Positions 1-64,000 are shown, numbered from the stretch's first letter. The stretch: DNA of 64,000 nt from an uncultured Acidobacteriota bacterium (GCA_963770895.1 CAVYRF010000001.1:352001-416000), one strand, 5' to 3'. Program-made: numbers and translations. Notes: generated by a model from the sequence alone, not told the origin.

Positions 1-1
1 G

Positions 2-2098
2 TCGTTTTTGGCCGATCAGTTCGGCCAGCCGCGCATCGACACCTACGCCAACAACGACGGCTGGTTCGACGACACCTCGGACGGCCCGGTGACGGCGCGC
101 CTGGTGATGTATTCGCCCAACGTCGGCGCCGTGCGCTACGTCGACGTCGAATATCCCGCCTGGGTGCTGGTCGGCTATCCCGCCTACGTGCCGCAGATCC
201 TGGACATGGTGACGCTCGAAGAGGTGATGGAAGACCTGGCCGTGCAGCAGTTTGCCAGCCGCCCCGAGCTGTTCGGCCCGGCCGGCGGCTTTGACGACCC
301 GCAGCACGTCGACCCCACCGACACCGAAGCGCTGATCCTCTGGCGCGCCGGCAGGCTGCGCTGGAACCCCGCCTACCGGCCGTGGTTCTACCGCGACATC
401 TGGCCGATCCTCTTTCGCGCCGACCAGTTCAGCTACCTGACCAACGTGCTGGGGCTGTCCAACTATCCGCACAACCAGTCGGCGCGCGGCAATTTCGATC
501 CCTTCCGCCTGGGAGTGCCGCCGCAGGTCGACGCCGAAGCGCTCAAGCGCTGCCAGCGCGAATGCCTGGCGCGCCAGCAGTCGGGGCGGCTGTTCGTGGA
601 AACATTGGAGCCGGCGCTGCAGCTGCTCGACCGCCAGGAGCACGCGCGGCAGCTGCGCGGCGCCGCGGGCGCCGGTGCCGGCGCCAGCGCGCCTGGCACC
701 CCCGATGCGCTGCCGCCGGCGGCGGGGGCGGCAGGGGCGGGGGCCGGCGCGGGAGCGGGGGTTGCTGGTGCGCCGCCGCCGCGTGCCGCTGGCGGCGAAG
801 ACCGCATCGGCCGCTTCACCGCCGCGGTGCGCAAGGCGCTGGCGACGTTTGCCGCGGCGGTCATGGGCGGCAAGCCCGACGCCGACGCGCGGCGCTACCT
901 GGCGGACTGGCGGCAGGCGTCGCAGGGCTCGCCCGAAGCCAAGGAGCAGCTGGACCAGGCGATCGAAGCGGCGCTGGCGGAGGTGGAATCGACGGCCGGG
1001 CCGGACGCCGGCGGCGACTGGCGCGAGCTGCGGCCGGCGGTCGCCCAGCACCTGAAGCGGTTCCATTCCGGCAAGCTCCTGGAAGACGCGCTGGCCGAGT
1101 GCGTGGCCGCGTGCACCCAGGACCCCTACCGCGACTACCGGCAGTTCCTGTTCGACCTGCTGCGGCAGCCGGGGGAAGAGAACAACTTCCGCGTCGGCGG
1201 CAAGCCCAGCAGCCGCGTCCACGGCCTGCCGCTCATGCCGCTGCTGGCCGGCGACAACCCGATCAGCAACCACCTGCCCGCCAAGTTCCTGGCCCTGACC
1301 GACTACCAGTACTACCTGCTGCGCCAGTGGGCGCGCGGCCTGTTCTTCAACGAAGAGATGGAGGGCTGGGGCCCGGTCGACCCCTGGCGGCCCTACGCCG
1401 GCTGGCAGAACCGCACCGGCCGCGACCTGGACCGCGGCGTGCTCACCAACCTGCTGGGCGGCGCCTTCTGCCCCGGCGGCGAAGTCGGCTGGATCATCCG
1501 CAACACCGCCATCTACCTGGAACCCTACCGGGTGAAGGCCGATCCCGGATTCTCTTCCTTCCGCCAGACCGCCGCCCAGGCCAACGCCAACCGCGGCGCC
1601 GTCCCCGAAGCCGACTACAGCGCCTACGTCGACTCCGCCCTCAGCCAATCCGACAACTTCGACCGCGGTATGCAACCCGGCGACCTGACCAAGCACATGG
1701 CGGTGCCCTGGCAGGCCGATTTCAACGAATGCACCACGCAGACCATCAACATCACCTACGAGGGATGGAACCTGATCTATCCCGAAAGCGAAAAGAACAC
1801 CCTGATGCGCCGCGAGCAGGCCGTCTGGGAAACCCTCTGGTGGCCGGCGCACCGCCCCCTCCAGGTCTTCGAGACCAACGCCGACGGCGACACCCCGTTC
1901 GTCGACTGGAGCCGCGGCGTGCCGCAGACCGCCGCCGGCAATCTCAAGATGGTCACCGAATGGCGCCGCCTGCCCTTCGTGCGCGTCAATCCCGCGGCCA
2001 CCGACCTGCCGAGCGAAGTGCCGCCGCCGTCGCCGCCGCCCTACATCGCCGTTGAGAGAACCCCCGAGCCGCGGCCGGGCCAGGGTTCCAAAAAGTAG
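2..2098 (+). CDS. LodA/GoxA-family CTQ-dependent amino acid oxidase (5' end outside window)
   Basis: Motifs NNDGWFDDTSDGPV, GGAFCPGGE, PGDLTKHMAVPWQADFNEC (CTQ Cys) and WWPAHRP (CTQ Trp). The frame is open to the window edge, and a LodB-like flavoprotein follows. Confidence 0.9.
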   Translation, partial: SFLADQFGQPRIDTYANNDGWFDDTSDGPVTARLVMYSPNVGAVRYVDVEYPAWVLVGYPAYVPQILDMVTLEEVMEDLAVQQFASRPELFGPAGGFDDPQHVDPTDTEALILWRAGRLRWNPAYRPWFYRDIWPILFRADQFSYLTNVLGLSNYPHNQSARGNFDPFRLGVPPQVDAEALKRCQRECLARQQSGRLFVETLEPALQLLDRQEHARQLRGAAGAGAGASAPGTPDALPPAAGAAGAGAGAGAGVAGAPPPRAAGGEDRIGRFTAAVRKALATFAAAVMGGKPDADARRYLADWRQASQGSPEAKEQLDQAIEAALAEVESTAGPDAGGDWRELRPAVAQHLKRFHSGKLLEDALAECVAACTQDPYRDYRQFLFDLLRQPGEENNFRVGGKPSSRVHGLPLMPLLAGDNPISNHLPAKFLALTDYQYYLLRQWARGLFFNEEMEGWGPVDPWRPYAGWQNRTGRDLDRGVLTNLLGGAFCPGGEVGWIIRNTAIYLEPYRVKADPGFSSFRQTAAQANANRGAVPEADYSAYVDSALSQSDNFDRGMQPGDLTKHMAVPWQADFNECTTQTINITYEGWNLIYPESEKNTLMRREQAVWETLWWPAHRPLQVFETNADGDTPFVDWSRGVPQTAAGNLKMVTEWRRLPFVRVNPAATDLPSEVPPPSPPPYIAVERTPEPRPGQGSKK

Positions 2099-2122
2099 TG
2101 AGCCAAGAAGTAGTGAGCCAAG
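2093..2122. repeat. Perfect 15-bp tandem duplication (AAGTAGTGAGCCAAG x2) over the LodA stop codon
   Basis: Read directly at 2093-2107 and 2108-2122. Confidence 0.9.
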
Positions 2123-2142
2123 GAGCGAGGAGAGACCGCCCG

Positions 2143-2577
2143 ATGCCCCCTGCCAAGACGCCCGCCAATCCCTTTGTCGGCACCTGGACCTATCGCAGCC
2201 TGCTCAACGACCCGGATCTAGCTACCGCCTTCGACGCCCTGGAATTCGGCCGCGGCACCCTGGTCATCGAAGAAGCCCCCGAACAGCTCCTCCACGGCAC
2301 CCTCGGCGGCCCCGGCTGGTCGCTCGCCCTGCGCGGCTCGCGCTCCTACGGCAACCCCATGCAGGTCCGCTTCCAGGGCAAGGGTCTGGTCAACGGCGAA
2401 CAGTGGGTCTACGACTACATCGGCTGGCTGGTCCCCGTCTGGCCCAACAGCACCGACACCCTGGACCGCCCCGCCATCGTCGGCTCCATCGTCCGCACCG
2501 TCCCCCACGCCGGCAGCGGCGGCGGCACCAACCCCGCCGGCGTCGTCGCCTCCTTCTACGCCGTCCGCGCGGACTGA
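2143..2577 (+). CDS. Hypothetical beta-rich protein between lodA and lodB
   Basis: ATG 2143 with an AGGAG RBS, coding-like codon usage, and an aromatic/beta-strand pattern (FVGTWTYRS, WVYDYIGWLVP). Confidence 0.75.
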   Translation: MPPAKTPANPFVGTWTYRSLLNDPDLATAFDALEFGRGTLVIEEAPEQLLHGTLGGPGWSLALRGSRSYGNPMQVRFQGKGLVNGEQWVYDYIGWLVPVWPNSTDTLDRPAIVGSIVRTVPHAGSGGGTNPAGVVASFYAVRAD

Positions 2578-2658
2578 CCGCCGCGCCGGGGCACGAAAGA
2601 CCGCGTGTCCGCAGCCAGCGGTCAAGAGAGCAAGCGCGTGCCGCCAGGAGGAGACGCG

Positions 2659-3942
2659 GTGGGACCGCAGGGGACAGGGGAGTGGGATTGGGATTGGGAG
2701 TGGGACGCGGCGATCGTCGGCGGCGGCCCGGCCGGCTGTGCCACCGCCCTGGCGTTGCGCGCCCACGCGCCCACCTTGCGCGTCGTGTTGCTGGAAGCCT
2801 CGGCCTACCAGCACCCGCGCCTGGGCGAAACCCTGCCGCCGCTCGCGCGCCAGCTGCTGGAGCACCTGGGCGTCTGGGACGCCTTCGTCGCGCAGGGTCA
2901 CCGCCAGGTGCACGGCACCGCCGCGGCCTGGGGCAGCGCCGTGCCGCGCGGTCACGATTACTTCTTCGGCATGCAAGGCCCCGGCTGGCACCTGGACCGC
3001 GCCGCCTTCGACGCCATGCTGGCCGCGCAGGCGGAGCGCCAGGGCGTCACCGTCCTGCGCCGCACGCGCGTGCGCGGCGCCGACCGCGACGGTGGCGAGC
3101 GCGATGATGGCGCCGGCCACCGCGGCGCCGAAGGCGGCGGCTGGCGGCTGCGCCTGGGGGGCGGCCGGCGCCTGCACGCCCGTTTCGTGATCGACGCCAC
3201 CGGCCCCTCTGCCTCGCTGGCGCGCCTGGCCGGTGCGCGCTTTGTGGCGCTCGATCGCCTGACCGGCTACGGCCGCCTGTTCGCAGAGCCGCCGGCGGCG
3301 AGCGATGCGCTGTCAGCAAGCACAGCGATGCCGGCGCAAGGTCTGATGTCGGCGGGTGCCATGCGAGCGAGCGCCAGGCCAGTCGTGGATGGCGTGCCGA
3401 ATGGCCACGGTGGCCGCTGGTCCGCCGACCCCCGCGTGCTGGTCGAAGCCTTCGCCGACGGCTTCTGGTACACCGCCGGCCTGCCGGGCGGCCGTCGCGT
3501 CGCCGTCTGCCTGACCGATGCCGACGTGGCCCGCCGCCTGCGGCTCACCGATGCCGCCGGCTGGGCCTGCGCCCTGGCCGCCACCACCCACGTCCGCCAG
3601 GCCCTGCAAGGCGCGCAGCTCCCCGGGCCGCTGCTGGTGCGTCCGGCGCAGTCGCGGCTGCTGCAACCCGCCGCCGGCGACGGCTGGCTGGCGGTCGGCG
3701 ATGCCGCCTCGCTGTTCGAGCCCCTGTCCGCCCAGGGCATCGTCAAAGCCCTGCGCAGCGGCATCTTTGCCGCCTACGCCGCCGGCGACCTGCTGACCAG
3801 GGGCGACGCCCGCGGCATCGACCGCTACACCCGCCTCGTCCCCGACGAGTTCGCCGGTTACACCCAAGCCCGCGCCCGCATCTACGCCGAAGAGCGCCGC
3901 TGGCCCCAAAGCGAATTCTGGCGCCGCCGCACCGCCGCCTGA
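2659..3942 (+). CDS. LodB/GoxB-like FAD-dependent protein (CTQ maturation)
   Basis: GGGPAG dinucleotide motif, GETLPP, DATG and AVGDAASLFEPLSAQGI. GTG 2659 is preceded by AGGAGG (the track start at 2605 is an alternative). Lies downstream of lodA. Confidence 0.85.
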   Translation: MGPQGTGEWDWDWEWDAAIVGGGPAGCATALALRAHAPTLRVVLLEASAYQHPRLGETLPPLARQLLEHLGVWDAFVAQGHRQVHGTAAAWGSAVPRGHDYFFGMQGPGWHLDRAAFDAMLAAQAERQGVTVLRRTRVRGADRDGGERDDGAGHRGAEGGGWRLRLGGGRRLHARFVIDATGPSASLARLAGARFVALDRLTGYGRLFAEPPAASDALSASTAMPAQGLMSAGAMRASARPVVDGVPNGHGGRWSADPRVLVEAFADGFWYTAGLPGGRRVAVCLTDADVARRLRLTDAAGWACALAATTHVRQALQGAQLPGPLLVRPAQSRLLQPAAGDGWLAVGDAASLFEPLSAQGIVKALRSGIFAAYAAGDLLTRGDARGIDRYTRLVPDEFAGYTQARARIYAEERRWPQSEFWRRRTAA

Positions 3943-4049
3943 AAACCGGGGCACCATGGATTCCTGGCTGTAGACGGAAGGAAAACGCGATGATTCGGGA
4001 GCAGAAGAGCGACTCGCTGAGAGGGTGTGCGGTGAACTGCGATTCAAAT

Positions 4050-4979
4050 TCACCCAACCGCCGAGAGCACAGACCGTTCTTTGCTGGTCAAGTATTCAAG
4101 TGCGGAGTTGTGCCACGCCTCGGCTTCTGACTTGTTTCGATCATAGAGTTCGATGAAAGCTCTTCCACACGCCGACTGAGGAAAGCGTCGCTCCTCCACG
4201 ATCTTCCTGAGGAAGAGCTCGGCGCGAGCCTGTTTTACGATGTCGGTGGAAAATCTGTTCTCCAGCTGCGGCCACAAAAGCAGAATAATCTCACAGCGCG
4301 ATTCGAGCAGATCTTCACGAGTGTCCAGTTCAAAAAAGTCGATCACCACCTGCGCCCGCAGCCGTTTTTCTGAATCCACTGGGCGAGGCCCGATGAGCGG
4401 ACCGCGAAAGAAAAGATACTCGCCAGGGTCATCGGCGCGCTCGCCGAGCGGAAAGAGCAGCAGGGGTTTTTCGCGTGCGTCGAGAGAAGCTCGGTCCGTG
4501 GTCAGCGAGTCAGGGATGCCAGCAATCGGGAAGCAATCTGATTTGTAGGACGAGTTGCAGACTTTGCATGAGACCAGGTAGTTGAAGGGATCAAAGGCGA
4601 AGCGAAGGTATCCATTGCTGTATCCCGTGGCCACCCTGGCGACGTAGCTCCGAATATTGGCCCGACGGTCCATCAGTTCATCGCTTGGCCAAGGAGTTAC
4701 TCGGTTCTTCGGACGGTAGTGCTCGATGTCATAGTCAACAGCCACCTTGGTGGCGGAGCCGGATTCAGTCTTGGCCATGGCCTGTTCGCAATAGATGCAC
4801 TTGAAATCCTGGAGCAGTATGAATACCTCCTTGATCTCGCTCCAGAGGCCAACTTTTTTTGCAGTACCGCCCGCCCGAATTGCGGCTGCTGTCTTTTTTG
4901 AAGCGCGTGAGAACCACCCAGGCCTCTTGGCCTCAATGGCCAAGCGCAATGCGCGGTCCGAAACTGGTACAAGAATCAT
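4050..4979 (-). CDS. HNH endonuclease, PtuB/Septu-like
   Basis: CIYCE...IEHYRPK...NYLVSCKVCNSSYK zinc/HNH pattern, directly downstream of an ABC ATPase. Start may be 4979 or 5045. Confidence 0.8.
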   Translation of the reverse strand: MILVPVSDRALRLAIEAKRPGWFSRASKKTAAAIRAGGTAKKVGLWSEIKEVFILLQDFKCIYCEQAMAKTESGSATKVAVDYDIEHYRPKNRVTPWPSDELMDRRANIRSYVARVATGYSNGYLRFAFDPFNYLVSCKVCNSSYKSDCFPIAGIPDSLTTDRASLDAREKPLLLFPLGERADDPGEYLFFRGPLIGPRPVDSEKRLRAQVVIDFFELDTREDLLESRCEIILLLWPQLENRFSTDIVKQARAELFLRKIVEERRFPQSACGRAFIELYDRNKSEAEAWHNSALEYLTSKERSVLSAVG

Positions 4980-5028
4980 CTTTGTTGACGATGTGTCACT
5001 TGGCGGAGGCAGCGAGGCGATAGAGTTT

Positions 5029-6261
5029 CTACTCTGCTCCTCCACCCAGCGTCATCAAGCGCATGAACTGTATGGCGGCTTCTGGATCGCCCTCGCCGGC
5101 AGCCTGGGCCTGGGCCTGTAGCTGCGCTGTGAATCGCGGATCGCGGGTTGATGCGAGGCCGAAGCTTCCGCTGGTCAGGATTTGATCCGCCGAGAGGCCG
5201 TAGACTTCTTCGGCCGATCGCCGCAGTCGGCTTCTCCCAACCCCTTGTAATCTCTCAGATTCAAGTACGAAGACGCTGGCTCCGCGCAAAGTTCCTACGA
5301 CCAGGGGGCTGTGCGACGTAAGTATGAATTGCAGATTGGGAAGGGCGCGCGCCATTGTTGGGATGACGCGCTGTTGCCATTCGGGATGCAGATACAGGTC
5401 CACCTCGTCAATGAGGACAACTCCGCGCCTGTCAAGAAGCTGAATCCCGCTTGCAGCTCCCATCGAGAGGTGGTAGAGCAGGTCGGCGATCCAGCCGATA
5501 TAGGCGCGATAGCCGTCGGACAATGCCTGAAATGGCAGGTCGGCGCCGTCAATTCGGAAGAGAGATTCGATCTCGCCTGAGTGCAGCAGCTCGACATGCG
5601 GTGCGAGCAGCTTGTTGAGCAATGAGAATACCTGCTGGTGACGGTCTGGGTCGGTGGCGAAGAGCCGTGGTAACCAGGAGGAGAGCGGGACCAGGGTCAC
5701 CGCCTCTTCGAAAAGACCCGCAACTCGCGTGTAGCGGATAGCCCGCGACCTCGACCGTAGCTCTTCGGAGAAGCTGGCGTTGGGGTCCACCCGACGGCTG
5801 GAGCCGTAACCGGTCATGAAGAATGCGGGCGAGTTCTCATCCCACAACTCCTCTGACCATTCCAACGCATCATTCGGCGGTCGGAAGCGGTCGATCCAGC
5901 CGCGCGTTCTTGTGAGAACGGTTTCCACGTTGCGGAGACCAACTTGACCATCTTCCTTATGCAATGCCAGTTCGGCTACTACTCTAGCCTCCAGCTTCAT
6001 TTCCTGTACCCCTCTGCTCCCGGCGCGGCGCACCAGCGAGAAGGGGACAAAGCCCGAGTTTCCTGCCAGGAACGGACCGAGGGCTGCAAGGGCCGCGGCT
6101 CGCAGCACCGTGGACTTTCCCGAGCCGTTGTCACCGAGAAGAAGGTTCACGTTCGGTAGCAGCGATTCGTCTGCGGGTGGCTGATCGCCAGGAACTCCGA
6201 AGTGAAGGTACGCCTTCTCAAAGGTGCGGAGATTGTCGATTTGAAGCGTCCGAATGTACAT
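5029..6261 (-). CDS. ABC/AAA_21-type ATPase, PtuA/Septu-like
   Basis: Walker A GDNGSGKS, signature LSDGY, Walker B VVLIDEVDLYLHPEWQ, H-loop TSHSP. Confidence 0.85.
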   Translation of the reverse strand: MYIRTLQIDNLRTFEKAYLHFGVPGDQPPADESLLPNVNLLLGDNGSGKSTVLRAAALAALGPFLAGNSGFVPFSLVRRAGSRGVQEMKLEARVVAELALHKEDGQVGLRNVETVLTRTRGWIDRFRPPNDALEWSEELWDENSPAFFMTGYGSSRRVDPNASFSEELRSRSRAIRYTRVAGLFEEAVTLVPLSSWLPRLFATDPDRHQQVFSLLNKLLAPHVELLHSGEIESLFRIDGADLPFQALSDGYRAYIGWIADLLYHLSMGAASGIQLLDRRGVVLIDEVDLYLHPEWQQRVIPTMARALPNLQFILTSHSPLVVGTLRGASVFVLESERLQGVGRSRLRRSAEEVYGLSADQILTSGSFGLASTRDPRFTAQLQAQAQAAGEGDPEAAIQFMRLMTLGGGAE

Positions 6262-6361
6262 CGTGGTACTCCTGTGACGATTTTACCGTTTGTTGCAAGA
6301 GCTGTGCAACCTGGCCGGATCGCTCCGATTGCTCCGGTAGAGAGCGCTCATCTTAACTTTT

Positions 6362-7459
6362 GTGCCATGCTGGAGGGTAATGGACAAGGTCGGAGAGGTG
6401 GGCGCCGGGCCGGTGCTCCTATATTTAGGCGCAGCTGAGATTGAGGAGCTGTTGCCGCCGGGGGAGTGCATCGCGGTGATGGAGGGGGTGCTGCGCGACC
6501 TGGCGATGGGGGCGGGGGTGCAGCCGCTGCGCTCGGTGATCCCGCTGGAGGTGGGCGGGGATGGAGCGGCCGGCGGTCCGCCGGCGTTTCTCGGTTTGAT
6601 GCCCGGCCAGCTGGGCCGCGACTCCGGTGCCGCCGCTGCTGGCGATACCGGTGGCGTCAATCGTGCCGGCGTTGCCGGGATCAAGGTGGTCACGGTGTTT
6701 CCGGGCAACCGCCAGCTTGGGGCTGAGTCGCATCTTGGGGCGGTGCTGCTGTTCGAAACGGAGATGGGGCGGCCGATCGCGTACCTGGATGCGGCGGCGG
6801 TGACGGCGGTGCGCACGGCGGCGGTGAGCGCCTTGGCGACGCGCGTGCTGGCGCGGCCGGAGGCGGGCGACCTGGCTTTGCTGGGCGCGGGCGTCCAGGC
6901 GCGATGGCATCTGGCGGCGCTGCGGGAGGTGCGGCCGATCCGGCGGGTGCGGGTGTGGAGCCGGCGGCCGGAGAGCGCGCGGCGGTTTGCCGTCGAAGAG
7001 GGCCGCCATGGCCTGGCGGTCGAGGCGGTCGCCTCGCCGGCGGCGGCGGTGGCCGGGGCGGAGCTGGTGTGCACGGTGACCGCGGCGCGCGAGCCGGTGC
7101 TGGCCGGCGCCGACCTGGCGGCCGGTGCGCACGTCAACGCGGTCGGGGCGTGCTTTCCCGCGGCGCGCGAGCTGGACAGCGCGGCGGTGGCAGGCGCGCG
7201 GCTGTTCGTCGACCGGCGCGAATCCGCGCTCCACGAATCCGGCGACTTCCTGGTGCCGCTGCGCGAGGGCGCGATCGGCGCCGATCACATCCAGGGCGAG
7301 CTGGGCGAAGTGCTGGCGGGCCGCGTTGCCGGCCGCGGCAACTCCTCGGAGATCACGCTGTTCAAGTCGCTGGGCCTGGCGGTCGAAGACCTGGCGGCCT
7401 CGCTCCACGTCTATCGGAAGGCGATCGCGCTGGGCCGCGGCCGCTCCCTGGCGCCGTAG
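6362..7459 (+). CDS. Ornithine cyclodeaminase/mu-crystallin family protein
   Basis: GIKVVTVFPGN, TAVRTAAVS, GAGVQA, HVNAVGA and FKSLGLAVED. Exact start uncertain. Confidence 0.9.
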   Translation: MPCWRVMDKVGEVGAGPVLLYLGAAEIEELLPPGECIAVMEGVLRDLAMGAGVQPLRSVIPLEVGGDGAAGGPPAFLGLMPGQLGRDSGAAAAGDTGGVNRAGVAGIKVVTVFPGNRQLGAESHLGAVLLFETEMGRPIAYLDAAAVTAVRTAAVSALATRVLARPEAGDLALLGAGVQARWHLAALREVRPIRRVRVWSRRPESARRFAVEEGRHGLAVEAVASPAAAVAGAELVCTVTAAREPVLAGADLAAGAHVNAVGACFPAARELDSAAVAGARLFVDRRESALHESGDFLVPLREGAIGADHIQGELGEVLAGRVAGRGNSSEITLFKSLGLAVEDLAASLHVYRKAIALGRGRSLAP

Positions 7460-10400
7460 CCGGCCAGCTGATCGCGGCGGTCACCCGCCGGCCCGCCCAG
7501 CTGCCAGTTCAGGAAGGAGAGGATGTCGACCAGCTCGTCGATGCGCTGGTCGAGGCTGACGCCTGCGCCGGTGTGGCCGGTGTCCTGGTGGTGGCGCAGG
7601 AGGACGGGTCGGTCGGGGTCCGCCACGGCTTGCAGGCGGGCGGTCATCTTGCGGGCGTGGAGGGGGGCGACCTGGGTGTCGCCGTAGCTGGTTTCGAGAA
7701 AGACCGCCGGGTAGTGGGCGTCTGCCGCCACGTTCTGGTAGGGCGAGTAAGCGCGCAGCGCGGGGAAGGCTTCGGGGCGGTCGGGGGAGCCGTATTCGGG
7801 CAGCCAGAAGCGGGCGGCGAGGAACTTGTTGTAGCGCAGCATGTCGAGCAGCGGATGGGTGGAGACCACGGCGCGGAAGAGGCGCGGCTGCTGGACCATG
7901 GCGGCGGCGACCAGCAGGCCGCCGTTGCTGTGGCCCCAGGCGGCCAGCCGCTCGGGGCGGGTGTAGCCCAGGTCGGCCAGGCCGCGGGCGGCGGCGATCA
8001 GGTCGTCGATCGACAGCTGCTTGTGTTCGCGCACGGCCGCGTCGTGCCACCTGGCCCCCAGCTCGCCGCCGCCGCGGACGTTGGCGACGGCCCAGACGCC
8101 GCCGGCTTCGACCCACCAGGCGATCTCCGGCAGGTACGCGGGGGTGAGGCTGGTGGCGAAGCCGCCGTAGGCGGTGAGGATCGCGGCATGGGAGCCGTCG
8201 AGCGGGATGCCCCGCCGGTGGATGACGAACATTGGCACGCGGGTGCCGTCGGCCGAGGTGACCCAGACCTGCTCCACCTGGTAGGCGGCGGGGTCGAGGC
8301 TGGTGTCGGGCTGGCGCCAGACGGCCAGCCGGCCCGCCGCCAGGTCGTAGCGGTAGACGGTGCCCGGCAGGTGGAAGGATGAAAAGGTGAAGTAGACGAT
8401 CGGGTCGTCGAAACGCCCCGAGAAGCCGCCGATGGTGCCGGCGCCGGGCAGCGGCACGTCGCCCAGGTGGCGCCCGTCGAGGTCGAAGATGGCGAGCCGC
8501 GAATGGACGTCTTCAAGGTACTCGACGAGCAGCCTGCGGCCGGCGCCGAAGACCTTCTGGATGACGGCGCTTTCGTGCTGCGGCACGATCTCGCGCCAGT
8601 GGGCGCGGTCGGGGTGATCGACCGGCGCCACGAAGATGCGCCCGCGCGGCGCCTGCCAGGTGGTCTGGATCACCAGCTGGTCGCCCAGCACGCCGGCGTA
8701 GAACGGCGCGTCGATGCCGCTGACCACCTCGCGCCGCGTCGCCAGGTCGTGGCCGGTGGTGGCCGCCGTCGCCGTACCCGTCGCCGATGCCGCGCCGGCC
8801 GCCCCGGCCGTGCCGGCGGCCGGCGCGACGCGGTCGAGGAATACGTCGATCTCCTGCTGCGTGCCGGAGACGGCGTGGCTCACCAGCCAGCGGCCGTCGT
8901 CGCTCAGGTTGCCCCAGACGATCGATCCCCGCCCGTAGGCCTGGCCGAAGATCACCGCGTCGCTGGCCGGATCGGCGCCGAAGCGGTGGTAGAAGAGCCG
9001 CGAGCCCTCGCCGTCGGCGCGCTCGCGGCCGTAGTAGGCGCCGCGGCCGCCGGCGGCGATGGCGACGCCGAAGTAGCGTCCCAGCGGCAGCTCGTCGGCG
9101 AGCAGGGTGCCGTCGTCGACCGCGACGAAGCGCACCGCGACCTCTTCGGCGCCGCTCTTGCGCACCGCGAAGGCCGCCAGCTTGCCGTCGATCGACAGGT
9201 CGAGAAGCTCGACCGCGGCACGGCTCTCGGCAGTGCTGAAGCGCCGCGGGTCGGCCAGCACGCGCTCGGCTCCCGCGCCGTCGCGCACCACGATCTCGGG
9301 CAGGGTGGCGGTGCCGGTGGCGGCGCGGTAGACGGCGCGCTCGCCGCGCACCGACGGGCGCGACGCGCCGGCGATGCCGGCCAGCTCGGCCAGCCGGCGG
9401 CGCAGCTCCATGCGTCCGGGCAGCACGTCGAGCACGCGGTCGGTGTAGGCGTTCTGCTCCCGCGTCCAGAGGCGCACCTCGGGGGTGCGCGAATCCTCGA
9501 GCCACCGGTAGGGGTCGGCGACCTCCACCCCGTGCAGGGTTTCGACCACCGGCTCGACCAGCGTCGCGGGGACGGCGGGGCGCCGCGTCGCGAGCGGCGC
9601 CGCCGCGAGCCGGCCGCCTGCGACCGCGCCGCCGCGCAGGAAGGCGGCCACCCGCGCCGCGATCTGCGGCGTCGCCACCAGCAGGTCGTCGCCGTGGCCG
9701 GCGCCGTCGACCACGATCTCGACGCCGTGGGAGAGGTGGCGCAGGACGTCCTGGCCGTTCTGCGCCGGGGTGCGGGCGTCGAGGGTGCCGCTCACCACCA
9801 GGACCGGCACCGGCGAGCGCACGCTCTGGCGCAGCGCGGCGTCCAGCGGCTCGACGCCCAGGGCGCCGCACACGTCGGGCACGGCGAAATCGAGCTGCCG
9901 GCCGACCACCGCGGAGGCGGCTTCGGCCGCCACCTGCCGCCGCCGCGCCTCCGAGGCGCCGGAGGCGCAGGCCACGGCGTAGGGCATGACCTGGCCGAGC
10001 CAGCGCTTGCGCTGGCGCAGCAGGTCGCCGGCCAGCGGCTCCCAGTCGCCGCGGTCGAGGTGCACGGCGACCTCGCGCAGCTCGTCGAGCCGCTCGGCCG
10101 CGCCGAGGTGGTCGGCGATGGCGAGCTGCAGGTCCAGGGGGCCGATCGCCACCGGCACCTGGTCGCCGGTCAGCGGGTCCACCGCGGTGGTGCGGACCGG
10201 CTGGCGGTCGAGCGCCGCGAGCCGGACGCGCAGCACGTCGAGCAGCGTGCGGCCGTCGCCCATCGCGATCCTGGCCAGGACCGCGTCCGCCGCCGCCGGC
10301 AGCTTGAGCTCCTGGTCCGGGCCGACGACGCCCATGAGCACCGCCCGTTCGACGGCGGCGCCGTGCCGGCGCAGCACCTCGAGCGCCAGGCGGGTGCCGT

Positions 10401-11028
10401 AGCTGGTGGCGACCAGCGAGATCCGCCTGGCGCCCAGGGCCTGGCGCAGCGCCTCGACGTCGTCGGCCATCTCGCGCGGGTTGTAGGCCGCGAGGTGGGC
10501 GCCGAGGTTCCGCATCTGTTGGGCGCACGCTTCCCCCGCCTGGCGGACCGCCGCCAGCGCCGCGTCCTCGCCCAGCGGCTGGTCGCGGGGGTGCTCCCAG
10601 GTTTTGCTGCACACCAGGGCCGGCCGCGACAGGCCGGTGCCGCGCTGGTCGAGCAGCACCACGTCGGCGATGTCGCGCAGCCCCAGCAACAGGTCGGCGC
10701 GCGGGCCGCGCGCGCTGTCGATGCCCGAGGCGCCGGGGCCGCCGGCCAGGTAGACGATCGGCGGCCCGGGGTGCGCCGCGGTGCTGGGCAGGCGGACGTA
10801 GGCCAGCTTCAGCGTCGCCGCCGGCGCGCCGCCGCGGCGCTGCTCGGGCACCTCCAGGATGCCCATCGTCCCCTTGACCTGCCGCCCGTCCGCGGCGGCC
10901 CAGACATAGGGGCCGGCCTCGGGGTCGATGGCCGCCGGCGCCGCCGCCGGGTGCGCGGCGAGCGCGGCGGCGCCCAGCAGGGCGAGGAGCGTGCCGGACC
11001 GCGTCCGGGCTGGCCGTTCAGGCGGCAT
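7411..11028 (-). CDS. Secreted fusion of a TAP-like alpha/beta hydrolase and a prolyl oligopeptidase (S9A)
   Basis: Signal peptide. Domain 1 has GGPG, TSYGT, DARTP and GAGH. Domain 2 has ADPYRWLED, a propeller region, YGGF, NVRGGGE, GHSNGG, DTQV and TGH. Confidence 0.85.
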   Translation of the reverse strand: MPPERPARTRSGTLLALLGAAALAAHPAAAPAAIDPEAGPYVWAAADGRQVKGTMGILEVPEQRRGGAPAATLKLAYVRLPSTAAHPGPPIVYLAGGPGASGIDSARGPRADLLLGLRDIADVVLLDQRGTGLSRPALVCSKTWEHPRDQPLGEDAALAAVRQAGEACAQQMRNLGAHLAAYNPREMADDVEALRQALGARRISLVATSYGTRLALEVLRRHGAAVERAVLMGVVGPDQELKLPAAADAVLARIAMGDGRTLLDVLRVRLAALDRQPVRTTAVDPLTGDQVPVAIGPLDLQLAIADHLGAAERLDELREVAVHLDRGDWEPLAGDLLRQRKRWLGQVMPYAVACASGASEARRRQVAAEAASAVVGRQLDFAVPDVCGALGVEPLDAALRQSVRSPVPVLVVSGTLDARTPAQNGQDVLRHLSHGVEIVVDGAGHGDDLLVATPQIAARVAAFLRGGAVAGGRLAAAPLATRRPAVPATLVEPVVETLHGVEVADPYRWLEDSRTPEVRLWTREQNAYTDRVLDVLPGRMELRRRLAELAGIAGASRPSVRGERAVYRAATGTATLPEIVVRDGAGAERVLADPRRFSTAESRAAVELLDLSIDGKLAAFAVRKSGAEEVAVRFVAVDDGTLLADELPLGRYFGVAIAAGGRGAYYGRERADGEGSRLFYHRFGADPASDAVIFGQAYGRGSIVWGNLSDDGRWLVSHAVSGTQQEIDVFLDRVAPAAGTAGAAGAASATGTATAATTGHDLATRREVVSGIDAPFYAGVLGDQLVIQTTWQAPRGRIFVAPVDHPDRAHWREIVPQHESAVIQKVFGAGRRLLVEYLEDVHSRLAIFDLDGRHLGDVPLPGAGTIGGFSGRFDDPIVYFTFSSFHLPGTVYRYDLAAGRLAVWRQPDTSLDPAAYQVEQVWVTSADGTRVPMFVIHRRGIPLDGSHAAILTAYGGFATSLTPAYLPEIAWWVEAGGVWAVANVRGGGELGARWHDAAVREHKQLSIDDLIAAARGLADLGYTRPERLAAWGHSNGGLLVAAAMVQQPRLFRAVVSTHPLLDMLRYNKFLAARFWLPEYGSPDRPEAFPALRAYSPYQNVAADAHYPAVFLETSYGDTQVAPLHARKMTARLQAVADPDRPVLLRHHQDTGHTGAGVSLDQRIDELVDILSFLNWQLGGPAGDRRDQLAGYGARERPRPSAIAFR

Positions 11029-12340
11029 GGGATGAAGGGAGCCGCCGCAGCGCCACCGTGCCGCCGTAGGTGAGCCGCCGCCACAGCCATTCCACCGGGC
11101 CGAGCTCGAAGCCGCGCGACCACCACCAGCGGCTCCATAGCACCTGCAAGGGGAAGAGGATCCACGCCACCGCCACGGCCACCGCCGCGCCCACCCTGCC
11201 GAACAGGCCCAGGCCCATGCCGTAGAAGATGAAGATGCACACCAGGCTCTGCATCAGGTAGTTGGTCAGGGTCATTCTCCCCACCGCCACCAGCGGCTGC
11301 AGGCGCCGCCGCCAGGCGGGCCGCTGAAACAGCCAGGCCAGCCCCGCCATGTAGAAGAAGCAGAGCAGCGGCACGGTCGCGTACTGCACCAGGGTGAGCA
11401 CCATGCCCGCCGCGGACGGCGGGTAGTAGACGTGCCGGTCGGTGAGGACCGCGAACACCACGTTGCCCGGCAGGGCGACGATCCCCGCCCAGGCGATCCA
11501 GCGGCCCGGCAGCAGCGCGGGGTCGGCCTCGACGCGCTCGATCAGGCGGGTGCGGCCGACGAACAGCCCGAACAGGAACATGCCGATCACGTCGGGCCAG
11601 TACAGATTGAAGGTGAACATCGACCACCAGAAGGAGAGAAACGCCAGGTTCCCCTTCACCACCTGCGGATAGCCGCCCTTGGCGAAGCCGTCCATCCAGA
11701 TGAGGAACAGGTCCTTGTGGCCGGTCAGGGCGGCGGCGACGTGGTAGGGCGACGGCGGCTTGACCAGCAGCGACAGCGCGTAGAGCGGGATCGGCAGCAG
11801 GTAGATGGCGACCGCCGAGATCAGGATGGTGCGCGGCGAGCGGCGCAGGAAGGGCAGCAGCACCAGGCCGAGCACCGCGTAGATCACCAGGATGTCGCCG
11901 CCCCACAGCAGGATGCCGTGCACCAGGCCGAACGCCAGGAGCACCGCCTGGCGGCGCAGGAAGCGCGGCACGACCGACCGGCCGGCCTGCTCGGCGCGCC
12001 CGGCCATCAGGCCGAAGCCGATGCCGAAGATGAAGGCGAAGAGCGCGAAGTCCTTGTTCTCGATGAAGACGTGGCGCAGGAAGCGCACGGCGGTGTCGAG
12101 CGCGTAGGTGGGGATGGCCCGCGCCTCCTTGTCGGAGAGGAACTCGTAGCCGGAGAAGATGAAGACGTTGAACGTCAGGATCCAGAGCAGGGCGAAGCCG
12201 CGCAACGCATCCAGGGTGGCCAGCCGCTCGCCGTCCGCGACCGGCCCCGCGGCCTGGGCCGCGACCGGAGCCGCGGTCTGCCCAGCGCCCGCCACCGCGC
12301 TCGCGCCGCCGCCACCACCGCCGCCGCCGTCGCGGCTCAT
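11018..12340 (-). CDS. DUF418/YeiB-family membrane protein
   Basis: RLATLDALRGFAL, FAFIFGIG, WGGDIL, GRMTLTNYLMQS and GPVEWLWRRLTY, with multiple TM segments. Confidence 0.85.
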   Translation of the reverse strand: MSRDGGGGGGGGASAVAGAGQTAAPVAAQAAGPVADGERLATLDALRGFALLWILTFNVFIFSGYEFLSDKEARAIPTYALDTAVRFLRHVFIENKDFALFAFIFGIGFGLMAGRAEQAGRSVVPRFLRRQAVLLAFGLVHGILLWGGDILVIYAVLGLVLLPFLRRSPRTILISAVAIYLLPIPLYALSLLVKPPSPYHVAAALTGHKDLFLIWMDGFAKGGYPQVVKGNLAFLSFWWSMFTFNLYWPDVIGMFLFGLFVGRTRLIERVEADPALLPGRWIAWAGIVALPGNVVFAVLTDRHVYYPPSAAGMVLTLVQYATVPLLCFFYMAGLAWLFQRPAWRRRLQPLVAVGRMTLTNYLMQSLVCIFIFYGMGLGLFGRVGAAVAVAVAWILFPLQVLWSRWWWSRGFELGPVEWLWRRLTYGGTVALRRLPSSHAA

Positions 12341-13248
12341 GGCGCCGCCTGGCGCGCCGGCGCGGCGGCGTGCTCGACCAGCAGGTGGACGTTGCCGAAC
12401 GGGTCCACCAGCTCGGCGTGGCGGCCGGGCACGGCGGCGTCCCGCGCCGCGCGCACGGTGGCGCCGCGGGCGCCCAGGTCGCGGCAGGCGGCGTCGAGGT
12501 CGTCCACCTCCAGGACCAGGTTCATCTGCGCGCTGTCGGGCGCCGGCGGCGGCGCCGCCTGGGTGGCGCTTTCGTGCAGCACCACCTGGAGGACGCCCGC
12601 CGGCAGGTAGGGGATGACCGGCGGGTAGTACGCTTCGGAATACACCTTGAAGCCGAGCAGCCCTTCGTAGAAGCGGCGCGCCGCGGCCATCGCCGGCATC
12701 GCCGGCACGGTGATGCCGTAGTTGAACACCCGCGGCCGCGCCGGCCGCTCCTGCTGGTCGCCGCCGCTGGCTTCGATCAGGTACAGGAGGTTGCCGGCGG
12801 GGTCGGCGATCGGCATGTTGGCTCCGATCGCCGAGCCCAGCGGCTTGTCGGCCAGCTGGCGGACGCCGCGCCGCGCCGCGTCGGCCAGCGCCGCGTCGAG
12901 GCTTGGGACCTGCAGGTTGAGGTGCGCTTCACTGGGCCCCGGCAGGACGTGGTGGACCGCGTCGCGCACCTTGAGCAGGCGCAGGCTCACCTGACCGTTG
13001 AGCAGGTCGGCGCTGCCCGCCGCCCGGTCCACCCGCACCGTCTCGAAGCCGGCGACGCCACGGTAGAACTCCACCGCCTGGTCCAGGTCCACCACCCGCA
13101 CCACCAGCCCGGTGATCCGCGGCGGCGGCGCTGTCGCCGGGATCGCCGGTGCCGCCGCGCCGCCGGGGGCCGGCGCCCGCGCCGCGAGCAGCAACGGGGT
13201 GAGGGCCGCGAGAGACCAGGCGCCGAGCCAGCAGAGCGAAGGGGTCAT
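12337..13248 (-). CDS. Secreted tandem VOC/glyoxalase-family protein
   Basis: Signal peptide and two VOC repeats (VVDLDQAVEFY...DPAGN; ARRFYEGLLGF...DPFGN). Confidence 0.8.
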   Translation of the reverse strand: MTPSLCWLGAWSLAALTPLLLAARAPAPGGAAAPAIPATAPPPRITGLVVRVVDLDQAVEFYRGVAGFETVRVDRAAGSADLLNGQVSLRLLKVRDAVHHVLPGPSEAHLNLQVPSLDAALADAARRGVRQLADKPLGSAIGANMPIADPAGNLLYLIEASGGDQQERPARPRVFNYGITVPAMPAMAAARRFYEGLLGFKVYSEAYYPPVIPYLPAGVLQVVLHESATQAAPPPAPDSAQMNLVLEVDDLDAACRDLGARGATVRAARDAAVPGRHAELVDPFGNVHLLVEHAAAPARQAAP

Positions 13249-13288
13249 GGCAACCTCCAGGGAGACGATGGCTGGGGCCGCCGCCGCG

Positions 13289-15718
13289 TCATTCGGCGCG
13301 CAGGCTCACCACCGGATCGACGGTGGTGGCCCGCCGCGCCGGCAGCCAGCCGGCGAGCAGGGCGGTGAGGAGGATCAGCGCCACGACGCCGGCATAGGTC
13401 GGCGGATCGGCGGCGGGCACCTGGAACAGCAGGCTGGCCAGGACGCGGCCGAACCAGAGCGACGCCAGGAGGCCCGCCGCCAGGCCCAGGACCACCGTCG
13501 CCAGCGCCTGGCGCACGACGAGCCAGCGGGTCTGCCAGCGGCCGGCGCCCAGCGCGATGCGCACCCCGATGTCGCGCGCCTGGCGCGACACCGCGTAGGC
13601 CAGCGAGCCGTACAGGCCGACGCCCATCAGGAACAGCGCCAGGCCGGCGAAGGCGGCGAGCAGCCCGACCTGGAAGCGCACCGGCGCCAGGACGTCGTCC
13701 GCCGCTTGGCGCAGCGACTGCACCGGCAGCACCGGCAGCAGCGGCAGCAGCTCCCGCACCGTGCGCTCGACCGCCGGCGCCACGGCGGCCGCCGCGGCGT
13801 AGCTGCGCACCAGGATGCGGGTCTCCATCCACGGCGCCTGGAGCGTCGAGACGTAGACCGCTGGCGCCTCGGCGTTGAGCAGGTCGGACTGCTGGACGTC
13901 GCCGGCGACGCCGACGATCCGCCATTCGGGGTGCGGCAGGCGGCCGACGGTCGGGCCGTAGTCGAGGTCGATCGCCACGCGCTCGCCCAGCGCCGCCGCG
14001 TCGCCGCCGGTGAACTGGCGGGCGAACGCCTGGTTGACCACCGCCACCGGCTCGGCCCGCGGGCCGTCGGCGTCGCCCAGCGCGCGCCCGCGCCGGATCG
14101 GGATCGCCAGCAGCGCGAAGAAGCCCGGACTGACCGGCCGGATGGAGACCGTCCGCTGGCTGGCGTTGCCGCGCTGTTCGCGGCCGGCCAGGGAGACCTC
14201 GTGGGTGACGTTGAAGCCGCGCACGAGCGGCGGCGACACCGCCGTCGCCGCCTGCTCGACGCCGGGGATGGCGAGCAGGCGGCGGCGCAGCTCGCCGAAG
14301 AGCGCCGCCAGCGCCTCCGGTTCCTGGTATTGGCTCGGCAGCGACACCCCGGTGGCGAGCACCGGGCCCGGATCGAAGCCCAGCGGCACCGCGCTCAGCC
14401 GCGCCAGGGTGCGCAGGAAGAGGCCGCAGGCCACCAGCAGCACCAGGGTGACCGCCACCTGCACCGCCACCAGGGTGCGCCGCACCGCGTGCCCGGCGGT
14501 CACCCGCGCGCCGGTCTGCAGGCCGCCGCGCAGCGGCGTGCGCAGCGCCGGCAGCAGGCCGGCGGCCAGGCCGCAGGCGGCGCCCAGCGCCAGGCCCAGC
14601 AGCAGCTCGACGCCGCCCACCCGCGCCTGGTCCAGGCGGTGGATGGTGGCCGGCCCGAAGCGCACCAGCAGGCCGATGCCGAAGCGCCCGAGCGCCACCC
14701 CGAGCGCCCCGCCGCCCAGCCCCAGCCAGAGGTTCTCGAGCAGCTCCTTGCGGAACACCCGCGCGCGCGAGGCGCCGAGGGCATAGCGCACCGCCGTTTC
14801 GCCCCGCCGCTGCTCGGCCCTGGCCAGCTGCAGCAGGGCGACGTTGCAGCAGGCCAGCGCCAGCGCCGCGGCGACGGTGAGCTGGAGCAGCAGCAGGTTG
14901 CGCGCGAAGTCCTTGACCACCGCGTCGCGCATGCCGCTGACGCGCGCCGCCAGCCCTTCGTTGAGGTCGGGGTGCTCGCGCGCCATGGCCTGGGCGAACA
15001 GCTTCATCTCCGCCGCGGCCTGCGCCGGGGCGGCGTCGCGGGCCAGCCGGCCGACGACGTAGTAGAAGCGGGTGTCGCGCGGCATCAGGTCGCTGTGCGG
15101 GCTCACCTTCCACAGCTCCACGTGGCGCGTCACCGGGAAGCGGAAGTCGGGCGGCATCACTCCCGCCACGGTCACCGTCACGCCGTCCAGCGCCAGGCGG
15201 CGCCCGACGACGCCGCGTTCGGCGCCGAACTGCCGGCGCCACAGGCCGTCGCTCAACAGCACCTCGGGCGGCGACGCCGGTCCGTCGGCGACGAAGCCGT
15301 GGCCCAGGGCCGGCCGCACGCCGAGGACGCCGAAGAGGTTGGCCGTCACCACGGCGCCGGGCAGCCGGTCGGGCCGTTCGAGGCCGCCGACGTTGAAGGT
15401 CCAAAGGTGGTAGGCACCGATGCCGTCGAGGCTGCGGCACCGGCTGCGCAGGTCGGCCAGCTCGGGCGGCGACAGGGGTTGCGGCTTGCCGGCGGCGGTC
15501 TCCCAGTTCATCGTGACCAGCCGGCCGGGGTCGCGGTACGGCAGCGGTTCGAGCAGCGTCGCGCGCACGACGCCGAAGATGGCGAGGTTGGCGCCGATGC
15601 CCAGGGCGAGAGTGAGCAGGATGGCCGCCGCTACCCGCGGATTGCGCCGCAGGCGGCGTACGGCCTGCCGTGACTCCTGCCAGACGTCGGACATTTCGGC
15701 TCCTGTCGTCTGCGGCAC
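13289..15718 (-). CDS. ADOP-type duplicated ABC permease (MacB_PCD/FtsX x2)
   Basis: LTLALGIGANLAIF, PLPYRDPGRLV, two FtsX-type RxALGA motifs and the C-terminus ARRATTVDPVVSLRAE. No adjacent ATPase. Start may be at MSDVWQE. Confidence 0.9.
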   Translation of the reverse strand: MPQTTGAEMSDVWQESRQAVRRLRRNPRVAAAILLTLALGIGANLAIFGVVRATLLEPLPYRDPGRLVTMNWETAAGKPQPLSPPELADLRSRCRSLDGIGAYHLWTFNVGGLERPDRLPGAVVTANLFGVLGVRPALGHGFVADGPASPPEVLLSDGLWRRQFGAERGVVGRRLALDGVTVTVAGVMPPDFRFPVTRHVELWKVSPHSDLMPRDTRFYYVVGRLARDAAPAQAAAEMKLFAQAMAREHPDLNEGLAARVSGMRDAVVKDFARNLLLLQLTVAAALALACCNVALLQLARAEQRRGETAVRYALGASRARVFRKELLENLWLGLGGGALGVALGRFGIGLLVRFGPATIHRLDQARVGGVELLLGLALGAACGLAAGLLPALRTPLRGGLQTGARVTAGHAVRRTLVAVQVAVTLVLLVACGLFLRTLARLSAVPLGFDPGPVLATGVSLPSQYQEPEALAALFGELRRRLLAIPGVEQAATAVSPPLVRGFNVTHEVSLAGREQRGNASQRTVSIRPVSPGFFALLAIPIRRGRALGDADGPRAEPVAVVNQAFARQFTGGDAAALGERVAIDLDYGPTVGRLPHPEWRIVGVAGDVQQSDLLNAEAPAVYVSTLQAPWMETRILVRSYAAAAAVAPAVERTVRELLPLLPVLPVQSLRQAADDVLAPVRFQVGLLAAFAGLALFLMGVGLYGSLAYAVSRQARDIGVRIALGAGRWQTRWLVVRQALATVVLGLAAGLLASLWFGRVLASLLFQVPAADPPTYAGVVALILLTALLAGWLPARRATTVDPVVSLRAE

Positions 15719-15783
15719 TGCGGTAGCGAGTTAGCCGAAAGCATTGTTGCGCAATCGAGACGGCGACTTCAAGCTGACGAGCG

Positions 15784-15832
15784 CGGCATTCCGCCCGATG
15801 ATCGCGGGTAGCGAGCGGCGGGCGGAATGCCG
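15784..15832. terminator. 14-bp inverted-repeat stem-loop between the 224-aa gene and the ADOP gene
   Basis: CGGCATTCCGCCCG (15784-15797) pairs with CGGGCGGAATGCCG (15819-15832). No clear U-tract, so it may be a stabiliser or attenuator. Confidence 0.5.
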
Positions 15833-15861
15833 GCGGATGCGGAGCGGCCGCGCGGCGCGGC

Positions 15862-16536
15862 TCAGTTCGAATCCGGCGACGAGGGGCTTTCGTCGCAGGC
15901 GGCCGGGCGCACGGTCACGTTGACCGGCGTCACCTCGCCCGCGGCGGACAGCGAGGAGAGCGACTGCGGCATCAGGGCGGCCATGATCTTCGCCGTGTCG
16001 CCCTTCTTCATGGTGAAGATGGTGTGCACCGGCGGCGGGAACGCGGTGATCGAGCCGGCGGTCAGGCCGTAGAGACCGGTGACGTTGCCGAACGGCGTTT
16101 CCAGCGTGTAGGGCATGGCGAACTGCGCCTGCGCCGGGAAGTCCAGCGGCTGGCCGGGGTTCCACGCCTGGTAGGACTGCACGAAGCTGGCGTCCTTGGT
16201 CGGCATGTCCTTCTGCATGCGGAAGTGCAGCGGTCCGCCGAGCAGCTCGGAGACGCCGTCGGCCTGCCAGTCGAGGATCTCAAGATCGACCCGGCGCATG
16301 CCGTTGGGCGCGACGTAGGGCTTGCCGGTGCGCAGGCGCAGCTTGGCCTTGCAGGTGACGACCTCCACGCGGTCGCCGACGGTGACGTTGAAGGAGGGGT
16401 TGGAGTTCAGCGTGTAGACGGCGGAGGCGGGGAATTCGTTGGTCTGCTTGGCCGCGACCTGCTGGGCGACCACCGGGCTAACGGCCAGCGCCAGGACGGC
16501 CACAGCCAACAGGCACAGCTTCCAGGATCTCAGCAT
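15862..16536 (-). CDS. Secreted hypothetical protein (beta-rich)
   Basis: Clear signal peptide (VVA-QQ), GAGGAG RBS and strong GC3 bias. Confidence 0.8.
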   Translation of the reverse strand: MLRSWKLCLLAVAVLALAVSPVVAQQVAAKQTNEFPASAVYTLNSNPSFNVTVGDRVEVVTCKAKLRLRTGKPYVAPNGMRRVDLEILDWQADGVSELLGGPLHFRMQKDMPTKDASFVQSYQAWNPGQPLDFPAQAQFAMPYTLETPFGNVTGLYGLTAGSITAFPPPVHTIFTMKKGDTAKIMAALMPQSLSSLSAAGEVTPVNVTVRPAACDESPSSPDSN

Positions 16537-16661
16537 GCCGGTTCTCCTCTCTGGATTCGGGGGCGGGGATTCCGCTGAGCCCTACTTTAGAGCCGTTGCG
16601 GGTCGCGGACTTTCTTGAAAATTGCTAATCTTGGGCAAACAGCGATACATGGAGCTGCGCC

Positions 16662-17489
16662 ATGGCCGACCTGCCGCGGGACCCCGCGTCCGAGACTCGA
16701 GAGAGTCACCGGCGGGCGATCTTGAAGGTGCTGCCTTTCATGCGCGAACGGCTGACCGAGGAGATCGACCTCGAGCAGCTGGCGGGCGTGGCGATCATGA
16801 GCCCGTATCACTTCCTGCGCACCTTCGGCGAGCACACCGGGGTGTCGCCCGCCCGCTTCCTGGGCGCCCTGCGCATCGAGACCGCCAAGCGGCAGCTCAT
16901 CGAAACCGACGACAGCATCCTCGACGTCTGCCTGCGCGTCGGCTACTCCAGCCTGGGCTCCTTTTCCACCCGCTTCACCGAGATGGTCGGCCTGGCGCCC
17001 GGCCGCTTTCGCCAGCTCGGCCGCAGCTTCTTTCCCGACCTGGCCGCCCTGCTGCAGGTGGCGGCGTCCTGTCCGCTGCCGGCGGGAGTGCCGGTGCTCG
17101 CCGCCGGCGTCGAGCGTCAGAACCCCGACCAGGTGGTCTTCGCCGGCCTGTTCGATACCCCCATCCCGCAGGGGCGCCCACTGTCGTGCGCCGTCCTGCT
17201 CGACCGCGGCCAGCGGGACTTCCGCCTGGCCGCGCCGCGCCGCGGCACCGCCTACCTGTTCGCCGTGGCGCTCGACGCCGACGCGCCGCCGCTCGACATC
17301 CTGGTCGGCGGCAGCGCCGTGCGCGCCGTCGCCGGCTCGGGGCCGCTCAGCTTCGACGGCGGGCCGCCGGGCCCGCAATGCCTGCGCCTCCATGCGCCGG
17401 ACCCGTGCGATCCGCCGATGCTCCTGGCCCTGCCGCTGCTGCTGTACGAAAAGGTGGCGGAGTCGGTCCCGCGGAGCGGCGGCGGCTGA
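16662..17489 (+). CDS. AraC-family regulator with N-terminal double HTH
   Basis: MSPYHFLRTF...GVSPARF...VGYSSLGSFSTRF. C-terminal domain contains FAGLFDTPIPQGRP. Divergent from the 7411-16536 operon. Confidence 0.9.
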   Translation: MADLPRDPASETRESHRRAILKVLPFMRERLTEEIDLEQLAGVAIMSPYHFLRTFGEHTGVSPARFLGALRIETAKRQLIETDDSILDVCLRVGYSSLGSFSTRFTEMVGLAPGRFRQLGRSFFPDLAALLQVAASCPLPAGVPVLAAGVERQNPDQVVFAGLFDTPIPQGRPLSCAVLLDRGQRDFRLAAPRRGTAYLFAVALDADAPPLDILVGGSAVRAVAGSGPLSFDGGPPGPQCLRLHAPDPCDPPMLLALPLLLYEKVAESVPRSGGG

Positions 17490-19830
17490 CGGCCAGGAGC
17501 GGCCCCAGGCCGGCCAGCGTCAGCAGCGCGCTGGCGAGCAGCGCCACGCACACCAGCAGTCCCAGGCGGCCGATGGTGGGGACCTGCGAGAAGGCCAGCA
17601 GGCCGAAGCCCAGCGACACCGCCAGCGTATCGGCGGCGATCTCGGGGCCGACGATGCGCACGGCGAAGCGGACGGCATCGGTCCCCGCCGCCGCGGCCAG
17701 GTAGCGCTCCATGAAATGCACCCCGTAGTCCACCCCGATGCCGAGCGTGATGGCGCTGAACATCGACGTCGCGACCCCCAGCGGGATGCCTGCCCATCCC
17801 ATGGTGCCGAACATCCAGAGCGCTGCCAGCGCCGACGGCAGGCTGGCGCAGACGGCGACCCGGAAGGACCGGTAGAGCCACCAGACCGCCGCCAGCGAGC
17901 CGACCAGGGCGAGCCCCACCGAGGCGACCTGGCTGTCGACGATCGCCGGGATCATCGCCTGGCTCACCGCCACGTCGCCGGCCAGGTCGAGGCGCGCCCC
18001 GAGCGGCCGCAGCTGCTCCCGCTCGAAGCGGCGCAGCGCGGCGATCAGGGCGGCGGTGTCGCGATAGTTGGCGTCCTTGAGGAACACCGTGACCAGGGTG
18101 CGGCGGAGGTCCTGGTCGATCATCTCGAGCCGCCGGCGCTTGCCGCGGATGCGGTCCAGGAACAGCAGCAGGCGGTCCACGGTCTCGGGATCGCGCGGGA
18201 TCGCCCGCGTCCCCGGCCGGCGCCCGTTCCACAGGTAGGCCACTGTCGTCAGCTGGCCGTAGGGACCCAGCACGCCCCCCACCTGCGGCTGGCTGCGGGC
18301 GAAGCTTTCCAGGCGCCCGACCGCCGCGAGCGCCTCGGCGTCCAGCAGCGGCCCCGCGTGCGAGCGCGAGCGGCCGACCGGCGCCCGCGGCCCGGTAAAA
18401 GCCACCTGCGCCAGCAGGATGTGCGAGCCGAAGAGGCGCGCGTTCACCTCCTCCGTCGCCACCCGCAGCGGGCTCGCCGGAGCGAAGGAGCCGATCCAGC
18501 TGTCCTGCACGGAGAGCCGCGCGATGCCGGCCCCCAGCGCCACGGTGAGCAGCCCCAAGCCGGCGAGTGTGGCGCCGGGGCTCGCCAGGAGCGGCTCGAC
18601 CAGGCGGACCAGCGCCCCGGCCGGGGTCGCCGGCGACCCCGGGTGGCGCAGCGCCGCCGGCGGCAGCAGCGCCAGCGCCGCCGGCACCACGGTCAGCGCG
18701 TAGACGATGCAGACCAGCATCCCCAGCGCCGCGAACAGCCCGAAGGCGCGCACCGGCGCGATCGCGGACGTCAGGAAGGAGAGGAACGCGATGAGCGCCG
18801 CGAGCGACGACAGCGCCACCGGCCGCATCACCTCCTCGACGGTGGCGCGCACGGCGGCGGGATGCGCCCGGCCGCCGTCGCCGCGCGCCAGCACCCCCTG
18901 GTAGCGCCACAACAGGTGGATCTCGTCCGCCACCCCCACAGTGGTCACGATGACCGGCAGCAGGTAGGTCGTCAGATAGATCGGCACCTCCGCCCATCCC
19001 ATCACCCCGAAGGTGCACACCAGGCAGCACGCCACCTCGCCGAGGCCGATCACCACCCCCCAGGCGCGCCGGCACCCTAGCCACATCACCGCCGCGATCA
19101 GCGCGATCGCCAGCGGCAGCAGCCGCGCCAGGTCGCTCGCCAGGTGGCTGCCGAGGAGCGCCTCCGCCACCGGCGCGCCCACCACCAGGACGCGGTCCGC
19201 CGGCGTCGCGAAGCGCTGCGCGACGCCCGCCACCTGGCGGTAGAGCCGCGTGCGGTCGCCGCCGCCGCCCGCCGCGCCGCCCGCCGCGCCGCCTGCCGCG
19301 TCGCCCGCCGGCGGCACCCCCACCAGGACCGCCGCGGCGCGCCCGTCCGCCGCCACCAGCGTGCCGGTCAGCACCTGCATCGCCGCCACGTCCGAGCGCA
19401 GCAGCGCCATGAGCCGCGGCGTCGTCGGCAGCGGATCGAGGAACGGCCGGAACACCAGGGAATTGGGATAGAACCGGTCGCGCCGCTCGGTGGCCAGGCT
19501 GACCACCCGCTCCGGCCCCACCTCCGGCAGCCGGCCCAGCGCCGCCGTCAGCCCGGCCAGCCGCGCCAGCGTCGCCGGGTTGTAGATCCCCGCCGGGTCC
19601 GCCGTCGCGACCAGTACGATGATCGGGTCCCGCAGGTCGAAGTGCCGGTGCACAAGGGCGTCGAACACCACCGCCGGATCGTCCGGCGGCGCCAGCGACC
19701 GCCCATCCGTCCGCACCTCGAGCCGCGCCAGCCCCGGCGCCGCGAGGAGAGTCGCCGCCGCCACCAGGCCGATCGCCAGCCGCGGCCGCGCCACCGCTCC
19801 CAGAGCCCATCGGCGAAGAAATCGGGTCAC
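17347..19830 (-). CDS. MMPL/RND-family transporter
   Basis: Two repeats of periplasmic loop plus TM bundle, with motifs VGVADEIH and LGIGVDYGVHF. Confidence 0.85.
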   Translation of the reverse strand: MTRFLRRWALGAVARPRLAIGLVAAATLLAAPGLARLEVRTDGRSLAPPDDPAVVFDALVHRHFDLRDPIIVLVATADPAGIYNPATLARLAGLTAALGRLPEVGPERVVSLATERRDRFYPNSLVFRPFLDPLPTTPRLMALLRSDVAAMQVLTGTLVAADGRAAAVLVGVPPAGDAAGGAAGGAAGGGGDRTRLYRQVAGVAQRFATPADRVLVVGAPVAEALLGSHLASDLARLLPLAIALIAAVMWLGCRRAWGVVIGLGEVACCLVCTFGVMGWAEVPIYLTTYLLPVIVTTVGVADEIHLLWRYQGVLARGDGGRAHPAAVRATVEEVMRPVALSSLAALIAFLSFLTSAIAPVRAFGLFAALGMLVCIVYALTVVPAALALLPPAALRHPGSPATPAGALVRLVEPLLASPGATLAGLGLLTVALGAGIARLSVQDSWIGSFAPASPLRVATEEVNARLFGSHILLAQVAFTGPRAPVGRSRSHAGPLLDAEALAAVGRLESFARSQPQVGGVLGPYGQLTTVAYLWNGRRPGTRAIPRDPETVDRLLLFLDRIRGKRRRLEMIDQDLRRTLVTVFLKDANYRDTAALIAALRRFEREQLRPLGARLDLAGDVAVSQAMIPAIVDSQVASVGLALVGSLAAVWWLYRSFRVAVCASLPSALAALWMFGTMGWAGIPLGVATSMFSAITLGIGVDYGVHFMERYLAAAAGTDAVRFAVRIVGPEIAADTLAVSLGFGLLAFSQVPTIGRLGLLVCVALLASALLTLAGLGPLLAVSRRRSAGPTPPPFRTAAAAGPGASADRTGPAHGGAGIAGPAARRRS

Positions 19831-20045
19831 CGCCCCCGTTACCCCCGCGCCAGGCCACCGGCGCCTTTGCCGTCAGAAAGCTTCTTTAAGCGCTCATTCT
19901 AGCGCAGCGCGCCGCCGGCGTAGGTGCACCCCCGTCACACTCTGACGCCACTGGCGGATTCAGCTATCCTTTGAGCACAGGACCTCACGGCTGGTCCGTC
20001 GTTGCCGGAATCGTGCCGGGCGAGCCATGCAGGCCAAGGAGTTCC

Positions 20046-22001
20046 ATGCATTCCAAGCGAGAAGTTCTAGAACACCTCAAACGAGACGAGCTGCTGGCCG
20101 CTGTGGACCGCTTCGAGTTGCGAGTCGAGGACCGGCGGCTCCGAAGCGAGTTGGTCGATGCCCTCGCGAGATCGCGGCGGACTGAGCTCCCAAGCATCCT
20201 GGCGAATCTGCCCCGAGCGCGGCTGAAGGAGCTTTGCCGAGCACTTGGGCTCGACGACACCGGTAGAGAGAAAGCTCATCTCATCAACCGCCTGGCTGAC
20301 GAGCCCTCCTCCACGCCACAAGCGGCAACAGCATCGCCCGGGGGAGCCAAGACGTTCGCCGCTCGCGCTGCCCGATCTGTCCCACGAGTCGCGTCTGCGC
20401 AACATCCCGTCGCGTCCGTGGTCCCGGGTTTTGACCAGCGGGAAGAACGGGTACCGAGATCGAGACGTAACGAACCCTCGGCGGCGAATCTGGGCTTCGA
20501 GGCAACGCTCTGGCGGGCCGCGGATGCCTTGCGCAACAACATGGACGCGGCCGAGTACAAGCACGTGGTACTCGGCCTGATTTTCCTGAAGTACATCTCC
20601 GACGCCTTCGAGTCCATGCATGCAGAGCTCGATGCCCAGCGCGCGGAGGGCGCCGATCCCGAAGATCCTGACGAGTATCGGGCGGTCAGCATCTTCTGGG
20701 TGCCGCAAGAGGCGCGCTGGGCACACCTCAAGGCCAACGCACCTCAGCCAGCGATAGGGCAGGTCGTGGACAATGCGATGAATGCCATTGAGCGCGACAA
20801 CCCGTCATTAAAAGGCGTGCTGCCCAGGGACTATGGACGCCCCGGCCTCGATAAGCAGCGCCTTGGCCAGCTCATCAACCTGGTCAGCGACATAGGACTA
20901 GGGAGCCCTGCTGACCGCGCCAAGGACGTTCTCGGCCGCGTCTACGAGTACTTCCTGGCCCAGTTCGCCAGCGCCGAGGGAAGGAAGGGCGGGCAGTTCT
21001 ATACGCCGTCACGGGTCGTGCGGGTCCTGGTCGAGATGCTCGCTCCTTATAAAGGACGCGTCTACGACCCATGCTGCGGCTCTGGCGGCATGTTTGTGAG
21101 CAGCGAGAAGTTTATCGAGGCACACAGGGGAAAGATCGGTGACATCGCGATCTACGGCCAGGAATCCAACTACACCACCTGGCGGCTCGCCAAGATGAAC
21201 CTCGCCATCCGCGGCATCGACGCTCGGATCGCCCACGGCGACACCTTTCACAATGATCGGCACCCCGACCTCAAGGCCGATTACGTGCTCGCCAATCCAC
21301 CCTTCAACGACAGCGACTGGCGGGGCGAGCTGTTAAAGAAGGACCAGCGCTGGGCCTACGGCGTGCCGCCCGCCGGCAATGCCAACTTCGCCTGGGTGCA
21401 GCACTTCATCTACCACCTGGCTCCCACAGGGCTCGCCGGCTTCGTGCTGGCCAACGGCTCGATGTCATCGAACCAGTCAGGTGAGGGGGAGATCCGCAAG
21501 GCAATCATCGAGGCGGATCTCGTGGACTGCATGGTGGCGCTCCCCGGTCAGCTCTTCTATGCGACGCAGATCCCGGTCTGCCTATGGATTCTCGCCCGCG
21601 ACAAAAAGAATGGCCGCTTTCGCGACCGGCGCGGCGAGACGCTTTTTGTCGACGCGCGGAAGATGGGAACAATGTTGGACCGGGTGCGCCGGGATCTGAC
21701 GGACGGGGATATAGCGCAGATCGCAACCACGTACCACGCGTGGCGTGGCGAGGAGGGTGCGGGCGACTTCATCGACCAGCCAGGCTTCTGCAGGAAAGCC
21801 AAACTCGATGAGATACGTCAGCACGATCACATCTTGACACCTGGGCGCTACGTTGAGATAGCGGCGCCCCTAGAGGACAGCGAGCCATTCGGGGATAGGA
21901 TGAAGCGATTGGTCGCGACGCTGCGTGGACAAACCGAGCAGGCCGCGAAGCTGGACGCTCGCATTCAAGCCAGCCTGTCGGAGCTTGGTTATGACGAGTG
22001 A
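20046..22001 (+). CDS. hsdM: Type I R-M methyltransferase with extra N-terminal helical domain
   Basis: [31 protein letters not shown], motif I DPCCGSGG and motif IV NPPF. ATG 20046 follows AAGGAG. Confidence 0.95.
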
Positions 22002-23334
22002 GTGGGCTCGATGCTGCGTTACTGACCTTGAGGCGCGCGGAATCCTGCATGTGGAGGATGGGAACCACGGCGAGTATAGACCACGCCCCGAAGAGTTCGT
22101 GCCCTCAGGGACTGCCTTCATTCGGGCAGCCGACATGAGTGAGGGCCGAGTTCTGTTCGAGACCGCTTCGAAGATCAATGGTCGAGCCTTAGGACGAATT
22201 CGGAAGGGCGTCGGTGCGGGTGGCGATGTGCTAATCTCTCATAAAGGCACAGTCGGAAAGGTTGCATACGTGCCTCTCAACGCTCCTCGCTTTGTTTGTT
22301 CACCGCAAACAACCTTCTGGCGCTCCTTAGATCAGGAGGTACTGGATCGCCGGTACCTTTACTACTTTCTTTGCTCGGAGAGCTTTCAACTGCAACTGGC
22401 GGCCCGCAAGAGCGAGACGGACATGGCTGATTACGTCAGCTTAACGAACCAACGCTTGCTGTCCGTTCTCGTCCCCCCAATCTGCACCCAGCGCTCCATC
22501 GCGAGTGTGCTTGGGATGCTGGACGACAAGATCGAGCTCAACCGCCGGATGAACTCAGCTTTGGAGCAAACTGCGCATGCGCTCTTCAAGTCGTGGTTCG
22601 TGGACTTCAATCCCGTTCGCGCCGAGGCGATCGGTTGCGATCCAGATCTGCCCAAGCACTTGGCCAACCTATTTCCGAATTCTCTTGAGGCGTCGGAGCT
22701 AGGCGAAATCCCAGCTGGCTGGAGCGTGGTTCCTGTCGGCAAGTTGGCGACCATCGCCGGAGGGACCACGCCCAGTACGAAAGAATCGATATTCTGGACT
22801 GGTGGCATTCATCACTGGGCTACGCCAAAGGACCTGTCGCATCTTCGGGAGCCCGTTCTACTGGACACTGAGCGCAAGATCACTGATCTTGGCCTTGCTC
22901 AGATCGGGTCAGGCCTGCTCCCGGTGGGTACGGTATTGCTTTCGTCTCGTGCGCCCATCGGTTACCTCGCGATCGCTGAGACCCCAGTGGCTATCAACCA
23001 AGGTTTCATCGCTATTTGCCCTCGAGAAGGCATTTCAAATCTCTTCCTTCTCTTTTGGGCGAAATGGGCTCATGAGCAGATCGTGAGCAGGGCTAATGGC
23101 TCGACTTTCCTGGAAATCAGTAAATCGGCCTTCAGGCCGATCCCGGTTGTCTGCCCCTCCCCTGCAATCTTCGAAATGTTCGAGATGACAGTGCGGCCGC
23201 TCTACTCGCGTATCGTTGTCGGTGCCCGGCAGTCGGTAACACTCCGCGCTCTGCGCGACGCGCTGTTGCCTAAGCTTATCTCTGGCGAGCTTCGGATTCG
23301 GGAGGCAGAGCGCATCGTCAGGAGGAGGTCCTGA
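21991..23334 (+). CDS. hsdS: Type I R-M specificity subunit
   Basis: Two TRDs, conserved [12 protein letters not shown]...[16 protein letters not shown] and [16 protein letters not shown] overlaps the hsdM end. Confidence 0.93.
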
Positions 23335-24026
23335 TGCCCGACGCAGCTATGACCAGGCAGTTCGCGATGCAGGGCGCACGGGCGGCCATTGAGGGCGGTC
23401 TTTCTCACATCGAGGATCAGATCAAGAGCATTGAGCAGGCAGTGGCGGAGAACCCGGGACTAGCGTTCGACTTGGCGAAGACGGTTGTCGAGAGCACATG
23501 CAAGACGATCTTGAGCGAACGTCAGGTCTCGTTCGAGCCCGACGACAAGCTGCCGAGGTTATTTAGGGCAGTCACCATGAATCTGTCTGTGTTGCCCGTC
23601 ACGCTGAGCAGTGACGCTGATGCCCGCAGGAGCCTGGCGCAGACGCTGACCGGACTGCACACTTCACTGGTCGGTGTGTGCGAGCTTCGCAACGCCTTTG
23701 GCTTCGCCTCGCATGGCTCAGCGGGACCACGGCCCGTCATGGAAAGCGTCCAGGCGCTGCTCGCGGCGCAGGCCGCGGATGCTATTGTCGGCTTCCTGTA
23801 CCGCATTCACAGGCAAGAACGTGCGACCGCTGAGGCGCCACAGCTGGTTTTCGACGACAATGACGCTTTCAACTCGTACGTGGACGAAGCGAATGCGGCG
23901 GTGCGGATCTTCGACCTGGAGTACAGGCCGAGTGAGGTTCTCTTTAACTGCGATCAGGAGGCTTACCGCGATCTCTTGTCCGGATTCGAGCCCGAGAGCA
24001 CCCACGCTGGCCCGGAGGCGATTTGA
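23334..24026 (+). CDS. Abortive-infection family (Abi_C-like) protein inside the R-M operon
   Basis: AKTVVESTCKTIL and ELRNAFGFASHG (HEPN-like R...H). Coupled to hsdS through TGATG. Confidence 0.7.
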   Translation: MPDAAMTRQFAMQGARAAIEGGLSHIEDQIKSIEQAVAENPGLAFDLAKTVVESTCKTILSERQVSFEPDDKLPRLFRAVTMNLSVLPVTLSSDADARRSLAQTLTGLHTSLVGVCELRNAFGFASHGSAGPRPVMESVQALLAAQAADAIVGFLYRIHRQERATAEAPQLVFDDNDAFNSYVDEANAAVRIFDLEYRPSEVLFNCDQEAYRDLLSGFEPESTHAGPEAI

Positions 24027-24041
24027 AGTAGTCGCGCAAGC

Positions 24042-27000
24042 ATGGTTGTGAGCGGGGTGGATCTCAGAGAGTCGATGGTTGAGCAGGCTACGCTTGCGTG
24101 GCTGGAGGCGCTAGGTTATGTCGTGCTTCGCGGCCCGCAGATCGCCGCGGGCGAACCCGGCGCCGAGCGTAGCGACCCACGCTACCGCGACGTGGTGTTG
24201 GAGCGCCGCCTGCGGCAGGCGCTCGTCCGGCTGAATCCCGACCTGCCCTCGTCGGCGCTGGAGGATGCATTCCTGAGGCTTACCCGTCCCGATGCGGTGT
24301 CGCTGTTGGAACGCAACCGTGCAACGCACCGGATGCTGGTGGAGGGCGTCACGGTTGAGTACCGGCGGGCTGACGTCTCGATCGCTGGCGCCCAGGCACG
24401 GGCGATCGACTTCGACCTTCCAAACAACAACGACTGGCTGGCTGTTAATCAGTTCACCGTCGCGGAGGATGGGCACGTTCGCCGGCTCGACGTGGTGGTG
24501 TTCGTCAACGGCCTGCCTCTCGCAGTCATCGAGCTCAAGAGCGCTTCCGACGCGAGCGCCACGATCTGGAACGCCTTCCGGCAGCTCGAAACCTACCAGG
24601 CGGAGATCCCTTCGCTCTTTGCCTACAACGCGGCGCTCGTCATCTCCGACGGCGTACAGGCCCGCCTCGGAGCGCTTGGCGCTGGGAGGGAATGGTTCAA
24701 GCTTTGGCGGACGATCAGTGGCCGAGACGACGACGTGGCGGCGTTCCTGCCTGAGCTCCAGGTTGTCTTGGAAGGAGTGTTCGAGAAGCATCGTTTCCTC
24801 AATTTTCTGCGCTACTTCATTGTCTTCGAGGATCTGGGTGGTGGAGCGCTGGCCAAGAAGATTGCGGCCTACCACCAATTCCATGCTGTGAACTGGGCGG
24901 TAGAAGAGACCCTGCGAGCCGCACAAAGAGTAATGGCGGAATGGGTCGCCGAAGGCCCGGGACGCTACGAGTCGGGACGGCGGCGTGGCGGTGCCCCTGG
25001 TGACCACCGTGTGGGAGTCGTATGGCACACGCAGGGCTCGGGCAAGAGCCTCACCATGGCCTTCTACGCGGGACGAGTGATTTTGCATCCGGAGATGGAG
25101 AACCCCACGCTTGTGGTGCTCACCGACCGCAACGATCTTGACGACCAGCTCTTCGGAATCTTCGCCCGATGCCGCGACCTGCTGCGCCAGCCGCCGGTGC
25201 AGGCGACGAGCCGCTCTGACCTGCGCAGGAAGCTGGGCGTGGGTGGCGGAGGAGTCGTGTTCACGACGATCCAGAAGTTCTTTCCGGAGGCTAGGGGTGA
25301 CCGGCAGCCGGTGCTCTCGGAGCGCCGCAACGTCGTTGTGATCGCCGACGAGGCACACCGCAGCCAATACGACTTCATCGACGGTTTTGCCCGGCACATG
25401 CACGACGCTCTGCCGAACGCGTCGTTCATCGGCTTCACTGGGACCCCCATTGAGACGACCGACGCGAACACGCGCGCCGTCTTTGGCGACTACATCAGCG
25501 TCTACGACATCCGGCGGTCGGTATTCGACGGGGCCACCGTTCCCATCTACTACGAGAGCCGGCTCGCGAAGCTGGAGCTCAAGCAGTCCGAGCGCCTGAG
25601 GATCGACGCCGACTTCGAGGATGTCACCGAGGGAGAAGAGGTCGAGCGCAAGGAGAGGCTCAAGACGAAGTGGGCGCAACTCGAAAAGCTGGTGGGAGCC
25701 GAGAACCGGGTCCGACTCATCGCCAGCGACTTGGTGACTCACTTCGAGGAACGCCTGACGGCGCTGGACGGCAAGGCGATGATCGTGTGCATGAGCCGGC
25801 GCATCTGCGTCGAGCTCTATGGTCATCTCGTCGCGCTCCGGCCGGAATGGCACGACTCCGCGGACGAGCAGGGTGCGCTCAAGCTGGTGATGACAGGCGA
25901 TGCCTCCGACCCTGCGGACTGGCAGCGTCACATCCGCGGCAAAACTCGCCTCGAGGTGCTCGCCCAGCGTTTCCGCGATCCCGGTGACCCCTTCCAGATC
26001 GTCATCGTACGGGACATGTGGCTCACCGGGTTCGACGCACCGAGCCTTCACACCATGTACCTCGACAAGCCGATGCGTGGGCACGGCCTCATGCAGGCAA
26101 TCGCCCGCGTAAACCGGGTTTTCAAGGACAAGCCCGGAGGGCTGGTGGTGGATTACCTCGGCATCGCCGACGCTCTGAAGCAAGCCCTTGCGACCTATAC
26201 AGAGAGCGGCGGCACCGGCGATGCCGCGATCCCCCAGGCCGAAGCTGTCGCCCTGATGGTTGAGAAGTTGGAGGTGTGCAGGGCGCTCTTCCATGGCTTC
26301 GAACGCTTGCTCTGGATCGGGGGAACGCCACAGGAGCGCCTTGCCTTGCTGCCGCTGGCACAGGAGCATACGTTGGTGCAGAAAGATGGAAAGGATCGGC
26401 TCCTGCGCGCCGTCTCGGAGCTGACCCGAGCTTTTGCCCTTGCAGTGCCGCACCAGGATGCGCTCCGCGTTCGTGACGAAGTCGGATTCTTCCAGGCGGT
26501 GCGCGCAGCGGTGGCGAAGAGCGCGCCAGAGGAGAGCCGAACCGACGAGTATCTCGACCACGCGATCCGCCAGATCGTGTCGAGGGCAGTTGCATCCGGA
26601 GAGGTCGTGGACATCTTCGCCGCCGCGGGCCTCAAGAAACCGGACCTGTCGATCCTCTCGGACGAGTTCCTGGCCGAGGTGCGCGACATGCCGCAGCGCA
26701 ATCTCGCGGTTGAACTGCTGCGCAAGCTGCTCACAGGTGAGATCAGGTCCAGGTCACGGCGGAACGTCGTCCAGGCTCGCTCTTTCGGAGACCTGCTAGA
26801 GCAGGCGGTGCGCCGCTACCAGAACCGGGCGATCGAGACGGCGCAGGTGATCGAGGAGCTGATCGCCCTCGCGAAGGAGATGCGGGAAGCGATCTCGCGC
26901 GGAGAGGAACTGGGTTTATCGGAGGACGAGCTCGCCTTTTACGACGCTCTCGAGACCAACGACAGCGCGGTCAAGGTGCTGGGCGAGCCGACTCTCAAAG

Positions 27001-27218
27001 CGATCGCCCGTGAGTTGGTGAAGACGGTGCGCGCGAATCTCACGATCGATTGGGCAGTGCGGGAGAACGTTCGCGCGCAGCTTCGAGTGGTGATCAAGCG
27101 CATCTTGCGGAGGTACGGCTATCCGCCCGACAAACAGGAGAAGGCCACGAAGACCGTGCTCGAGCAGGCGGAGGTGCTGTCGGAAGGATGGACGTCGGGG
27201 TTGCCTTCGAGGAACTGA
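24042..27218 (+). CDS. hsdR: Type I restriction subunit R
   Basis: Nuclease [37 protein letters not shown] and C-terminal YGYPPDKQ. Confidence 0.95.
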
Positions 27219-27360
27219 TCTCGGTTGCGGCGTCAAGGCACTCTCCGGCGCCGAATCGGCTTTGCGATAGAGCCCGGCCCGCCAGGGCACGCAGGCGACC
27301 GCGGCATGGTGGTGCGTCCTGGATGAAGGTGGTTGGGTATTTCAGCGCCACCGGTACCGG

Positions 27361-27391
27361 CTTTACTCCCTTGTGTCTTTACTCATAAAGT
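27361..27391 (+). promoter_or_regulatory. Putative promoter/operator upstream of the ATP-grasp gene
   Basis: AT-rich patch with the direct repeat CTTTACTC x2, the palindrome CTTTA-N4-TAAAG, and TTTACT-N18-TAAAGT resembling -35/-10. Confidence 0.35.
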
Positions 27392-27433
27392 GTGCGAGAG
27401 CTCGGCCGAGATCGCCTGGCCCGGGGTCGTCGA

Positions 27434-28643
27434 ATGGCGCGAATCTTGATCCAGACGCAGGTGCACGACGTCCATGCCCTGGCCCTGGCCCATGCCCTGC
27501 GGTTGCGCGGCCACCAGCCTGTCCTCTAGCTAGTACGGCGCCGACTTTCCCACTCGCCAGACGGCCTCGCTTGAGCTGAGCGGCGGCACCGGTCTCTGCT
27601 GGGAGATCACCGGTGCGGCTCTGCACATGGCGGACGAGCACTTCGACACCGTCTGGTGCCGGCGCCTGGCCTCGTCCGTCGTCTTGCCGAGCGGCATGCA
27701 TCCGGGCGACCGTGACTTCGCGGCGTCCGAGTGCAGGGTCTTCAGGCAGGCCCTTCCCCTGCTCATCGCTCCTCGGGCCTTCTGGGTCAACCCGTCCGCC
27801 AGCCGTGAGCGGGCGGCCAGCAAGCCCGTGCAGCTCCTCGAGGCAGTCCGCGCGGGTCTTCAGATCCCGCCAACCCTCTGCAGCAACGATCCGGAAACGA
27901 TCCGCCGCTTCCTCGCCGACAGCGACGGCGAGGTGATCTACAAGCCCTTTCGGCCTCACCAGTGGGAGCTCGACGAAGAGGGAGTCGCGCTCCTTTTCAC
28001 CAGTGTCGTGACGGGGGAGGACCTGCCCACGGATGACACGCTCCGGCTGGTGCCCGGTATTTTCCAGTCCAGGATTCCCAAGGCATACGAGCTGCGAGTG
28101 ACGTTCATGGGCGGTCACCGGGTGACCGCGAGGATCATGTCGCAGAAAAAGGCCGCCTCGCAGCTCGACTGGCGAGCGGCGTTCGCGGACATCGACGTCG
28201 AGCCTGGCGAGCTTCCCGAGGCCACCGACGCAGCATGCAGGCGCCTGATGGAGCGGCTCGGGATCGTCTTCGGCTGTTTCGATTTCATCGTCACCCCGGC
28301 GGGAGAGCACATCTTCCTCGAAGTCAACGAGATGGGACAATTCCTGTTCATCGAGGAGATCCACCCCGAGATCCGACTGCTGGCGCCGTTCACCGAGTTC
28401 CTGATCAGCGGCGACCCCAGGTTCAGGTGGCGGCCCGGTCCGGACGAGCTGAGCTGCCCGGACCTCAAGGGAGATCTGGAGGGGTATTCGCAAGCAGAGC
28501 TGCGCCTGCACGTCGAAGAGGCGAACCAGTTCCAGGCGAGCGATCGCGCGGAGACCGACGTGCCCGGCGCTCACGACGACCGATCCCCCGGCGACTCTGT
28601 CGTCGCCGGGAACTCAAAGGAGGTTCCAAATGAAGAAGAGTGA
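27434..28643 (+). pseudogene. ATP-grasp peptide ligase (RimK/MvdD-like, graspetide synthetase), disrupted near the 5' end
   Basis: MARILIQTQVHDVHALALAHALRLRGHQPVL stops at TAG 27527. The sequence continues in the +1 frame as YGADFPTRQ... into ORF 27627-28643 (SKPVQL, PPTLCSND, IYKPF, ELRV, DWR, FGCFDF, FLEVNEMGQF). The lesion reads CTAGCTAG. Confidence 0.8.
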
Positions 28644-28776
28644 GAACAGGCATGAGCGGATCCTCGGCCGCCGGCTGGCGAAACGTCTGACGGCCGAAGA
28701 GCTCCGGCAGGCGGGCGCCGCGGCCACGGCCTTCAGCTACTGCTGGCCGCTCAACATCGACGACGTCATATCGTGA
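28630..28776 (+). CDS. Putative graspetide precursor peptide (48 aa, absent from the ORF track)
   Basis: MKKSENRHERILGRRLAKRLTAEELRQAGAAATAFSYCWPLNIDDVIS. Strong AAAGGAGG RBS, overlaps the ligase end, and has a leader-like LTAEELxxxGA followed by a T/S...DD core. Confidence 0.75.
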   Translation: MKKSENRHERILGRRLAKRLTAEELRQAGAAATAFSYCWPLNIDDVIS

Positions 28777-28780
28777 CCGC

Positions 28781-28861
28781 CCGCGGCCCGCTGGACGGGC
28801 CTGCGGATGACCTGGCCAACGTCTCCGATCCCCGGCCCTCCCGGCAGCTGGGCGGGCCGGG
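28781..28861. terminator. Two GC-rich hairpins between the precursor and the convergent methyltransferase
   Basis: CCGCGGCCCG-CTGGA-CGGGCCTGCGG (28781-28806) and CCCGGCCC...GGGCCGGG (28831-28861). No U-tract. Confidence 0.35.
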
Positions 28862-28876
28862 CAGGTCGGTTAGGGT

Positions 28877-29974
28877 TCAGACGGCGAAGCCTTCGAAGAC
28901 GCTCATTGGGCCGGGGGTGGGGACGGCGCGCTGGAGGCGGAAGCCGGCGTGCTGGAAGAGGCGGGTGAATTCGGCGTGGCCGCGCTCGCGGCCGCCGCTG
29001 CAGATGACCATCATCTGGAGGTCGGAGAGGGGGCCCATTTCGCGGGTGGTGTCTTCTTCGACCAGGGCTTCGACGACCAGGAGGCGGTTGCCGGGTTGCA
29101 TGGCGCGGCGGCAGTTGCCGAGGATGCGGACGGCGCGGTCGTCGTCCCAGTCGTGGAGGATGTTCTTGAGCAGGTAGGCGTCGCAGCCGGCTGGGACGTC
29201 TTCGAAAAAGCTGCCGGCGACCAGTTGGACGCGTTCGAGGACGCCGCGCGAGGCGAGGAAGGGGCGGGCGGTGGCGAGGACGCCGGGGCTGTCGAAGAGC
29301 ACGGCGTCCAGGTGGGTGTGGCGCAGCAGGACCTCGGCGAGCAGGTCGCCGTGGCCGCCGCCGACGTCGCACAGGCGGCGCACCTGGTCCCAGCCGGAGT
29401 AGGCGTGGGCGACGCCGGGGGCGAAGAGGCGGGTGATGCCGACCATGGTGCCGGCAAAGGCTTCGCACTCTTCGGCGTGGCGGTCGAACCATTCCCAGGT
29501 GGTCATGCCGTGGACGCGCTCGAAGGCGTTGTCGCCGGTGGCCAGGGTCTGCTCGAAGTCGCTCCAGGCGAGCTGCTGCGCCGCCGAGCCGAAGTAGAGG
29601 GCGCAGTCGCGCAGCGAGATGGGCGCGCCGGCGCGCAGGACCTGCGAGGCGCGGTTGTTGCGGAAGCGGCCGTCGGGCTGGCGGACGAAGACGCCGACGG
29701 TGACCAGGCCGCGCAGGGTGCGGCGCAGGCTTTCGGCGCCGACGCCGGCGCGCGCCGCCAGCTCTTCGGCGGTGAGCGGGCCGTCGGCCAGCAGGTCGGC
29801 CAGGCGCAGGCGCGCCGCGGCGCGCAGCAGGTGGGTCTGCATGAAGCTGCCGATCTGCTCGAACAGCGCCAGCGGCGCCGGCACCACGGCGTCGCTCGCG
29901 GCGCGCAACAGCCGGCGCAGCCGCAGGGCGGCGGTGACCTGCCAGCGGCGCGGCGGCGCCGGTGGCTGCTTCAC
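28877..29974 (-). CDS. SAM-dependent O-methyltransferase (dimerisation + Methyltransf_2)
   Basis: LCDVGGGHG, GSFFE, YLLKNILHDW and GGRERG. Confidence 0.9.
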   Translation of the reverse strand: MKQPPAPPRRWQVTAALRLRRLLRAASDAVVPAPLALFEQIGSFMQTHLLRAAARLRLADLLADGPLTAEELAARAGVGAESLRRTLRGLVTVGVFVRQPDGRFRNNRASQVLRAGAPISLRDCALYFGSAAQQLAWSDFEQTLATGDNAFERVHGMTTWEWFDRHAEECEAFAGTMVGITRLFAPGVAHAYSGWDQVRRLCDVGGGHGDLLAEVLLRHTHLDAVLFDSPGVLATARPFLASRGVLERVQLVAGSFFEDVPAGCDAYLLKNILHDWDDDRAVRILGNCRRAMQPGNRLLVVEALVEEDTTREMGPLSDLQMMVICSGGRERGHAEFTRLFQHAGFRLQRAVPTPGPMSVFEGFAV

Positions 29975-29987
29975 GCGGGCACCCGCG

Positions 29988-32630
<2,643 letters not shown>

Positions 32631-32762
32631 GGTGTTGACCAGACCTCCATCCGTCCTGGGAAGCCCGCCGCGCGTCCCCTCGTCGAAAGGGGGGGCGCCG
32701 GGCCGATGATCGAACGTCGCGCTGCCGGCCCGCGGTGTCGCGCGGGGCCGCTACGCGGGCCG

Positions 32763-33770
32763 CTATTCGCCGCGGGCGCGGAAGGGCGACGCTTCGCGCA
32801 GCTGCTCGAACAGCTCGCGCTCGCGCTCGCTCAAGCTGTCGGGGACCATCACCTTGATCTCCGCGTACAGGTCGCCGCGCTCCTTCTGGCCGGCGCCGTG
32901 GTGGGGCAGCCCGCGGCCGCGCAGGCGGATGCGGCGCCCCGACGAGGAGCCGGCCGGCACCTTGACGCGCACCGCGCCCTCCGGCGTTTCGACCTGCGCT
33001 TCGGCCCCCAGCGCCGCCTCCCAGGCGGCGACCGGCAGCGGGGTGTACAGGTCGCTGCCCTCGACGCGGAACCGCGTGTCGGGGGCGACGTCGAGCCGTA
33101 GGTAGAGGTCGCCGGGGGCGCCGCCGTCGCCGCCGCTCATGCCGCGGCCGGCCAGGCGGATGCGCTGCCCCGACCGCACCCCCGGAGGGATCTTGACCGA
33201 CAGGCTGCGGCGCTGACCGGTCGAGGGATCGGCGTAGCTCAGCTCGTGCGAGCCGCCGCGGATCGCCTCTTCGAGCGTCAGCGACAGCGCCGCTTCGGCG
33301 TCGGCGCCGCCGCGCTGGCCGCCAAAGTCGCCGCGTCCGCCGCCGCCCATGCCGCCGACACCGCCGCCGAAAGGTGAGCGCCGGCCGCCGCGCGCGCCGG
33401 CCGCGCCGAAGAGCATCTCGAAGAACGAGCTGAACCCCTCGCCGCCGGCGCCGCCGCCCATGTCCTGGAAATCAAACCCGCCGCCGCCCATGTTGCCGAA
33501 GTCGAAGCCCTGCCAGCCCGGCGGCGGACCGCCACCGGTCTGCTGGGCCTGCTTCCAGGCGGCGCCGTACTGGTCGTACTTCTGCCGCTTGTCGGGGTCC
33601 TTGAGCACCTCGTAGGCCTCGCCGACCTCCTTGAACTTGCGCTCGGCGTCCGGCCCCTTGTTGACGTCCGGGTGGAACTTGCGGGCGAGCTTGCGGTACG
33701 CCTTCTGGATCTCGTCCTGCGAGGCGTCCTTCTTGACCTTGAGGGTCTCGTAGTAATCCTTGTAATCCAA
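32763..33770 (-). CDS. cbpA: DnaJ class B / CbpA-like co-chaperone
   Basis: J-domain with HPD, G/F-rich linker and C-terminal domain. No zinc finger. Confidence 0.85.
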
Positions 33771-33814
33771 AGGGTTCTCTCCCTCGCCTCACTCTACGGC
33801 CGAACAAACCGAAG

Positions 33815-33835
33815 TTTGAGTGATCGGCACTCACA
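33815..33835. promoter_or_regulatory. HAIR-like (HspR) operator
   Basis: TTTGAGT-N7-ACTCACA compared with consensus CTTGAGT-N7-ACTCAAG. It lies 45 bp upstream of the cbpA-clpB start. Confidence 0.7.
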
Positions 33836-33863
33836 TTGTAGAACGGCCGCCGGCGCTTTTCCA
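33835..33863 (-). promoter_or_regulatory. Sigma70-like promoter of cbpA-clpB
   Basis: Minus strand reads TGGAAA-N17-TACAAT, directly abutting the HAIR-like site. Confidence 0.6.
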
Positions 33864-34030
33864 TTCCCGTCGCCCGCGACCCGCGCCGGGACCGGCGTCC
33901 GGCCGGCCGCGGGAGGGAGCGCGCGGCGGGTGCGAGCGGCCGCGGAGCGCTGCCCGCGGCGTGTCCGGTCGGCTGTCGGGCGCCGCGGGAGGCGTGAGCG
34001 TGCAGCTGCTGGGTGCCGCGGGGGGCTCGC

Positions 34031-34744
34031 TCACGCGGCGTCGCCCGGCTCGGGGTGGCTGGCCGGCGGCGGTTCAGCCGCCGGAGAGGTGGCCAGGAGG
34101 CCTTGCGGGTGGGCCAGGCGGGCGCCCAGCGGGGCGCCGGCGTCGGGGGTCAGGGTCAGCTCCAGGATGCCGCAGTTGTCCGGCACCGAGGCGCCCTCCC
34201 AGCCGCCGGCGGCTTCGGCCCACAGCGACAGCATGACGGCGCCGTGGGTCACCACCAGCAGCTGGCGGTCGTCGTGGAGCCGCGCCAGGGCAGCCAGCGC
34301 CGCTACGGTCCGCAGGCGCACGTCTTCCAGGCTCTCGCCGCCCGGCGGGCGCCACAGCCAGCGGCGCGCCGGGTCGTAGGCGGGGTCCTGGCGCGTCAGC
34401 AGCGCCAGGGCCTGGTACGGTTCGCCTTTCAGGCAGCCCAGGTCGCGCTCGTGCAGGCCGGCTGCGGTGGCCAGGGGGAGGCCCAGCCGGGCGGCGATGA
34501 TCGCACCGGTTTCACCGGCGCGCCGGAACGTGCTGGTCAGGATCTGCCGCGGCCGGAAGCGCGCCGCGACCTGGTGCGCCAGCTCCTGCGCCTGGCGCCG
34601 CCCGGCCTCGGTCAGCGGCACCTCGTCCGACGCCGAGAAGCGGCGGTCGCGATTGGCTTCGCTTTCGCCGTGCCGGACCAGGACCAGGTGGCGCGGCAGG
34701 GTGGCGGCATCCGCCCGCGGCGAGCCGGAACCGCGCCCCGTCAC
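34031..34744 (-). CDS. Histidine phosphatase (phosphoglycerate mutase-like) family protein
   Basis: LVRHGES, LTEAGRRQA, GGES and VTHG. Start probably GTG 34744 rather than 34939. Confidence 0.88.
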   Translation of the reverse strand: MTGRGSGSPRADAATLPRHLVLVRHGESEANRDRRFSASDEVPLTEAGRRQAQELAHQVAARFRPRQILTSTFRRAGETGAIIAARLGLPLATAAGLHERDLGCLKGEPYQALALLTRQDPAYDPARRWLWRPPGGESLEDVRLRTVAALAALARLHDDRQLLVVTHGAVMLSLWAEAAGGWEGASVPDNCGILELTLTPDAGAPLGARLAHPQGLLATSPAAEPPPASHPEPGDAA

Positions 34745-34835
34745 GGACGCGGCCCGCCGTCTTGTGGCACGCGCGCAATGGAAGCGATGGACGCCACCGG
34801 CTGCAGGGAGCGACGGCGGCGGCCGGCGGCGAAGC

Positions 34836-35090
34836 CTACGGAGGGGTGAAGCCGAAGTGCTCGTAGTTCTTGGCGATGAAGGCCTTCCACTTGTCGGGCA
34901 CCTCTTCGCCGGGATAGATGGCCTGGACCGGGCACGCATCGACGCACAGCCCGCAGTCGATGCACTCTTCGGGGTGGATGTAGAGCATCTCCGTGTCGTC
35001 GCTCTTGCCGTAAATGCAGTCGACCGGACAGACGTCGACGCAGGCCGTATCCTTCACGCCGATGCAAGGTTCGGTGATGATGTGAGTCAT
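34836..35090 (-). CDS. Ferredoxin (7Fe/dicluster type)
   Basis: MTHIITEPCIGVKDTACVDVCPVDCI...ECIDCGLCVDACP, with a GGAGAGG RBS. Confidence 0.93.
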   Translation of the reverse strand: MTHIITEPCIGVKDTACVDVCPVDCIYGKSDDTEMLYIHPEECIDCGLCVDACPVQAIYPGEEVPDKWKAFIAKNYEHFGFTPP

Positions 35091-35144
35091 TTGCCTGAGA
35101 CCTCTCCTTCCGTGTCGCGCATTGCAGCGCAACCATTATAGCCG

Positions 35145-36443
35145 TCAAATCAGTTCGCCGCCGGCAAACCGCGCCGGCGAAAACGCCGCGGCCGGGTCCA
35201 CGGCGTCGGTGGTGCCGGCCGCCGCGGCCGCGCTGGCAGCGGCATCGGCGCCGGCGCCAACGTTCCTACCCACGGAGACCGCAGCAGCCGTTGCTTCACT
35301 GCCGGCCGCGCCAGCACCCGCGCCAACGGTCCTGCCCTCGGCATTCCTGGTCGCCGTTGCCTCCCCGTCGGCCGCGGTGCCGGACTCGCCGATCGCGAGC
35401 CGGGCGACCAGCCGCGCCGTCCAGGGCGCCAGCAGGATACCGCTGCGGAAGTGCCCCGTGGCGGCGATCGCCGGCCATCCCGGCAGCCAGCCGACGATCG
35501 GGAGGTCGTCCGGGGTGCCGGGCCGCAAGCCGGCCCAGACGGCCTCCAGGCGCGCGTCGGCCAGCGCCGGATAGGTTTGGGTGGCGCGCGCCAGGAGACC
35601 GGCGACCCCGGCCACGGTCGGGTGCGGCGTAAAGCCCGCTTCCTCGACCGTCGCGCCGACCAGGACGTCGTGGGCGCCGCGCCGCACGAAGTAGACCCGG
35701 TGCCGCCGCACCGCGCCGCTCCACGGCCAGGCGACGCCGCCCAGCCTCGCCATCTGGCCGCGCACCGGCCGCACCGGCAGCGGCGGCAGGCCCGGCACGC
35801 TGCCGCTCCACGCTCCGGCCGCCACCACCAGCAGGCCCGCCTGCACGCTGCCGGCGGAGGTTTCCAGCCGCACCGCCGGCGCCGCGCCCGCCACGCGCCT
35901 GACATCCAAGGTGCGCACCGCGTGCCGCACCGCGACGCCGCGCCGCGCCAGGGCGGCGGCCAGCGCCTGGCAGACCGCCACGTTGTCCACCCGGTGCTCG
36001 CCCGCCAGGTGCACCGCCCGCCGCACCTGCGGCGCCAGGCCCGGCGTCCGGCGGGGGAGGTCGGCCAGCTCGACCGGGGCCGCCGTTTCACCCAACCGGC
36101 GGGCGGCGTCCAGGGTGGCATCCAGCGCCGCGTCGTCTTCGTCGTCGAGCGCCAGCTGCAGCGAGCCGCTGCGGTCGTAGCCCACGTCCATACCCGTTTC
36201 GGCGGCCAGCGCCGGCGCCCACTCCTGCCAGAGGTCGCGCCCTTCGCGCGAGGCGGCGATGAGCGGCGGCGGCGCACCGGTCTCGAACAGCGGCCCCAGG
36301 ATGCCGCCGGCCGCGAACGACGCGGCGGCGCGTCCGTCCTGGCTGTCCAGAACCTCCACCCGCAGGCCGTCCGCGGCCAGCGCGCGCGCCACCGCCAGGC
36401 CGATGATGCCGGCCCCCAAAACCAGCGCGTCGGGGTGAGTCAT
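35145..36443 (-). CDS. thiO: Glycine oxidase ThiO/DAO family
   Basis: GAGIIG, ASFAAGGIL, PVRGQM, WAGLRP and GHFRSGILLAP. Ala-rich C-terminal insertion. Confidence 0.75.
   Translation of the reverse strand: MTHPDALVLGAGIIGLAVARALAADGLRVEVLDSQDGRAAASFAAGGILGPLFETGAPPPLIAASREGRDLWQEWAPALAAETGMDVGYDRSGSLQLALDDEDDAALDATLDAARRLGETAAPVELADLPRRTPGLAPQVRRAVHLAGEHRVDNVAVCQALAAALARRGVAVRHAVRTLDVRRVAGAAPAVRLETSAGSVQAGLLVVAAGAWSGSVPGLPPLPVRPVRGQMARLGGVAWPWSGAVRRHRVYFVRRGAHDVLVGATVEEAGFTPHPTVAGVAGLLARATQTYPALADARLEAVWAGLRPGTPDDLPIVGWLPGWPAIAATGHFRSGILLAPWTARLVARLAIGESGTAADGEATATRNAEGRTVGAGAGAAGSEATAAAVSVGRNVGAGADAAASAAAAAGTTDAVDPAAAFSPARFAGGELI
35254..35385. repeat. Degenerate 66-bp tandem duplication in the thiO 3' end
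   Basis: GCGCCAACG...GCCGTTGC units start at 35254 and 35320. Protein repeat EATA...GR(T/N)VGAGA. Confidence 0.6.
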
Positions 36444-36456
36444 GAGGCCCACGCTG

Positions 36457-37836
36457 TCAGGCGCGTCCAGCGGCGCCGGCCCTGGCGGCTCCGGCGGCTT
36501 CGGCGGCGAAGGCGTGGTCGAAAGCGGCGACGGTGGCGGTGATCTCGGCATCGCCGTGGGCGGTGGAGACAAAGAGCGTCTCGTAGGCCGAGGGGGGGAG
36601 GTGGACTCCCTGGCGCAGCAGGTGGTGGAAGACGCGCGCGAAACGCTGGCGGTCGCTGCCGTCCACGTCCTCCAGCCGCTGCACCGGTTGGGAGGTGAAG
36701 AAAAGTCCGAGCATCGACCCCTGACGGGTCACCTGGCAGGGGATGCCGTGGCGGCGCGCCGCGTCCGCGATGCCGCCGGCGAGCGCGGCGCCGGTGGCTT
36801 CCAGCTGGCGATACGCCGCGCCGCCGCCGGCCGCCAGCTGGTCGAGCGCGGCGCTCCCCGCCGCCACCGCCAGCGGGTTGCCTGCCAGCGTGCCCGCCTG
36901 GTAGACCGGGCCCGCGGGAGCGATCCGCTGCATCAGGTCGCGGCGGCCGCCGTACGCCGCGAGCGGCAGACCGCCGCCGATCACCTTGCCCAAGGTCGTC
37001 AGGTCGGGCGTGATGCCGGCCAGCGTCTGGGCGCCGCCCCACGCGACGCGGAAGCCGGTCATCACCTCGTCAAAGATGAGCAGCGCTCCGTAGCGGTCGC
37101 AAAGCCGCCGCAGCCCGGCGAGAAACCCCGCGGCCGGCGGCACCAGCCCCATGTTGCCGGCGATCGGCTCGACGATCACCGCCGCGATGCCGTCGCCGGC
37201 TGCGCCCTCACCGCCGATGGCGCGGGCGGCGTGGCCTTCCACGGCGGTACCAGGAACCGCTTCTTTGCCGGCGGCGAACAGCGCTTCGACGGCTGCCAGG
37301 TCGTTGTAGGGGGCGACCAGGGTGTCGGCGGTGACCGCTGCCGGCACGCCGGGAGAGGACGGCACGCCGATCGTCGCCGCGCCCGAGCCGGCGGCGACCA
37401 GAAAGGGGTCGGCATGGCCATGGTAGCAGCCGGCAAACTTGACGACGCGGCGGCGGCCGGTGGCGGCGCGCGCCAGGCGCAGCGCCGACATGGTGGCTTC
37501 GGTGCCGGAGCACACCAGGCGCACCATCGGAACCGCCGGCAGCGCAGCGGCGATGCGCTCGGCCAGCTCCACCTCGGCCATGGTGGGGGCGCCGAAGGCG
37601 GTGCCGCGCCCCAGCGCCTGCTCGATCGCCGCGACCACCGCCGGGTGGCGATGGCCCAGGATCTGCGGCCCGTAGGCGCCGATGTAGTCGATGTAGCGCC
37701 GCCCGTCGGCCCCTTCCAGCCAGGCGCCCTGCGCGGCGCGCACGAACACCGGTTCGCCGCCGACGCCGCGAAACGCCCGCACCGGCGAGCTGACGCCGCC
37801 CGGCAGCACCCGTTCGGCGCGCTCCAGCAGGCTCAC
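36457..37836 (-). CDS. hemL: Glutamate-1-semialdehyde 2,1-aminomutase
   Basis: [30 protein letters not shown] and [11 protein letters not shown] 37836 overlaps the hemB stop. Confidence 0.95.
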
Positions 37837-38903
37837 TCGCTCCACCCGGCGGCCAGCAGGCGCGCCGCTTCGACGGCGCCGTAGGTGACGATGAGGTCGG
37901 CGCCGGCGCGGCGGATGGCGATCAGCGATTCCATCAGCACGCGGTCGTAGTCCAGCCAGCCGCGCTCCGCCGCCGCCTTGAGCATCGCGTATTCGCCGCT
38001 CACGTGGTACGCGGCCAGCGGCAGGTCGCACCGCTGGCGCAGCGCCGCCAGCACGTCCAGGTAGGGCAGCGCCGGCTTGACCATCAGCATGTCGGCGCCC
38101 TCTTCGACGTCGAGCGCCGCTTCGCGCATCGCCTCCCGCCCGTTGGCCGGGTCCATCTGGTAGGTCCGCCGGTCCCCGAACGACGGCGTCGAATCGGCCG
38201 CCTCGCGGAAGGGGCCGTAAAAGCCGCTGGCGAACTTGACGGCGTAGGAGAGGATCGGCGTCGCCTCGTGCCCGGCCGCGTCCAGCGCCGTGCGCACCGC
38301 CTGCACCCGGCCGTCCATCATGTCCGACGGAGCGATGATGTCGGCCCCGGCCGCCGCCAGCGACACCGCCTGGCGCCCCAGGTTGACCAGCGTCGCGTCG
38401 TTGTCGATCTCGAAATCCATCGCCGCCGCGGCAGCAGCGCTGGCGGCGGCCGGCGCCGCCGCACCCGACGCGCCCCCCGGAAGGTGGTTGGCGCTCCGCG
38501 GCTTGAGCACGCCGCAGTGGCCGTGGTCGGTGTACTCGCAAAAGCACAGGTCGACGATCTTCACCAGGTCGGGCACCTCGTGCCCGAGCGCCGCGAGCGC
38601 CCGCTGCACGATGCCGTCGTCCGCCCACGACGCGCTGCCGTCGGCGTCCTTTCGTTCGGGCAGACCGAACAGCATCACCCCGCGCACCCCTGCCTGCCGC
38701 GCCGCGGCCGCCGCCACCACCACCTGGTCGACCGAATGCCGGAACACCCCCGGCATCGACCCCACCGCGTCCGCCACCCCCTCGCCCGGACAGACGAACA
38801 GCGGCAGCACCATCTGCGCCGCCGCCAATCGCGTCTCCCGCACCATGCCGCGCAGCGCCGCGTTGGCCCGCAGCCGCCGCATCCTGATCGCCGGAAATCC
38901 CAT
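37833..38903 (-). CDS. hemB: Delta-aminolevulinic acid dehydratase (Zn-type)
   Basis: [41 protein letters not shown] and YHVSGEY. Confidence 0.97.
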
Positions 38904-39084
38904 CCCGCGGTTCTATCGCGCCGGCCGCCAAAAGGCAAACGCGCGAGCGCAGGCGCCGGGCTGCCGACCTCAAGCTGGGTGAGCGGCCACACCCGGCGTC
39001 GCCGGCGACGGTGCGCCGCCGCCGCCGCCCTCGGTCACCATGGGAAGGCAGCTCGTCCTTGACGTCGGTTGCCACGAAAGTGCT

Positions 39085-42000
39085 TCATTCGAAGTAACCG
39101 CTGGCGTCGAGAAGCAGATGCACACTGGCAACGGAAGTCTGCCCGAAGAGCACCGTCACCGCCCCCGCGGGTCCCAGGGCGCAGATCGCATTGTTGGCGC
39201 GGATCTGGCCGGGCGCGAAGTTCATGGTTGAAGTACTGACGACGTCGCCAGCGGGGTAGACGCTCAGGTAGCCGGGCGCGGTGGCGCCGACAATCGTGAT
39301 GTTAAGGGCTACTGCCTTGGCGCTTGCCGGGATGCCGCACTGGCCGGCGAGCGTGAACGAACGCGCTTCGCCTCCCTGAAGGGCCGGCCCGCCGTAGGCG
39401 CCCGCGGTGCCGCGCGTGTCCACGATTCGGCACGGTTCGAGCGTGTGGAACGACGTATTGCAGCGGCCGCCCACGGTGATGACCGCGCTGCCGGACGCCG
39501 TGCCCTGGCAGAAGGCATCTGACACGGTGGCGATCGAGTATGACGTTGCCGTGCCAGGCATCACCGCCCGATCGTCCGGACTGGCGCCGATTCCAGTCTG
39601 CACGTTGCCATCGGACCAGGTGACTCGCCACGGTGCCTCACCGGTGAGAGCGGCCTGGATGCTCGCCTGCCCGCTCGGGCAGATCTGCTGCGAGCCGCTG
39701 ACGAGCGCGGTGGGCAAGCTTCTGACCAGCACCTTGGTGGTGGCCGGCTGCGAGCTGCAACCGCCCACCGTGGTCGTGACCCTGTAGGTCCCTGACGCGC
39801 CTGGCTGTGCCCCGGTCAGCAGCGGATTCTGACTGCTCGACGAGAAGCCGCCGGGCCCCTGCCACGAGTAGGAGGTGGCGCCCGCCACCGCACCGGCCGT
39901 CAGCTGAACGTCCTGGCCGGCACATGCCGGCCCGTTGTTGCCGGCCGTGGGCGGCGCCGTTGTGTTGACCGTGATGACTGCGGCGCCTGATGCGGTGCCC
40001 GTGCAGTAGCTGTCGGAAACGCTGGTAACGGTGTAGGTCGTGGTCGACGCGGGCTGCACGACCCGGCTTGCCGGGCTGGCGGCGGTCGCCGGCTCGCTGA
40101 CACCATCAGACCAGTTGACAGCCCAGGGTGCGGCACCCGTCAAGGCCGCCTGGACGGTACTCGACGCCCCGGCGCAGATTTGGGCGCTACCGCTCACCGC
40201 GGCTGTCGGCAGCGATCGGACGACAACATTGGTTGTCGTCGCCTGGGAGACGCAGCCGTTGACGGTGGCGGTGACGCTGTAAGCGCCTGATGCCGTGGCC
40301 GGCGCGGCGGCCAGCAAGGGATTTTGCGCCGAGGATGTATAGCCCCCTGGACCGGTCCACTGATAGGTCGCGTTGGCGATGTCTGCCGCGCTGAGCTGCA
40401 CATTCTGGCCGGCGCATGCCGGGCCGCTGTTCGCAGGCGCCGGCCCGGCGGGGGCGCTGACCACCACGGTCGCAGTGGCCGCGAGGCTGCAACTCCCTGC
40501 CTGCAGCGTCACTGTATAGACGCCCGAGGCGGCGGTCGTGGCCTGCGGCAGCGTCGGGTTTTGCAGGTTCGAACTGAAGCCGTTGGGGCCGCTCCATGAG
40601 TAGGTTGCTCCCGCGAGCCCCGTGGCGCTGAGTTGCAGGCTCTGCCCGGGGCAAAGCGGCGCATTGCTGGACACCGTGGGGGGCTCGACGAACTCGCACA
40701 GGAAGCCGAAGGCCCCGCTCAGCGTGGCGGCGCCGGCGCCGCCCGGATTGTTCACCGTCACATCCACCTGACCGGTGCCGTTCGGCGGCGTGATCGCGAA
40801 CAGACGACTGCTGCTCACAAAGATCACGCGCGCCGCCGGTGCGCCGCCAAAGGTGACCGTCGCACCCGCCTTGAATCCGCTGCCCAGGAGCATCACCTGG
40901 TCGCCGCCGCGGCTATCGCCGATGCCTGGAGCCACCGCCGTGATGCTCACGCCGCGCACGTCGTCGCTCGCGTTGGTGGGGTCCCGTCCGTTGTCAACCT
41001 CCGAACCGTCGCTCTCGCCGCCACCGTCCGAGTCGGCGACATGGGGGTCCGTGCCGTGGCGATATTCCTCGACATTGCTCAACCCGTCACCGTCAGGGTC
41101 CATATAGGCATCGCCGGCGTCATTGGGATTCAAGCCGTGCGCCGTCTCCCAGGCGTCCGGCATGCCGTCGCCATCGCTGTCCGTGACCTTCTGCACGCTG
41201 CCGCCATAGACCGCTTGGGACGCTGCGCCGTTGCTCACCAGGGCATAGACGTGATAGGTGCCGTCCGCCAGCGCGCTCATGTCCCAGGTATAGCTGGTCG
41301 GTCCGTTCACTCCGCCAAGTCCGGCGACGATCGGCACCCCATTGAAACCATTTCCCAGCTGGTCGTAGAAGAGATCGATCGTCGTGGCGCCATTGCCGTC
41401 GGCCAGGCTCCAGGCGAGGATGAAGCTGCTCGCCGAAGTGGCCGTGATGGTGACCGGACTGATCCAGGTGAAGCCCGGGCTGGCATCGCTCTCGAAAACC
41501 AGCCAGCTCCAGTAAGGGCCGGTCGTCACCACCGTCGGTGAAAACCTGCCGGCAAGCTGCGGGCCGGCGGCAGTCTCCATCGTGACCCGCAGGTTCTGGA
41601 GCGAATAGGGCCCTGGTCTCCCGCCGTGATAGAGCTGCTGGCCGCTGAACACCAGGGTCAGCGGCTGCGGGCCGCTCCCGGTTGGATCGATCGCCGTTTC
41701 CGCCGAAGCGACGACGGTGCCATCCGGCGCGGCGAGATCGCCGAAGGCGACATAGTGGCCGGCCCCCGGCACGTCGACGGTGAAAGACCAGTTCACGGAG
41801 TCGAAAAGCCCGTTGCCGTTGACGTCGGGAGCGCTTTCCGTGAAGCCGCCGTCGAGGACGACCTGCGGCGTGCCGACCGCGATGGTGCCGCTCTGGTAGC
41901 GCTGATACTGCCCCAGGTCCGACGATCCCGCCGCCGTGACGGCCAGGACGAATGCGCCGGGGGCGCCCAACGTCGTACTGCCGCCATACACGCCGTCGCC

Positions 42001-45000
42001 GGCCGCACCGTCGCCGTGCGCGCCGTCGTCGTACAGCGAAAACGTCTGCGCCGCCCCGCCGGCTACGGGCGTCAGCGTCACCGTGAGCACCGCTCCCGTC
42101 ATGGCCGTGCCGTTCTCGTCGAGCGTGGCGCTGACGTTGAGCGTATCCCCGACGAGGTACGACAACGCTGCAACGTTCACCCGCAAGCGGATCGGGGATC
42201 GCATGGCGACCGTCGCCGTCCAGGATGCTCCTGCGGGCGAGACATTGGGTCCCGTGCCGCCGTTGGCCGCGGCAACGTTGAGCGTCCATATTCCTGGTAC
42301 TGGTTGGTGAAGTATCAGCGTCTGGCGATTTTGTGTTGCCGACGATGTGACCTGATACTGGCTCGCCAGATTGTCCACCGAAAGCGCTGAATAGACGGTT
42401 CCGTTCGGATCCGCCACCGTCACCAGCGGATCGGCACCGTCGGTCAGGACGCTGAGCGTCAAGTCTGTCGCCCCATCCACCATCACTGGCACGGATGCCG
42501 ACGGCGTCGCCGCCGTCAAGGAACCGCCGAAAGTGGACGCGGGCCGCAGGTCGAAGGCCGGAGAAAGGGTTGCGTCGCGGCTGACGGATGAGGTCCCGGC
42601 GATACGATCGCGGCCGGCGCCGGCCTGGCAGACCGTGTTGTCGATCTCGGTGCAAAGCGTTGGCTTCACGGCGCCGTCGTACAGGGCCGCCCAGACCGCC
42701 GGATTGGCGATGACTTTGGAGTGCAGGACCGAATTGCTCTGCGGGGTCAACTGCAGAATCGCCAGGAGCAGGTCGACGATCTCCGACGGCGCCAGGCTGG
42801 GGAGAATGGAGACAACTTGCGCCGGCTGGACGTTGCCGCCCTGCTCGATCAACAGATCGGCCTGGTCGCCGGCTCCCGGCAACCACTCCTGGCTGGCCAG
42901 GTCGACGACGTCGTCGGACCCGCTGAAGGTCGTCGTCACCTGAGCGCTCGCGGTCACGCTCGCCGAAAGCGACAGGCTCGGAGCTGGCAGGTCGACGACG
43001 GTGTATTGCCGCTGGGTGCCGATTGGATAGATCCGCGTTGCCGGGCTGTTCCTCGGCGGGTACTTTTGATTGAAGATGCTTGCCTGCGCGGCATGGAAAT
43101 TGGGCAATGCGGCGTCCTGCCACCAGGTCGAGGGCAGGCAGGAGGCGACGTTGCCGGACTCGATCGTCAGCGCCTCTGCCTCGGGATGGAGGTACCACTG
43201 ATCGAATGCCAGCTCAAACGGCTGCGCTCCCAGATGAGGAGTGTCAAGGGTGAGGATCGCACCGACATTCTGCGGGCAGGCCAGCGTGCCGCCCGCGCCG
43301 CAAGCCGCATAGGCGCGTGCGATCATGCCGCCATAGCTATGACCGATCAGGATCAGCGACTGCGCGTTCGCCAGGTACGACCGCGTGGAGATATAGCCGG
43401 TGAGCGCTGCCACGTTGTCCTCGACACCTTCCTTGCCATTGAGCGTGTCGACCACGCACACGTGATCGTGGGGCGCGTCCGGTTGCGTGTCGTCGGGGCA
43501 CGAAGTGACCGCGGCAGACGCGCATGACGGCGAGGCGCCAAAAAAATCGTTCTGGATCTGGCATTCGATCTGCGCCACCGGCGGACTCTGGCCGCTGAAC
43601 TGAGAGCTGCGCCAGTACCCGGCGCCGGTGGCGCCTGCACTTGTCGGGGTATCGCACGGCGAGAAGTCGTAGCCCCGCAGCAGCAGCACGAACGGCGTGC
43701 CCACGGTCAGGATCGTGCCGAGCGGCGGGCCCATCCCCTCCGCGTCCGCCGCCTGCACGGAGACGGTATGGCCGCCGTCCGCCAATCCGCTGGTGGAGAC
43801 GATGAAGGTGGCCGAGGTGGCGCCTCCGGCCAGGGTCAGGGTCTGGCAGCTCGCCGAGCCGTCAAGGCAGAGCCTGGCGGCGTTCGCCGGCTTCGAGAAC
43901 GTGGCCACGACCGAGACCGTGCCGGCGCCCGAGGTCGGATTCGGCTGTGGATCGATGGCGGTCACCAGGACCGGGGCGGTGGTCGTGACGGTGATCTGGA
44001 TCGCCAGCGTGGTAGCGCACAGCGCATCGCTCATCTGCACCACGTCGACTCCCGCTGCGCTCCCCGCCGTATACGAAACGCCGGGCCCGGCGGTACCGGC
44101 CAGCGATCCGTTCGCCGGCTGCACCAGCGCCCACTGGTAGGATCCGGAACCGCCATATCCCTGGAGCTGCAGGGTCTGCCCGGCAAGAGCCGGAGGGTTC
44201 TTCGGCGACGCGGACAGCACGACGCCGGTGCAGTCGGTGGCGTTCACCACGACCGTGGCCGCCCCGGACGACGAGCCGCAGGTGCCGGTCAGCTGGAGCG
44301 TGTACATGCCCTGCACGTCGGGAACGAAGCTCGGCGCCGCCGTGGCTGCGCCGCTCAAAGTCGCGTTGGAACCCGGCGGCTTGGTGACGAACGTCCACAG
44401 CAGGGCGGGAGCACAGCCTGTCGAGGTCGCCGAGCCAGCGAGCGTCACGGCGGCCTCCACCTTCACGTTCTGGTTCTGCCCGGCGCTGACCGTCACCGGG
44501 CCGTACAGCTGCACACCACGAAGATAGAAGGTGTCGGTGATGCCATCGGACGGATCGACGTCGCAAGTGCCGTTCGCCGAAAATGGCGTCATCTGGTAGG
44601 TCTGTCCCGCGTGTAAGACGATCTGGTTCGCGCCCGAGAAGGTCTGGGTGATCTCTGTGTAGTTCGGATAGCCGAAGTACGAGCCGGCGCCGTCGCTGGT
44701 CGCCAGCAGCGTCGATCCGTCGCCGCTCCACACCTGGAAGTCGTTCGGCGGAATGCAGCTGCCGTTGCCGCAGATCGCCCAGAAATCCACCGAGGTGATC
44801 TGGAGGTCGATGTCCGGCACCACCGACACGTTGCCGTGACCGCAGTAGCCGCCGTCAAGTGGGCCGACGCTGAAGTCCGCGGCGATTCCGGGCGGGTGGG
44901 CGGCCACCACGAAATCGACGTTGCCCGCGGTGCCAAATTCCTGCCAGGCAGAAGCGTTGCCGCCGGGATCCACGACTCTGGCTTGCCAGTGATACTGCCC

Positions 45001-45801
45001 ATCCGCCAGGTTCCCCGAAGCCACACTCGCCACCGTTCCCGCGGGCACGAACCCGCTCGTCAGATTGGCCTTCCCCGTGAACGCCGTAGCGAAGGGCTGG
45101 AGCTCGATCTGCAGCTGTGCCGGGTCCACCTGCGATGCGCTTTCGACGCTGGCCGAGAAAATGACAAACTGCTCGGTGAGGCCCCGCCCCTCCGGGAATG
45201 GCGTTCCATCCGGCTTCTCCTGGACGAGGGAGAAAAAGTAGCTCTGGGGAGGCACGCCATAGATCTCGAAGAACTGGCCGGCGTACTGGCCCTGGTAGCT
45301 GCTTGCGGAAGCGAGCAGCGTGCCGGCGCCCTGTCCGGTTCCCCGCAGCACAAAGCTGTAACCAGTCCCGGGCACCAGGTTGATGCGATTGACTCCTACG
45401 AAGTTGACGCCGAACTCGGTGGTGAACGCGCCGTTGAAAAATTGCAGCTCATTGACGGCCGAGGTCGCGAGGAGTTGACCGGTGTCCTGACGCCGGACCT
45501 CGACGTAGAACTGCGTAGGCTGCGGGTTTTCTGCAAGAGACAGCCAGAGAAATATACTGTCCAGCTGCGCTTCATTCGTGGTGACGACCGTTGAAGTGAT
45601 CGTGCCGTTGAACCAGCCCGCGAGCGTCAGGTCGACGGTCGGTGCGTATCCCAGGCTCCCTTCAGCCATCCCGTCAGGAGTGCCTTGCGTTGCCCAGACT
45701 ACCGATCCAGTCTGCCCCAGGGCACTCCGCCAGGCTGGTGAGCAGAGCAGGCCCATCATCATCAACAACGGCGCCGAGGATCGGAGCAAGCGGTGGATCA
45801 T
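39085..45801 (-). CDS. Giant secreted multidomain surface protein with a lipase-like alpha/beta hydrolase core
   Basis: Signal peptide, Ig/PKD-like domains, GHSYGG + TPHLG + DDVV + H, LYDDGAHGDGAAGDGVY, Asp-rich DSDGDG repeats, an IPT/TIG domain, repeated Cys-containing Ig units and a C-terminal CRIVDTR...DASGYF domain. Confidence 0.85.
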   Translation of the reverse strand: MIHRLLRSSAPLLMMMGLLCSPAWRSALGQTGSVVWATQGTPDGMAEGSLGYAPTVDLTLAGWFNGTITSTVVTTNEAQLDSIFLWLSLAENPQPTQFYVEVRRQDTGQLLATSAVNELQFFNGAFTTEFGVNFVGVNRINLVPGTGYSFVLRGTGQGAGTLLASASSYQGQYAGQFFEIYGVPPQSYFFSLVQEKPDGTPFPEGRGLTEQFVIFSASVESASQVDPAQLQIELQPFATAFTGKANLTSGFVPAGTVASVASGNLADGQYHWQARVVDPGGNASAWQEFGTAGNVDFVVAAHPPGIAADFSVGPLDGGYCGHGNVSVVPDIDLQITSVDFWAICGNGSCIPPNDFQVWSGDGSTLLATSDGAGSYFGYPNYTEITQTFSGANQIVLHAGQTYQMTPFSANGTCDVDPSDGITDTFYLRGVQLYGPVTVSAGQNQNVKVEAAVTLAGSATSTGCAPALLWTFVTKPPGSNATLSGAATAAPSFVPDVQGMYTLQLTGTCGSSSGAATVVVNATDCTGVVLSASPKNPPALAGQTLQLQGYGGSGSYQWALVQPANGSLAGTAGPGVSYTAGSAAGVDVVQMSDALCATTLAIQITVTTTAPVLVTAIDPQPNPTSGAGTVSVVATFSKPANAARLCLDGSASCQTLTLAGGATSATFIVSTSGLADGGHTVSVQAADAEGMGPPLGTILTVGTPFVLLLRGYDFSPCDTPTSAGATGAGYWRSSQFSGQSPPVAQIECQIQNDFFGASPSCASAAVTSCPDDTQPDAPHDHVCVVDTLNGKEGVEDNVAALTGYISTRSYLANAQSLILIGHSYGGMIARAYAACGAGGTLACPQNVGAILTLDTPHLGAQPFELAFDQWYLHPEAEALTIESGNVASCLPSTWWQDAALPNFHAAQASIFNQKYPPRNSPATRIYPIGTQRQYTVVDLPAPSLSLSASVTASAQVTTTFSGSDDVVDLASQEWLPGAGDQADLLIEQGGNVQPAQVVSILPSLAPSEIVDLLLAILQLTPQSNSVLHSKVIANPAVWAALYDGAVKPTLCTEIDNTVCQAGAGRDRIAGTSSVSRDATLSPAFDLRPASTFGGSLTAATPSASVPVMVDGATDLTLSVLTDGADPLVTVADPNGTVYSALSVDNLASQYQVTSSATQNRQTLILHQPVPGIWTLNVAAANGGTGPNVSPAGASWTATVAMRSPIRLRVNVAALSYLVGDTLNVSATLDENGTAMTGAVLTVTLTPVAGGAAQTFSLYDDGAHGDGAAGDGVYGGSTTLGAPGAFVLAVTAAGSSDLGQYQRYQSGTIAVGTPQVVLDGGFTESAPDVNGNGLFDSVNWSFTVDVPGAGHYVAFGDLAAPDGTVVASAETAIDPTGSGPQPLTLVFSGQQLYHGGRPGPYSLQNLRVTMETAAGPQLAGRFSPTVVTTGPYWSWLVFESDASPGFTWISPVTITATSASSFILAWSLADGNGATTIDLFYDQLGNGFNGVPIVAGLGGVNGPTSYTWDMSALADGTYHVYALVSNGAASQAVYGGSVQKVTDSDGDGMPDAWETAHGLNPNDAGDAYMDPDGDGLSNVEEYRHGTDPHVADSDGGGESDGSEVDNGRDPTNASDDVRGVSITAVAPGIGDSRGGDQVMLLGSGFKAGATVTFGGAPAARVIFVSSSRLFAITPPNGTGQVDVTVNNPGGAGAATLSGAFGFLCEFVEPPTVSSNAPLCPGQSLQLSATGLAGATYSWSGPNGFSSNLQNPTLPQATTAASGVYTVTLQAGSCSLAATATVVVSAPAGPAPANSGPACAGQNVQLSAADIANATYQWTGPGGYTSSAQNPLLAAAPATASGAYSVTATVNGCVSQATTTNVVVRSLPTAAVSGSAQICAGASSTVQAALTGAAPWAVNWSDGVSEPATAASPASRVVQPASTTTYTVTSVSDSYCTGTASGAAVITVNTTAPPTAGNNGPACAGQDVQLTAGAVAGATSYSWQGPGGFSSSSQNPLLTGAQPGASGTYRVTTTVGGCSSQPATTKVLVRSLPTALVSGSQQICPSGQASIQAALTGEAPWRVTWSDGNVQTGIGASPDDRAVMPGTATSYSIATVSDAFCQGTASGSAVITVGGRCNTSFHTLEPCRIVDTRGTAGAYGGPALQGGEARSFTLAGQCGIPASAKAVALNITIVGATAPGYLSVYPAGDVVSTSTMNFAPGQIRANNAICALGPAGAVTVLFGQTSVASVHLLLDASGYFE

Positions 45802-46197
45802 CGAAAGATTACCTCGCTGGGGCGGCACAATGGTCCAGAAAAAGGCACCTGCCCCGATAAACCTGCCGATCACCTGTCTGTCAGACTTTGTAGTTTATGC
45901 TAGAACACCGACAGCTTAAGAGTCAACGGGAATTGGGGGCGATATCCGCCGCTCACAGGCTGGAGCGAAGTGCCATGGCGAATGCGCGCAGCATCGGGCG
46001 GCGCTGGTTGGTGGGCGCTGTGACGTTGGCGGCGGCGCTCGTCGCCTGGGGGGCTCTCCCGATTGGTGCAACGCGGGCGGCGGCCGGTCGATCCGGAGTC
46101 GTTGTTTCGCATCGCCAGCTGCCGTGCGGCAGTGGCCCGGCTGAGCTATGATTCAAGTCGGTTCTGTCGCGGCACTGGCTGCCGCTAGGGCGCATCT

Positions 46198-46554
46198 GTG
46201 ACTCAAGCCATGCGAGCTAAGATCCCTCTATCCCCGGCGCGTTCGGAGCCTCCTCCCGAACTCGGCGGCGGCGATGGCGGCCTTGACGCCCTGCCGGGGG
46301 GCGACTTGGTGGCGGCGGGTATCCTGGACCTGGCGCGCGGTGCCGAAACCGCTGCTGCTCTCCTGGTATCGATCGGCGCCGAGCGTCTCCGCCGCAGCGG
46401 GCTTGTCGTGCCGGAGCCGGTTTTCCAGTCGCCGGAGCGGCGCCTCTACGATCGCCTGGCTAATGAGGATTCCGACAGCGCTCACTCCCGTTACAACGCC
46501 CTGATCCGCCGCCTGGTGAGCTGCGAGCGCGCGCTCGAATGCGCCAGGCGCTAG
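46198..46554 (+). CDS. Small hypothetical protein coupled to the nucleotidyltransferase
   Basis: LPGGDLV...AHSRYNALIRRLVS. Overlaps the next gene by 16 bp. Confidence 0.65.
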   Translation: MTQAMRAKIPLSPARSEPPPELGGGDGGLDALPGGDLVAAGILDLARGAETAAALLVSIGAERLRRSGLVVPEPVFQSPERRLYDRLANEDSDSAHSRYNALIRRLVSCERALECARR

Positions 46555-47072
46555 ATCGCGATCGCCTGCTGAGCTTCCTGCGCTGCCTGGGCGCTGAGGC
46601 AAAGGAGGAGACCCGCCTTTACATCACCGGCGGCGGCACCGCCGTGTTGCTCGGCTGGCGCGCCAGCACGATCGACCTCGACATCAAGATCGAGCCCGAT
46701 AGCGACCGCCTGCTCCGCGCCATCCCTGCTCTCAAGGAGCGCCTGAACGTCAACGTCGAGCTGGCGGCACCGGACGACTTCATCCCCGAGCTGCCCGGCT
46801 GGCGAGAGCGCAGTCCCTGGATCGGCCGTGAGGGCCAGCTCTCCATCCGTCATTACGACCTGGTTGCCCAGGCCCTGTCGAAGATCGAGCGCGGCCACGC
46901 GCAAGACCTGCGGGACGTGCGGGAGATGCTGGCGCGAGCCCTGATTCATCGTCAGGAGCTGTCGGACGGCTTCGAGCAGATCGAGCGGCAGCTCTACCGC
47001 TATCCATCGATCGATCCAGAGTCGTTTCGCAGGGCAGTGACAGCAGCTGCCGCCGAGGACGATCGAACCTGA
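46539..47072 (+). CDS. Nucleotidyltransferase-fold protein (DUF6036/AbiEii-like)
   Basis: YITGGGTAVL...STIDLD (GG...DxD) and C-terminal KIERG..QDLRD. Confidence 0.75.
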   Translation: MRQALDRDRLLSFLRCLGAEAKEETRLYITGGGTAVLLGWRASTIDLDIKIEPDSDRLLRAIPALKERLNVNVELAAPDDFIPELPGWRERSPWIGREGQLSIRHYDLVAQALSKIERGHAQDLRDVREMLARALIHRQELSDGFEQIERQLYRYPSIDPESFRRAVTAAAAEDDRT

Positions 47073-47107
47073 TGCCCGCGCCGACGACCTGCTCCTCGTG
47101 AGATCGG

Positions 47108-47135
47108 CCGCACCCGCACCCGCACCCGCACCCGC
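47108..47135. repeat. (CCGCAC)4 microsatellite, intergenic
   Basis: Read directly. Confidence 0.85.
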
Positions 47136-47165
47136 GCACCACGCAGCCGCTCCAGGTTACGCGGC

Positions 47166-47741
47166 CTAATCCACAGCCGCGCTCGCCGTGACGATGGCTG
47201 CCGCCATGGCGAGCCTGTGATCGCTGTTCCAGGGCGGCCCGATGGCCTTGCGCAGCTGGAGGAAGTGAGCGTCGAGGTTGTCCACGCGCAACGCCTGGCT
47301 CGCCGCACCCAGCACGCTCTTGGGGTCGTACCAGTGGACGGGCAAACCCAGTGCCTGGGCCGCGGCGGCCAAGGCGTTGCGGTACATCACCCAGTCGGCG
47401 ACGTTTTGCGCGCGGTAGTCTTTGATTCGCTCGGCGATCGTGGGTGGCAGCGGTTGGCGCTGGCGAAGGGCGACACCCAGGATGCGCGGCACTGCCATCG
47501 CGACGGCTTCAAAGGCGAGTACCGCGTGCCTCTCTGCCGACGCGCGCACGCGTTCGACCAGCTCCACGGCCTGGTCGAGCGCCAGCCGTTGGCCTTCGGA
47601 ATGGTGCGGCAGCCTCGGCAGGTCCGCGTCCACCAGCTCCACTCGGCGGCGGTCGAGGAGCGTCCCCTCGCTCGCCGCGGTCACCAGCACCGCCCACCCG
47701 CCGTGATCCGAGACCCCGATGATGCCGCCGCTCTTCGACAT
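47166..47741 (-). CDS. Hypothetical protein
   Basis: Protein-like composition (IIGVSDHGGWAVLVT, LLDRRRVELVD, GPPW) with a GAGGG RBS. Confidence 0.65.
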   Translation of the reverse strand: MSKSGGIIGVSDHGGWAVLVTAASEGTLLDRRRVELVDADLPRLPHHSEGQRLALDQAVELVERVRASAERHAVLAFEAVAMAVPRILGVALRQRQPLPPTIAERIKDYRAQNVADWVMYRNALAAAAQALGLPVHWYDPKSVLGAASQALRVDNLDAHFLQLRKAIGPPWNSDHRLAMAAAIVTASAAVD

Positions 47742-47964
47742 GATGTTCCCTCACACCTGGCTTCGGCCGCCCGCCCCGATCCCAGCTCACCGGCCGGGGC
47801 CGCTGTCGCGGAAGATATGGCTGAGCGTAGCGCACCATGGGCCTTCCCGGACGCCCCAGTGCGATCCCTGCGTGCGACGATCTGCGGATGTCACTGGGGC
47901 CGGGCGCATTGCGTATCCCCAGGTGAAAGAATGGCGGCGTCACTTACCGATCGGGGGATGCGCG

Positions 47965-48330
47965 ATGCGAATGCGGGGCACGGCTTGGGTCGTGGGGTTG
48001 GTGCTGGCGCTGGCCGTGGCTGGTTGCGGCCACGGCGGGCCGACGGAACCGGCGAACACCGGCCAGCTGCTGGTCAAGGATTCCGGCTGCGCTTGCAGCA
48101 AGGGGCCGTTTCCTCCCATCCCGATCTATATCGACGGGGCGCAGGCGGGCAACCTGCCGGTGTTCGGCCAGGTGTCGTTCACGCTGGCGCCGGGAACGCA
48201 CACCTGGGCCTACAGCAGTCCGGCCATCGCAACGCCGGTCAACATCGTCGCCGGCGCCACGGTCACCGAGAACGTCTATTCGGTGATCGACTGCGACCAG
48301 GGCCAATGCCCCGATCCGGGCGACAGTTGA
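47965..48330 (+). CDS. Small lipoprotein
   Basis: Lipobox AVAGC after a hydrophobic stretch, then a PEGA-like beta domain. Confidence 0.7.
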   Translation: MRMRGTAWVVGLVLALAVAGCGHGGPTEPANTGQLLVKDSGCACSKGPFPPIPIYIDGAQAGNLPVFGQVSFTLAPGTHTWAYSSPAIATPVNIVAGATVTENVYSVIDCDQGQCPDPGDS

Positions 48331-48357
48331 GCCCGCTCCGCGGCCGGCGAGCGCGTT

Positions 48358-50286
48358 TCAGCGGCCGGCGGCGATGGCGTAGGGGGACGCTTTGGTGGCC
48401 TGTTCGTCGTAGACCAGAGGCAGGCGCGCGCGCAGCGGCTGGGGGAACTTGGCCCAGACGTCCAGGGGAAGGACGAGCCGCAGGCCCGGGCTGGTGTCGA
48501 GGCGCCGGCTCAGCTCCGCCGGGTCGGCCACGGCGTCCACCTGGCGGGCCAGGTCGAATTGGACGATCCCCTGCAGGGTTTCGCTCGGCCGGTAGGAGAC
48601 GACGGGACGCGTGCCCGGATCCAGGCGGGCGATGGCCGCAGTCAGGTCGTGCGGGTTCTTGAGGGGGTCGATGGCGGCCTTGATGGCCGTGTGGTAGACC
48701 AGGACCAGGGCCAGGTAGGGGAGCACCAGCCAGGCACCGCTCGGCGTGGTGGCGGCGCGCAGGTGGCGGATGCAACGCAGCCACAGCAGCGCGGTCCATG
48801 CGAGCGCGATCACGGCTGCGGTCGCCAGGAGTCCGCCCGTCAGCTGGGCCGCCAGGGGCGCCGCGGGGAAGGACCGGAACGCTCCGCGGCTGGCCTGCCA
48901 GGCGGCGATCCACAGGACGGGCGGCAGCAACCCGGCCAAGGCGAGCAGCGACAGGGCGGTCGGCCGATCCCACCGGGCACGCCGCCCGCCCGGTCCCTCG
49001 CCCTCCCCCGGTTCCGTGCTCTGGCCCGATCCCAGGCGGTCGAGCCACAGCCCGATCGGTACGGCCAGAGCGGGCAACAGCGGGACCAGGTAGACCGTGC
49101 GCTTGCTGGCAGCGATCGACAGCAGCAGGGTGCCCAGGAAGAAGCAGGCTAGCAGCAGGCGGCGCGGGGCGGCAGCCCAGGCCGGCGCCTCGCCGCTGTC
49201 GCCGCGGAGCACCGCGGGCAGCGCCAGGCTCCAGGGCAGCAGGACGGCGATGCCGGCCGGCAGGTAGTACCAGAAGGGGAGCCGATGGCCGTAGACGACG
49301 CCTGCCTTGGTGGGCAGGAGGCGGCCGATGGTGTTGCCGACCAGGCATTCGCGCAACGCTCCCCAGCCGGCGGCGTGCACCAGGGCGATCGCCCACGGCA
49401 GGGCAAACGCCGCAAACACGGGCATGCCGACCAGCAACACCGGCGCGAGCAGGCGCAGGGTTTCGCTCCAGGTGCGCCGATCCGTGTCCCCAGCTGCGGC
49501 CCCGGCAGCGCTGGCGGCTGCTTGGTCTCGCGCCGCGCGGCCCGTCCTGGACCTGCCGAAACCCGCCCCCGTCGCCAGCAGCCAGGCGACCGGCGGACCC
49601 GCGGCCAGGCCGAGCCCCACCATCCCCTTGGCCATGAAGGCCAGCGACACGGCGACGACGACCAGCAGAGTTGCGCCCCAGCTGCCCACCGCACCCCGGG
49701 CGCCCGACCGCGCCTGGCCGGCGCCGGGGGAGGGGAGGGTGCCGCTGCGGCCGCCAACGGCGGCGGCGCGGCGGCGGCCGTCCGCGGCGAGCAGGAGGGC
49801 GAAGCCGGCGTAGGCGAGGGTGACCGTGAGGACCAGCGGCGGATCGACGATGGCGCGGCGCATGTCTTCGCCGAATTCGGCCATCGAGGCCAGCGCTCCG
49901 GCGGCCAGCCAGCCGGCGCTGGCGCGATCTGTCAGCCAGCGGGCCAGCAGGAAGGTTGCCAGCAGGGTGAGGGTGGCGCAGGCCGCCGACGGCACGCGCG
50001 CCACGGTGTCGGAGACTCCGAAGGTGCGGTAGGCGGCCGCCTGCAGCCACCAGGTGAGCGGCGGTTTTTCGAGGAAGGGCTGGCCGTTCAGGCGCGGGAC
50101 CACCCAGTCGTGGGTGACCAGCATGGTCTTGCCGAACACCGCGTCGCGCGGCTCGTCGGGGGTCCAGAGCGTGTGCGACCCGATGCCGGCGAACGACACC
50201 ACCGCAGCGACCAGGGTGACCCAGGCCAGCTCTACCAGTCTGCCGCGTCCGGCGCGCGGCGTCGCCGCAGGTGCCTCGTGGTTCAA
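48358..50286 (-). CDS. ArnT/PMT_2 (GT-C) glycosyltransferase
   Basis: LWTPDEPR, WVVPRLNGQPFLEKPPL, MAKG and SKRTVYLVPLLP, with many TMs. Start approximate. Confidence 0.85.
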   Translation of the reverse strand: MNHEAPAATPRAGRGRLVELAWVTLVAAVVSFAGIGSHTLWTPDEPRDAVFGKTMLVTHDWVVPRLNGQPFLEKPPLTWWLQAAAYRTFGVSDTVARVPSAACATLTLLATFLLARWLTDRASAGWLAAGALASMAEFGEDMRRAIVDPPLVLTVTLAYAGFALLLAADGRRRAAAVGGRSGTLPSPGAGQARSGARGAVGSWGATLLVVVAVSLAFMAKGMVGLGLAAGPPVAWLLATGAGFGRSRTGRAARDQAAASAAGAAAGDTDRRTWSETLRLLAPVLLVGMPVFAAFALPWAIALVHAAGWGALRECLVGNTIGRLLPTKAGVVYGHRLPFWYYLPAGIAVLLPWSLALPAVLRGDSGEAPAWAAAPRRLLLACFFLGTLLLSIAASKRTVYLVPLLPALAVPIGLWLDRLGSGQSTEPGEGEGPGGRRARWDRPTALSLLALAGLLPPVLWIAAWQASRGAFRSFPAAPLAAQLTGGLLATAAVIALAWTALLWLRCIRHLRAATTPSGAWLVLPYLALVLVYHTAIKAAIDPLKNPHDLTAAIARLDPGTRPVVSYRPSETLQGIVQFDLARQVDAVADPAELSRRLDTSPGLRLVLPLDVWAKFPQPLRARLPLVYDEQATKASPYAIAAGR

Positions 50287-50306
50287 GTGGCTGGTCCTTT
50301 CAGGGA

Positions 50307-52469
50307 TCAGGGACAGGTGGCGAACGCGGCGGTGTCCTGCAACGGCTGGAACGCGGTGTTGGCCGGGTTGGTGTAGACCCTGGAGACGTGGCTCTGCAGG
50401 TCGGTGACGGTGATGACGACGTTGACGTTGGTCAGGCCGCCGGCAAAGATCCAGTAGCTGCTGTTGACGGCGCAGCCGTTGAGCACCTTGATCACCGTTT
50501 CGACGTTGTCGGCGGCAAAGAACCACAGGTAGCCGGTGTCGGTGGTGAGCGGCACGGCGTGGGCGGTGCCGGTCTGACCACCGGGCAGGGTCCAGGCGGC
50601 GGTCACCTGGAAGCGGTTGGCGCCCAGGCAGAGGGTGGTGTCGCCGGCGGCGCAGGGGCCCGCGCCGCCGGCGGCGGCGGTCAGGACGGCGCCCCAGATC
50701 TGTTCGGAGCCGCCGCCGCGGCGGTCGGTCCAGGAGGGGGTGAACCTGCCGTTCCAGCCGCTCATGCCGTTGTAGTCGCCGTACTGGGTCTGGAGCTTGG
50801 CGCCGGCGGTGGTTTCATTGCTGGCGGCGGTGGTGACCCGCTGCGGCGCGCTCCAGGTCAGGCCGCCGTCGAGCGAGGACTGAAAGTACAGATTGGTCGA
50901 CAGGCGGCTGGGGTCGTCGATGGTGTCGTAGTAGGCGATGCCCAGCTGGCCGTCGGATTCGTCGACCGCCAGCCAGGGCGCGAACTGATCGTTGAGAGCA
51001 GCCTGGTCGTTGATCTTGACCGGCGCCGACCAGGTGGCGCCGCCGTCGGTCGAGCGCGCGAACCAGATGCGTCCCTTGCAGGGAGAAGCGGCGTTGCTGC
51101 CGGGCTCGTCGCCCGGCGCGGTGCAGCCGGCTTGACCGGAAAGATCCATCCAGGACAGGTAGACCTCGTTGCGCGTCGCGGTCTGCCAGGCGCCGCCGCT
51201 GGTGTAGATGAGCGCCTTGCGCGTGGAGATGGCGGGCAGGCTGACCTGGAAGGCGCCAAAGGTGTTGGCGATCGCCTGCGGCTGGCTGAACGTGGCGCCG
51301 CCGTCGGTCGATTTGACGACGAAAAGCTGCTGCTTGCCGGTGTGCGGCCAGAAGGCGAAGACGTCGCCGGCGGCGTTGGTCCGCACGTCGCCGCCGACGC
51401 CGCCGCCGGGGCCGTCGGGCGCCGCCAGCACGAGCGGCGCGGCCAGCCAGCCGGCGGCCGGCGTCCGGCGGTTGAACAGGACGGTGTCGCCGTCGTGCCA
51501 GATGACGTACAGGTTGTCCTTGTAAGGCGACGCCGCGCCGTGGTCGGCCCACAGCATGTCCTTGTCGGTGGCGGTGCCGCCGGCGGAGAGGGTGGAGTCG
51601 AACGTCCAGCTGGCGCCGTCGTCGGCCGACCGGTAGGAGCGCAGCTTGAGGACGAACTGCGGCAGCGCGATGCCGATCGTCGTCGTCCAGGCGGTGCCGT
51701 CCGAGGTCCAGTCGACGCCCGGATCGGAATCGTCGGTGTCGCTGTCGACCAGGGTCAGCAGGCTCTGGCCCCAGGTGGCGCCGCCGTCCTGGGAGTAGAA
51801 CATCTGCTCGGGGCCGACGCCGGTATTGGCGGCACCGACGACGTGATCGGGGCGGCGGCTGTCGATGCGGACCATCGATTCGTAGCGGGGCCCAGTCTGG
51901 GCGCCGGACGTCAGCTCCTCGTCGCTTTCGGTGCCGGCGGGGGCGGCGACGGCGGGGCTGACAGCGGCGGGCTTGGCGGCGGGCGCTGTCGCCGCGCGCG
52001 CGTGCGGCGCGACGATCGCCGGGCGCAGGTCGGGATGCGCTGCCATCCATTCGTGCGCCTCCTGCAGCACCAGCGGATAGCCGCCGGTCGGATCGCCGGC
52101 CGCATAGCGGTCCCGCGGGTGGCGCCGGCGCCACGCCACGCGCAGCCAGGGCGGCAGGCCCAGGCGGTCGCCGGCTTCGTCGGCGCGCAGCAGGCTGAAG
52201 TCCTGGCTGTCGCGGATGAGCCGATCGAGCGCGCTGCCGGCGGGCACCCGGTCCGCCGCCAGCTGCTGGTCGAGCATCGGCCACGCCGGGCGGTCGGGCG
52301 CTGCAGCAGCGGCGCTGCCGGCGCCGGCGGCGCCGGCGGCGCCAGCGCCGATCGTTGCGGCCGCCAGCGCGCCGCAGCACAGGGCAGCGGCGGCAGCGGT
52401 CGCAGCGGTGGCGACGGCGGCGGCATGCCATCCGCGGGAGTCGATGCCCATCGTGCGCGCGCCCTGCAC
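50307..52469 (-). CDS. Secreted BNR/Asp-box beta-propeller (sialidase-like) protein with conserved C-terminal domain
   Basis: Five Asp-boxes (SQDGGATW, SADDGASW, STDGGATF, STDGGATW, SLDGGLTW) and a C-terminal TLCL..RF...WFF..DN.E..KVLNGC...GLTNV...DTAAF domain. Confidence 0.8.
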   Translation of the reverse strand: MQGARTMGIDSRGWHAAAVATAATAAAAALCCGALAAATIGAGAAGAAGAGSAAAAAPDRPAWPMLDQQLAADRVPAGSALDRLIRDSQDFSLLRADEAGDRLGLPPWLRVAWRRRHPRDRYAAGDPTGGYPLVLQEAHEWMAAHPDLRPAIVAPHARAATAPAAKPAAVSPAVAAPAGTESDEELTSGAQTGPRYESMVRIDSRRPDHVVGAANTGVGPEQMFYSQDGGATWGQSLLTLVDSDTDDSDPGVDWTSDGTAWTTTIGIALPQFVLKLRSYRSADDGASWTFDSTLSAGGTATDKDMLWADHGAASPYKDNLYVIWHDGDTVLFNRRTPAAGWLAAPLVLAAPDGPGGGVGGDVRTNAAGDVFAFWPHTGKQQLFVVKSTDGGATFSQPQAIANTFGAFQVSLPAISTRKALIYTSGGAWQTATRNEVYLSWMDLSGQAGCTAPGDEPGSNAASPCKGRIWFARSTDGGATWSAPVKINDQAALNDQFAPWLAVDESDGQLGIAYYDTIDDPSRLSTNLYFQSSLDGGLTWSAPQRVTTAASNETTAGAKLQTQYGDYNGMSGWNGRFTPSWTDRRGGGSEQIWGAVLTAAAGGAGPCAAGDTTLCLGANRFQVTAAWTLPGGQTGTAHAVPLTTDTGYLWFFAADNVETVIKVLNGCAVNSSYWIFAGGLTNVNVVITVTDLQSHVSRVYTNPANTAFQPLQDTAAFATCP

Positions 52470-52473
52470 CGGC

Positions 52474-53016
52474 TCACCGCTGGCGGCGGGAGCGGATGAC
52501 GATGGTTTCGGCGATGCGGTCGTGCAGGGTGCGGCGGTTGGCGTGGGTGAAGTACTGCAGGAAACCGAACCCGACTTCGGCGGCCGAGGCGGCGTAGCCC
52601 AGCGCGCGCTCCACGGAGTCCCACAGCGTCAGGCGCCGGTGCTCCAGCGAGACGACGCGGATTCCGAACAGCAGCTTGCCCAGGGTCTTGCCGTTGCCCC
52701 ACCAGCAGGACAGGCCGAAGTAGAGCACGAACCACAGCAGCCCATACCAATCGTGGAAGTCGAGGTTGATGTCGTAGTGCTCGCGCGGCACGACCCACCG
52801 GCGCCAGATCGGGTAGGTCGCCCAAGCGCCCAGGAAGAACAGCAGTCCCGCCGCCGCCACGTCGCAGGCGTAGGCGCCCAGCCGCGCGCCGAAGGATGCC
52901 AGCGGCGTGCCCTCCAGCTCGGTCATCCGGCCGGTGTCGTGCACGTGATAGGTGGACGGGCGCCGGCGGCGGCCCGCGGTGCCGGCGCTGGGCGGCGCTG
53001 GCGTGTCGGCCTCCAT
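52474..53016 (-). CDS. RDD-family membrane protein
   Basis: ASFGARLGAYACD, GKTLGKLLFGIRVV and RRTLHDRIAETIV. Confidence 0.9.
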   Translation of the reverse strand: MEADTPAPPSAGTAGRRRRPSTYHVHDTGRMTELEGTPLASFGARLGAYACDVAAAGLLFFLGAWATYPIWRRWVVPREHYDINLDFHDWYGLLWFVLYFGLSCWWGNGKTLGKLLFGIRVVSLEHRRLTLWDSVERALGYAASAAEVGFGFLQYFTHANRRTLHDRIAETIVIRSRRQR

Positions 53017-53771
53017 CAGCTCCTCCCGGCGTGGGCGGCGATCGCCTGGACGTAGGACCGCGTGACGCCGGGCAGCCCGCTCATCAGCGCTTCCGAGAGC
53101 AGGGCGTGGCCGATCGACACCTCGTCGGGCTGCAGGTGCTGGACGAAGGTGCCCAGGTTGACCAGGTTGAGATCGTGTCCGGCATTGACGCGCAGGCCCA
53201 CGGCGCGCGCCGCGGCGGCAGCCCCCTGGTAGCGCTCCAGGGTGGCCGCCTGCGCCGGCGTGCCGTAGGCCTCCGCGTAGTCGAAGGTGTGCAGCTCGAT
53301 GGCGTGGGCGGCGACCTCCGCGGCGAGCTCCATGGGAGCGGGCTCCGGATCGACGAACAGGCTGATGCGGATGCCGCCGCCGACCGCGGCGATGGCGTCG
53401 CGCAGCCGCGGCACGTCCTGGCGGGCATGCCAGCCGTGGGTGGTGGTGATCTCGCCGGGCAGCACCGGCACGATGGTGAACTGCGTCGGGCGCACCTCCC
53501 CGACAAGCTGCAGCAGGTCGGGGCGCAGATCGCCTTCGATATTGAGCTCGATCGTGCCGCCGGCGACCTCCTCCAGGGCGGCCAGGCGGCGCACGTCGTC
53601 AAACGTGGCATGGCGCGCGTCGGCGCGCGGATGCAGGGTCAGACCCTGGCAGCCGGCGGCGATCACCGTGCGGGCGGCCGCGACGATGTCGGGAACCGCG
53701 GCGCCGCGGGAGTTGCGCACCAGCGCCACCTTGTTGAGGTTGACGCTGAGCTTGGTCGTTACCGCCATCAT
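53016..53771 (-). CDS. pdxJ: Pyridoxine 5'-phosphate synthase
   Basis: LSVNLNKVALVRNSRG, HPRAD.RH, NIEG, VNAGHDLN and EVSIGHAL. Confidence 0.95.
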   Translation of the reverse strand: MMAVTTKLSVNLNKVALVRNSRGAAVPDIVAAARTVIAAGCQGLTLHPRADARHATFDDVRRLAALEEVAGGTIELNIEGDLRPDLLQLVGEVRPTQFTIVPVLPGEITTTHGWHARQDVPRLRDAIAAVGGGIRISLFVDPEPAPMELAAEVAAHAIELHTFDYAEAYGTPAQAATLERYQGAAAAARAVGLRVNAGHDLNLVNLGTFVQHLQPDEVSIGHALLSEALMSGLPGVTRSYVQAIAAHAGRS

Positions 53772-54003
53772 CGGTCTCCGTCGGTCTCCGGGTTGCAAAG
53801 TCCTGCCGCCGTAGCGTATCAGCGCGCTCCCGCCGCCGGCCATCGCGGCGGGGGCCGGCCGTTGTCACATTGCTGGCAAGAGACTGTGCGATACTGCGCG
53901 AATCAGACAATTTGGCTGATGGATTGGCGGCAGGCGCTGTCTTGAGCCTCGGCTCGCGGTGCCTGGTTGAGGGCGGGTTGCCGCCTTCGGGGGGGACGCC
54001 GGC

Positions 54004-55644
54004 TTGCAGCGGGCTCTGGGAGTCTTCGTCGTGCGCCATTACCGGCTGTGTGCCTGGCTGGTTCTGGCCCTCATGGCGTGCAACGTGTTCGTGGGCCTGG
54101 CCACCACGCGCATCGACGATTCCGACGAGGCCCGCTACGGTGTCTCGGCGTTCGAGATGCTGCACAGCCGGTCGTTCCTGGTCACCACCTACGCCGGCCA
54201 GCCGGAGTACTGGAACCTCAAGCCGCCGCTCGGCTACTGGCTGATGGCCGGATCGTACTGGCTGGTCGGCCGCTCGGCCCTGGCGATGCGCCTGCCGTCG
54301 GCGCTGTTCGCCCTGGCGGCGGTGGCGCTGGCGATGGCTTTTTGCAAGCGCTGGTGCAACCGGCGTCAGGCCATCCTTGCCGGCCTGGTCCTGGCGACCG
54401 CCTTCGGCTTCCTGAGCCACCATGGCGCGCGCAGCGGCGATCTCGACGCGTGCCTGACGTTCACCTTCCTGCTGCTGGTGCTGCAGCTGCCGCGTCTGGG
54501 CGAGTCGCCGCGGCGCATCCTGGCGCTCGGCCCGATCCTTGGCTGTGCCTTCCTGCTCAAGAGCTTCGCCATCTTGCCGATGATCGCCGTCGTCGCCGTC
54601 CATTGCCTGGCCACGGGCACCTGGCGCAAGCTGCGAATCGGCCCCAGCCTGGCATCGCTCGGCGTGCTGCTGCTGATCGTGGCGGTCTGGGCGGCGGCGC
54701 GCTCGCACGCCGATCAGTCCTTCACCTTCGTCCAACGCATGGTACGCGAGGATCTCTTCGCGCGCTCGACCTCGGTGATCGACCGCGGGACCTCGTCGCC
54801 GTCTGCCTACGCGATGGCGCTGGCCGACCGTTTCGCGCCGTGGCCCCTGGCCGTCGCCGCGGCGGCCGCGCTGGCGTGGTGGAACCGGCGCCGGCGCGAT
54901 GCGGCGGTCACGCCTCAGGCGCGCCGGTGGCTGCGCAGCCGGCGCGGGCGTGAGGTGGAGATCCTCCTCTGGCTGTGGATCGCGCTGCCGCTGGCGATGT
55001 TTTCGCTGGCGCGCACGCAGCATCACTGGTATCTCGATCCCATCTACCCGGCCTGCGCGATCGTCACCGCGATGGCGGTGCTGTTCCTGATGCGCAGCAT
55101 CCCGCGGCAGTTCAAGGCCGCGGGACTGGTGGTCCTGGTGGCGCTCCCTCTCGCCCTGTGCGAAGCGCGGGTGCTGCACCGCGTGCTGGTGCGCGATCGC
55201 ATGCCGCCGTCGCAGCGGTTTCTCTACGCGCTCGAACGCGCCGCGGGCTCGCGCTGCCGCGAGCTGCGGACGACCTTCCCGTTGCGGCATTCGGAGCGCT
55301 TCATCCTGGAGGTGGTCGACGGCTTTCGCGTGGTGGAAGGTGCCAGCGGCGGCGACGCCATGCCCGCTGGCGGGGCCGGGCTGGCGGCCGCCGGCGGCAT
55401 GGCTGGCGGGCAGGTCGCGCGCCGGGAAACGCTGGCCCCGGGCGTCTGCGTCCTGGTCGCGCGGCATCCGCCCCGCCGCGGCGGCGGCAGGCACCATCGC
55501 CGCGGCCCCGGCCCACCTGCCGTGCCGGGGTGGGCGCTGCAAAAACAGAGCGACGCGTACGCCCTGTTCGCCGGCGGCCTGGGCGCGATCCCCTTCCCTC
55601 CGCCGGCCGGTGCCGCCGGCCCGCCGGCCGACAGCCTGCGCTAG
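54004..55644 (+). CDS. ArnT/PMT_2 (GT-C) glycosyltransferase
   Basis: DSDEARYG, NLKPPLGYWL, RLPSAL, RSGDLD and WYLDPIYP, with multiple TMs. Start approximate. Confidence 0.8.
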   Translation: MQRALGVFVVRHYRLCAWLVLALMACNVFVGLATTRIDDSDEARYGVSAFEMLHSRSFLVTTYAGQPEYWNLKPPLGYWLMAGSYWLVGRSALAMRLPSALFALAAVALAMAFCKRWCNRRQAILAGLVLATAFGFLSHHGARSGDLDACLTFTFLLLVLQLPRLGESPRRILALGPILGCAFLLKSFAILPMIAVVAVHCLATGTWRKLRIGPSLASLGVLLLIVAVWAAARSHADQSFTFVQRMVREDLFARSTSVIDRGTSSPSAYAMALADRFAPWPLAVAAAAALAWWNRRRRDAAVTPQARRWLRSRRGREVEILLWLWIALPLAMFSLARTQHHWYLDPIYPACAIVTAMAVLFLMRSIPRQFKAAGLVVLVALPLALCEARVLHRVLVRDRMPPSQRFLYALERAAGSRCRELRTTFPLRHSERFILEVVDGFRVVEGASGGDAMPAGGAGLAAAGGMAGGQVARRETLAPGVCVLVARHPPRRGGGRHHRRGPGPPAVPGWALQKQSDAYALFAGGLGAIPFPPPAGAAGPPADSLR

Positions 55645-55873
55645 CGTGCGGGGCACTCACGGCCACTCGCGGCCGGGGTCATTCCGGCCCCCGGCTTGGC
55701 AAGACGCCCCCTGCCCGCCCCCGGCCCGATCGCGCGGCGCGCCGCAGGCGTGACCGCGGTCGGGGCAACCCACGGCCGCCGACCCTTGCCTGGATGCCGG
55801 CGCCACCTGCCCCTATCCCAGAGGGGTTGTTCAGCGGCTGATAGAATGAGAAGCAAAGGGAGGATCATCCGGG

Positions 55874-58555
55874 ATGATACGAGATTCCTGTCGCCGCGGC
55901 CGCCGGCGGGAGCTGGTGGCCGCCGGGGCGTTGGCTGGTCTGTTGCTCGGCGCAGGGCTGCTGTTTGCGCCCGGCGTTTTCACGGTGGCTGGCGTTGCGG
56001 CGGCCGCGGCGCCGTCCAAGGCGGCGGCACCGCCGCAGCCGCCGGTCGGGAGGGTGGAGAAGCTGGCGACGGACCCCACCTACGAGGCGCTGCGCGCGGC
56101 GCGGCCGGACGGGCGGACGGTGGCGGTGCACGGCTTCGCCTTCGAGCGCGACGCCTTCCACATCGAGTTTCAATCGGGCACCGTGCACTTCCTGGCGCCG
56201 GTTGCCGGGCGGACGATCGGCGCCGTGTTCCTCGGCCAGGGGACGCTGCGCCTGAAGCCGGCGTCGGCGGCCGAACGGCGGCAGCTGCAGCTGAACCTGG
56301 GGGCGGGCGCGGACTTCGAGGTGCTCAACGACAGCTTCGACCAGATGGTGCTGCTGTTCGGCGACGACACCGATGCCGAGATCAGCCAGGCGGGGCCGAT
56401 CGAGCAGCACGCTCCCGACGCCCAGGCCAGGCAGGTGTACGAGCGGTGGCTGGAACGCCAGCGGCGCGATTTTCATCGCAATTTGCAGGTGCGGCTGCTG
56501 CGCCACCTGCTCAACCATCCCGGCCTGACCAGCGGCGTCTTCCTGGCCCTGGTGCAGGGCAAGACCCTGCCGCCGGCGCTGCTGGCCGTCGATCCCGACG
56601 GCGCCGGCCAGCTCCTGGGCGTTGGCCGGTTTGGCCGCGAGCACACGCTGCTCGACGTGGTGGACCCGCATTCCACGGGCATCTGGTATCTGTCCGACAG
56701 CGCCGCCGAGATCGCGTCGGGCCGCCGTCCACCGGTGGCGGCCGCCGCCAGGGCGCTGCACTATTGGGTGGCGACGACGGTCGGCCGCTCGACCGACCTG
56801 GCCGGCCTGACCACGATCGAGCTGCGGGTGCTGGCGCCCGGCCTGCGGGTGCTCCCCATCGACTTGATGCCCAAGCTGCGCATCGCCTCCGCCAGCTATG
56901 GCGAGCTGCCGGCGGCGGCTGCCGCGGCGCCCGGCGCCGATACGGCCGACCATCCGGCGGAGCCGGCCGAGCCGGTGGTGATCAAGAACGTGGCGGTGGT
57001 GCAGGAGGACGCCAACGGGGACGGCGGCGACGCCGCGGTGATCTTCCCCGAACCGCTGGCCAAGGGCGCGCTCGTCCAGCTCCGCATCGCCTACCAGGGA
57101 GACGGCGTGCTGCGGGACGCCGGCGAAAAGAACTACTACGTCACGTCGCGCGAGCGCTGGTACCCCAACATCGGCACGTTCGAAGACCCCGCGCTCTACG
57201 ACCTGGTCTACCGCGTGCCCGCCGGCAACCAGGTGGTGTCGGTGGGCCACAAGGTCAGCGATCAGACCGCCGGCGACCAGGACGTGTCGGCATGGACGAC
57301 CGGGCCGGTGCGTGTCGCCGGCTTCAACTACGGCAAGTTCAAAAGCGTCGAGCGCCGCGACGAGACGAGCGGCATCGACGTCCAGGTCTTCACCAATCCC
57401 GGCACCCCCGACGCCCTGCGGGAGCTCAATAGAATGATGGCCAGCTCCGGCAACCGCGAGCTGGCCCGCATGGGCAACGACGATCCCGGCATCTACAACG
57501 CGGCGCCGCAGGCGACCCTGGGCAACATCAGCACCGGCCGCCTGGCGGAGTCGGCCCTGGCCGACGGCATCAATTCGGCGCGCGTCTACTACGCCTACTT
57601 CGGGCCGCCGGCGGTCAAGCAGGTGGCCATCACCCAGCAGTCAGAAGCTAGTTCCGGGCAATCGTGGCCGTCGCTGATCTTCATGCCCTACCTGTCCTTC
57701 CTGGACGGCACCCAGCGCCAGCGCATCGGCCTGGGCAACCGCGGCATGGTGGATTTCGTCGATCGCGTGGGGTATCACGAGTTCGCCCACCAGTGGTGGG
57801 GGCACCTGGTGGCCGCCGCCAGCTACCGCGACGTCTGGCTGGAGGAGGGCTTCGCCGAGTTCTCGTCGGCGCTCGCCATCCAGCATGCCGAGGGCTGGCC
57901 CGCCTACGATCACGCCTGGAGCGAGGCGCGCAAACAGATCTTCGCCACGCGGCCGCACAACGCCGTCGCCCCCATCGACGCCGGACCGATCACCCAGGGC
58001 TTCCGGCTGATCACCGAGCGCACCCCCAGCGCCTACCAGCCGCTGGTCTACGAAAAGGGCGCCTACGTGCTGCACATGCTGCGCATGCTGCAGTGGGACA
58101 GCGCCTCGCCCGCACCCGACCATCGCTTCATCGAAATGATGCACGACTACGCCTCGTCGTTCGCCAACCAGCAGGCGACCACCGCCGATTTCCAGAAGGT
58201 CGTCGAGCGCCACATGGCGCCCACCATGAACGCCACCGGCAACGGCAAGATGGACTGGTTCTTCAAGCAGTGGGTCTACGGCACCGCGGTGCCCCGCCTG
58301 ACCGCCGACCTGCACCTGCAGCCCGCCGGCGACCAGGTCCACATCACCGGCAAGGTCACGCAAGCCGAAGTCCCCGCCGACTTCCGCTCCCTGGTGCCCC
58401 TCTACCTCAACCTGGACAAGGGCGAAGTAGTGCGCGTCGGCCTGCTGCCGATGGTCGGCAGCGTCACGGTGCCGGTCGACGTCACCGTCAAATCCCCCAA
58501 GCCCGCCCGCGGCGTCAGCATCAACGCCCACAGCGAGGTGCTCGCCCGCGAGTGA
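55874..58555 (+). CDS. Secreted M1-like (gluzincin) metallopeptidase
   Basis: HEFAHQWWG...WLEEGFAE, YEKGAYVLHML and WFFKQWVYG, with a signal peptide. Confidence 0.88.
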   Translation: MIRDSCRRGRRRELVAAGALAGLLLGAGLLFAPGVFTVAGVAAAAAPSKAAAPPQPPVGRVEKLATDPTYEALRAARPDGRTVAVHGFAFERDAFHIEFQSGTVHFLAPVAGRTIGAVFLGQGTLRLKPASAAERRQLQLNLGAGADFEVLNDSFDQMVLLFGDDTDAEISQAGPIEQHAPDAQARQVYERWLERQRRDFHRNLQVRLLRHLLNHPGLTSGVFLALVQGKTLPPALLAVDPDGAGQLLGVGRFGREHTLLDVVDPHSTGIWYLSDSAAEIASGRRPPVAAAARALHYWVATTVGRSTDLAGLTTIELRVLAPGLRVLPIDLMPKLRIASASYGELPAAAAAAPGADTADHPAEPAEPVVIKNVAVVQEDANGDGGDAAVIFPEPLAKGALVQLRIAYQGDGVLRDAGEKNYYVTSRERWYPNIGTFEDPALYDLVYRVPAGNQVVSVGHKVSDQTAGDQDVSAWTTGPVRVAGFNYGKFKSVERRDETSGIDVQVFTNPGTPDALRELNRMMASSGNRELARMGNDDPGIYNAAPQATLGNISTGRLAESALADGINSARVYYAYFGPPAVKQVAITQQSEASSGQSWPSLIFMPYLSFLDGTQRQRIGLGNRGMVDFVDRVGYHEFAHQWWGHLVAAASYRDVWLEEGFAEFSSALAIQHAEGWPAYDHAWSEARKQIFATRPHNAVAPIDAGPITQGFRLITERTPSAYQPLVYEKGAYVLHMLRMLQWDSASPAPDHRFIEMMHDYASSFANQQATTADFQKVVERHMAPTMNATGNGKMDWFFKQWVYGTAVPRLTADLHLQPAGDQVHITGKVTQAEVPADFRSLVPLYLNLDKGEVVRVGLLPMVGSVTVPVDVTVKSPKPARGVSINAHSEVLARE

Positions 58556-58672
58556 AGCTCATGGGAGCCGCGACTTACGTGCTAAGCTGCGCCAACCAGC
58601 TCTTACAGCAGGTATGCGTCTCGGACACGAGAGTGCAGCGGCCCACCGGTCGCGGAGGAGTTTTGGCGCCAG

Positions 58673-59200
58673 ATGCGCAAATGGCTTGCAACCCTAGCAG
58701 GGGCGATGATCAGCGGGGTGGTAGTTTGGTACTTGACCAACGCCACCAGCATTCAAAATCTGGCGAGGAAGCCCGCTGACCCTGCCGGAGCTGAAAGAGG
58801 CGCGACGGCCATGGTACCCGCGCCTTCCCCAGCTCCCCAGCCCATCGAGCCTCCCCATGAAGTCTCGCCGCCCACGGACCCCGGCAAGGCAATCGCCACA
58901 AGACCGCGCGACAAGGGGGCGAGGGAACGGTTCTCCCGAAGCTTGACGCTGCATGACGGCGAACAGGAGGTTCTCCTCGACGGCCAGGCTTCCATTGGGG
59001 CTGACTTCACCGCCGTCGGCGGACTTAGAGTGGCAACCCTGCATGTGGGTTCCCCGGGAAAGGAAATCTCCAACCATGCGATCCTCAGTGCCGGCGAGCG
59101 CTTTGAGATCCATGCTTCGGGGCGGAACTATTACGTGTATGTCACCAAGCTCGATCTCGCGGCCATGACCATGCAGGTTACCATCGAAGAACAGCTTTGA
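58673..59200 (+). CDS. Hypothetical membrane-anchored protein
   Basis: GGAGGAG RBS, N-terminal TM, Pro-rich linker and beta domain. Confidence 0.7.
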   Translation: MRKWLATLAGAMISGVVVWYLTNATSIQNLARKPADPAGAERGATAMVPAPSPAPQPIEPPHEVSPPTDPGKAIATRPRDKGARERFSRSLTLHDGEQEVLLDGQASIGADFTAVGGLRVATLHVGSPGKEISNHAILSAGERFEIHASGRNYYVYVTKLDLAAMTMQVTIEEQL

Positions 59201-59219
59201 GCCTTATGGGGAAAGGACT

Positions 59220-60194
59220 ATGCGCCACTTTCGCGGAATATTGGTGACACTGATTGTCTTCGCTCTGCTCTCGATGACCGCACGGCGGGCGGCGGCCCAG
59301 AAAGGTCTCTACCAAGGCATCGACAGCTTGGCGGCCGCCATCCTTGAGAAAGTAACGCAGGAACAGAAACATAGAGTCGCCGTCCTTCCCTTCCACGAGA
59401 TGACCGGCCGCACGAGCGTTCTCGACTCTTATCTTTCGGAAGCCCTGCTGACCGAGCTGGTCCGCGCCGGCAAGGTCGAAGTTATCGAGCGCGCCATGCT
59501 CGATCGGTTGCTCGGCGAGATCAAGCTCGGCCAGACAGGGATCATTGACTCGGAGACGGCCAGGCGGGTCGGCAAGGTGGCGGGAGTCGACGCGATCGTA
59601 ACCGGCACAATTACGGAGCTGCGCACTTACCTTGCGGTGAACTGCCGCCTCATCGACACCCAGACGGGCCAGGTGTTTGCCGCGGCGCAAACCTGGATCA
59701 ACAAAGACAGCGACGTGATGGCCTTGCTGAACCAGCGCGACTCCGGCGGAGCGGAGCCGGCGACCGCTGAACGAGAACCGTCGAAAAAGACCGTGCCCAT
59801 TGCGCCGCCTCCGCTGCCACAAGCCGTCATCGAGCGCGATTGCATATTCCAATTAAAGGGCTGCACCCTCTTTGGTTCAACGCTCAAATGCGACATCCTC
59901 ATTACCGACAAGGGAGTCGACAGGACGCTAATCTTTGGCAAAAACGACCGCACAAGGATTATCGACGACAGCGGCCGAGAATATCGCGGCATTTCGTTTT
60001 CGATTGGCTCGCACAGCAACGACTACGCAGCACGAGGAAGTCTCACGACGGATGTTCCGATCAGGGGACAGCTTCAATTCGGCGGCTTGAGCGCGGCAGT
60101 ACGGAAGCTGTCGCTGCTTGAGTTTCACTACACCATGGACTACAACCATGGCATCTATAGCGGAGTAATCAGGTTTACAAACATCGCTCTCTGA
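59220..60194 (+). CDS. Secreted FlgO/CsgG-like (TolB-N fold) protein with C-terminal beta domain
   Basis: VAVLPF...VIERAMLDRLLGEIKL...GKVAGVDAIVTGT...RLIDTQTG. Confidence 0.75.
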   Translation: MRHFRGILVTLIVFALLSMTARRAAAQKGLYQGIDSLAAAILEKVTQEQKHRVAVLPFHEMTGRTSVLDSYLSEALLTELVRAGKVEVIERAMLDRLLGEIKLGQTGIIDSETARRVGKVAGVDAIVTGTITELRTYLAVNCRLIDTQTGQVFAAAQTWINKDSDVMALLNQRDSGGAEPATAEREPSKKTVPIAPPPLPQAVIERDCIFQLKGCTLFGSTLKCDILITDKGVDRTLIFGKNDRTRIIDDSGREYRGISFSIGSHSNDYAARGSLTTDVPIRGQLQFGGLSAAVRKLSLLEFHYTMDYNHGIYSGVIRFTNIAL

Positions 60195-60262
60195 GCGCGG
60201 CTCACCCCTCATGCCAAGCGAAGTAACCGTGCGGGGCGGCGGCGGCTTGTCCTTCGCCATCG

Positions 60263-61273
60263 TCAGCACGAGTAGACGAGCCGGGCGATCACGGCATCCC
60301 AGGCGCGGCTCACGGCCAGCAGGTGCGCGGGCTGCTGCTCGGCGGGGGTGATGCCGCTGCGCACGTGGTCGACCAACCGATGCAGCGCAACGCGATTGGC
60401 CTGGTCGCGCTGCCACCAGAAAAACGCCCCCACGGTCGGCGGGGGGGATGCCGGTGCCAGGTCCGTCCAGGCAGGCAAGGCATTCACGCCGGCGCTGGCC
60501 GCTCCCGTGGCGATGGCGCCTCCCAGCGCTGCGATGGCAGGGATCCAGAGGACCGGACCGCTGGCCTCGCCCAGGAAGAGTGTCCCTTCTTCGAAGGTCG
60601 CCGTGACGCGATGGCTCACCCAGGCGCCGGAGCCGTCGTCGTCGGCCGTATCGAGGCGCAGGCACTGCAACGTGATGGCCACGCCGGCGACAGAGCCGTC
60701 GATGGACAGCAGCGGCATGTCTGACGGCGCGGCGGCGTCCGTCGCGGCGCCATGCAACCGCAGCGCCGCGAGCCCGCCCAGTGCCCGGGCGATCAGGTCG
60801 AGGCCCGAGTAGAGAGCGCGCGAATTGGTGGCCAGCGACAGGTGGCGGAGGCGCGTGCGCTGGCGCAGGGCGGCACAATGGGCGAGGAACCGCTGCGGCA
60901 GCTCGCAGTCCCCGTAGTGGGAGTTGACGTGCAGGACGAGGCGCCGGCCGACCGCCTCACCGAGGAGCGCCGCGAGCGCCGCCTCGGTCAGCGGGTGCTC
61001 GATCAGCACGTGGGCGCCGCGGCGGAGGAAGCCCAGGGCCAGGTCGCAGCCGGCTTGGCCGCTCACCGCGACGCAGGCCAGATCGACGCTGCCCGCCGGC
61101 ACCTGCCGCGGCTCCCGATAGAGCGGCACACCGAGCTGGGAGGCCAGGTGCCGCGACCGCTCCGAGCCGCGGGCGAGCAGGCCGACGAGCCGCAGCCCGT
61201 CCGGGTGCGGCCAGGGGCTGAGGGCGCGCAGGTAGGCCGAGCCGTACAGCGTGCCGCAGAGGAGGACCCGCAT
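60263..61273 (-). CDS. PchG/Irp3-like thiazolinyl imine reductase (Gfo/Idh/MocA fold)
   Basis: VLLCGT.YG..Y, GLLARGSERS..LA..LGVPLY, DLACVAV, HVLIEHPL, VNSHY and GPVLWIP match the PchG/Irp3 pattern. Confidence 0.8.
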   Translation of the reverse strand: MRVLLCGTLYGSAYLRALSPWPHPDGLRLVGLLARGSERSRHLASQLGVPLYREPRQVPAGSVDLACVAVSGQAGCDLALGFLRRGAHVLIEHPLTEAALAALLGEAVGRRLVLHVNSHYGDCELPQRFLAHCAALRQRTRLRHLSLATNSRALYSGLDLIARALGGLAALRLHGAATDAAAPSDMPLLSIDGSVAGVAITLQCLRLDTADDDGSGAWVSHRVTATFEEGTLFLGEASGPVLWIPAIAALGGAIATGAASAGVNALPAWTDLAPASPPPTVGAFFWWQRDQANRVALHRLVDHVRSGITPAEQQPAHLLAVSRAWDAVIARLVYSC

Positions 61274-61296
61274 GGCGCTCTCGGTGGCGGTGCCGC

Positions 61297-62067
61297 TCAG
61301 GCCGGCAGGCCGGCACACGCCAGGTAGACCGCGTCCTCCTCGCCCGCCGGCAGGTCGAGGAGCCGGTTGACCTCCTGGTCCAGGAAGCCGCCGATCACCA
61401 CTGCCGCCAGGTCCATGGCGGTCGCGACCAGGCAGAGGTTCTGGCCGACGTGGCCGGCCTCGAGCCAGACGTAGCGGTAACCACGCTGGCCGTATTTCCA
61501 GGTGGTGCGCGCAAAGATCGCGGTCAGGCAGACAAACAGGTTGGCGTCGCGCAGCAGATCCTGCCCCAGCGCCAGGTTGGCAAGCTCGGCGTGCAGCGCG
61601 CCGCGCCGGCGCAGTGCGAGCTGGTGCGTCCAGGGGTCGTAATGGTAGAGCCCGTCGGCGAGCCCCTCCACGCGCTGCGCGGCGACGTAGAGCTCCAGCG
61701 GGTGCAGGGCGCCGGCCGAAGGGAACGGGCGGTCGTCCGCCACCGCGCCCTCGACCTGCAACATGCCCTTGACCCCGAATGCGGCGTGCAGCAGGCGACC
61801 CAGGGTCGCGAGCGGCAGCTCTCCCTGCCGGAAGTCGCGCCGCGAGCGCCGGCCGGCCAGGGTCTCGCCGAGCGGCCGCGGGAGAGCGAAGTCGCGGCCG
61901 GAAAGCTGCACGCGCTCGGCACCCAGGTAGAGGCGCCGCTGCCCAGGGCGATCCTGCCCGGCTGCGAGATCCGGCAGCTTGGCGCGGCTGTTCGAGGAGT
62001 TGAGGTGGTAGAGGCGGGCGAGATCCACTTCGCGGGTGCTGGGCATCGTCGCGTCCCTTCGGGGCAT
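61297..62067 (-). CDS. SagB/ThcOx-family azoline dehydrogenase
   Basis: RRSRRDF, RPFPSAGALHPLELY, GLYHYDP and KYGQRGYRYVWLEAGHVGQN. Start is 62067 (TGATG coupling) or 62046. Confidence 0.9.
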   Translation of the reverse strand: MPRRDATMPSTREVDLARLYHLNSSNSRAKLPDLAAGQDRPGQRRLYLGAERVQLSGRDFALPRPLGETLAGRRSRRDFRQGELPLATLGRLLHAAFGVKGMLQVEGAVADDRPFPSAGALHPLELYVAAQRVEGLADGLYHYDPWTHQLALRRRGALHAELANLALGQDLLRDANLFVCLTAIFARTTWKYGQRGYRYVWLEAGHVGQNLCLVATAMDLAAVVIGGFLDQEVNRLLDLPAGEEDAVYLACAGLPA

Positions 62068-64000
62068 CAGGCGAGGGGGTGCGGCTGGGGATTGACGCCG
62101 CGCGGGCCGAGCAGCGCCGCGAGGCGCGGGTTGGCCAGCCGCCGCAGGCGCTCGCCGAAGTGGATCGGCTGCACGTCGGTGCCTAGCGCCCGGGCGACCC
62201 GGAAGGGACTCAGCGCCACGTCCGGCGAGGTGACGTCGACGATCGCCACCCGCACCCCCGCCGCTGCCAGCCTCTCCGCGCAACCCGCCAGGGTCGGCGC
62301 GGCGGCGACCGGCAGGTCGGCCAGACGCAGCGGCTCGCCGCCGCCCACGCGCAACGTGTCGAGCAGCGGCAGGCGCTCGACAGGCGCGTAGTAGAGGGCA
62401 TGATCGTCGAGGCTCTGCACCTGGTCCGGCGAGGCGGGCGCGCGCTGGCCGCTGCGCATCAGCCCGGCGATGTAGGGGCCGACGTGCGCCAGTTCGAGCA
62501 GCGCCTTGCGCGCCGCCACCTGAGGGTCGACGTGGGTGGCCAGTGCCACCGCTGCGGCGGGCCAGCGCTCGCCGTCGCCCAGGCCCAGGCTCGCCACGGT
62601 CGGGATCCCCAGCCCGACGTCCAGGAGGTAGAGCTCCACGGCGACGCCGCGTTCGCCGAGCAGGCGCACGACCTCGGCCGCCGCCCCTTCGAATCCGCCG
62701 TCGTCGAAGCGCAGCGCGCGCCCGGGCAGCTGGCACAGCCAGCTCAGCATGAAGGCGTCCCGCTCCACCAGCTCGAAGAGAGCCCGCACTGCCGCGTCCT
62801 CGAGATCGCCGCCCGCCGCCAGGCCGTTGGAGGAGACCTGGCAGAAGAGCTCCTCGCGCGGCACCGCGAAGTTGAAGTAGGCCGTCAGCGCCGGCAGCCA
62901 GACCGCTTCCCGGTTGTCGATCCAGAAACCGCGCACCCAATGCTGGGGTCGGTCGGGGTCGAAGCGCGCGAACGGGAAGTCGGGTTCCTCGTAACGGCTC
63001 TCCTCGTAGAGGCAGAGCCGGCGGGGGTCGAGGGCCAGGTCGCCCAGCTCGTTGAACGACGCCACTTTCAGGTCCTGCTTGCGGTAGCGGGACGCCGAAT
63101 AGCGCTCGATCGCCTCGCCTGCCGCGCTCAACATCGCCTCGACCTCGGTGAGCCCCTTGCCCGAGCCGACCGGCGGGTCCGGGATGCCGCGCACCCGCCC
63201 ACCCTCCGTGTAGGCCGCGAGGATCGCCGTTGCCGTCCGCGGCAGCTCCGGCAAGGAGGGATCGGCCGGGTGCGCCTGGCCACAGGCCAGGGCGCGCAGG
63301 ACACCGGTGCGTGGATCGACCCATCCTGCGAGGAGCGCCTGCAGCTCCGCGACGCTCTGCACGCGCGCCAGGCTGCCCGAGGGGCCGGGCTGGCCCGGCC
63401 GGCCATCCTGGCCCGCCGCTGCCGGCGGTGCGACGGCGCCCCCCGGATTGCGGGAATCCTGCGCAGCCCCGCCGCAAACGTGGCACCAGGGCATCCTGAC
63501 CACCCCGTGGTGCGTGACGTCGGTTGTGATCAGGTTGTGGACGATGACGCGCCCTTGCAGGTGCGAGTGGGTGAAGGTGGTGAGCAGCTTCAGCGCTTCG
63601 ATGGCCATCAGCTGGCCGGCCACCGGCGCCATGGGCGCCAGGTAGCTGCGCGCGCGGCGCGCGGCCGGCGCTGCCACCAGCGACGCGTCGACCTCGTGCG
63701 CGACGAGAGGATGGTCGGCGGCGCCCAGGCGGCGCAGGCGGAAGCAATTCCAGCAGGCGGTCTGGCCGGGTACGACGGCCGGCCCGATCCAGGCTTCGAA
63801 GCCTTCGAGATGGCCGTACAACGAGCGCACGCCGACGCGGTGAGCGTACTCGGCCGCTTGCTGCAACCAGAACAGATCGTCGGCGGTGAGGCCGGTGACG
63901 ATCAGGTCCCAGGCGCCACCGGCCGGGCCGGGAGCGGCGGCAGGGCCGTCCCCGCGCAGGCATTCCAGGCTTTCCGCGCTCACCGCGCACCGGGGTGCGA
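62067..64000 (-). CDS. Fused TOMM cyclodehydratase (E1-like C domain + YcaO), 5' end outside window
   Basis: IGP.V.PGQTACWNC and PWCHVC in the C domain. GSGKG, GEAIERYS, SSNGLAAG and ELVERDA in YcaO. C-terminal PQPHPLA is the Pro-rich tail typical of azoline-forming YcaOs. Confidence 0.93.
   Translation of the reverse strand, partial: APRCAVSAESLECLRGDGPAAAPGPAGGAWDLIVTGLTADDLFWLQQAAEYAHRVGVRSLYGHLEGFEAWIGPAVVPGQTACWNCFRLRRLGAADHPLVAHEVDASLVAAPAARRARSYLAPMAPVAGQLMAIEALKLLTTFTHSHLQGRVIVHNLITTDVTHHGVVRMPWCHVCGGAAQDSRNPGGAVAPPAAAGQDGRPGQPGPSGSLARVQSVAELQALLAGWVDPRTGVLRALACGQAHPADPSLPELPRTATAILAAYTEGGRVRGIPDPPVGSGKGLTEVEAMLSAAGEAIERYSASRYRKQDLKVASFNELGDLALDPRRLCLYEESRYEEPDFPFARFDPDRPQHWVRGFWIDNREAVWLPALTAYFNFAVPREELFCQVSSNGLAAGGDLEDAAVRALFELVERDAFMLSWLCQLPGRALRFDDGGFEGAAAEVVRLLGERGVAVELYLLDVGLGIPTVASLGLGDGERWPAAAVALATHVDPQVAARKALLELAHVGPYIAGLMRSGQRAPASPDQVQSLDDHALYYAPVERLPLLDTLRVGGGEPLRLADLPVAAAPTLAGCAERLAAAGVRVAIVDVTSPDVALSPFRVARALGTDVQPIHFGERLRRLANPRLAALLGPRGVNPQPHPLA

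Follow-up and report, generated by a model that had tools for sequence, protein, structure and literature searches.

What does a thiazoline reductase of the kind found in NRPS siderophore pathways do next to a YcaO cyclodehydratase and a SagB dehydrogenase? The question is raised by a co-oriented minus-strand trio of genes, described from the outset as a fused YcaO, a SagB dehydrogenase and a PchG/Irp3-family reductase, at one end of the window (here, the whole 64,000-nucleotide stretch of DNA that was analyzed, from an uncultured Acidobacteriota bacterium). Reduction of the thiazoline C=N by PchG and Irp3 was reportedly established for the NRPS enzymes by Patel and Walsh in 2001. A full-text literature search retrieved no RiPP pathway with a thiazoline-reducing enzyme; in excerpts of PMC9811515 and PMC8842026, reduction is listed under NRPS and RiPPs appear with azol(in)es only. 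The operon points to thiazolidine rings, a modification so far undescribed for ribosomal peptides. Its four genes probably form a RiPP operon of the type that makes linear azol(in)e peptides (TOMMs), composed of promoter, precursor, hairpin, RRE/E1-fused YcaO, SagB and reductase, in the product of which thiazolines would be partly reduced to thiazolidines. Its features are given below in window positions, which equal positions in the extended contig sequence (L004) plus 57999 and are extrapolated beyond 64000:

60263 to 61273, minus strand: thiazolinyl reductase (PchG/Irp3/YbtU family; 336 aa), with which the operon ends
61297 to 62067, minus strand: SagB-type FMN azoline dehydrogenase, 256 aa
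62067 to 64000, on to extrapolated 64547 (L004 4068-6548), minus strand: fused RRE, E1/ThiF-like and YcaO cyclodehydratase, 826 aa from the conserved Met
about 64619 to 64655 (L004 6620-6656), minus strand: GC hairpin between the precursor and YcaO genes
about 64686 to 65135 (L004 6687-7136), minus strand: precursor gene P0001, a 150-aa Cys-rich ORF
about 65283 to 65311 (L004 7284-7312), minus strand: promoter-like site upstream of the precursor gene

The three genes of the window are as tightly packed as the original prediction had it: the YcaO stop codon overlaps the SagB start in TGATG at 62067, and a gap of 23 nt separates SagB from the reductase, which runs from an ATG at 61273-61271, the start common to its homologues, to a TGA at 60265-60263. 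The YcaO gene, which had been counted as part of 60263-64000, is present there but not complete, as the window end cuts it and the gene overruns this end by 547 nt. The hairpin, the precursor gene and the promoter-like site all lie past base 64000, i.e., outside the window. The promoter-like site reads TTGAGC-17-TATAAT with TG (10/12 matches; shuffles 0.1 +/- 0.4). The hairpin has a 14-bp stem (z -2.17), with equally good folding in 3 of 200 shuffles, and no T-run is found 3' of it.

All three enzymes score above the curated cut-offs of their families. The YcaO protein (826-830 aa in the genome) matches PF02624 (E 1.3e-67 for the window part, E 2.1e-67 at full length), TIGR03604 (236.3 bits, cut-off 219.25) and TIGR03882 (85.8 bits, cut-off 36.9), contains a ThiF-like part (E 3e-17) and ends in P-Q-P-H-P-L-A, in agreement with the fused C-D YcaO with a PxPxP tail that had been proposed. 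E-x-x-E-R, E-R-D, P-x-P-x-P (P826-H827-P828) and two CxxC pairs are invariant across 22 relatives. The closest PDB matches are LynD (E 1.2e-36), TruD (2e-34) and MusD (1.1e-27), and the order of RRE, E1-like and YcaO parts is that of MusD and the cyanobactin heterocyclases LynD, TruD and PatD. Residues 8-85 resemble the RRE protein PbtF (E 1.8e-5) and are predicted from sequence to bind a leader. The second protein is a SagB dehydrogenase, as expected (TIGR03605, 155.2 bits, cut-off 78.4; PF00881, E 3e-27), and its PDB relatives include CyaGox, McbC and BmdC. Its translation contains W-K-Y-G; a Lys-Tyr pair is required in SagB-type dehydrogenases.

The reductase had been called a Gfo/Idh/MocA protein with PchG/Irp3 hallmarks, and profile and structure comparisons lead to the same family. 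It passes the cut-off of TIGR01761 (thiaz-red; 205.9 bits, cut-off 188.8; 205.5 bits in the genome search) and consists of PF01408 (E 3e-16) and PF21390 (Irp3-like_C; 35.2 bits, cut-off 27) domains. Irp3/YbtU are its sole PDB sequence matches (E 2.4e-29, residues 2-330), and in a Foldseek search with its AF2 model (pLDDT 87) the first ten ranks are all taken by Irp3 chains (E 1e-25 to 9e-24, TM 0.82-0.85), the best non-Irp3 match being GenD2 (E 1e-13, TM 0.70). The protein thus does not group with sugar dehydrogenases, sugar and inositol dehydrogenases being much poorer fold matches (E 1e-13, TM <=0.71 versus E 1e-25, TM 0.85 for Irp3). The motifs ARGSERS, LACVAV, IEHPL and N-x-x-Y (NSHY) are all present in the translation, H93 and Y120 align with H101 and Y128 of Irp3, the NADPH-type motifs G-x3-G and R-G-S-x-R-S are kept, and E-H-P is invariant in 30/30 aligned rows. 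The E-H-P His and the N-x-x-Y Tyr of Irp3 are candidate catalytic residues, as reportedly described by Meneely and Lamb (2012/2016), with Tyr128 a candidate general acid.

As a hallmark, N-x-x-Y holds for this reductase but not for its clade: of the 24 YcaO-linked reductases aligned, 18 have Phe at the position of Tyr128, with an invariant His just before it, so that the clade may rely on a different proton donor or act on a different substrate. This bears on the reading that the operon does make a RiPP while its Irp3-like enzyme does not convert thiazoline to thiazolidine, acting instead on a (methyl)oxazoline or another YcaO-derived C=N, at one special position, or as an NADP+-dependent dehydrogenase. 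Besides the Phe, the clade-specific motifs D-D-G and N-x-R-x-L-Y-S, an identity to Irp3 of only 28-30%, the TIGR01761 scores of the proteobacterial clade mates (139-185 bits, under the cut-off of 188.8) and the 18 Thr of the core speak for such another reaction. We nevertheless consider it unlikely, since the whole fold, E-H-P and the cofactor motifs are kept and since a YcaO enzyme working on a Cys-rich core makes exactly the thiazoline C=N that is the substrate class of PchG and Irp3. The reductase also occurs together with SagB and is therefore not a mere substitute oxidase.

Thiazoline reduction with NADPH, by analogy with PchG (pyochelin) and Irp3/YbtU (yersiniabactin; PDB 4GMF, 4GMG, 5KVQ, 5KVS), would be the expected reaction; with these enzymes the protein shares the two-domain fold and an alignment over the full length that includes the E-H-P His, N-x-x-Y and the cofactor motifs. 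Unlike PchG and Irp3, it belongs to a separate clade, its gene follows YcaO, SagB and a ribosomal precursor instead of adjoining NRPS/PKS genes, and its substrate would be a free peptide and not a carrier-bound thioester.

A reductase of this family might also work in trans for an NRPS, as PchG and Irp3 do, with the YcaO neighborhood arising by chance. The genome is very NRPS-rich, with 321 condensation-type domain matches to a home-made HMM and 113 Pfam matches, and contains one TIGR01761 gene only, as well as a single Cy-type domain (D-x4-D-x2-S) at 3.90-3.92 Mb of contig 2. This is another contig than that of the operon, however, and no Cy-domain NRPS lies just upstream: NRPS genes are absent from the 60 kb of the window downstream and from 14 kb upstream, and the nearest condensation-domain ORF begins 27 kb beyond the precursor, which leaves none within 60 kb and 27 kb on the two sides. 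The reductase moreover ends a tightly packed operon and, as described below, its linkage to YcaO recurs in two phyla and its clade is separate from the NRPS-linked reductases, all of which makes service to an NRPS very improbable.

The linkage to YcaO is conserved. Among 26 genome loci found by the reductase profile, 24 have the fused YcaO directly upstream of the reductase (41-62% identity to the YcaO of the window), and SagB stands between the two in 10 of these. Across 301 genomes of a single family, sampled without selection, TIGR01761 had eight matches, five with YcaO directly upstream and three with an HMWP1-like synthase upstream. In the reductase trees, a single branch (FastTree 97; IQ-TREE SH-aLRT 94) sets the 24 YcaO-linked rows apart, and the NRPS-linked anchors from ybtU, Ralstonia and Streptomyces, which adjoin synthases, fall outside this clade. 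Seen from the YcaO side, 28 informative metagenome loci contain the reductase in 18 cases (14 with SagB, 4 without), SagB only in 7 and neither in 3. The loci stem from pattern-based scans that were seeded with the YcaO-linked clade, comprise close kin and some duplicates (identical rows in the YcaO tree), and are not independent. The YcaO family has a SagB-only form, a form with SagB and reductase (the operon described here, Acidobacteriota-like) and a form with reductase but no SagB (Proteobacteria). Loci of like architecture fall together in a single clade when the YcaO proteins are placed in a tree (SH-like support 95, 100, 99, 100). The dispensable partner is SagB and not the reductase, because the proteobacterial relatives have YcaO and reductase without SagB. 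In relatives without SagB, a conserved heme-binding protein (NF040572) adjoins the precursor, and the absence of SagB therefore need not mean absence of oxidation. An ABC exporter of the MacB type is encoded in the Shewanella loci.

No precursor is present in the window, as had been noted, and the sequence beyond base 64000 does contain one. The ORF directly upstream of YcaO, 686 nt past that base, is preceded by AGGAGA and encodes 150 aa with 28 Cys (mostly in CxxC spacing), 18 Thr and 4 Ser; its first Cys is residue 43, which leaves a leader of 42 residues. A Cys-rich ORF (14-72 Cys) occupies the equivalent place in 22/22 loci with enough upstream sequence, and a leader motif is common to about 20-21 alignable precursors. 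NCBIfam models, including those for NHLP, Nif11 and heterocycloanthracin, gave no family at E<=1 for three of four precursors and a chance-level Rad50 match (E 0.39) for the fourth; Pfam likewise gave none at E<=1 for three of five and chance-level matches for the other two. With 127-352 aa the precursors are protein-sized and CxxC is their dominant Cys spacing, which, together with the lack of a conserved dedicated leader protease or exporter in the SagB plus reductase form, would fit a mainly metal- or redox-active CxxC protein with few or no modified sites, i.e., a metallothionein-like protein tuned by the enzymes and no polyheterocycle. We regard this as improbable, as the precursors show the pattern of a RiPP, with a leader-like N-terminus that is conserved and, after it, a repetitive core that is hypervariable, and the RRE-like N-terminus of YcaO and the exporter of the Shewanella loci also argue against it.

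Taken as a RiPP precursor, the peptide can be compared with those of known systems. The LAP/TOMM synthetases of microcin B17 (McbBCD) and streptolysin S (SagBCD) likewise combine YcaO, an E1-like partner, SagB and a Cys-rich precursor with a leader; here, however, a single protein unites the E1-like and YcaO parts, an NADPH reductase is added, and the precursor greatly exceeds theirs in length and Cys content (up to 72 Cys in relatives), with no NCBIfam or Pfam precursor family. Some cyanobactins retain unoxidised thiazolines. In contrast to the cyanobactin pathways, a PatA/PatG-type protease or macrocyclase was not found among the profiled ORFs (14 kb upstream and 60 kb downstream), the core is one long repetitive stretch instead of short cassettes, and the operon includes a reductase. 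Heterocycloanthracin-type TOMMs reportedly have very Cys-rich repetitive cores beside YcaO/SagB genes, according to surveys by Haft (2009/2010) and the Mitchell group; they differ in that the precursors here lack an NCBIfam match, carry another leader motif, and come from Gram-negative hosts with a reductase. For YcaO cassettes of the NHLP-Burk type, Haft (2010) makes no mention of a reductase, and around one NHLP-Burk locus the queries used detected neither YcaO nor reductase within +/-10 kb.

The chemistry that we infer for the operon, including the choice of modified Cys, the share of rings oxidised or reduced and the biological function, would run as follows. The RRE at the N-terminus of the YcaO protein would bind the leader, which carries the conserved motif, the YcaO domain would use ATP to cyclodehydrate the 28 core Cys (perhaps some Thr) to thiazolines, SagB with FMN would oxidise part of these to thiazoles, and the PchG/Irp3-type enzyme with NADPH would turn others into thiazolidines by reducing their C=N. 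This would yield a long peptide dense in heterocycles, with oxidised as well as reduced rings, for which one might guess, from its N,S-donor rings and CxxC pattern, that it binds metal. On a wider view, which we hold to be as open to doubt as to belief, there would be an 'azolidine' RiPP family, in which 24-72 CxxC-spaced Cys become poly-thiazolines through a fused YcaO and interchangeable modules set the redox state: SagB only would give thiazoles, SagB with the Irp3-like reductase thiazoles and thiazolidines, and the reductase with the heme-binding protein mainly thiazolidines. This would be the first azoline reduction in RiPPs, by an enzyme taken over from the NRPS pathways of siderophores, and the resulting protein-sized chains of N,S-donor rings may be ribosomal metal chelators.

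If true, this would amount to a new post-translational modification of RiPPs, in which a backbone amide becomes a saturated N,S-heterocycle bearing a secondary amine, to a transferable pair of leader-guided enzymes with which thiazolidines could be introduced into genetically encoded peptides, and to an exchange of modules between NRPS and RiPP tailoring. The three architectures form a natural series on the control of ring oxidation state. The question is directly testable, since there are cultured, non-pathogenic carriers, going by their records, namely Shewanella abyssi DSM 17171, S. kaireitica DSM 17170, Marinomonas spartinae CECT 8886 and Undibacterium hunanense CY18W. The operon itself, whose closest relatives are found in Thermoanaerobaculia (Acidobacteriota), looks horizontally acquired. 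Its neighbors among the profiled ORFs are an S41 peptidase, a methyltransferase, a Vgb-lyase-like propeller and STAND and SIR2-TIR proteins in the 14 kb upstream, and a CsgG-like lipoprotein and an M1 peptidase downstream in the window.

At its end the window carries three co-oriented minus-strand genes, as the original prediction had it, and every motif named for them is found in the window translation. The operon is completed in L004, the genome locus that comprises the window end and the DNA beyond it (window position = L004 position + 57999; the window is C1:352001-416000 of the genome), where the Cys-rich precursor sought beyond base 64000 was found directly upstream of YcaO (P0001).

Genes and predicted control elements of the operon
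L004 7312-7284, minus strand: promoter-like site TTGAGC-17-TATAAT with TG, 148 nt before the ATG of P0001
L004 6687-7136 (beyond the window end), minus strand: precursor P0001, 150-residue ORF
Between P0001 and YcaO, minus strand: 14-bp GC hairpin (z-score -2.17; 3 of 200 shuffles fold equally well)
Cut by the window end, minus strand: fused cyclodehydratase (YcaO), first enzyme gene (TIGR03604, 236.3 bits, cut-off 219.25)
Window 61297-62067, minus strand: SagB-type dehydrogenase, middle gene (TIGR03605, 155.2 bits, cut-off 78.4)
Window 60263-61273, minus strand: reductase with Gfo/Idh/MocA fold, 336 aa, last gene

The observations confirm a RiPP operon with a siderophore-type reductase and, within the reach of sequence analysis, support its interpretation as a putative azoline-RiPP pathway with a recruited azoline reductase. 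In its overall working the operon resembles a LAP/TOMM pathway, to whose plan it adds an NRPS-type tailoring reductase, and its fused YcaO resembles the cyanobactin heterocyclases (best PDB matches LynD, TruD, and MusD). The full YcaO in the genome has 826-830 aa, also matches TIGR03882 (85.8 bits vs a cut-off of 36.9), includes a ThiF/E1-like part (E 3e-17) and has an N-terminus that resembles the RRE protein PbtF (E 1.8e-5). With the stop of YcaO and the start of SagB sharing the sequence TGATG, and 23 nt between SagB and the reductase, the three enzyme genes look like one translationally coupled unit. The G+C content around the operon at the window end is about 70-74%. Seven sequencing runs contain part of the operon, each less than half of its words, and no RNA run was among the matches listed. 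A complex predicted between the reductase and YcaO residues 250-830 scored 0.00, which speaks neither for nor against an interaction.

P0001 is present in one copy in the genome and has the ribosome-binding site AGGAGA; 135 nt separate its end from the YcaO start downstream. Its residues 1-42 are free of Cys and the remaining 108 contain 28, with 18 of the 27 Cys-Cys gaps two residues long (CxxC) and Pro (12 times) or Gln (six times) most often preceding the Cys. No family in NCBIfam or Pfam matched P0001 and a sequence search for relatives returned two matches only, both "hypothetical protein"; synteny is the better way to find this precursor family. The NHLP-Burk model TIGR03795 had no match in four carrier genomes and exceeded its cut-off in one of 151 genomes of one family, at a locus where neither YcaO nor the reductase was matched within about 10 kb. 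The promoter-like site is the sole one of its kind in 1.1 kb (shuffles give 0.1), and the hairpin, at which there is no T-run, appears akin to the leaky terminators known from other RiPP operons.

The assignment of the last gene to the siderophore-type thiazoline reductases was weighed against a grouping with sugar dehydrogenases, which was not borne out, Irp3 being the best match by sequence and by fold. The protein contains PF01408 (E 3e-16) and the Irp3-like C-terminal domain PF21390 (35.2 bits, cut-off 27), and passes the NCBIfam model for thiazolinyl imide reductase, TIGR01761 (205.9 bits, cut-off 188.8). Irp3/YbtU are its sole sequence relatives in the PDB (E 2.4e-29, residues 2-330 aligned). 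A fold search with an AlphaFold2 model (23 homologues, pLDDT 87.1) gave Irp3 chains as its first ten matches (E 1e-25 to 9e-24, TM 0.82-0.85), whereas the best non-Irp3 folds (GenD2, inositol and other sugar dehydrogenases) reached only E 1e-13 and TM values of at most 0.71. The E-H-P His and the N-x-x-Y Tyr have as aligned counterparts Irp3 H101 and Y128, for which Meneely and Lamb reportedly proposed roles. Among the YcaO-linked reductases, the equivalent of Tyr128 is Phe in 18 of 24, an invariant His stands just before this position, and D-D-G and N-x-R-x-L-Y-S occur as motifs specific to the clade. Compared with Irp3, these enzymes may use another proton donor or hold the substrate in another pose; in Irp3 itself, hydride transfer precedes protonation by a general acid (PMC7465668).

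Homologues of the reductase numbered 24 at E<=1e-10 in a set of 5.8 billion proteins (best 83%, next at most 56%); they come mostly from metagenomes, and the source records of several call them thiazolinyl reductase. A profile of 23 homologues was scanned against one genome per species, followed by tblastn and ORF clustering, and gave 26 loci, which are no measure of the whole family since the search pattern came from this clade. The conserved linkage to YcaO, whose absence was to refute the interpretation, holds in 24 of them, where a fused YcaO with 41-62% identity to that of the window lies directly upstream of the reductase. It also holds for five of the eight TIGR01761 matches in an unselected survey of 301 genomes (a Burkholderiaceae-level family around one carrier), two of the five being already among the 26 loci: these five, at 139-185 bits, all have YcaO directly upstream, and the other three, at about 430 bits, each lie downstream of an HMWP1-like synthase. 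SagB lies between YcaO and reductase in 10 of the 24 loci, all from Acidobacteriota and mostly from Thermoanaerobaculia MAGs; the 14 in which no SagB lies within the locus are all from Pseudomonadota (Shewanella, Marinomonas, Undibacterium, Burkholderiaceae, and Lysobacterales). A very Cys-rich ORF stands just before YcaO in all 22 loci with enough upstream sequence. Two of these ORFs are cut by a contig end and were left out of the alignment; the 20 aligned precursors have 24-72 Cys in 127-352 aa and share with the window precursor the leader motif K-D/E-L-x-[IVL]-x-[IVL]-T-E-L, after which CxxC repeats follow that are unalignable among precursors. The operon for this putative azoline RiPP with a recruited reductase is conserved across at least two phyla, and its cultured carriers include Shewanella abyssi DSM 17171, Marinomonas spartinae CECT 8886 and Undibacterium hunanense CY18W.

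There are two exceptions among the 26 loci. In L041 (Bryobacteraceae MAG, 4728-10936) the reductase gene points away from two others, one for a TonB-dependent-receptor-like outer-membrane protein of 1106 aa and one for a YcaO of another kind, 619 aa long; with its uptake-type gene, this is a second type of YcaO-reductase neighborhood. In L039 (Desulfobulbus) the reductase adjoins a phosphopantetheinyl transferase at the contig end. A further locus, L042 (Thermoanaerobaculia MAG, 9205-10970), has a reductase in two overlapping ORFs and a partial SagB match, so either this copy is frameshifted or the assembly is wrong; it was omitted from the reductase trees because its reductase is in two pieces.

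These trees were anchored with NRPS-linked reductases whose annotated records show the neighboring genes: irp1 for ybtU, a synthase and a salicylate synthase for a Ralstonia gene, and two NRPSs for a Streptomyces gene. The trees also took up to 150 representatives from a search of 1.84 billion proteins, which had yielded 376 representative TIGR01761-like proteins at E<=1e-30. In the FastTree phylogeny (181 rows) a branch with support 97 sets the YcaO-linked reductases apart, in a clade of 45 rows (24 YcaO-linked and 21 unlabelled representatives), and in IQ-TREE (77 rows) the corresponding branch has an SH-aLRT of 94. The anchors, L039 and L041 lie outside it.

Approached from the other side, a scan of metagenome contigs with a YcaO profile gave 36 loci, 34 of them close relatives; these contigs partly duplicate MAG loci (identical tree rows), and such kin are not independent. 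The reductase is present in 18 of the 28 informative loci, either as precursor-YcaO-SagB-reductase (14 of 34) or as precursor-YcaO-reductase (four). Seven loci have YcaO and SagB and lack a reductase in the 858 nt or more that follow, three have a YcaO with neither partner, and six are too short to tell. The SagB-only relatives keep the leader motif and have shorter cores, with 13-17 Cys in 86-107 aa. The YcaO tree (46 rows) contains one clade per architecture: SagB plus reductase (23 rows, support 95), reductase without SagB (15 rows, support 100), SagB only (five rows, support 99) and neither partner (two rows, support 100). The window YcaO nests among Thermoanaerobaculia, its nearest relative being 63% identical.

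From the observed parts list and its conservation we infer the enzymatic steps on the peptide: the precursor leader would bind the RRE, YcaO with ATP would cyclodehydrate Cys to thiazoline, SagB (FMN) would take some rings to thiazole, and the Irp3-like enzyme (NADPH) would take other rings to thiazolidine. The architecture series fits two alternative or complementary tailoring enzymes that would act on one YcaO intermediate. In 10 of the 14 SagB-less loci a heme-binding protein lies right upstream of the precursor.

Heme-binding proteins (347-417 aa) in SagB-less loci
L024 5141-6268
L030 4980-6233
L040 5199-6242
Seven further proteobacterial loci

These proteins match NF040572 (heme_bind_FMP; 233-242 bits, cut-off 150) and are related to FMP-type peroxidases, and may be oxidative tailoring enzymes; none was found in the source genome. 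ORF clustering of the loci revealed no protease or exporter conserved with the SagB-plus-reductase form; a MacB-type ABC system is present in the Shewanella loci. As a candidate leader protease, the S41 peptidase at L004 7371-8837 was rejected, having no tblastn match at E<=1e-5 in the 26 and 36 loci, and none of the remaining L004 ORFs grouped with ORFs of three or more loci. The peptidase and a nearby methyltransferase are treated as unrelated neighbors.

A client of the NRPS type also has to be considered, and a nearby NRPS with Cy domains had been named as what would explain the reductase otherwise. No NRPS-like genes occur in the window or in the 14 kb upstream of the operon, which hold the S41 peptidase, the methyltransferase, a Vgb-lyase-like propeller, a STAND-WD40 protein and a SIR2-TIR protein. 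The nearest C-domain ORF on the same contig begins 27 kb beyond the precursor. The source genome (8.16 Mb) is extraordinarily rich in NRPS (e.g., at C2:4068172-4095366 and C2:239876-263401), with 113 Pfam Condensation matches in 111 scored of 297 candidates, 321 C-type domain matches to an HMM trained on a dozen of the genome's C domains, and open frames of up to 12,745 aa. The Cy signature D-x4-D-x2-S, which replaces HHxxxDG, occurs in one domain only (C2 3901916-3923020). Given this NRPS richness and the one Cy-type domain on contig 2, a trans-acting NRPS role of the reductase in the source strain is formally conceivable, though improbable in view of the conserved linkage to YcaO.

In the full-text literature, a body outside which most subscription journals and supplements lie, we found no paper linking a PchG/Irp3-type reductase or thiazolidine formation to YcaO or RiPPs. 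In passages of two reviews (PMC9811515; PMC8842026), thiazolidine formation by reduction is listed for NRPS alone, and the words "reductase" and "oxidoreductase" are absent from the main text of the 2015 TOMM survey and likewise from Haft et al. (2010). A passage of a 2025 preprint ties PF21390 to its literature function without RiPP context. The architecture might have been described before, perhaps in cluster tables in the supplements of TOMM surveys (e.g., Cox et al., 2015).

As to the origin of the operon, 40 relatives reaching down to order level yielded no reductase orthologue and only matches that are weak and partial (best E 4.6e-8), and no TIGR01761 match at E<=1e-20 was found in 400 other genomes sampled from the phylum. 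Together with the defense genes and the low-G+C patch nearby, this makes horizontal acquisition from an Acidobacteriota-like donor the simplest reading. The defense-type genes flanking the operon suggest a variable genomic region: a type I restriction R subunit (window 24042-27218) and, beyond the window end (L004 12321-18343), a 1444-aa STAND NTPase with WD40 repeats and a 638-aa SIR2-TIR fusion. The low-G+C patch (window 58673-60194, 0.587 vs about 0.70-0.74 around it) contains two genes, neither of which is kept with the operon in related loci: one, convergent with the reductase gene, encodes a CsgG/FlgO-like lipoprotein of 324 aa, and the other is a 175-aa ORF without family. In a same-genus relative, 29 residues in a 44-aa frame (G002:C81:119776-119862) are 66% identical to the reductase C-terminus and may be a remnant of the gene. 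On the same strand, 3 kb upstream of the precursor (L004 10172-12172, beyond the window end), lies a gene for a 666-aa protein with a strong match to the Virginiamycin B lyase family (PF24684, E 2e-116), which is not kept in related loci. The 2262-aa product of a minus-strand ORF (window 39085-45873) combines a PGAP1-like hydrolase segment with Ig-like, TSP3, IPT/TIG, and PKD-like repeats; rather than an NRPS, it is probably a large protein of the cell surface.
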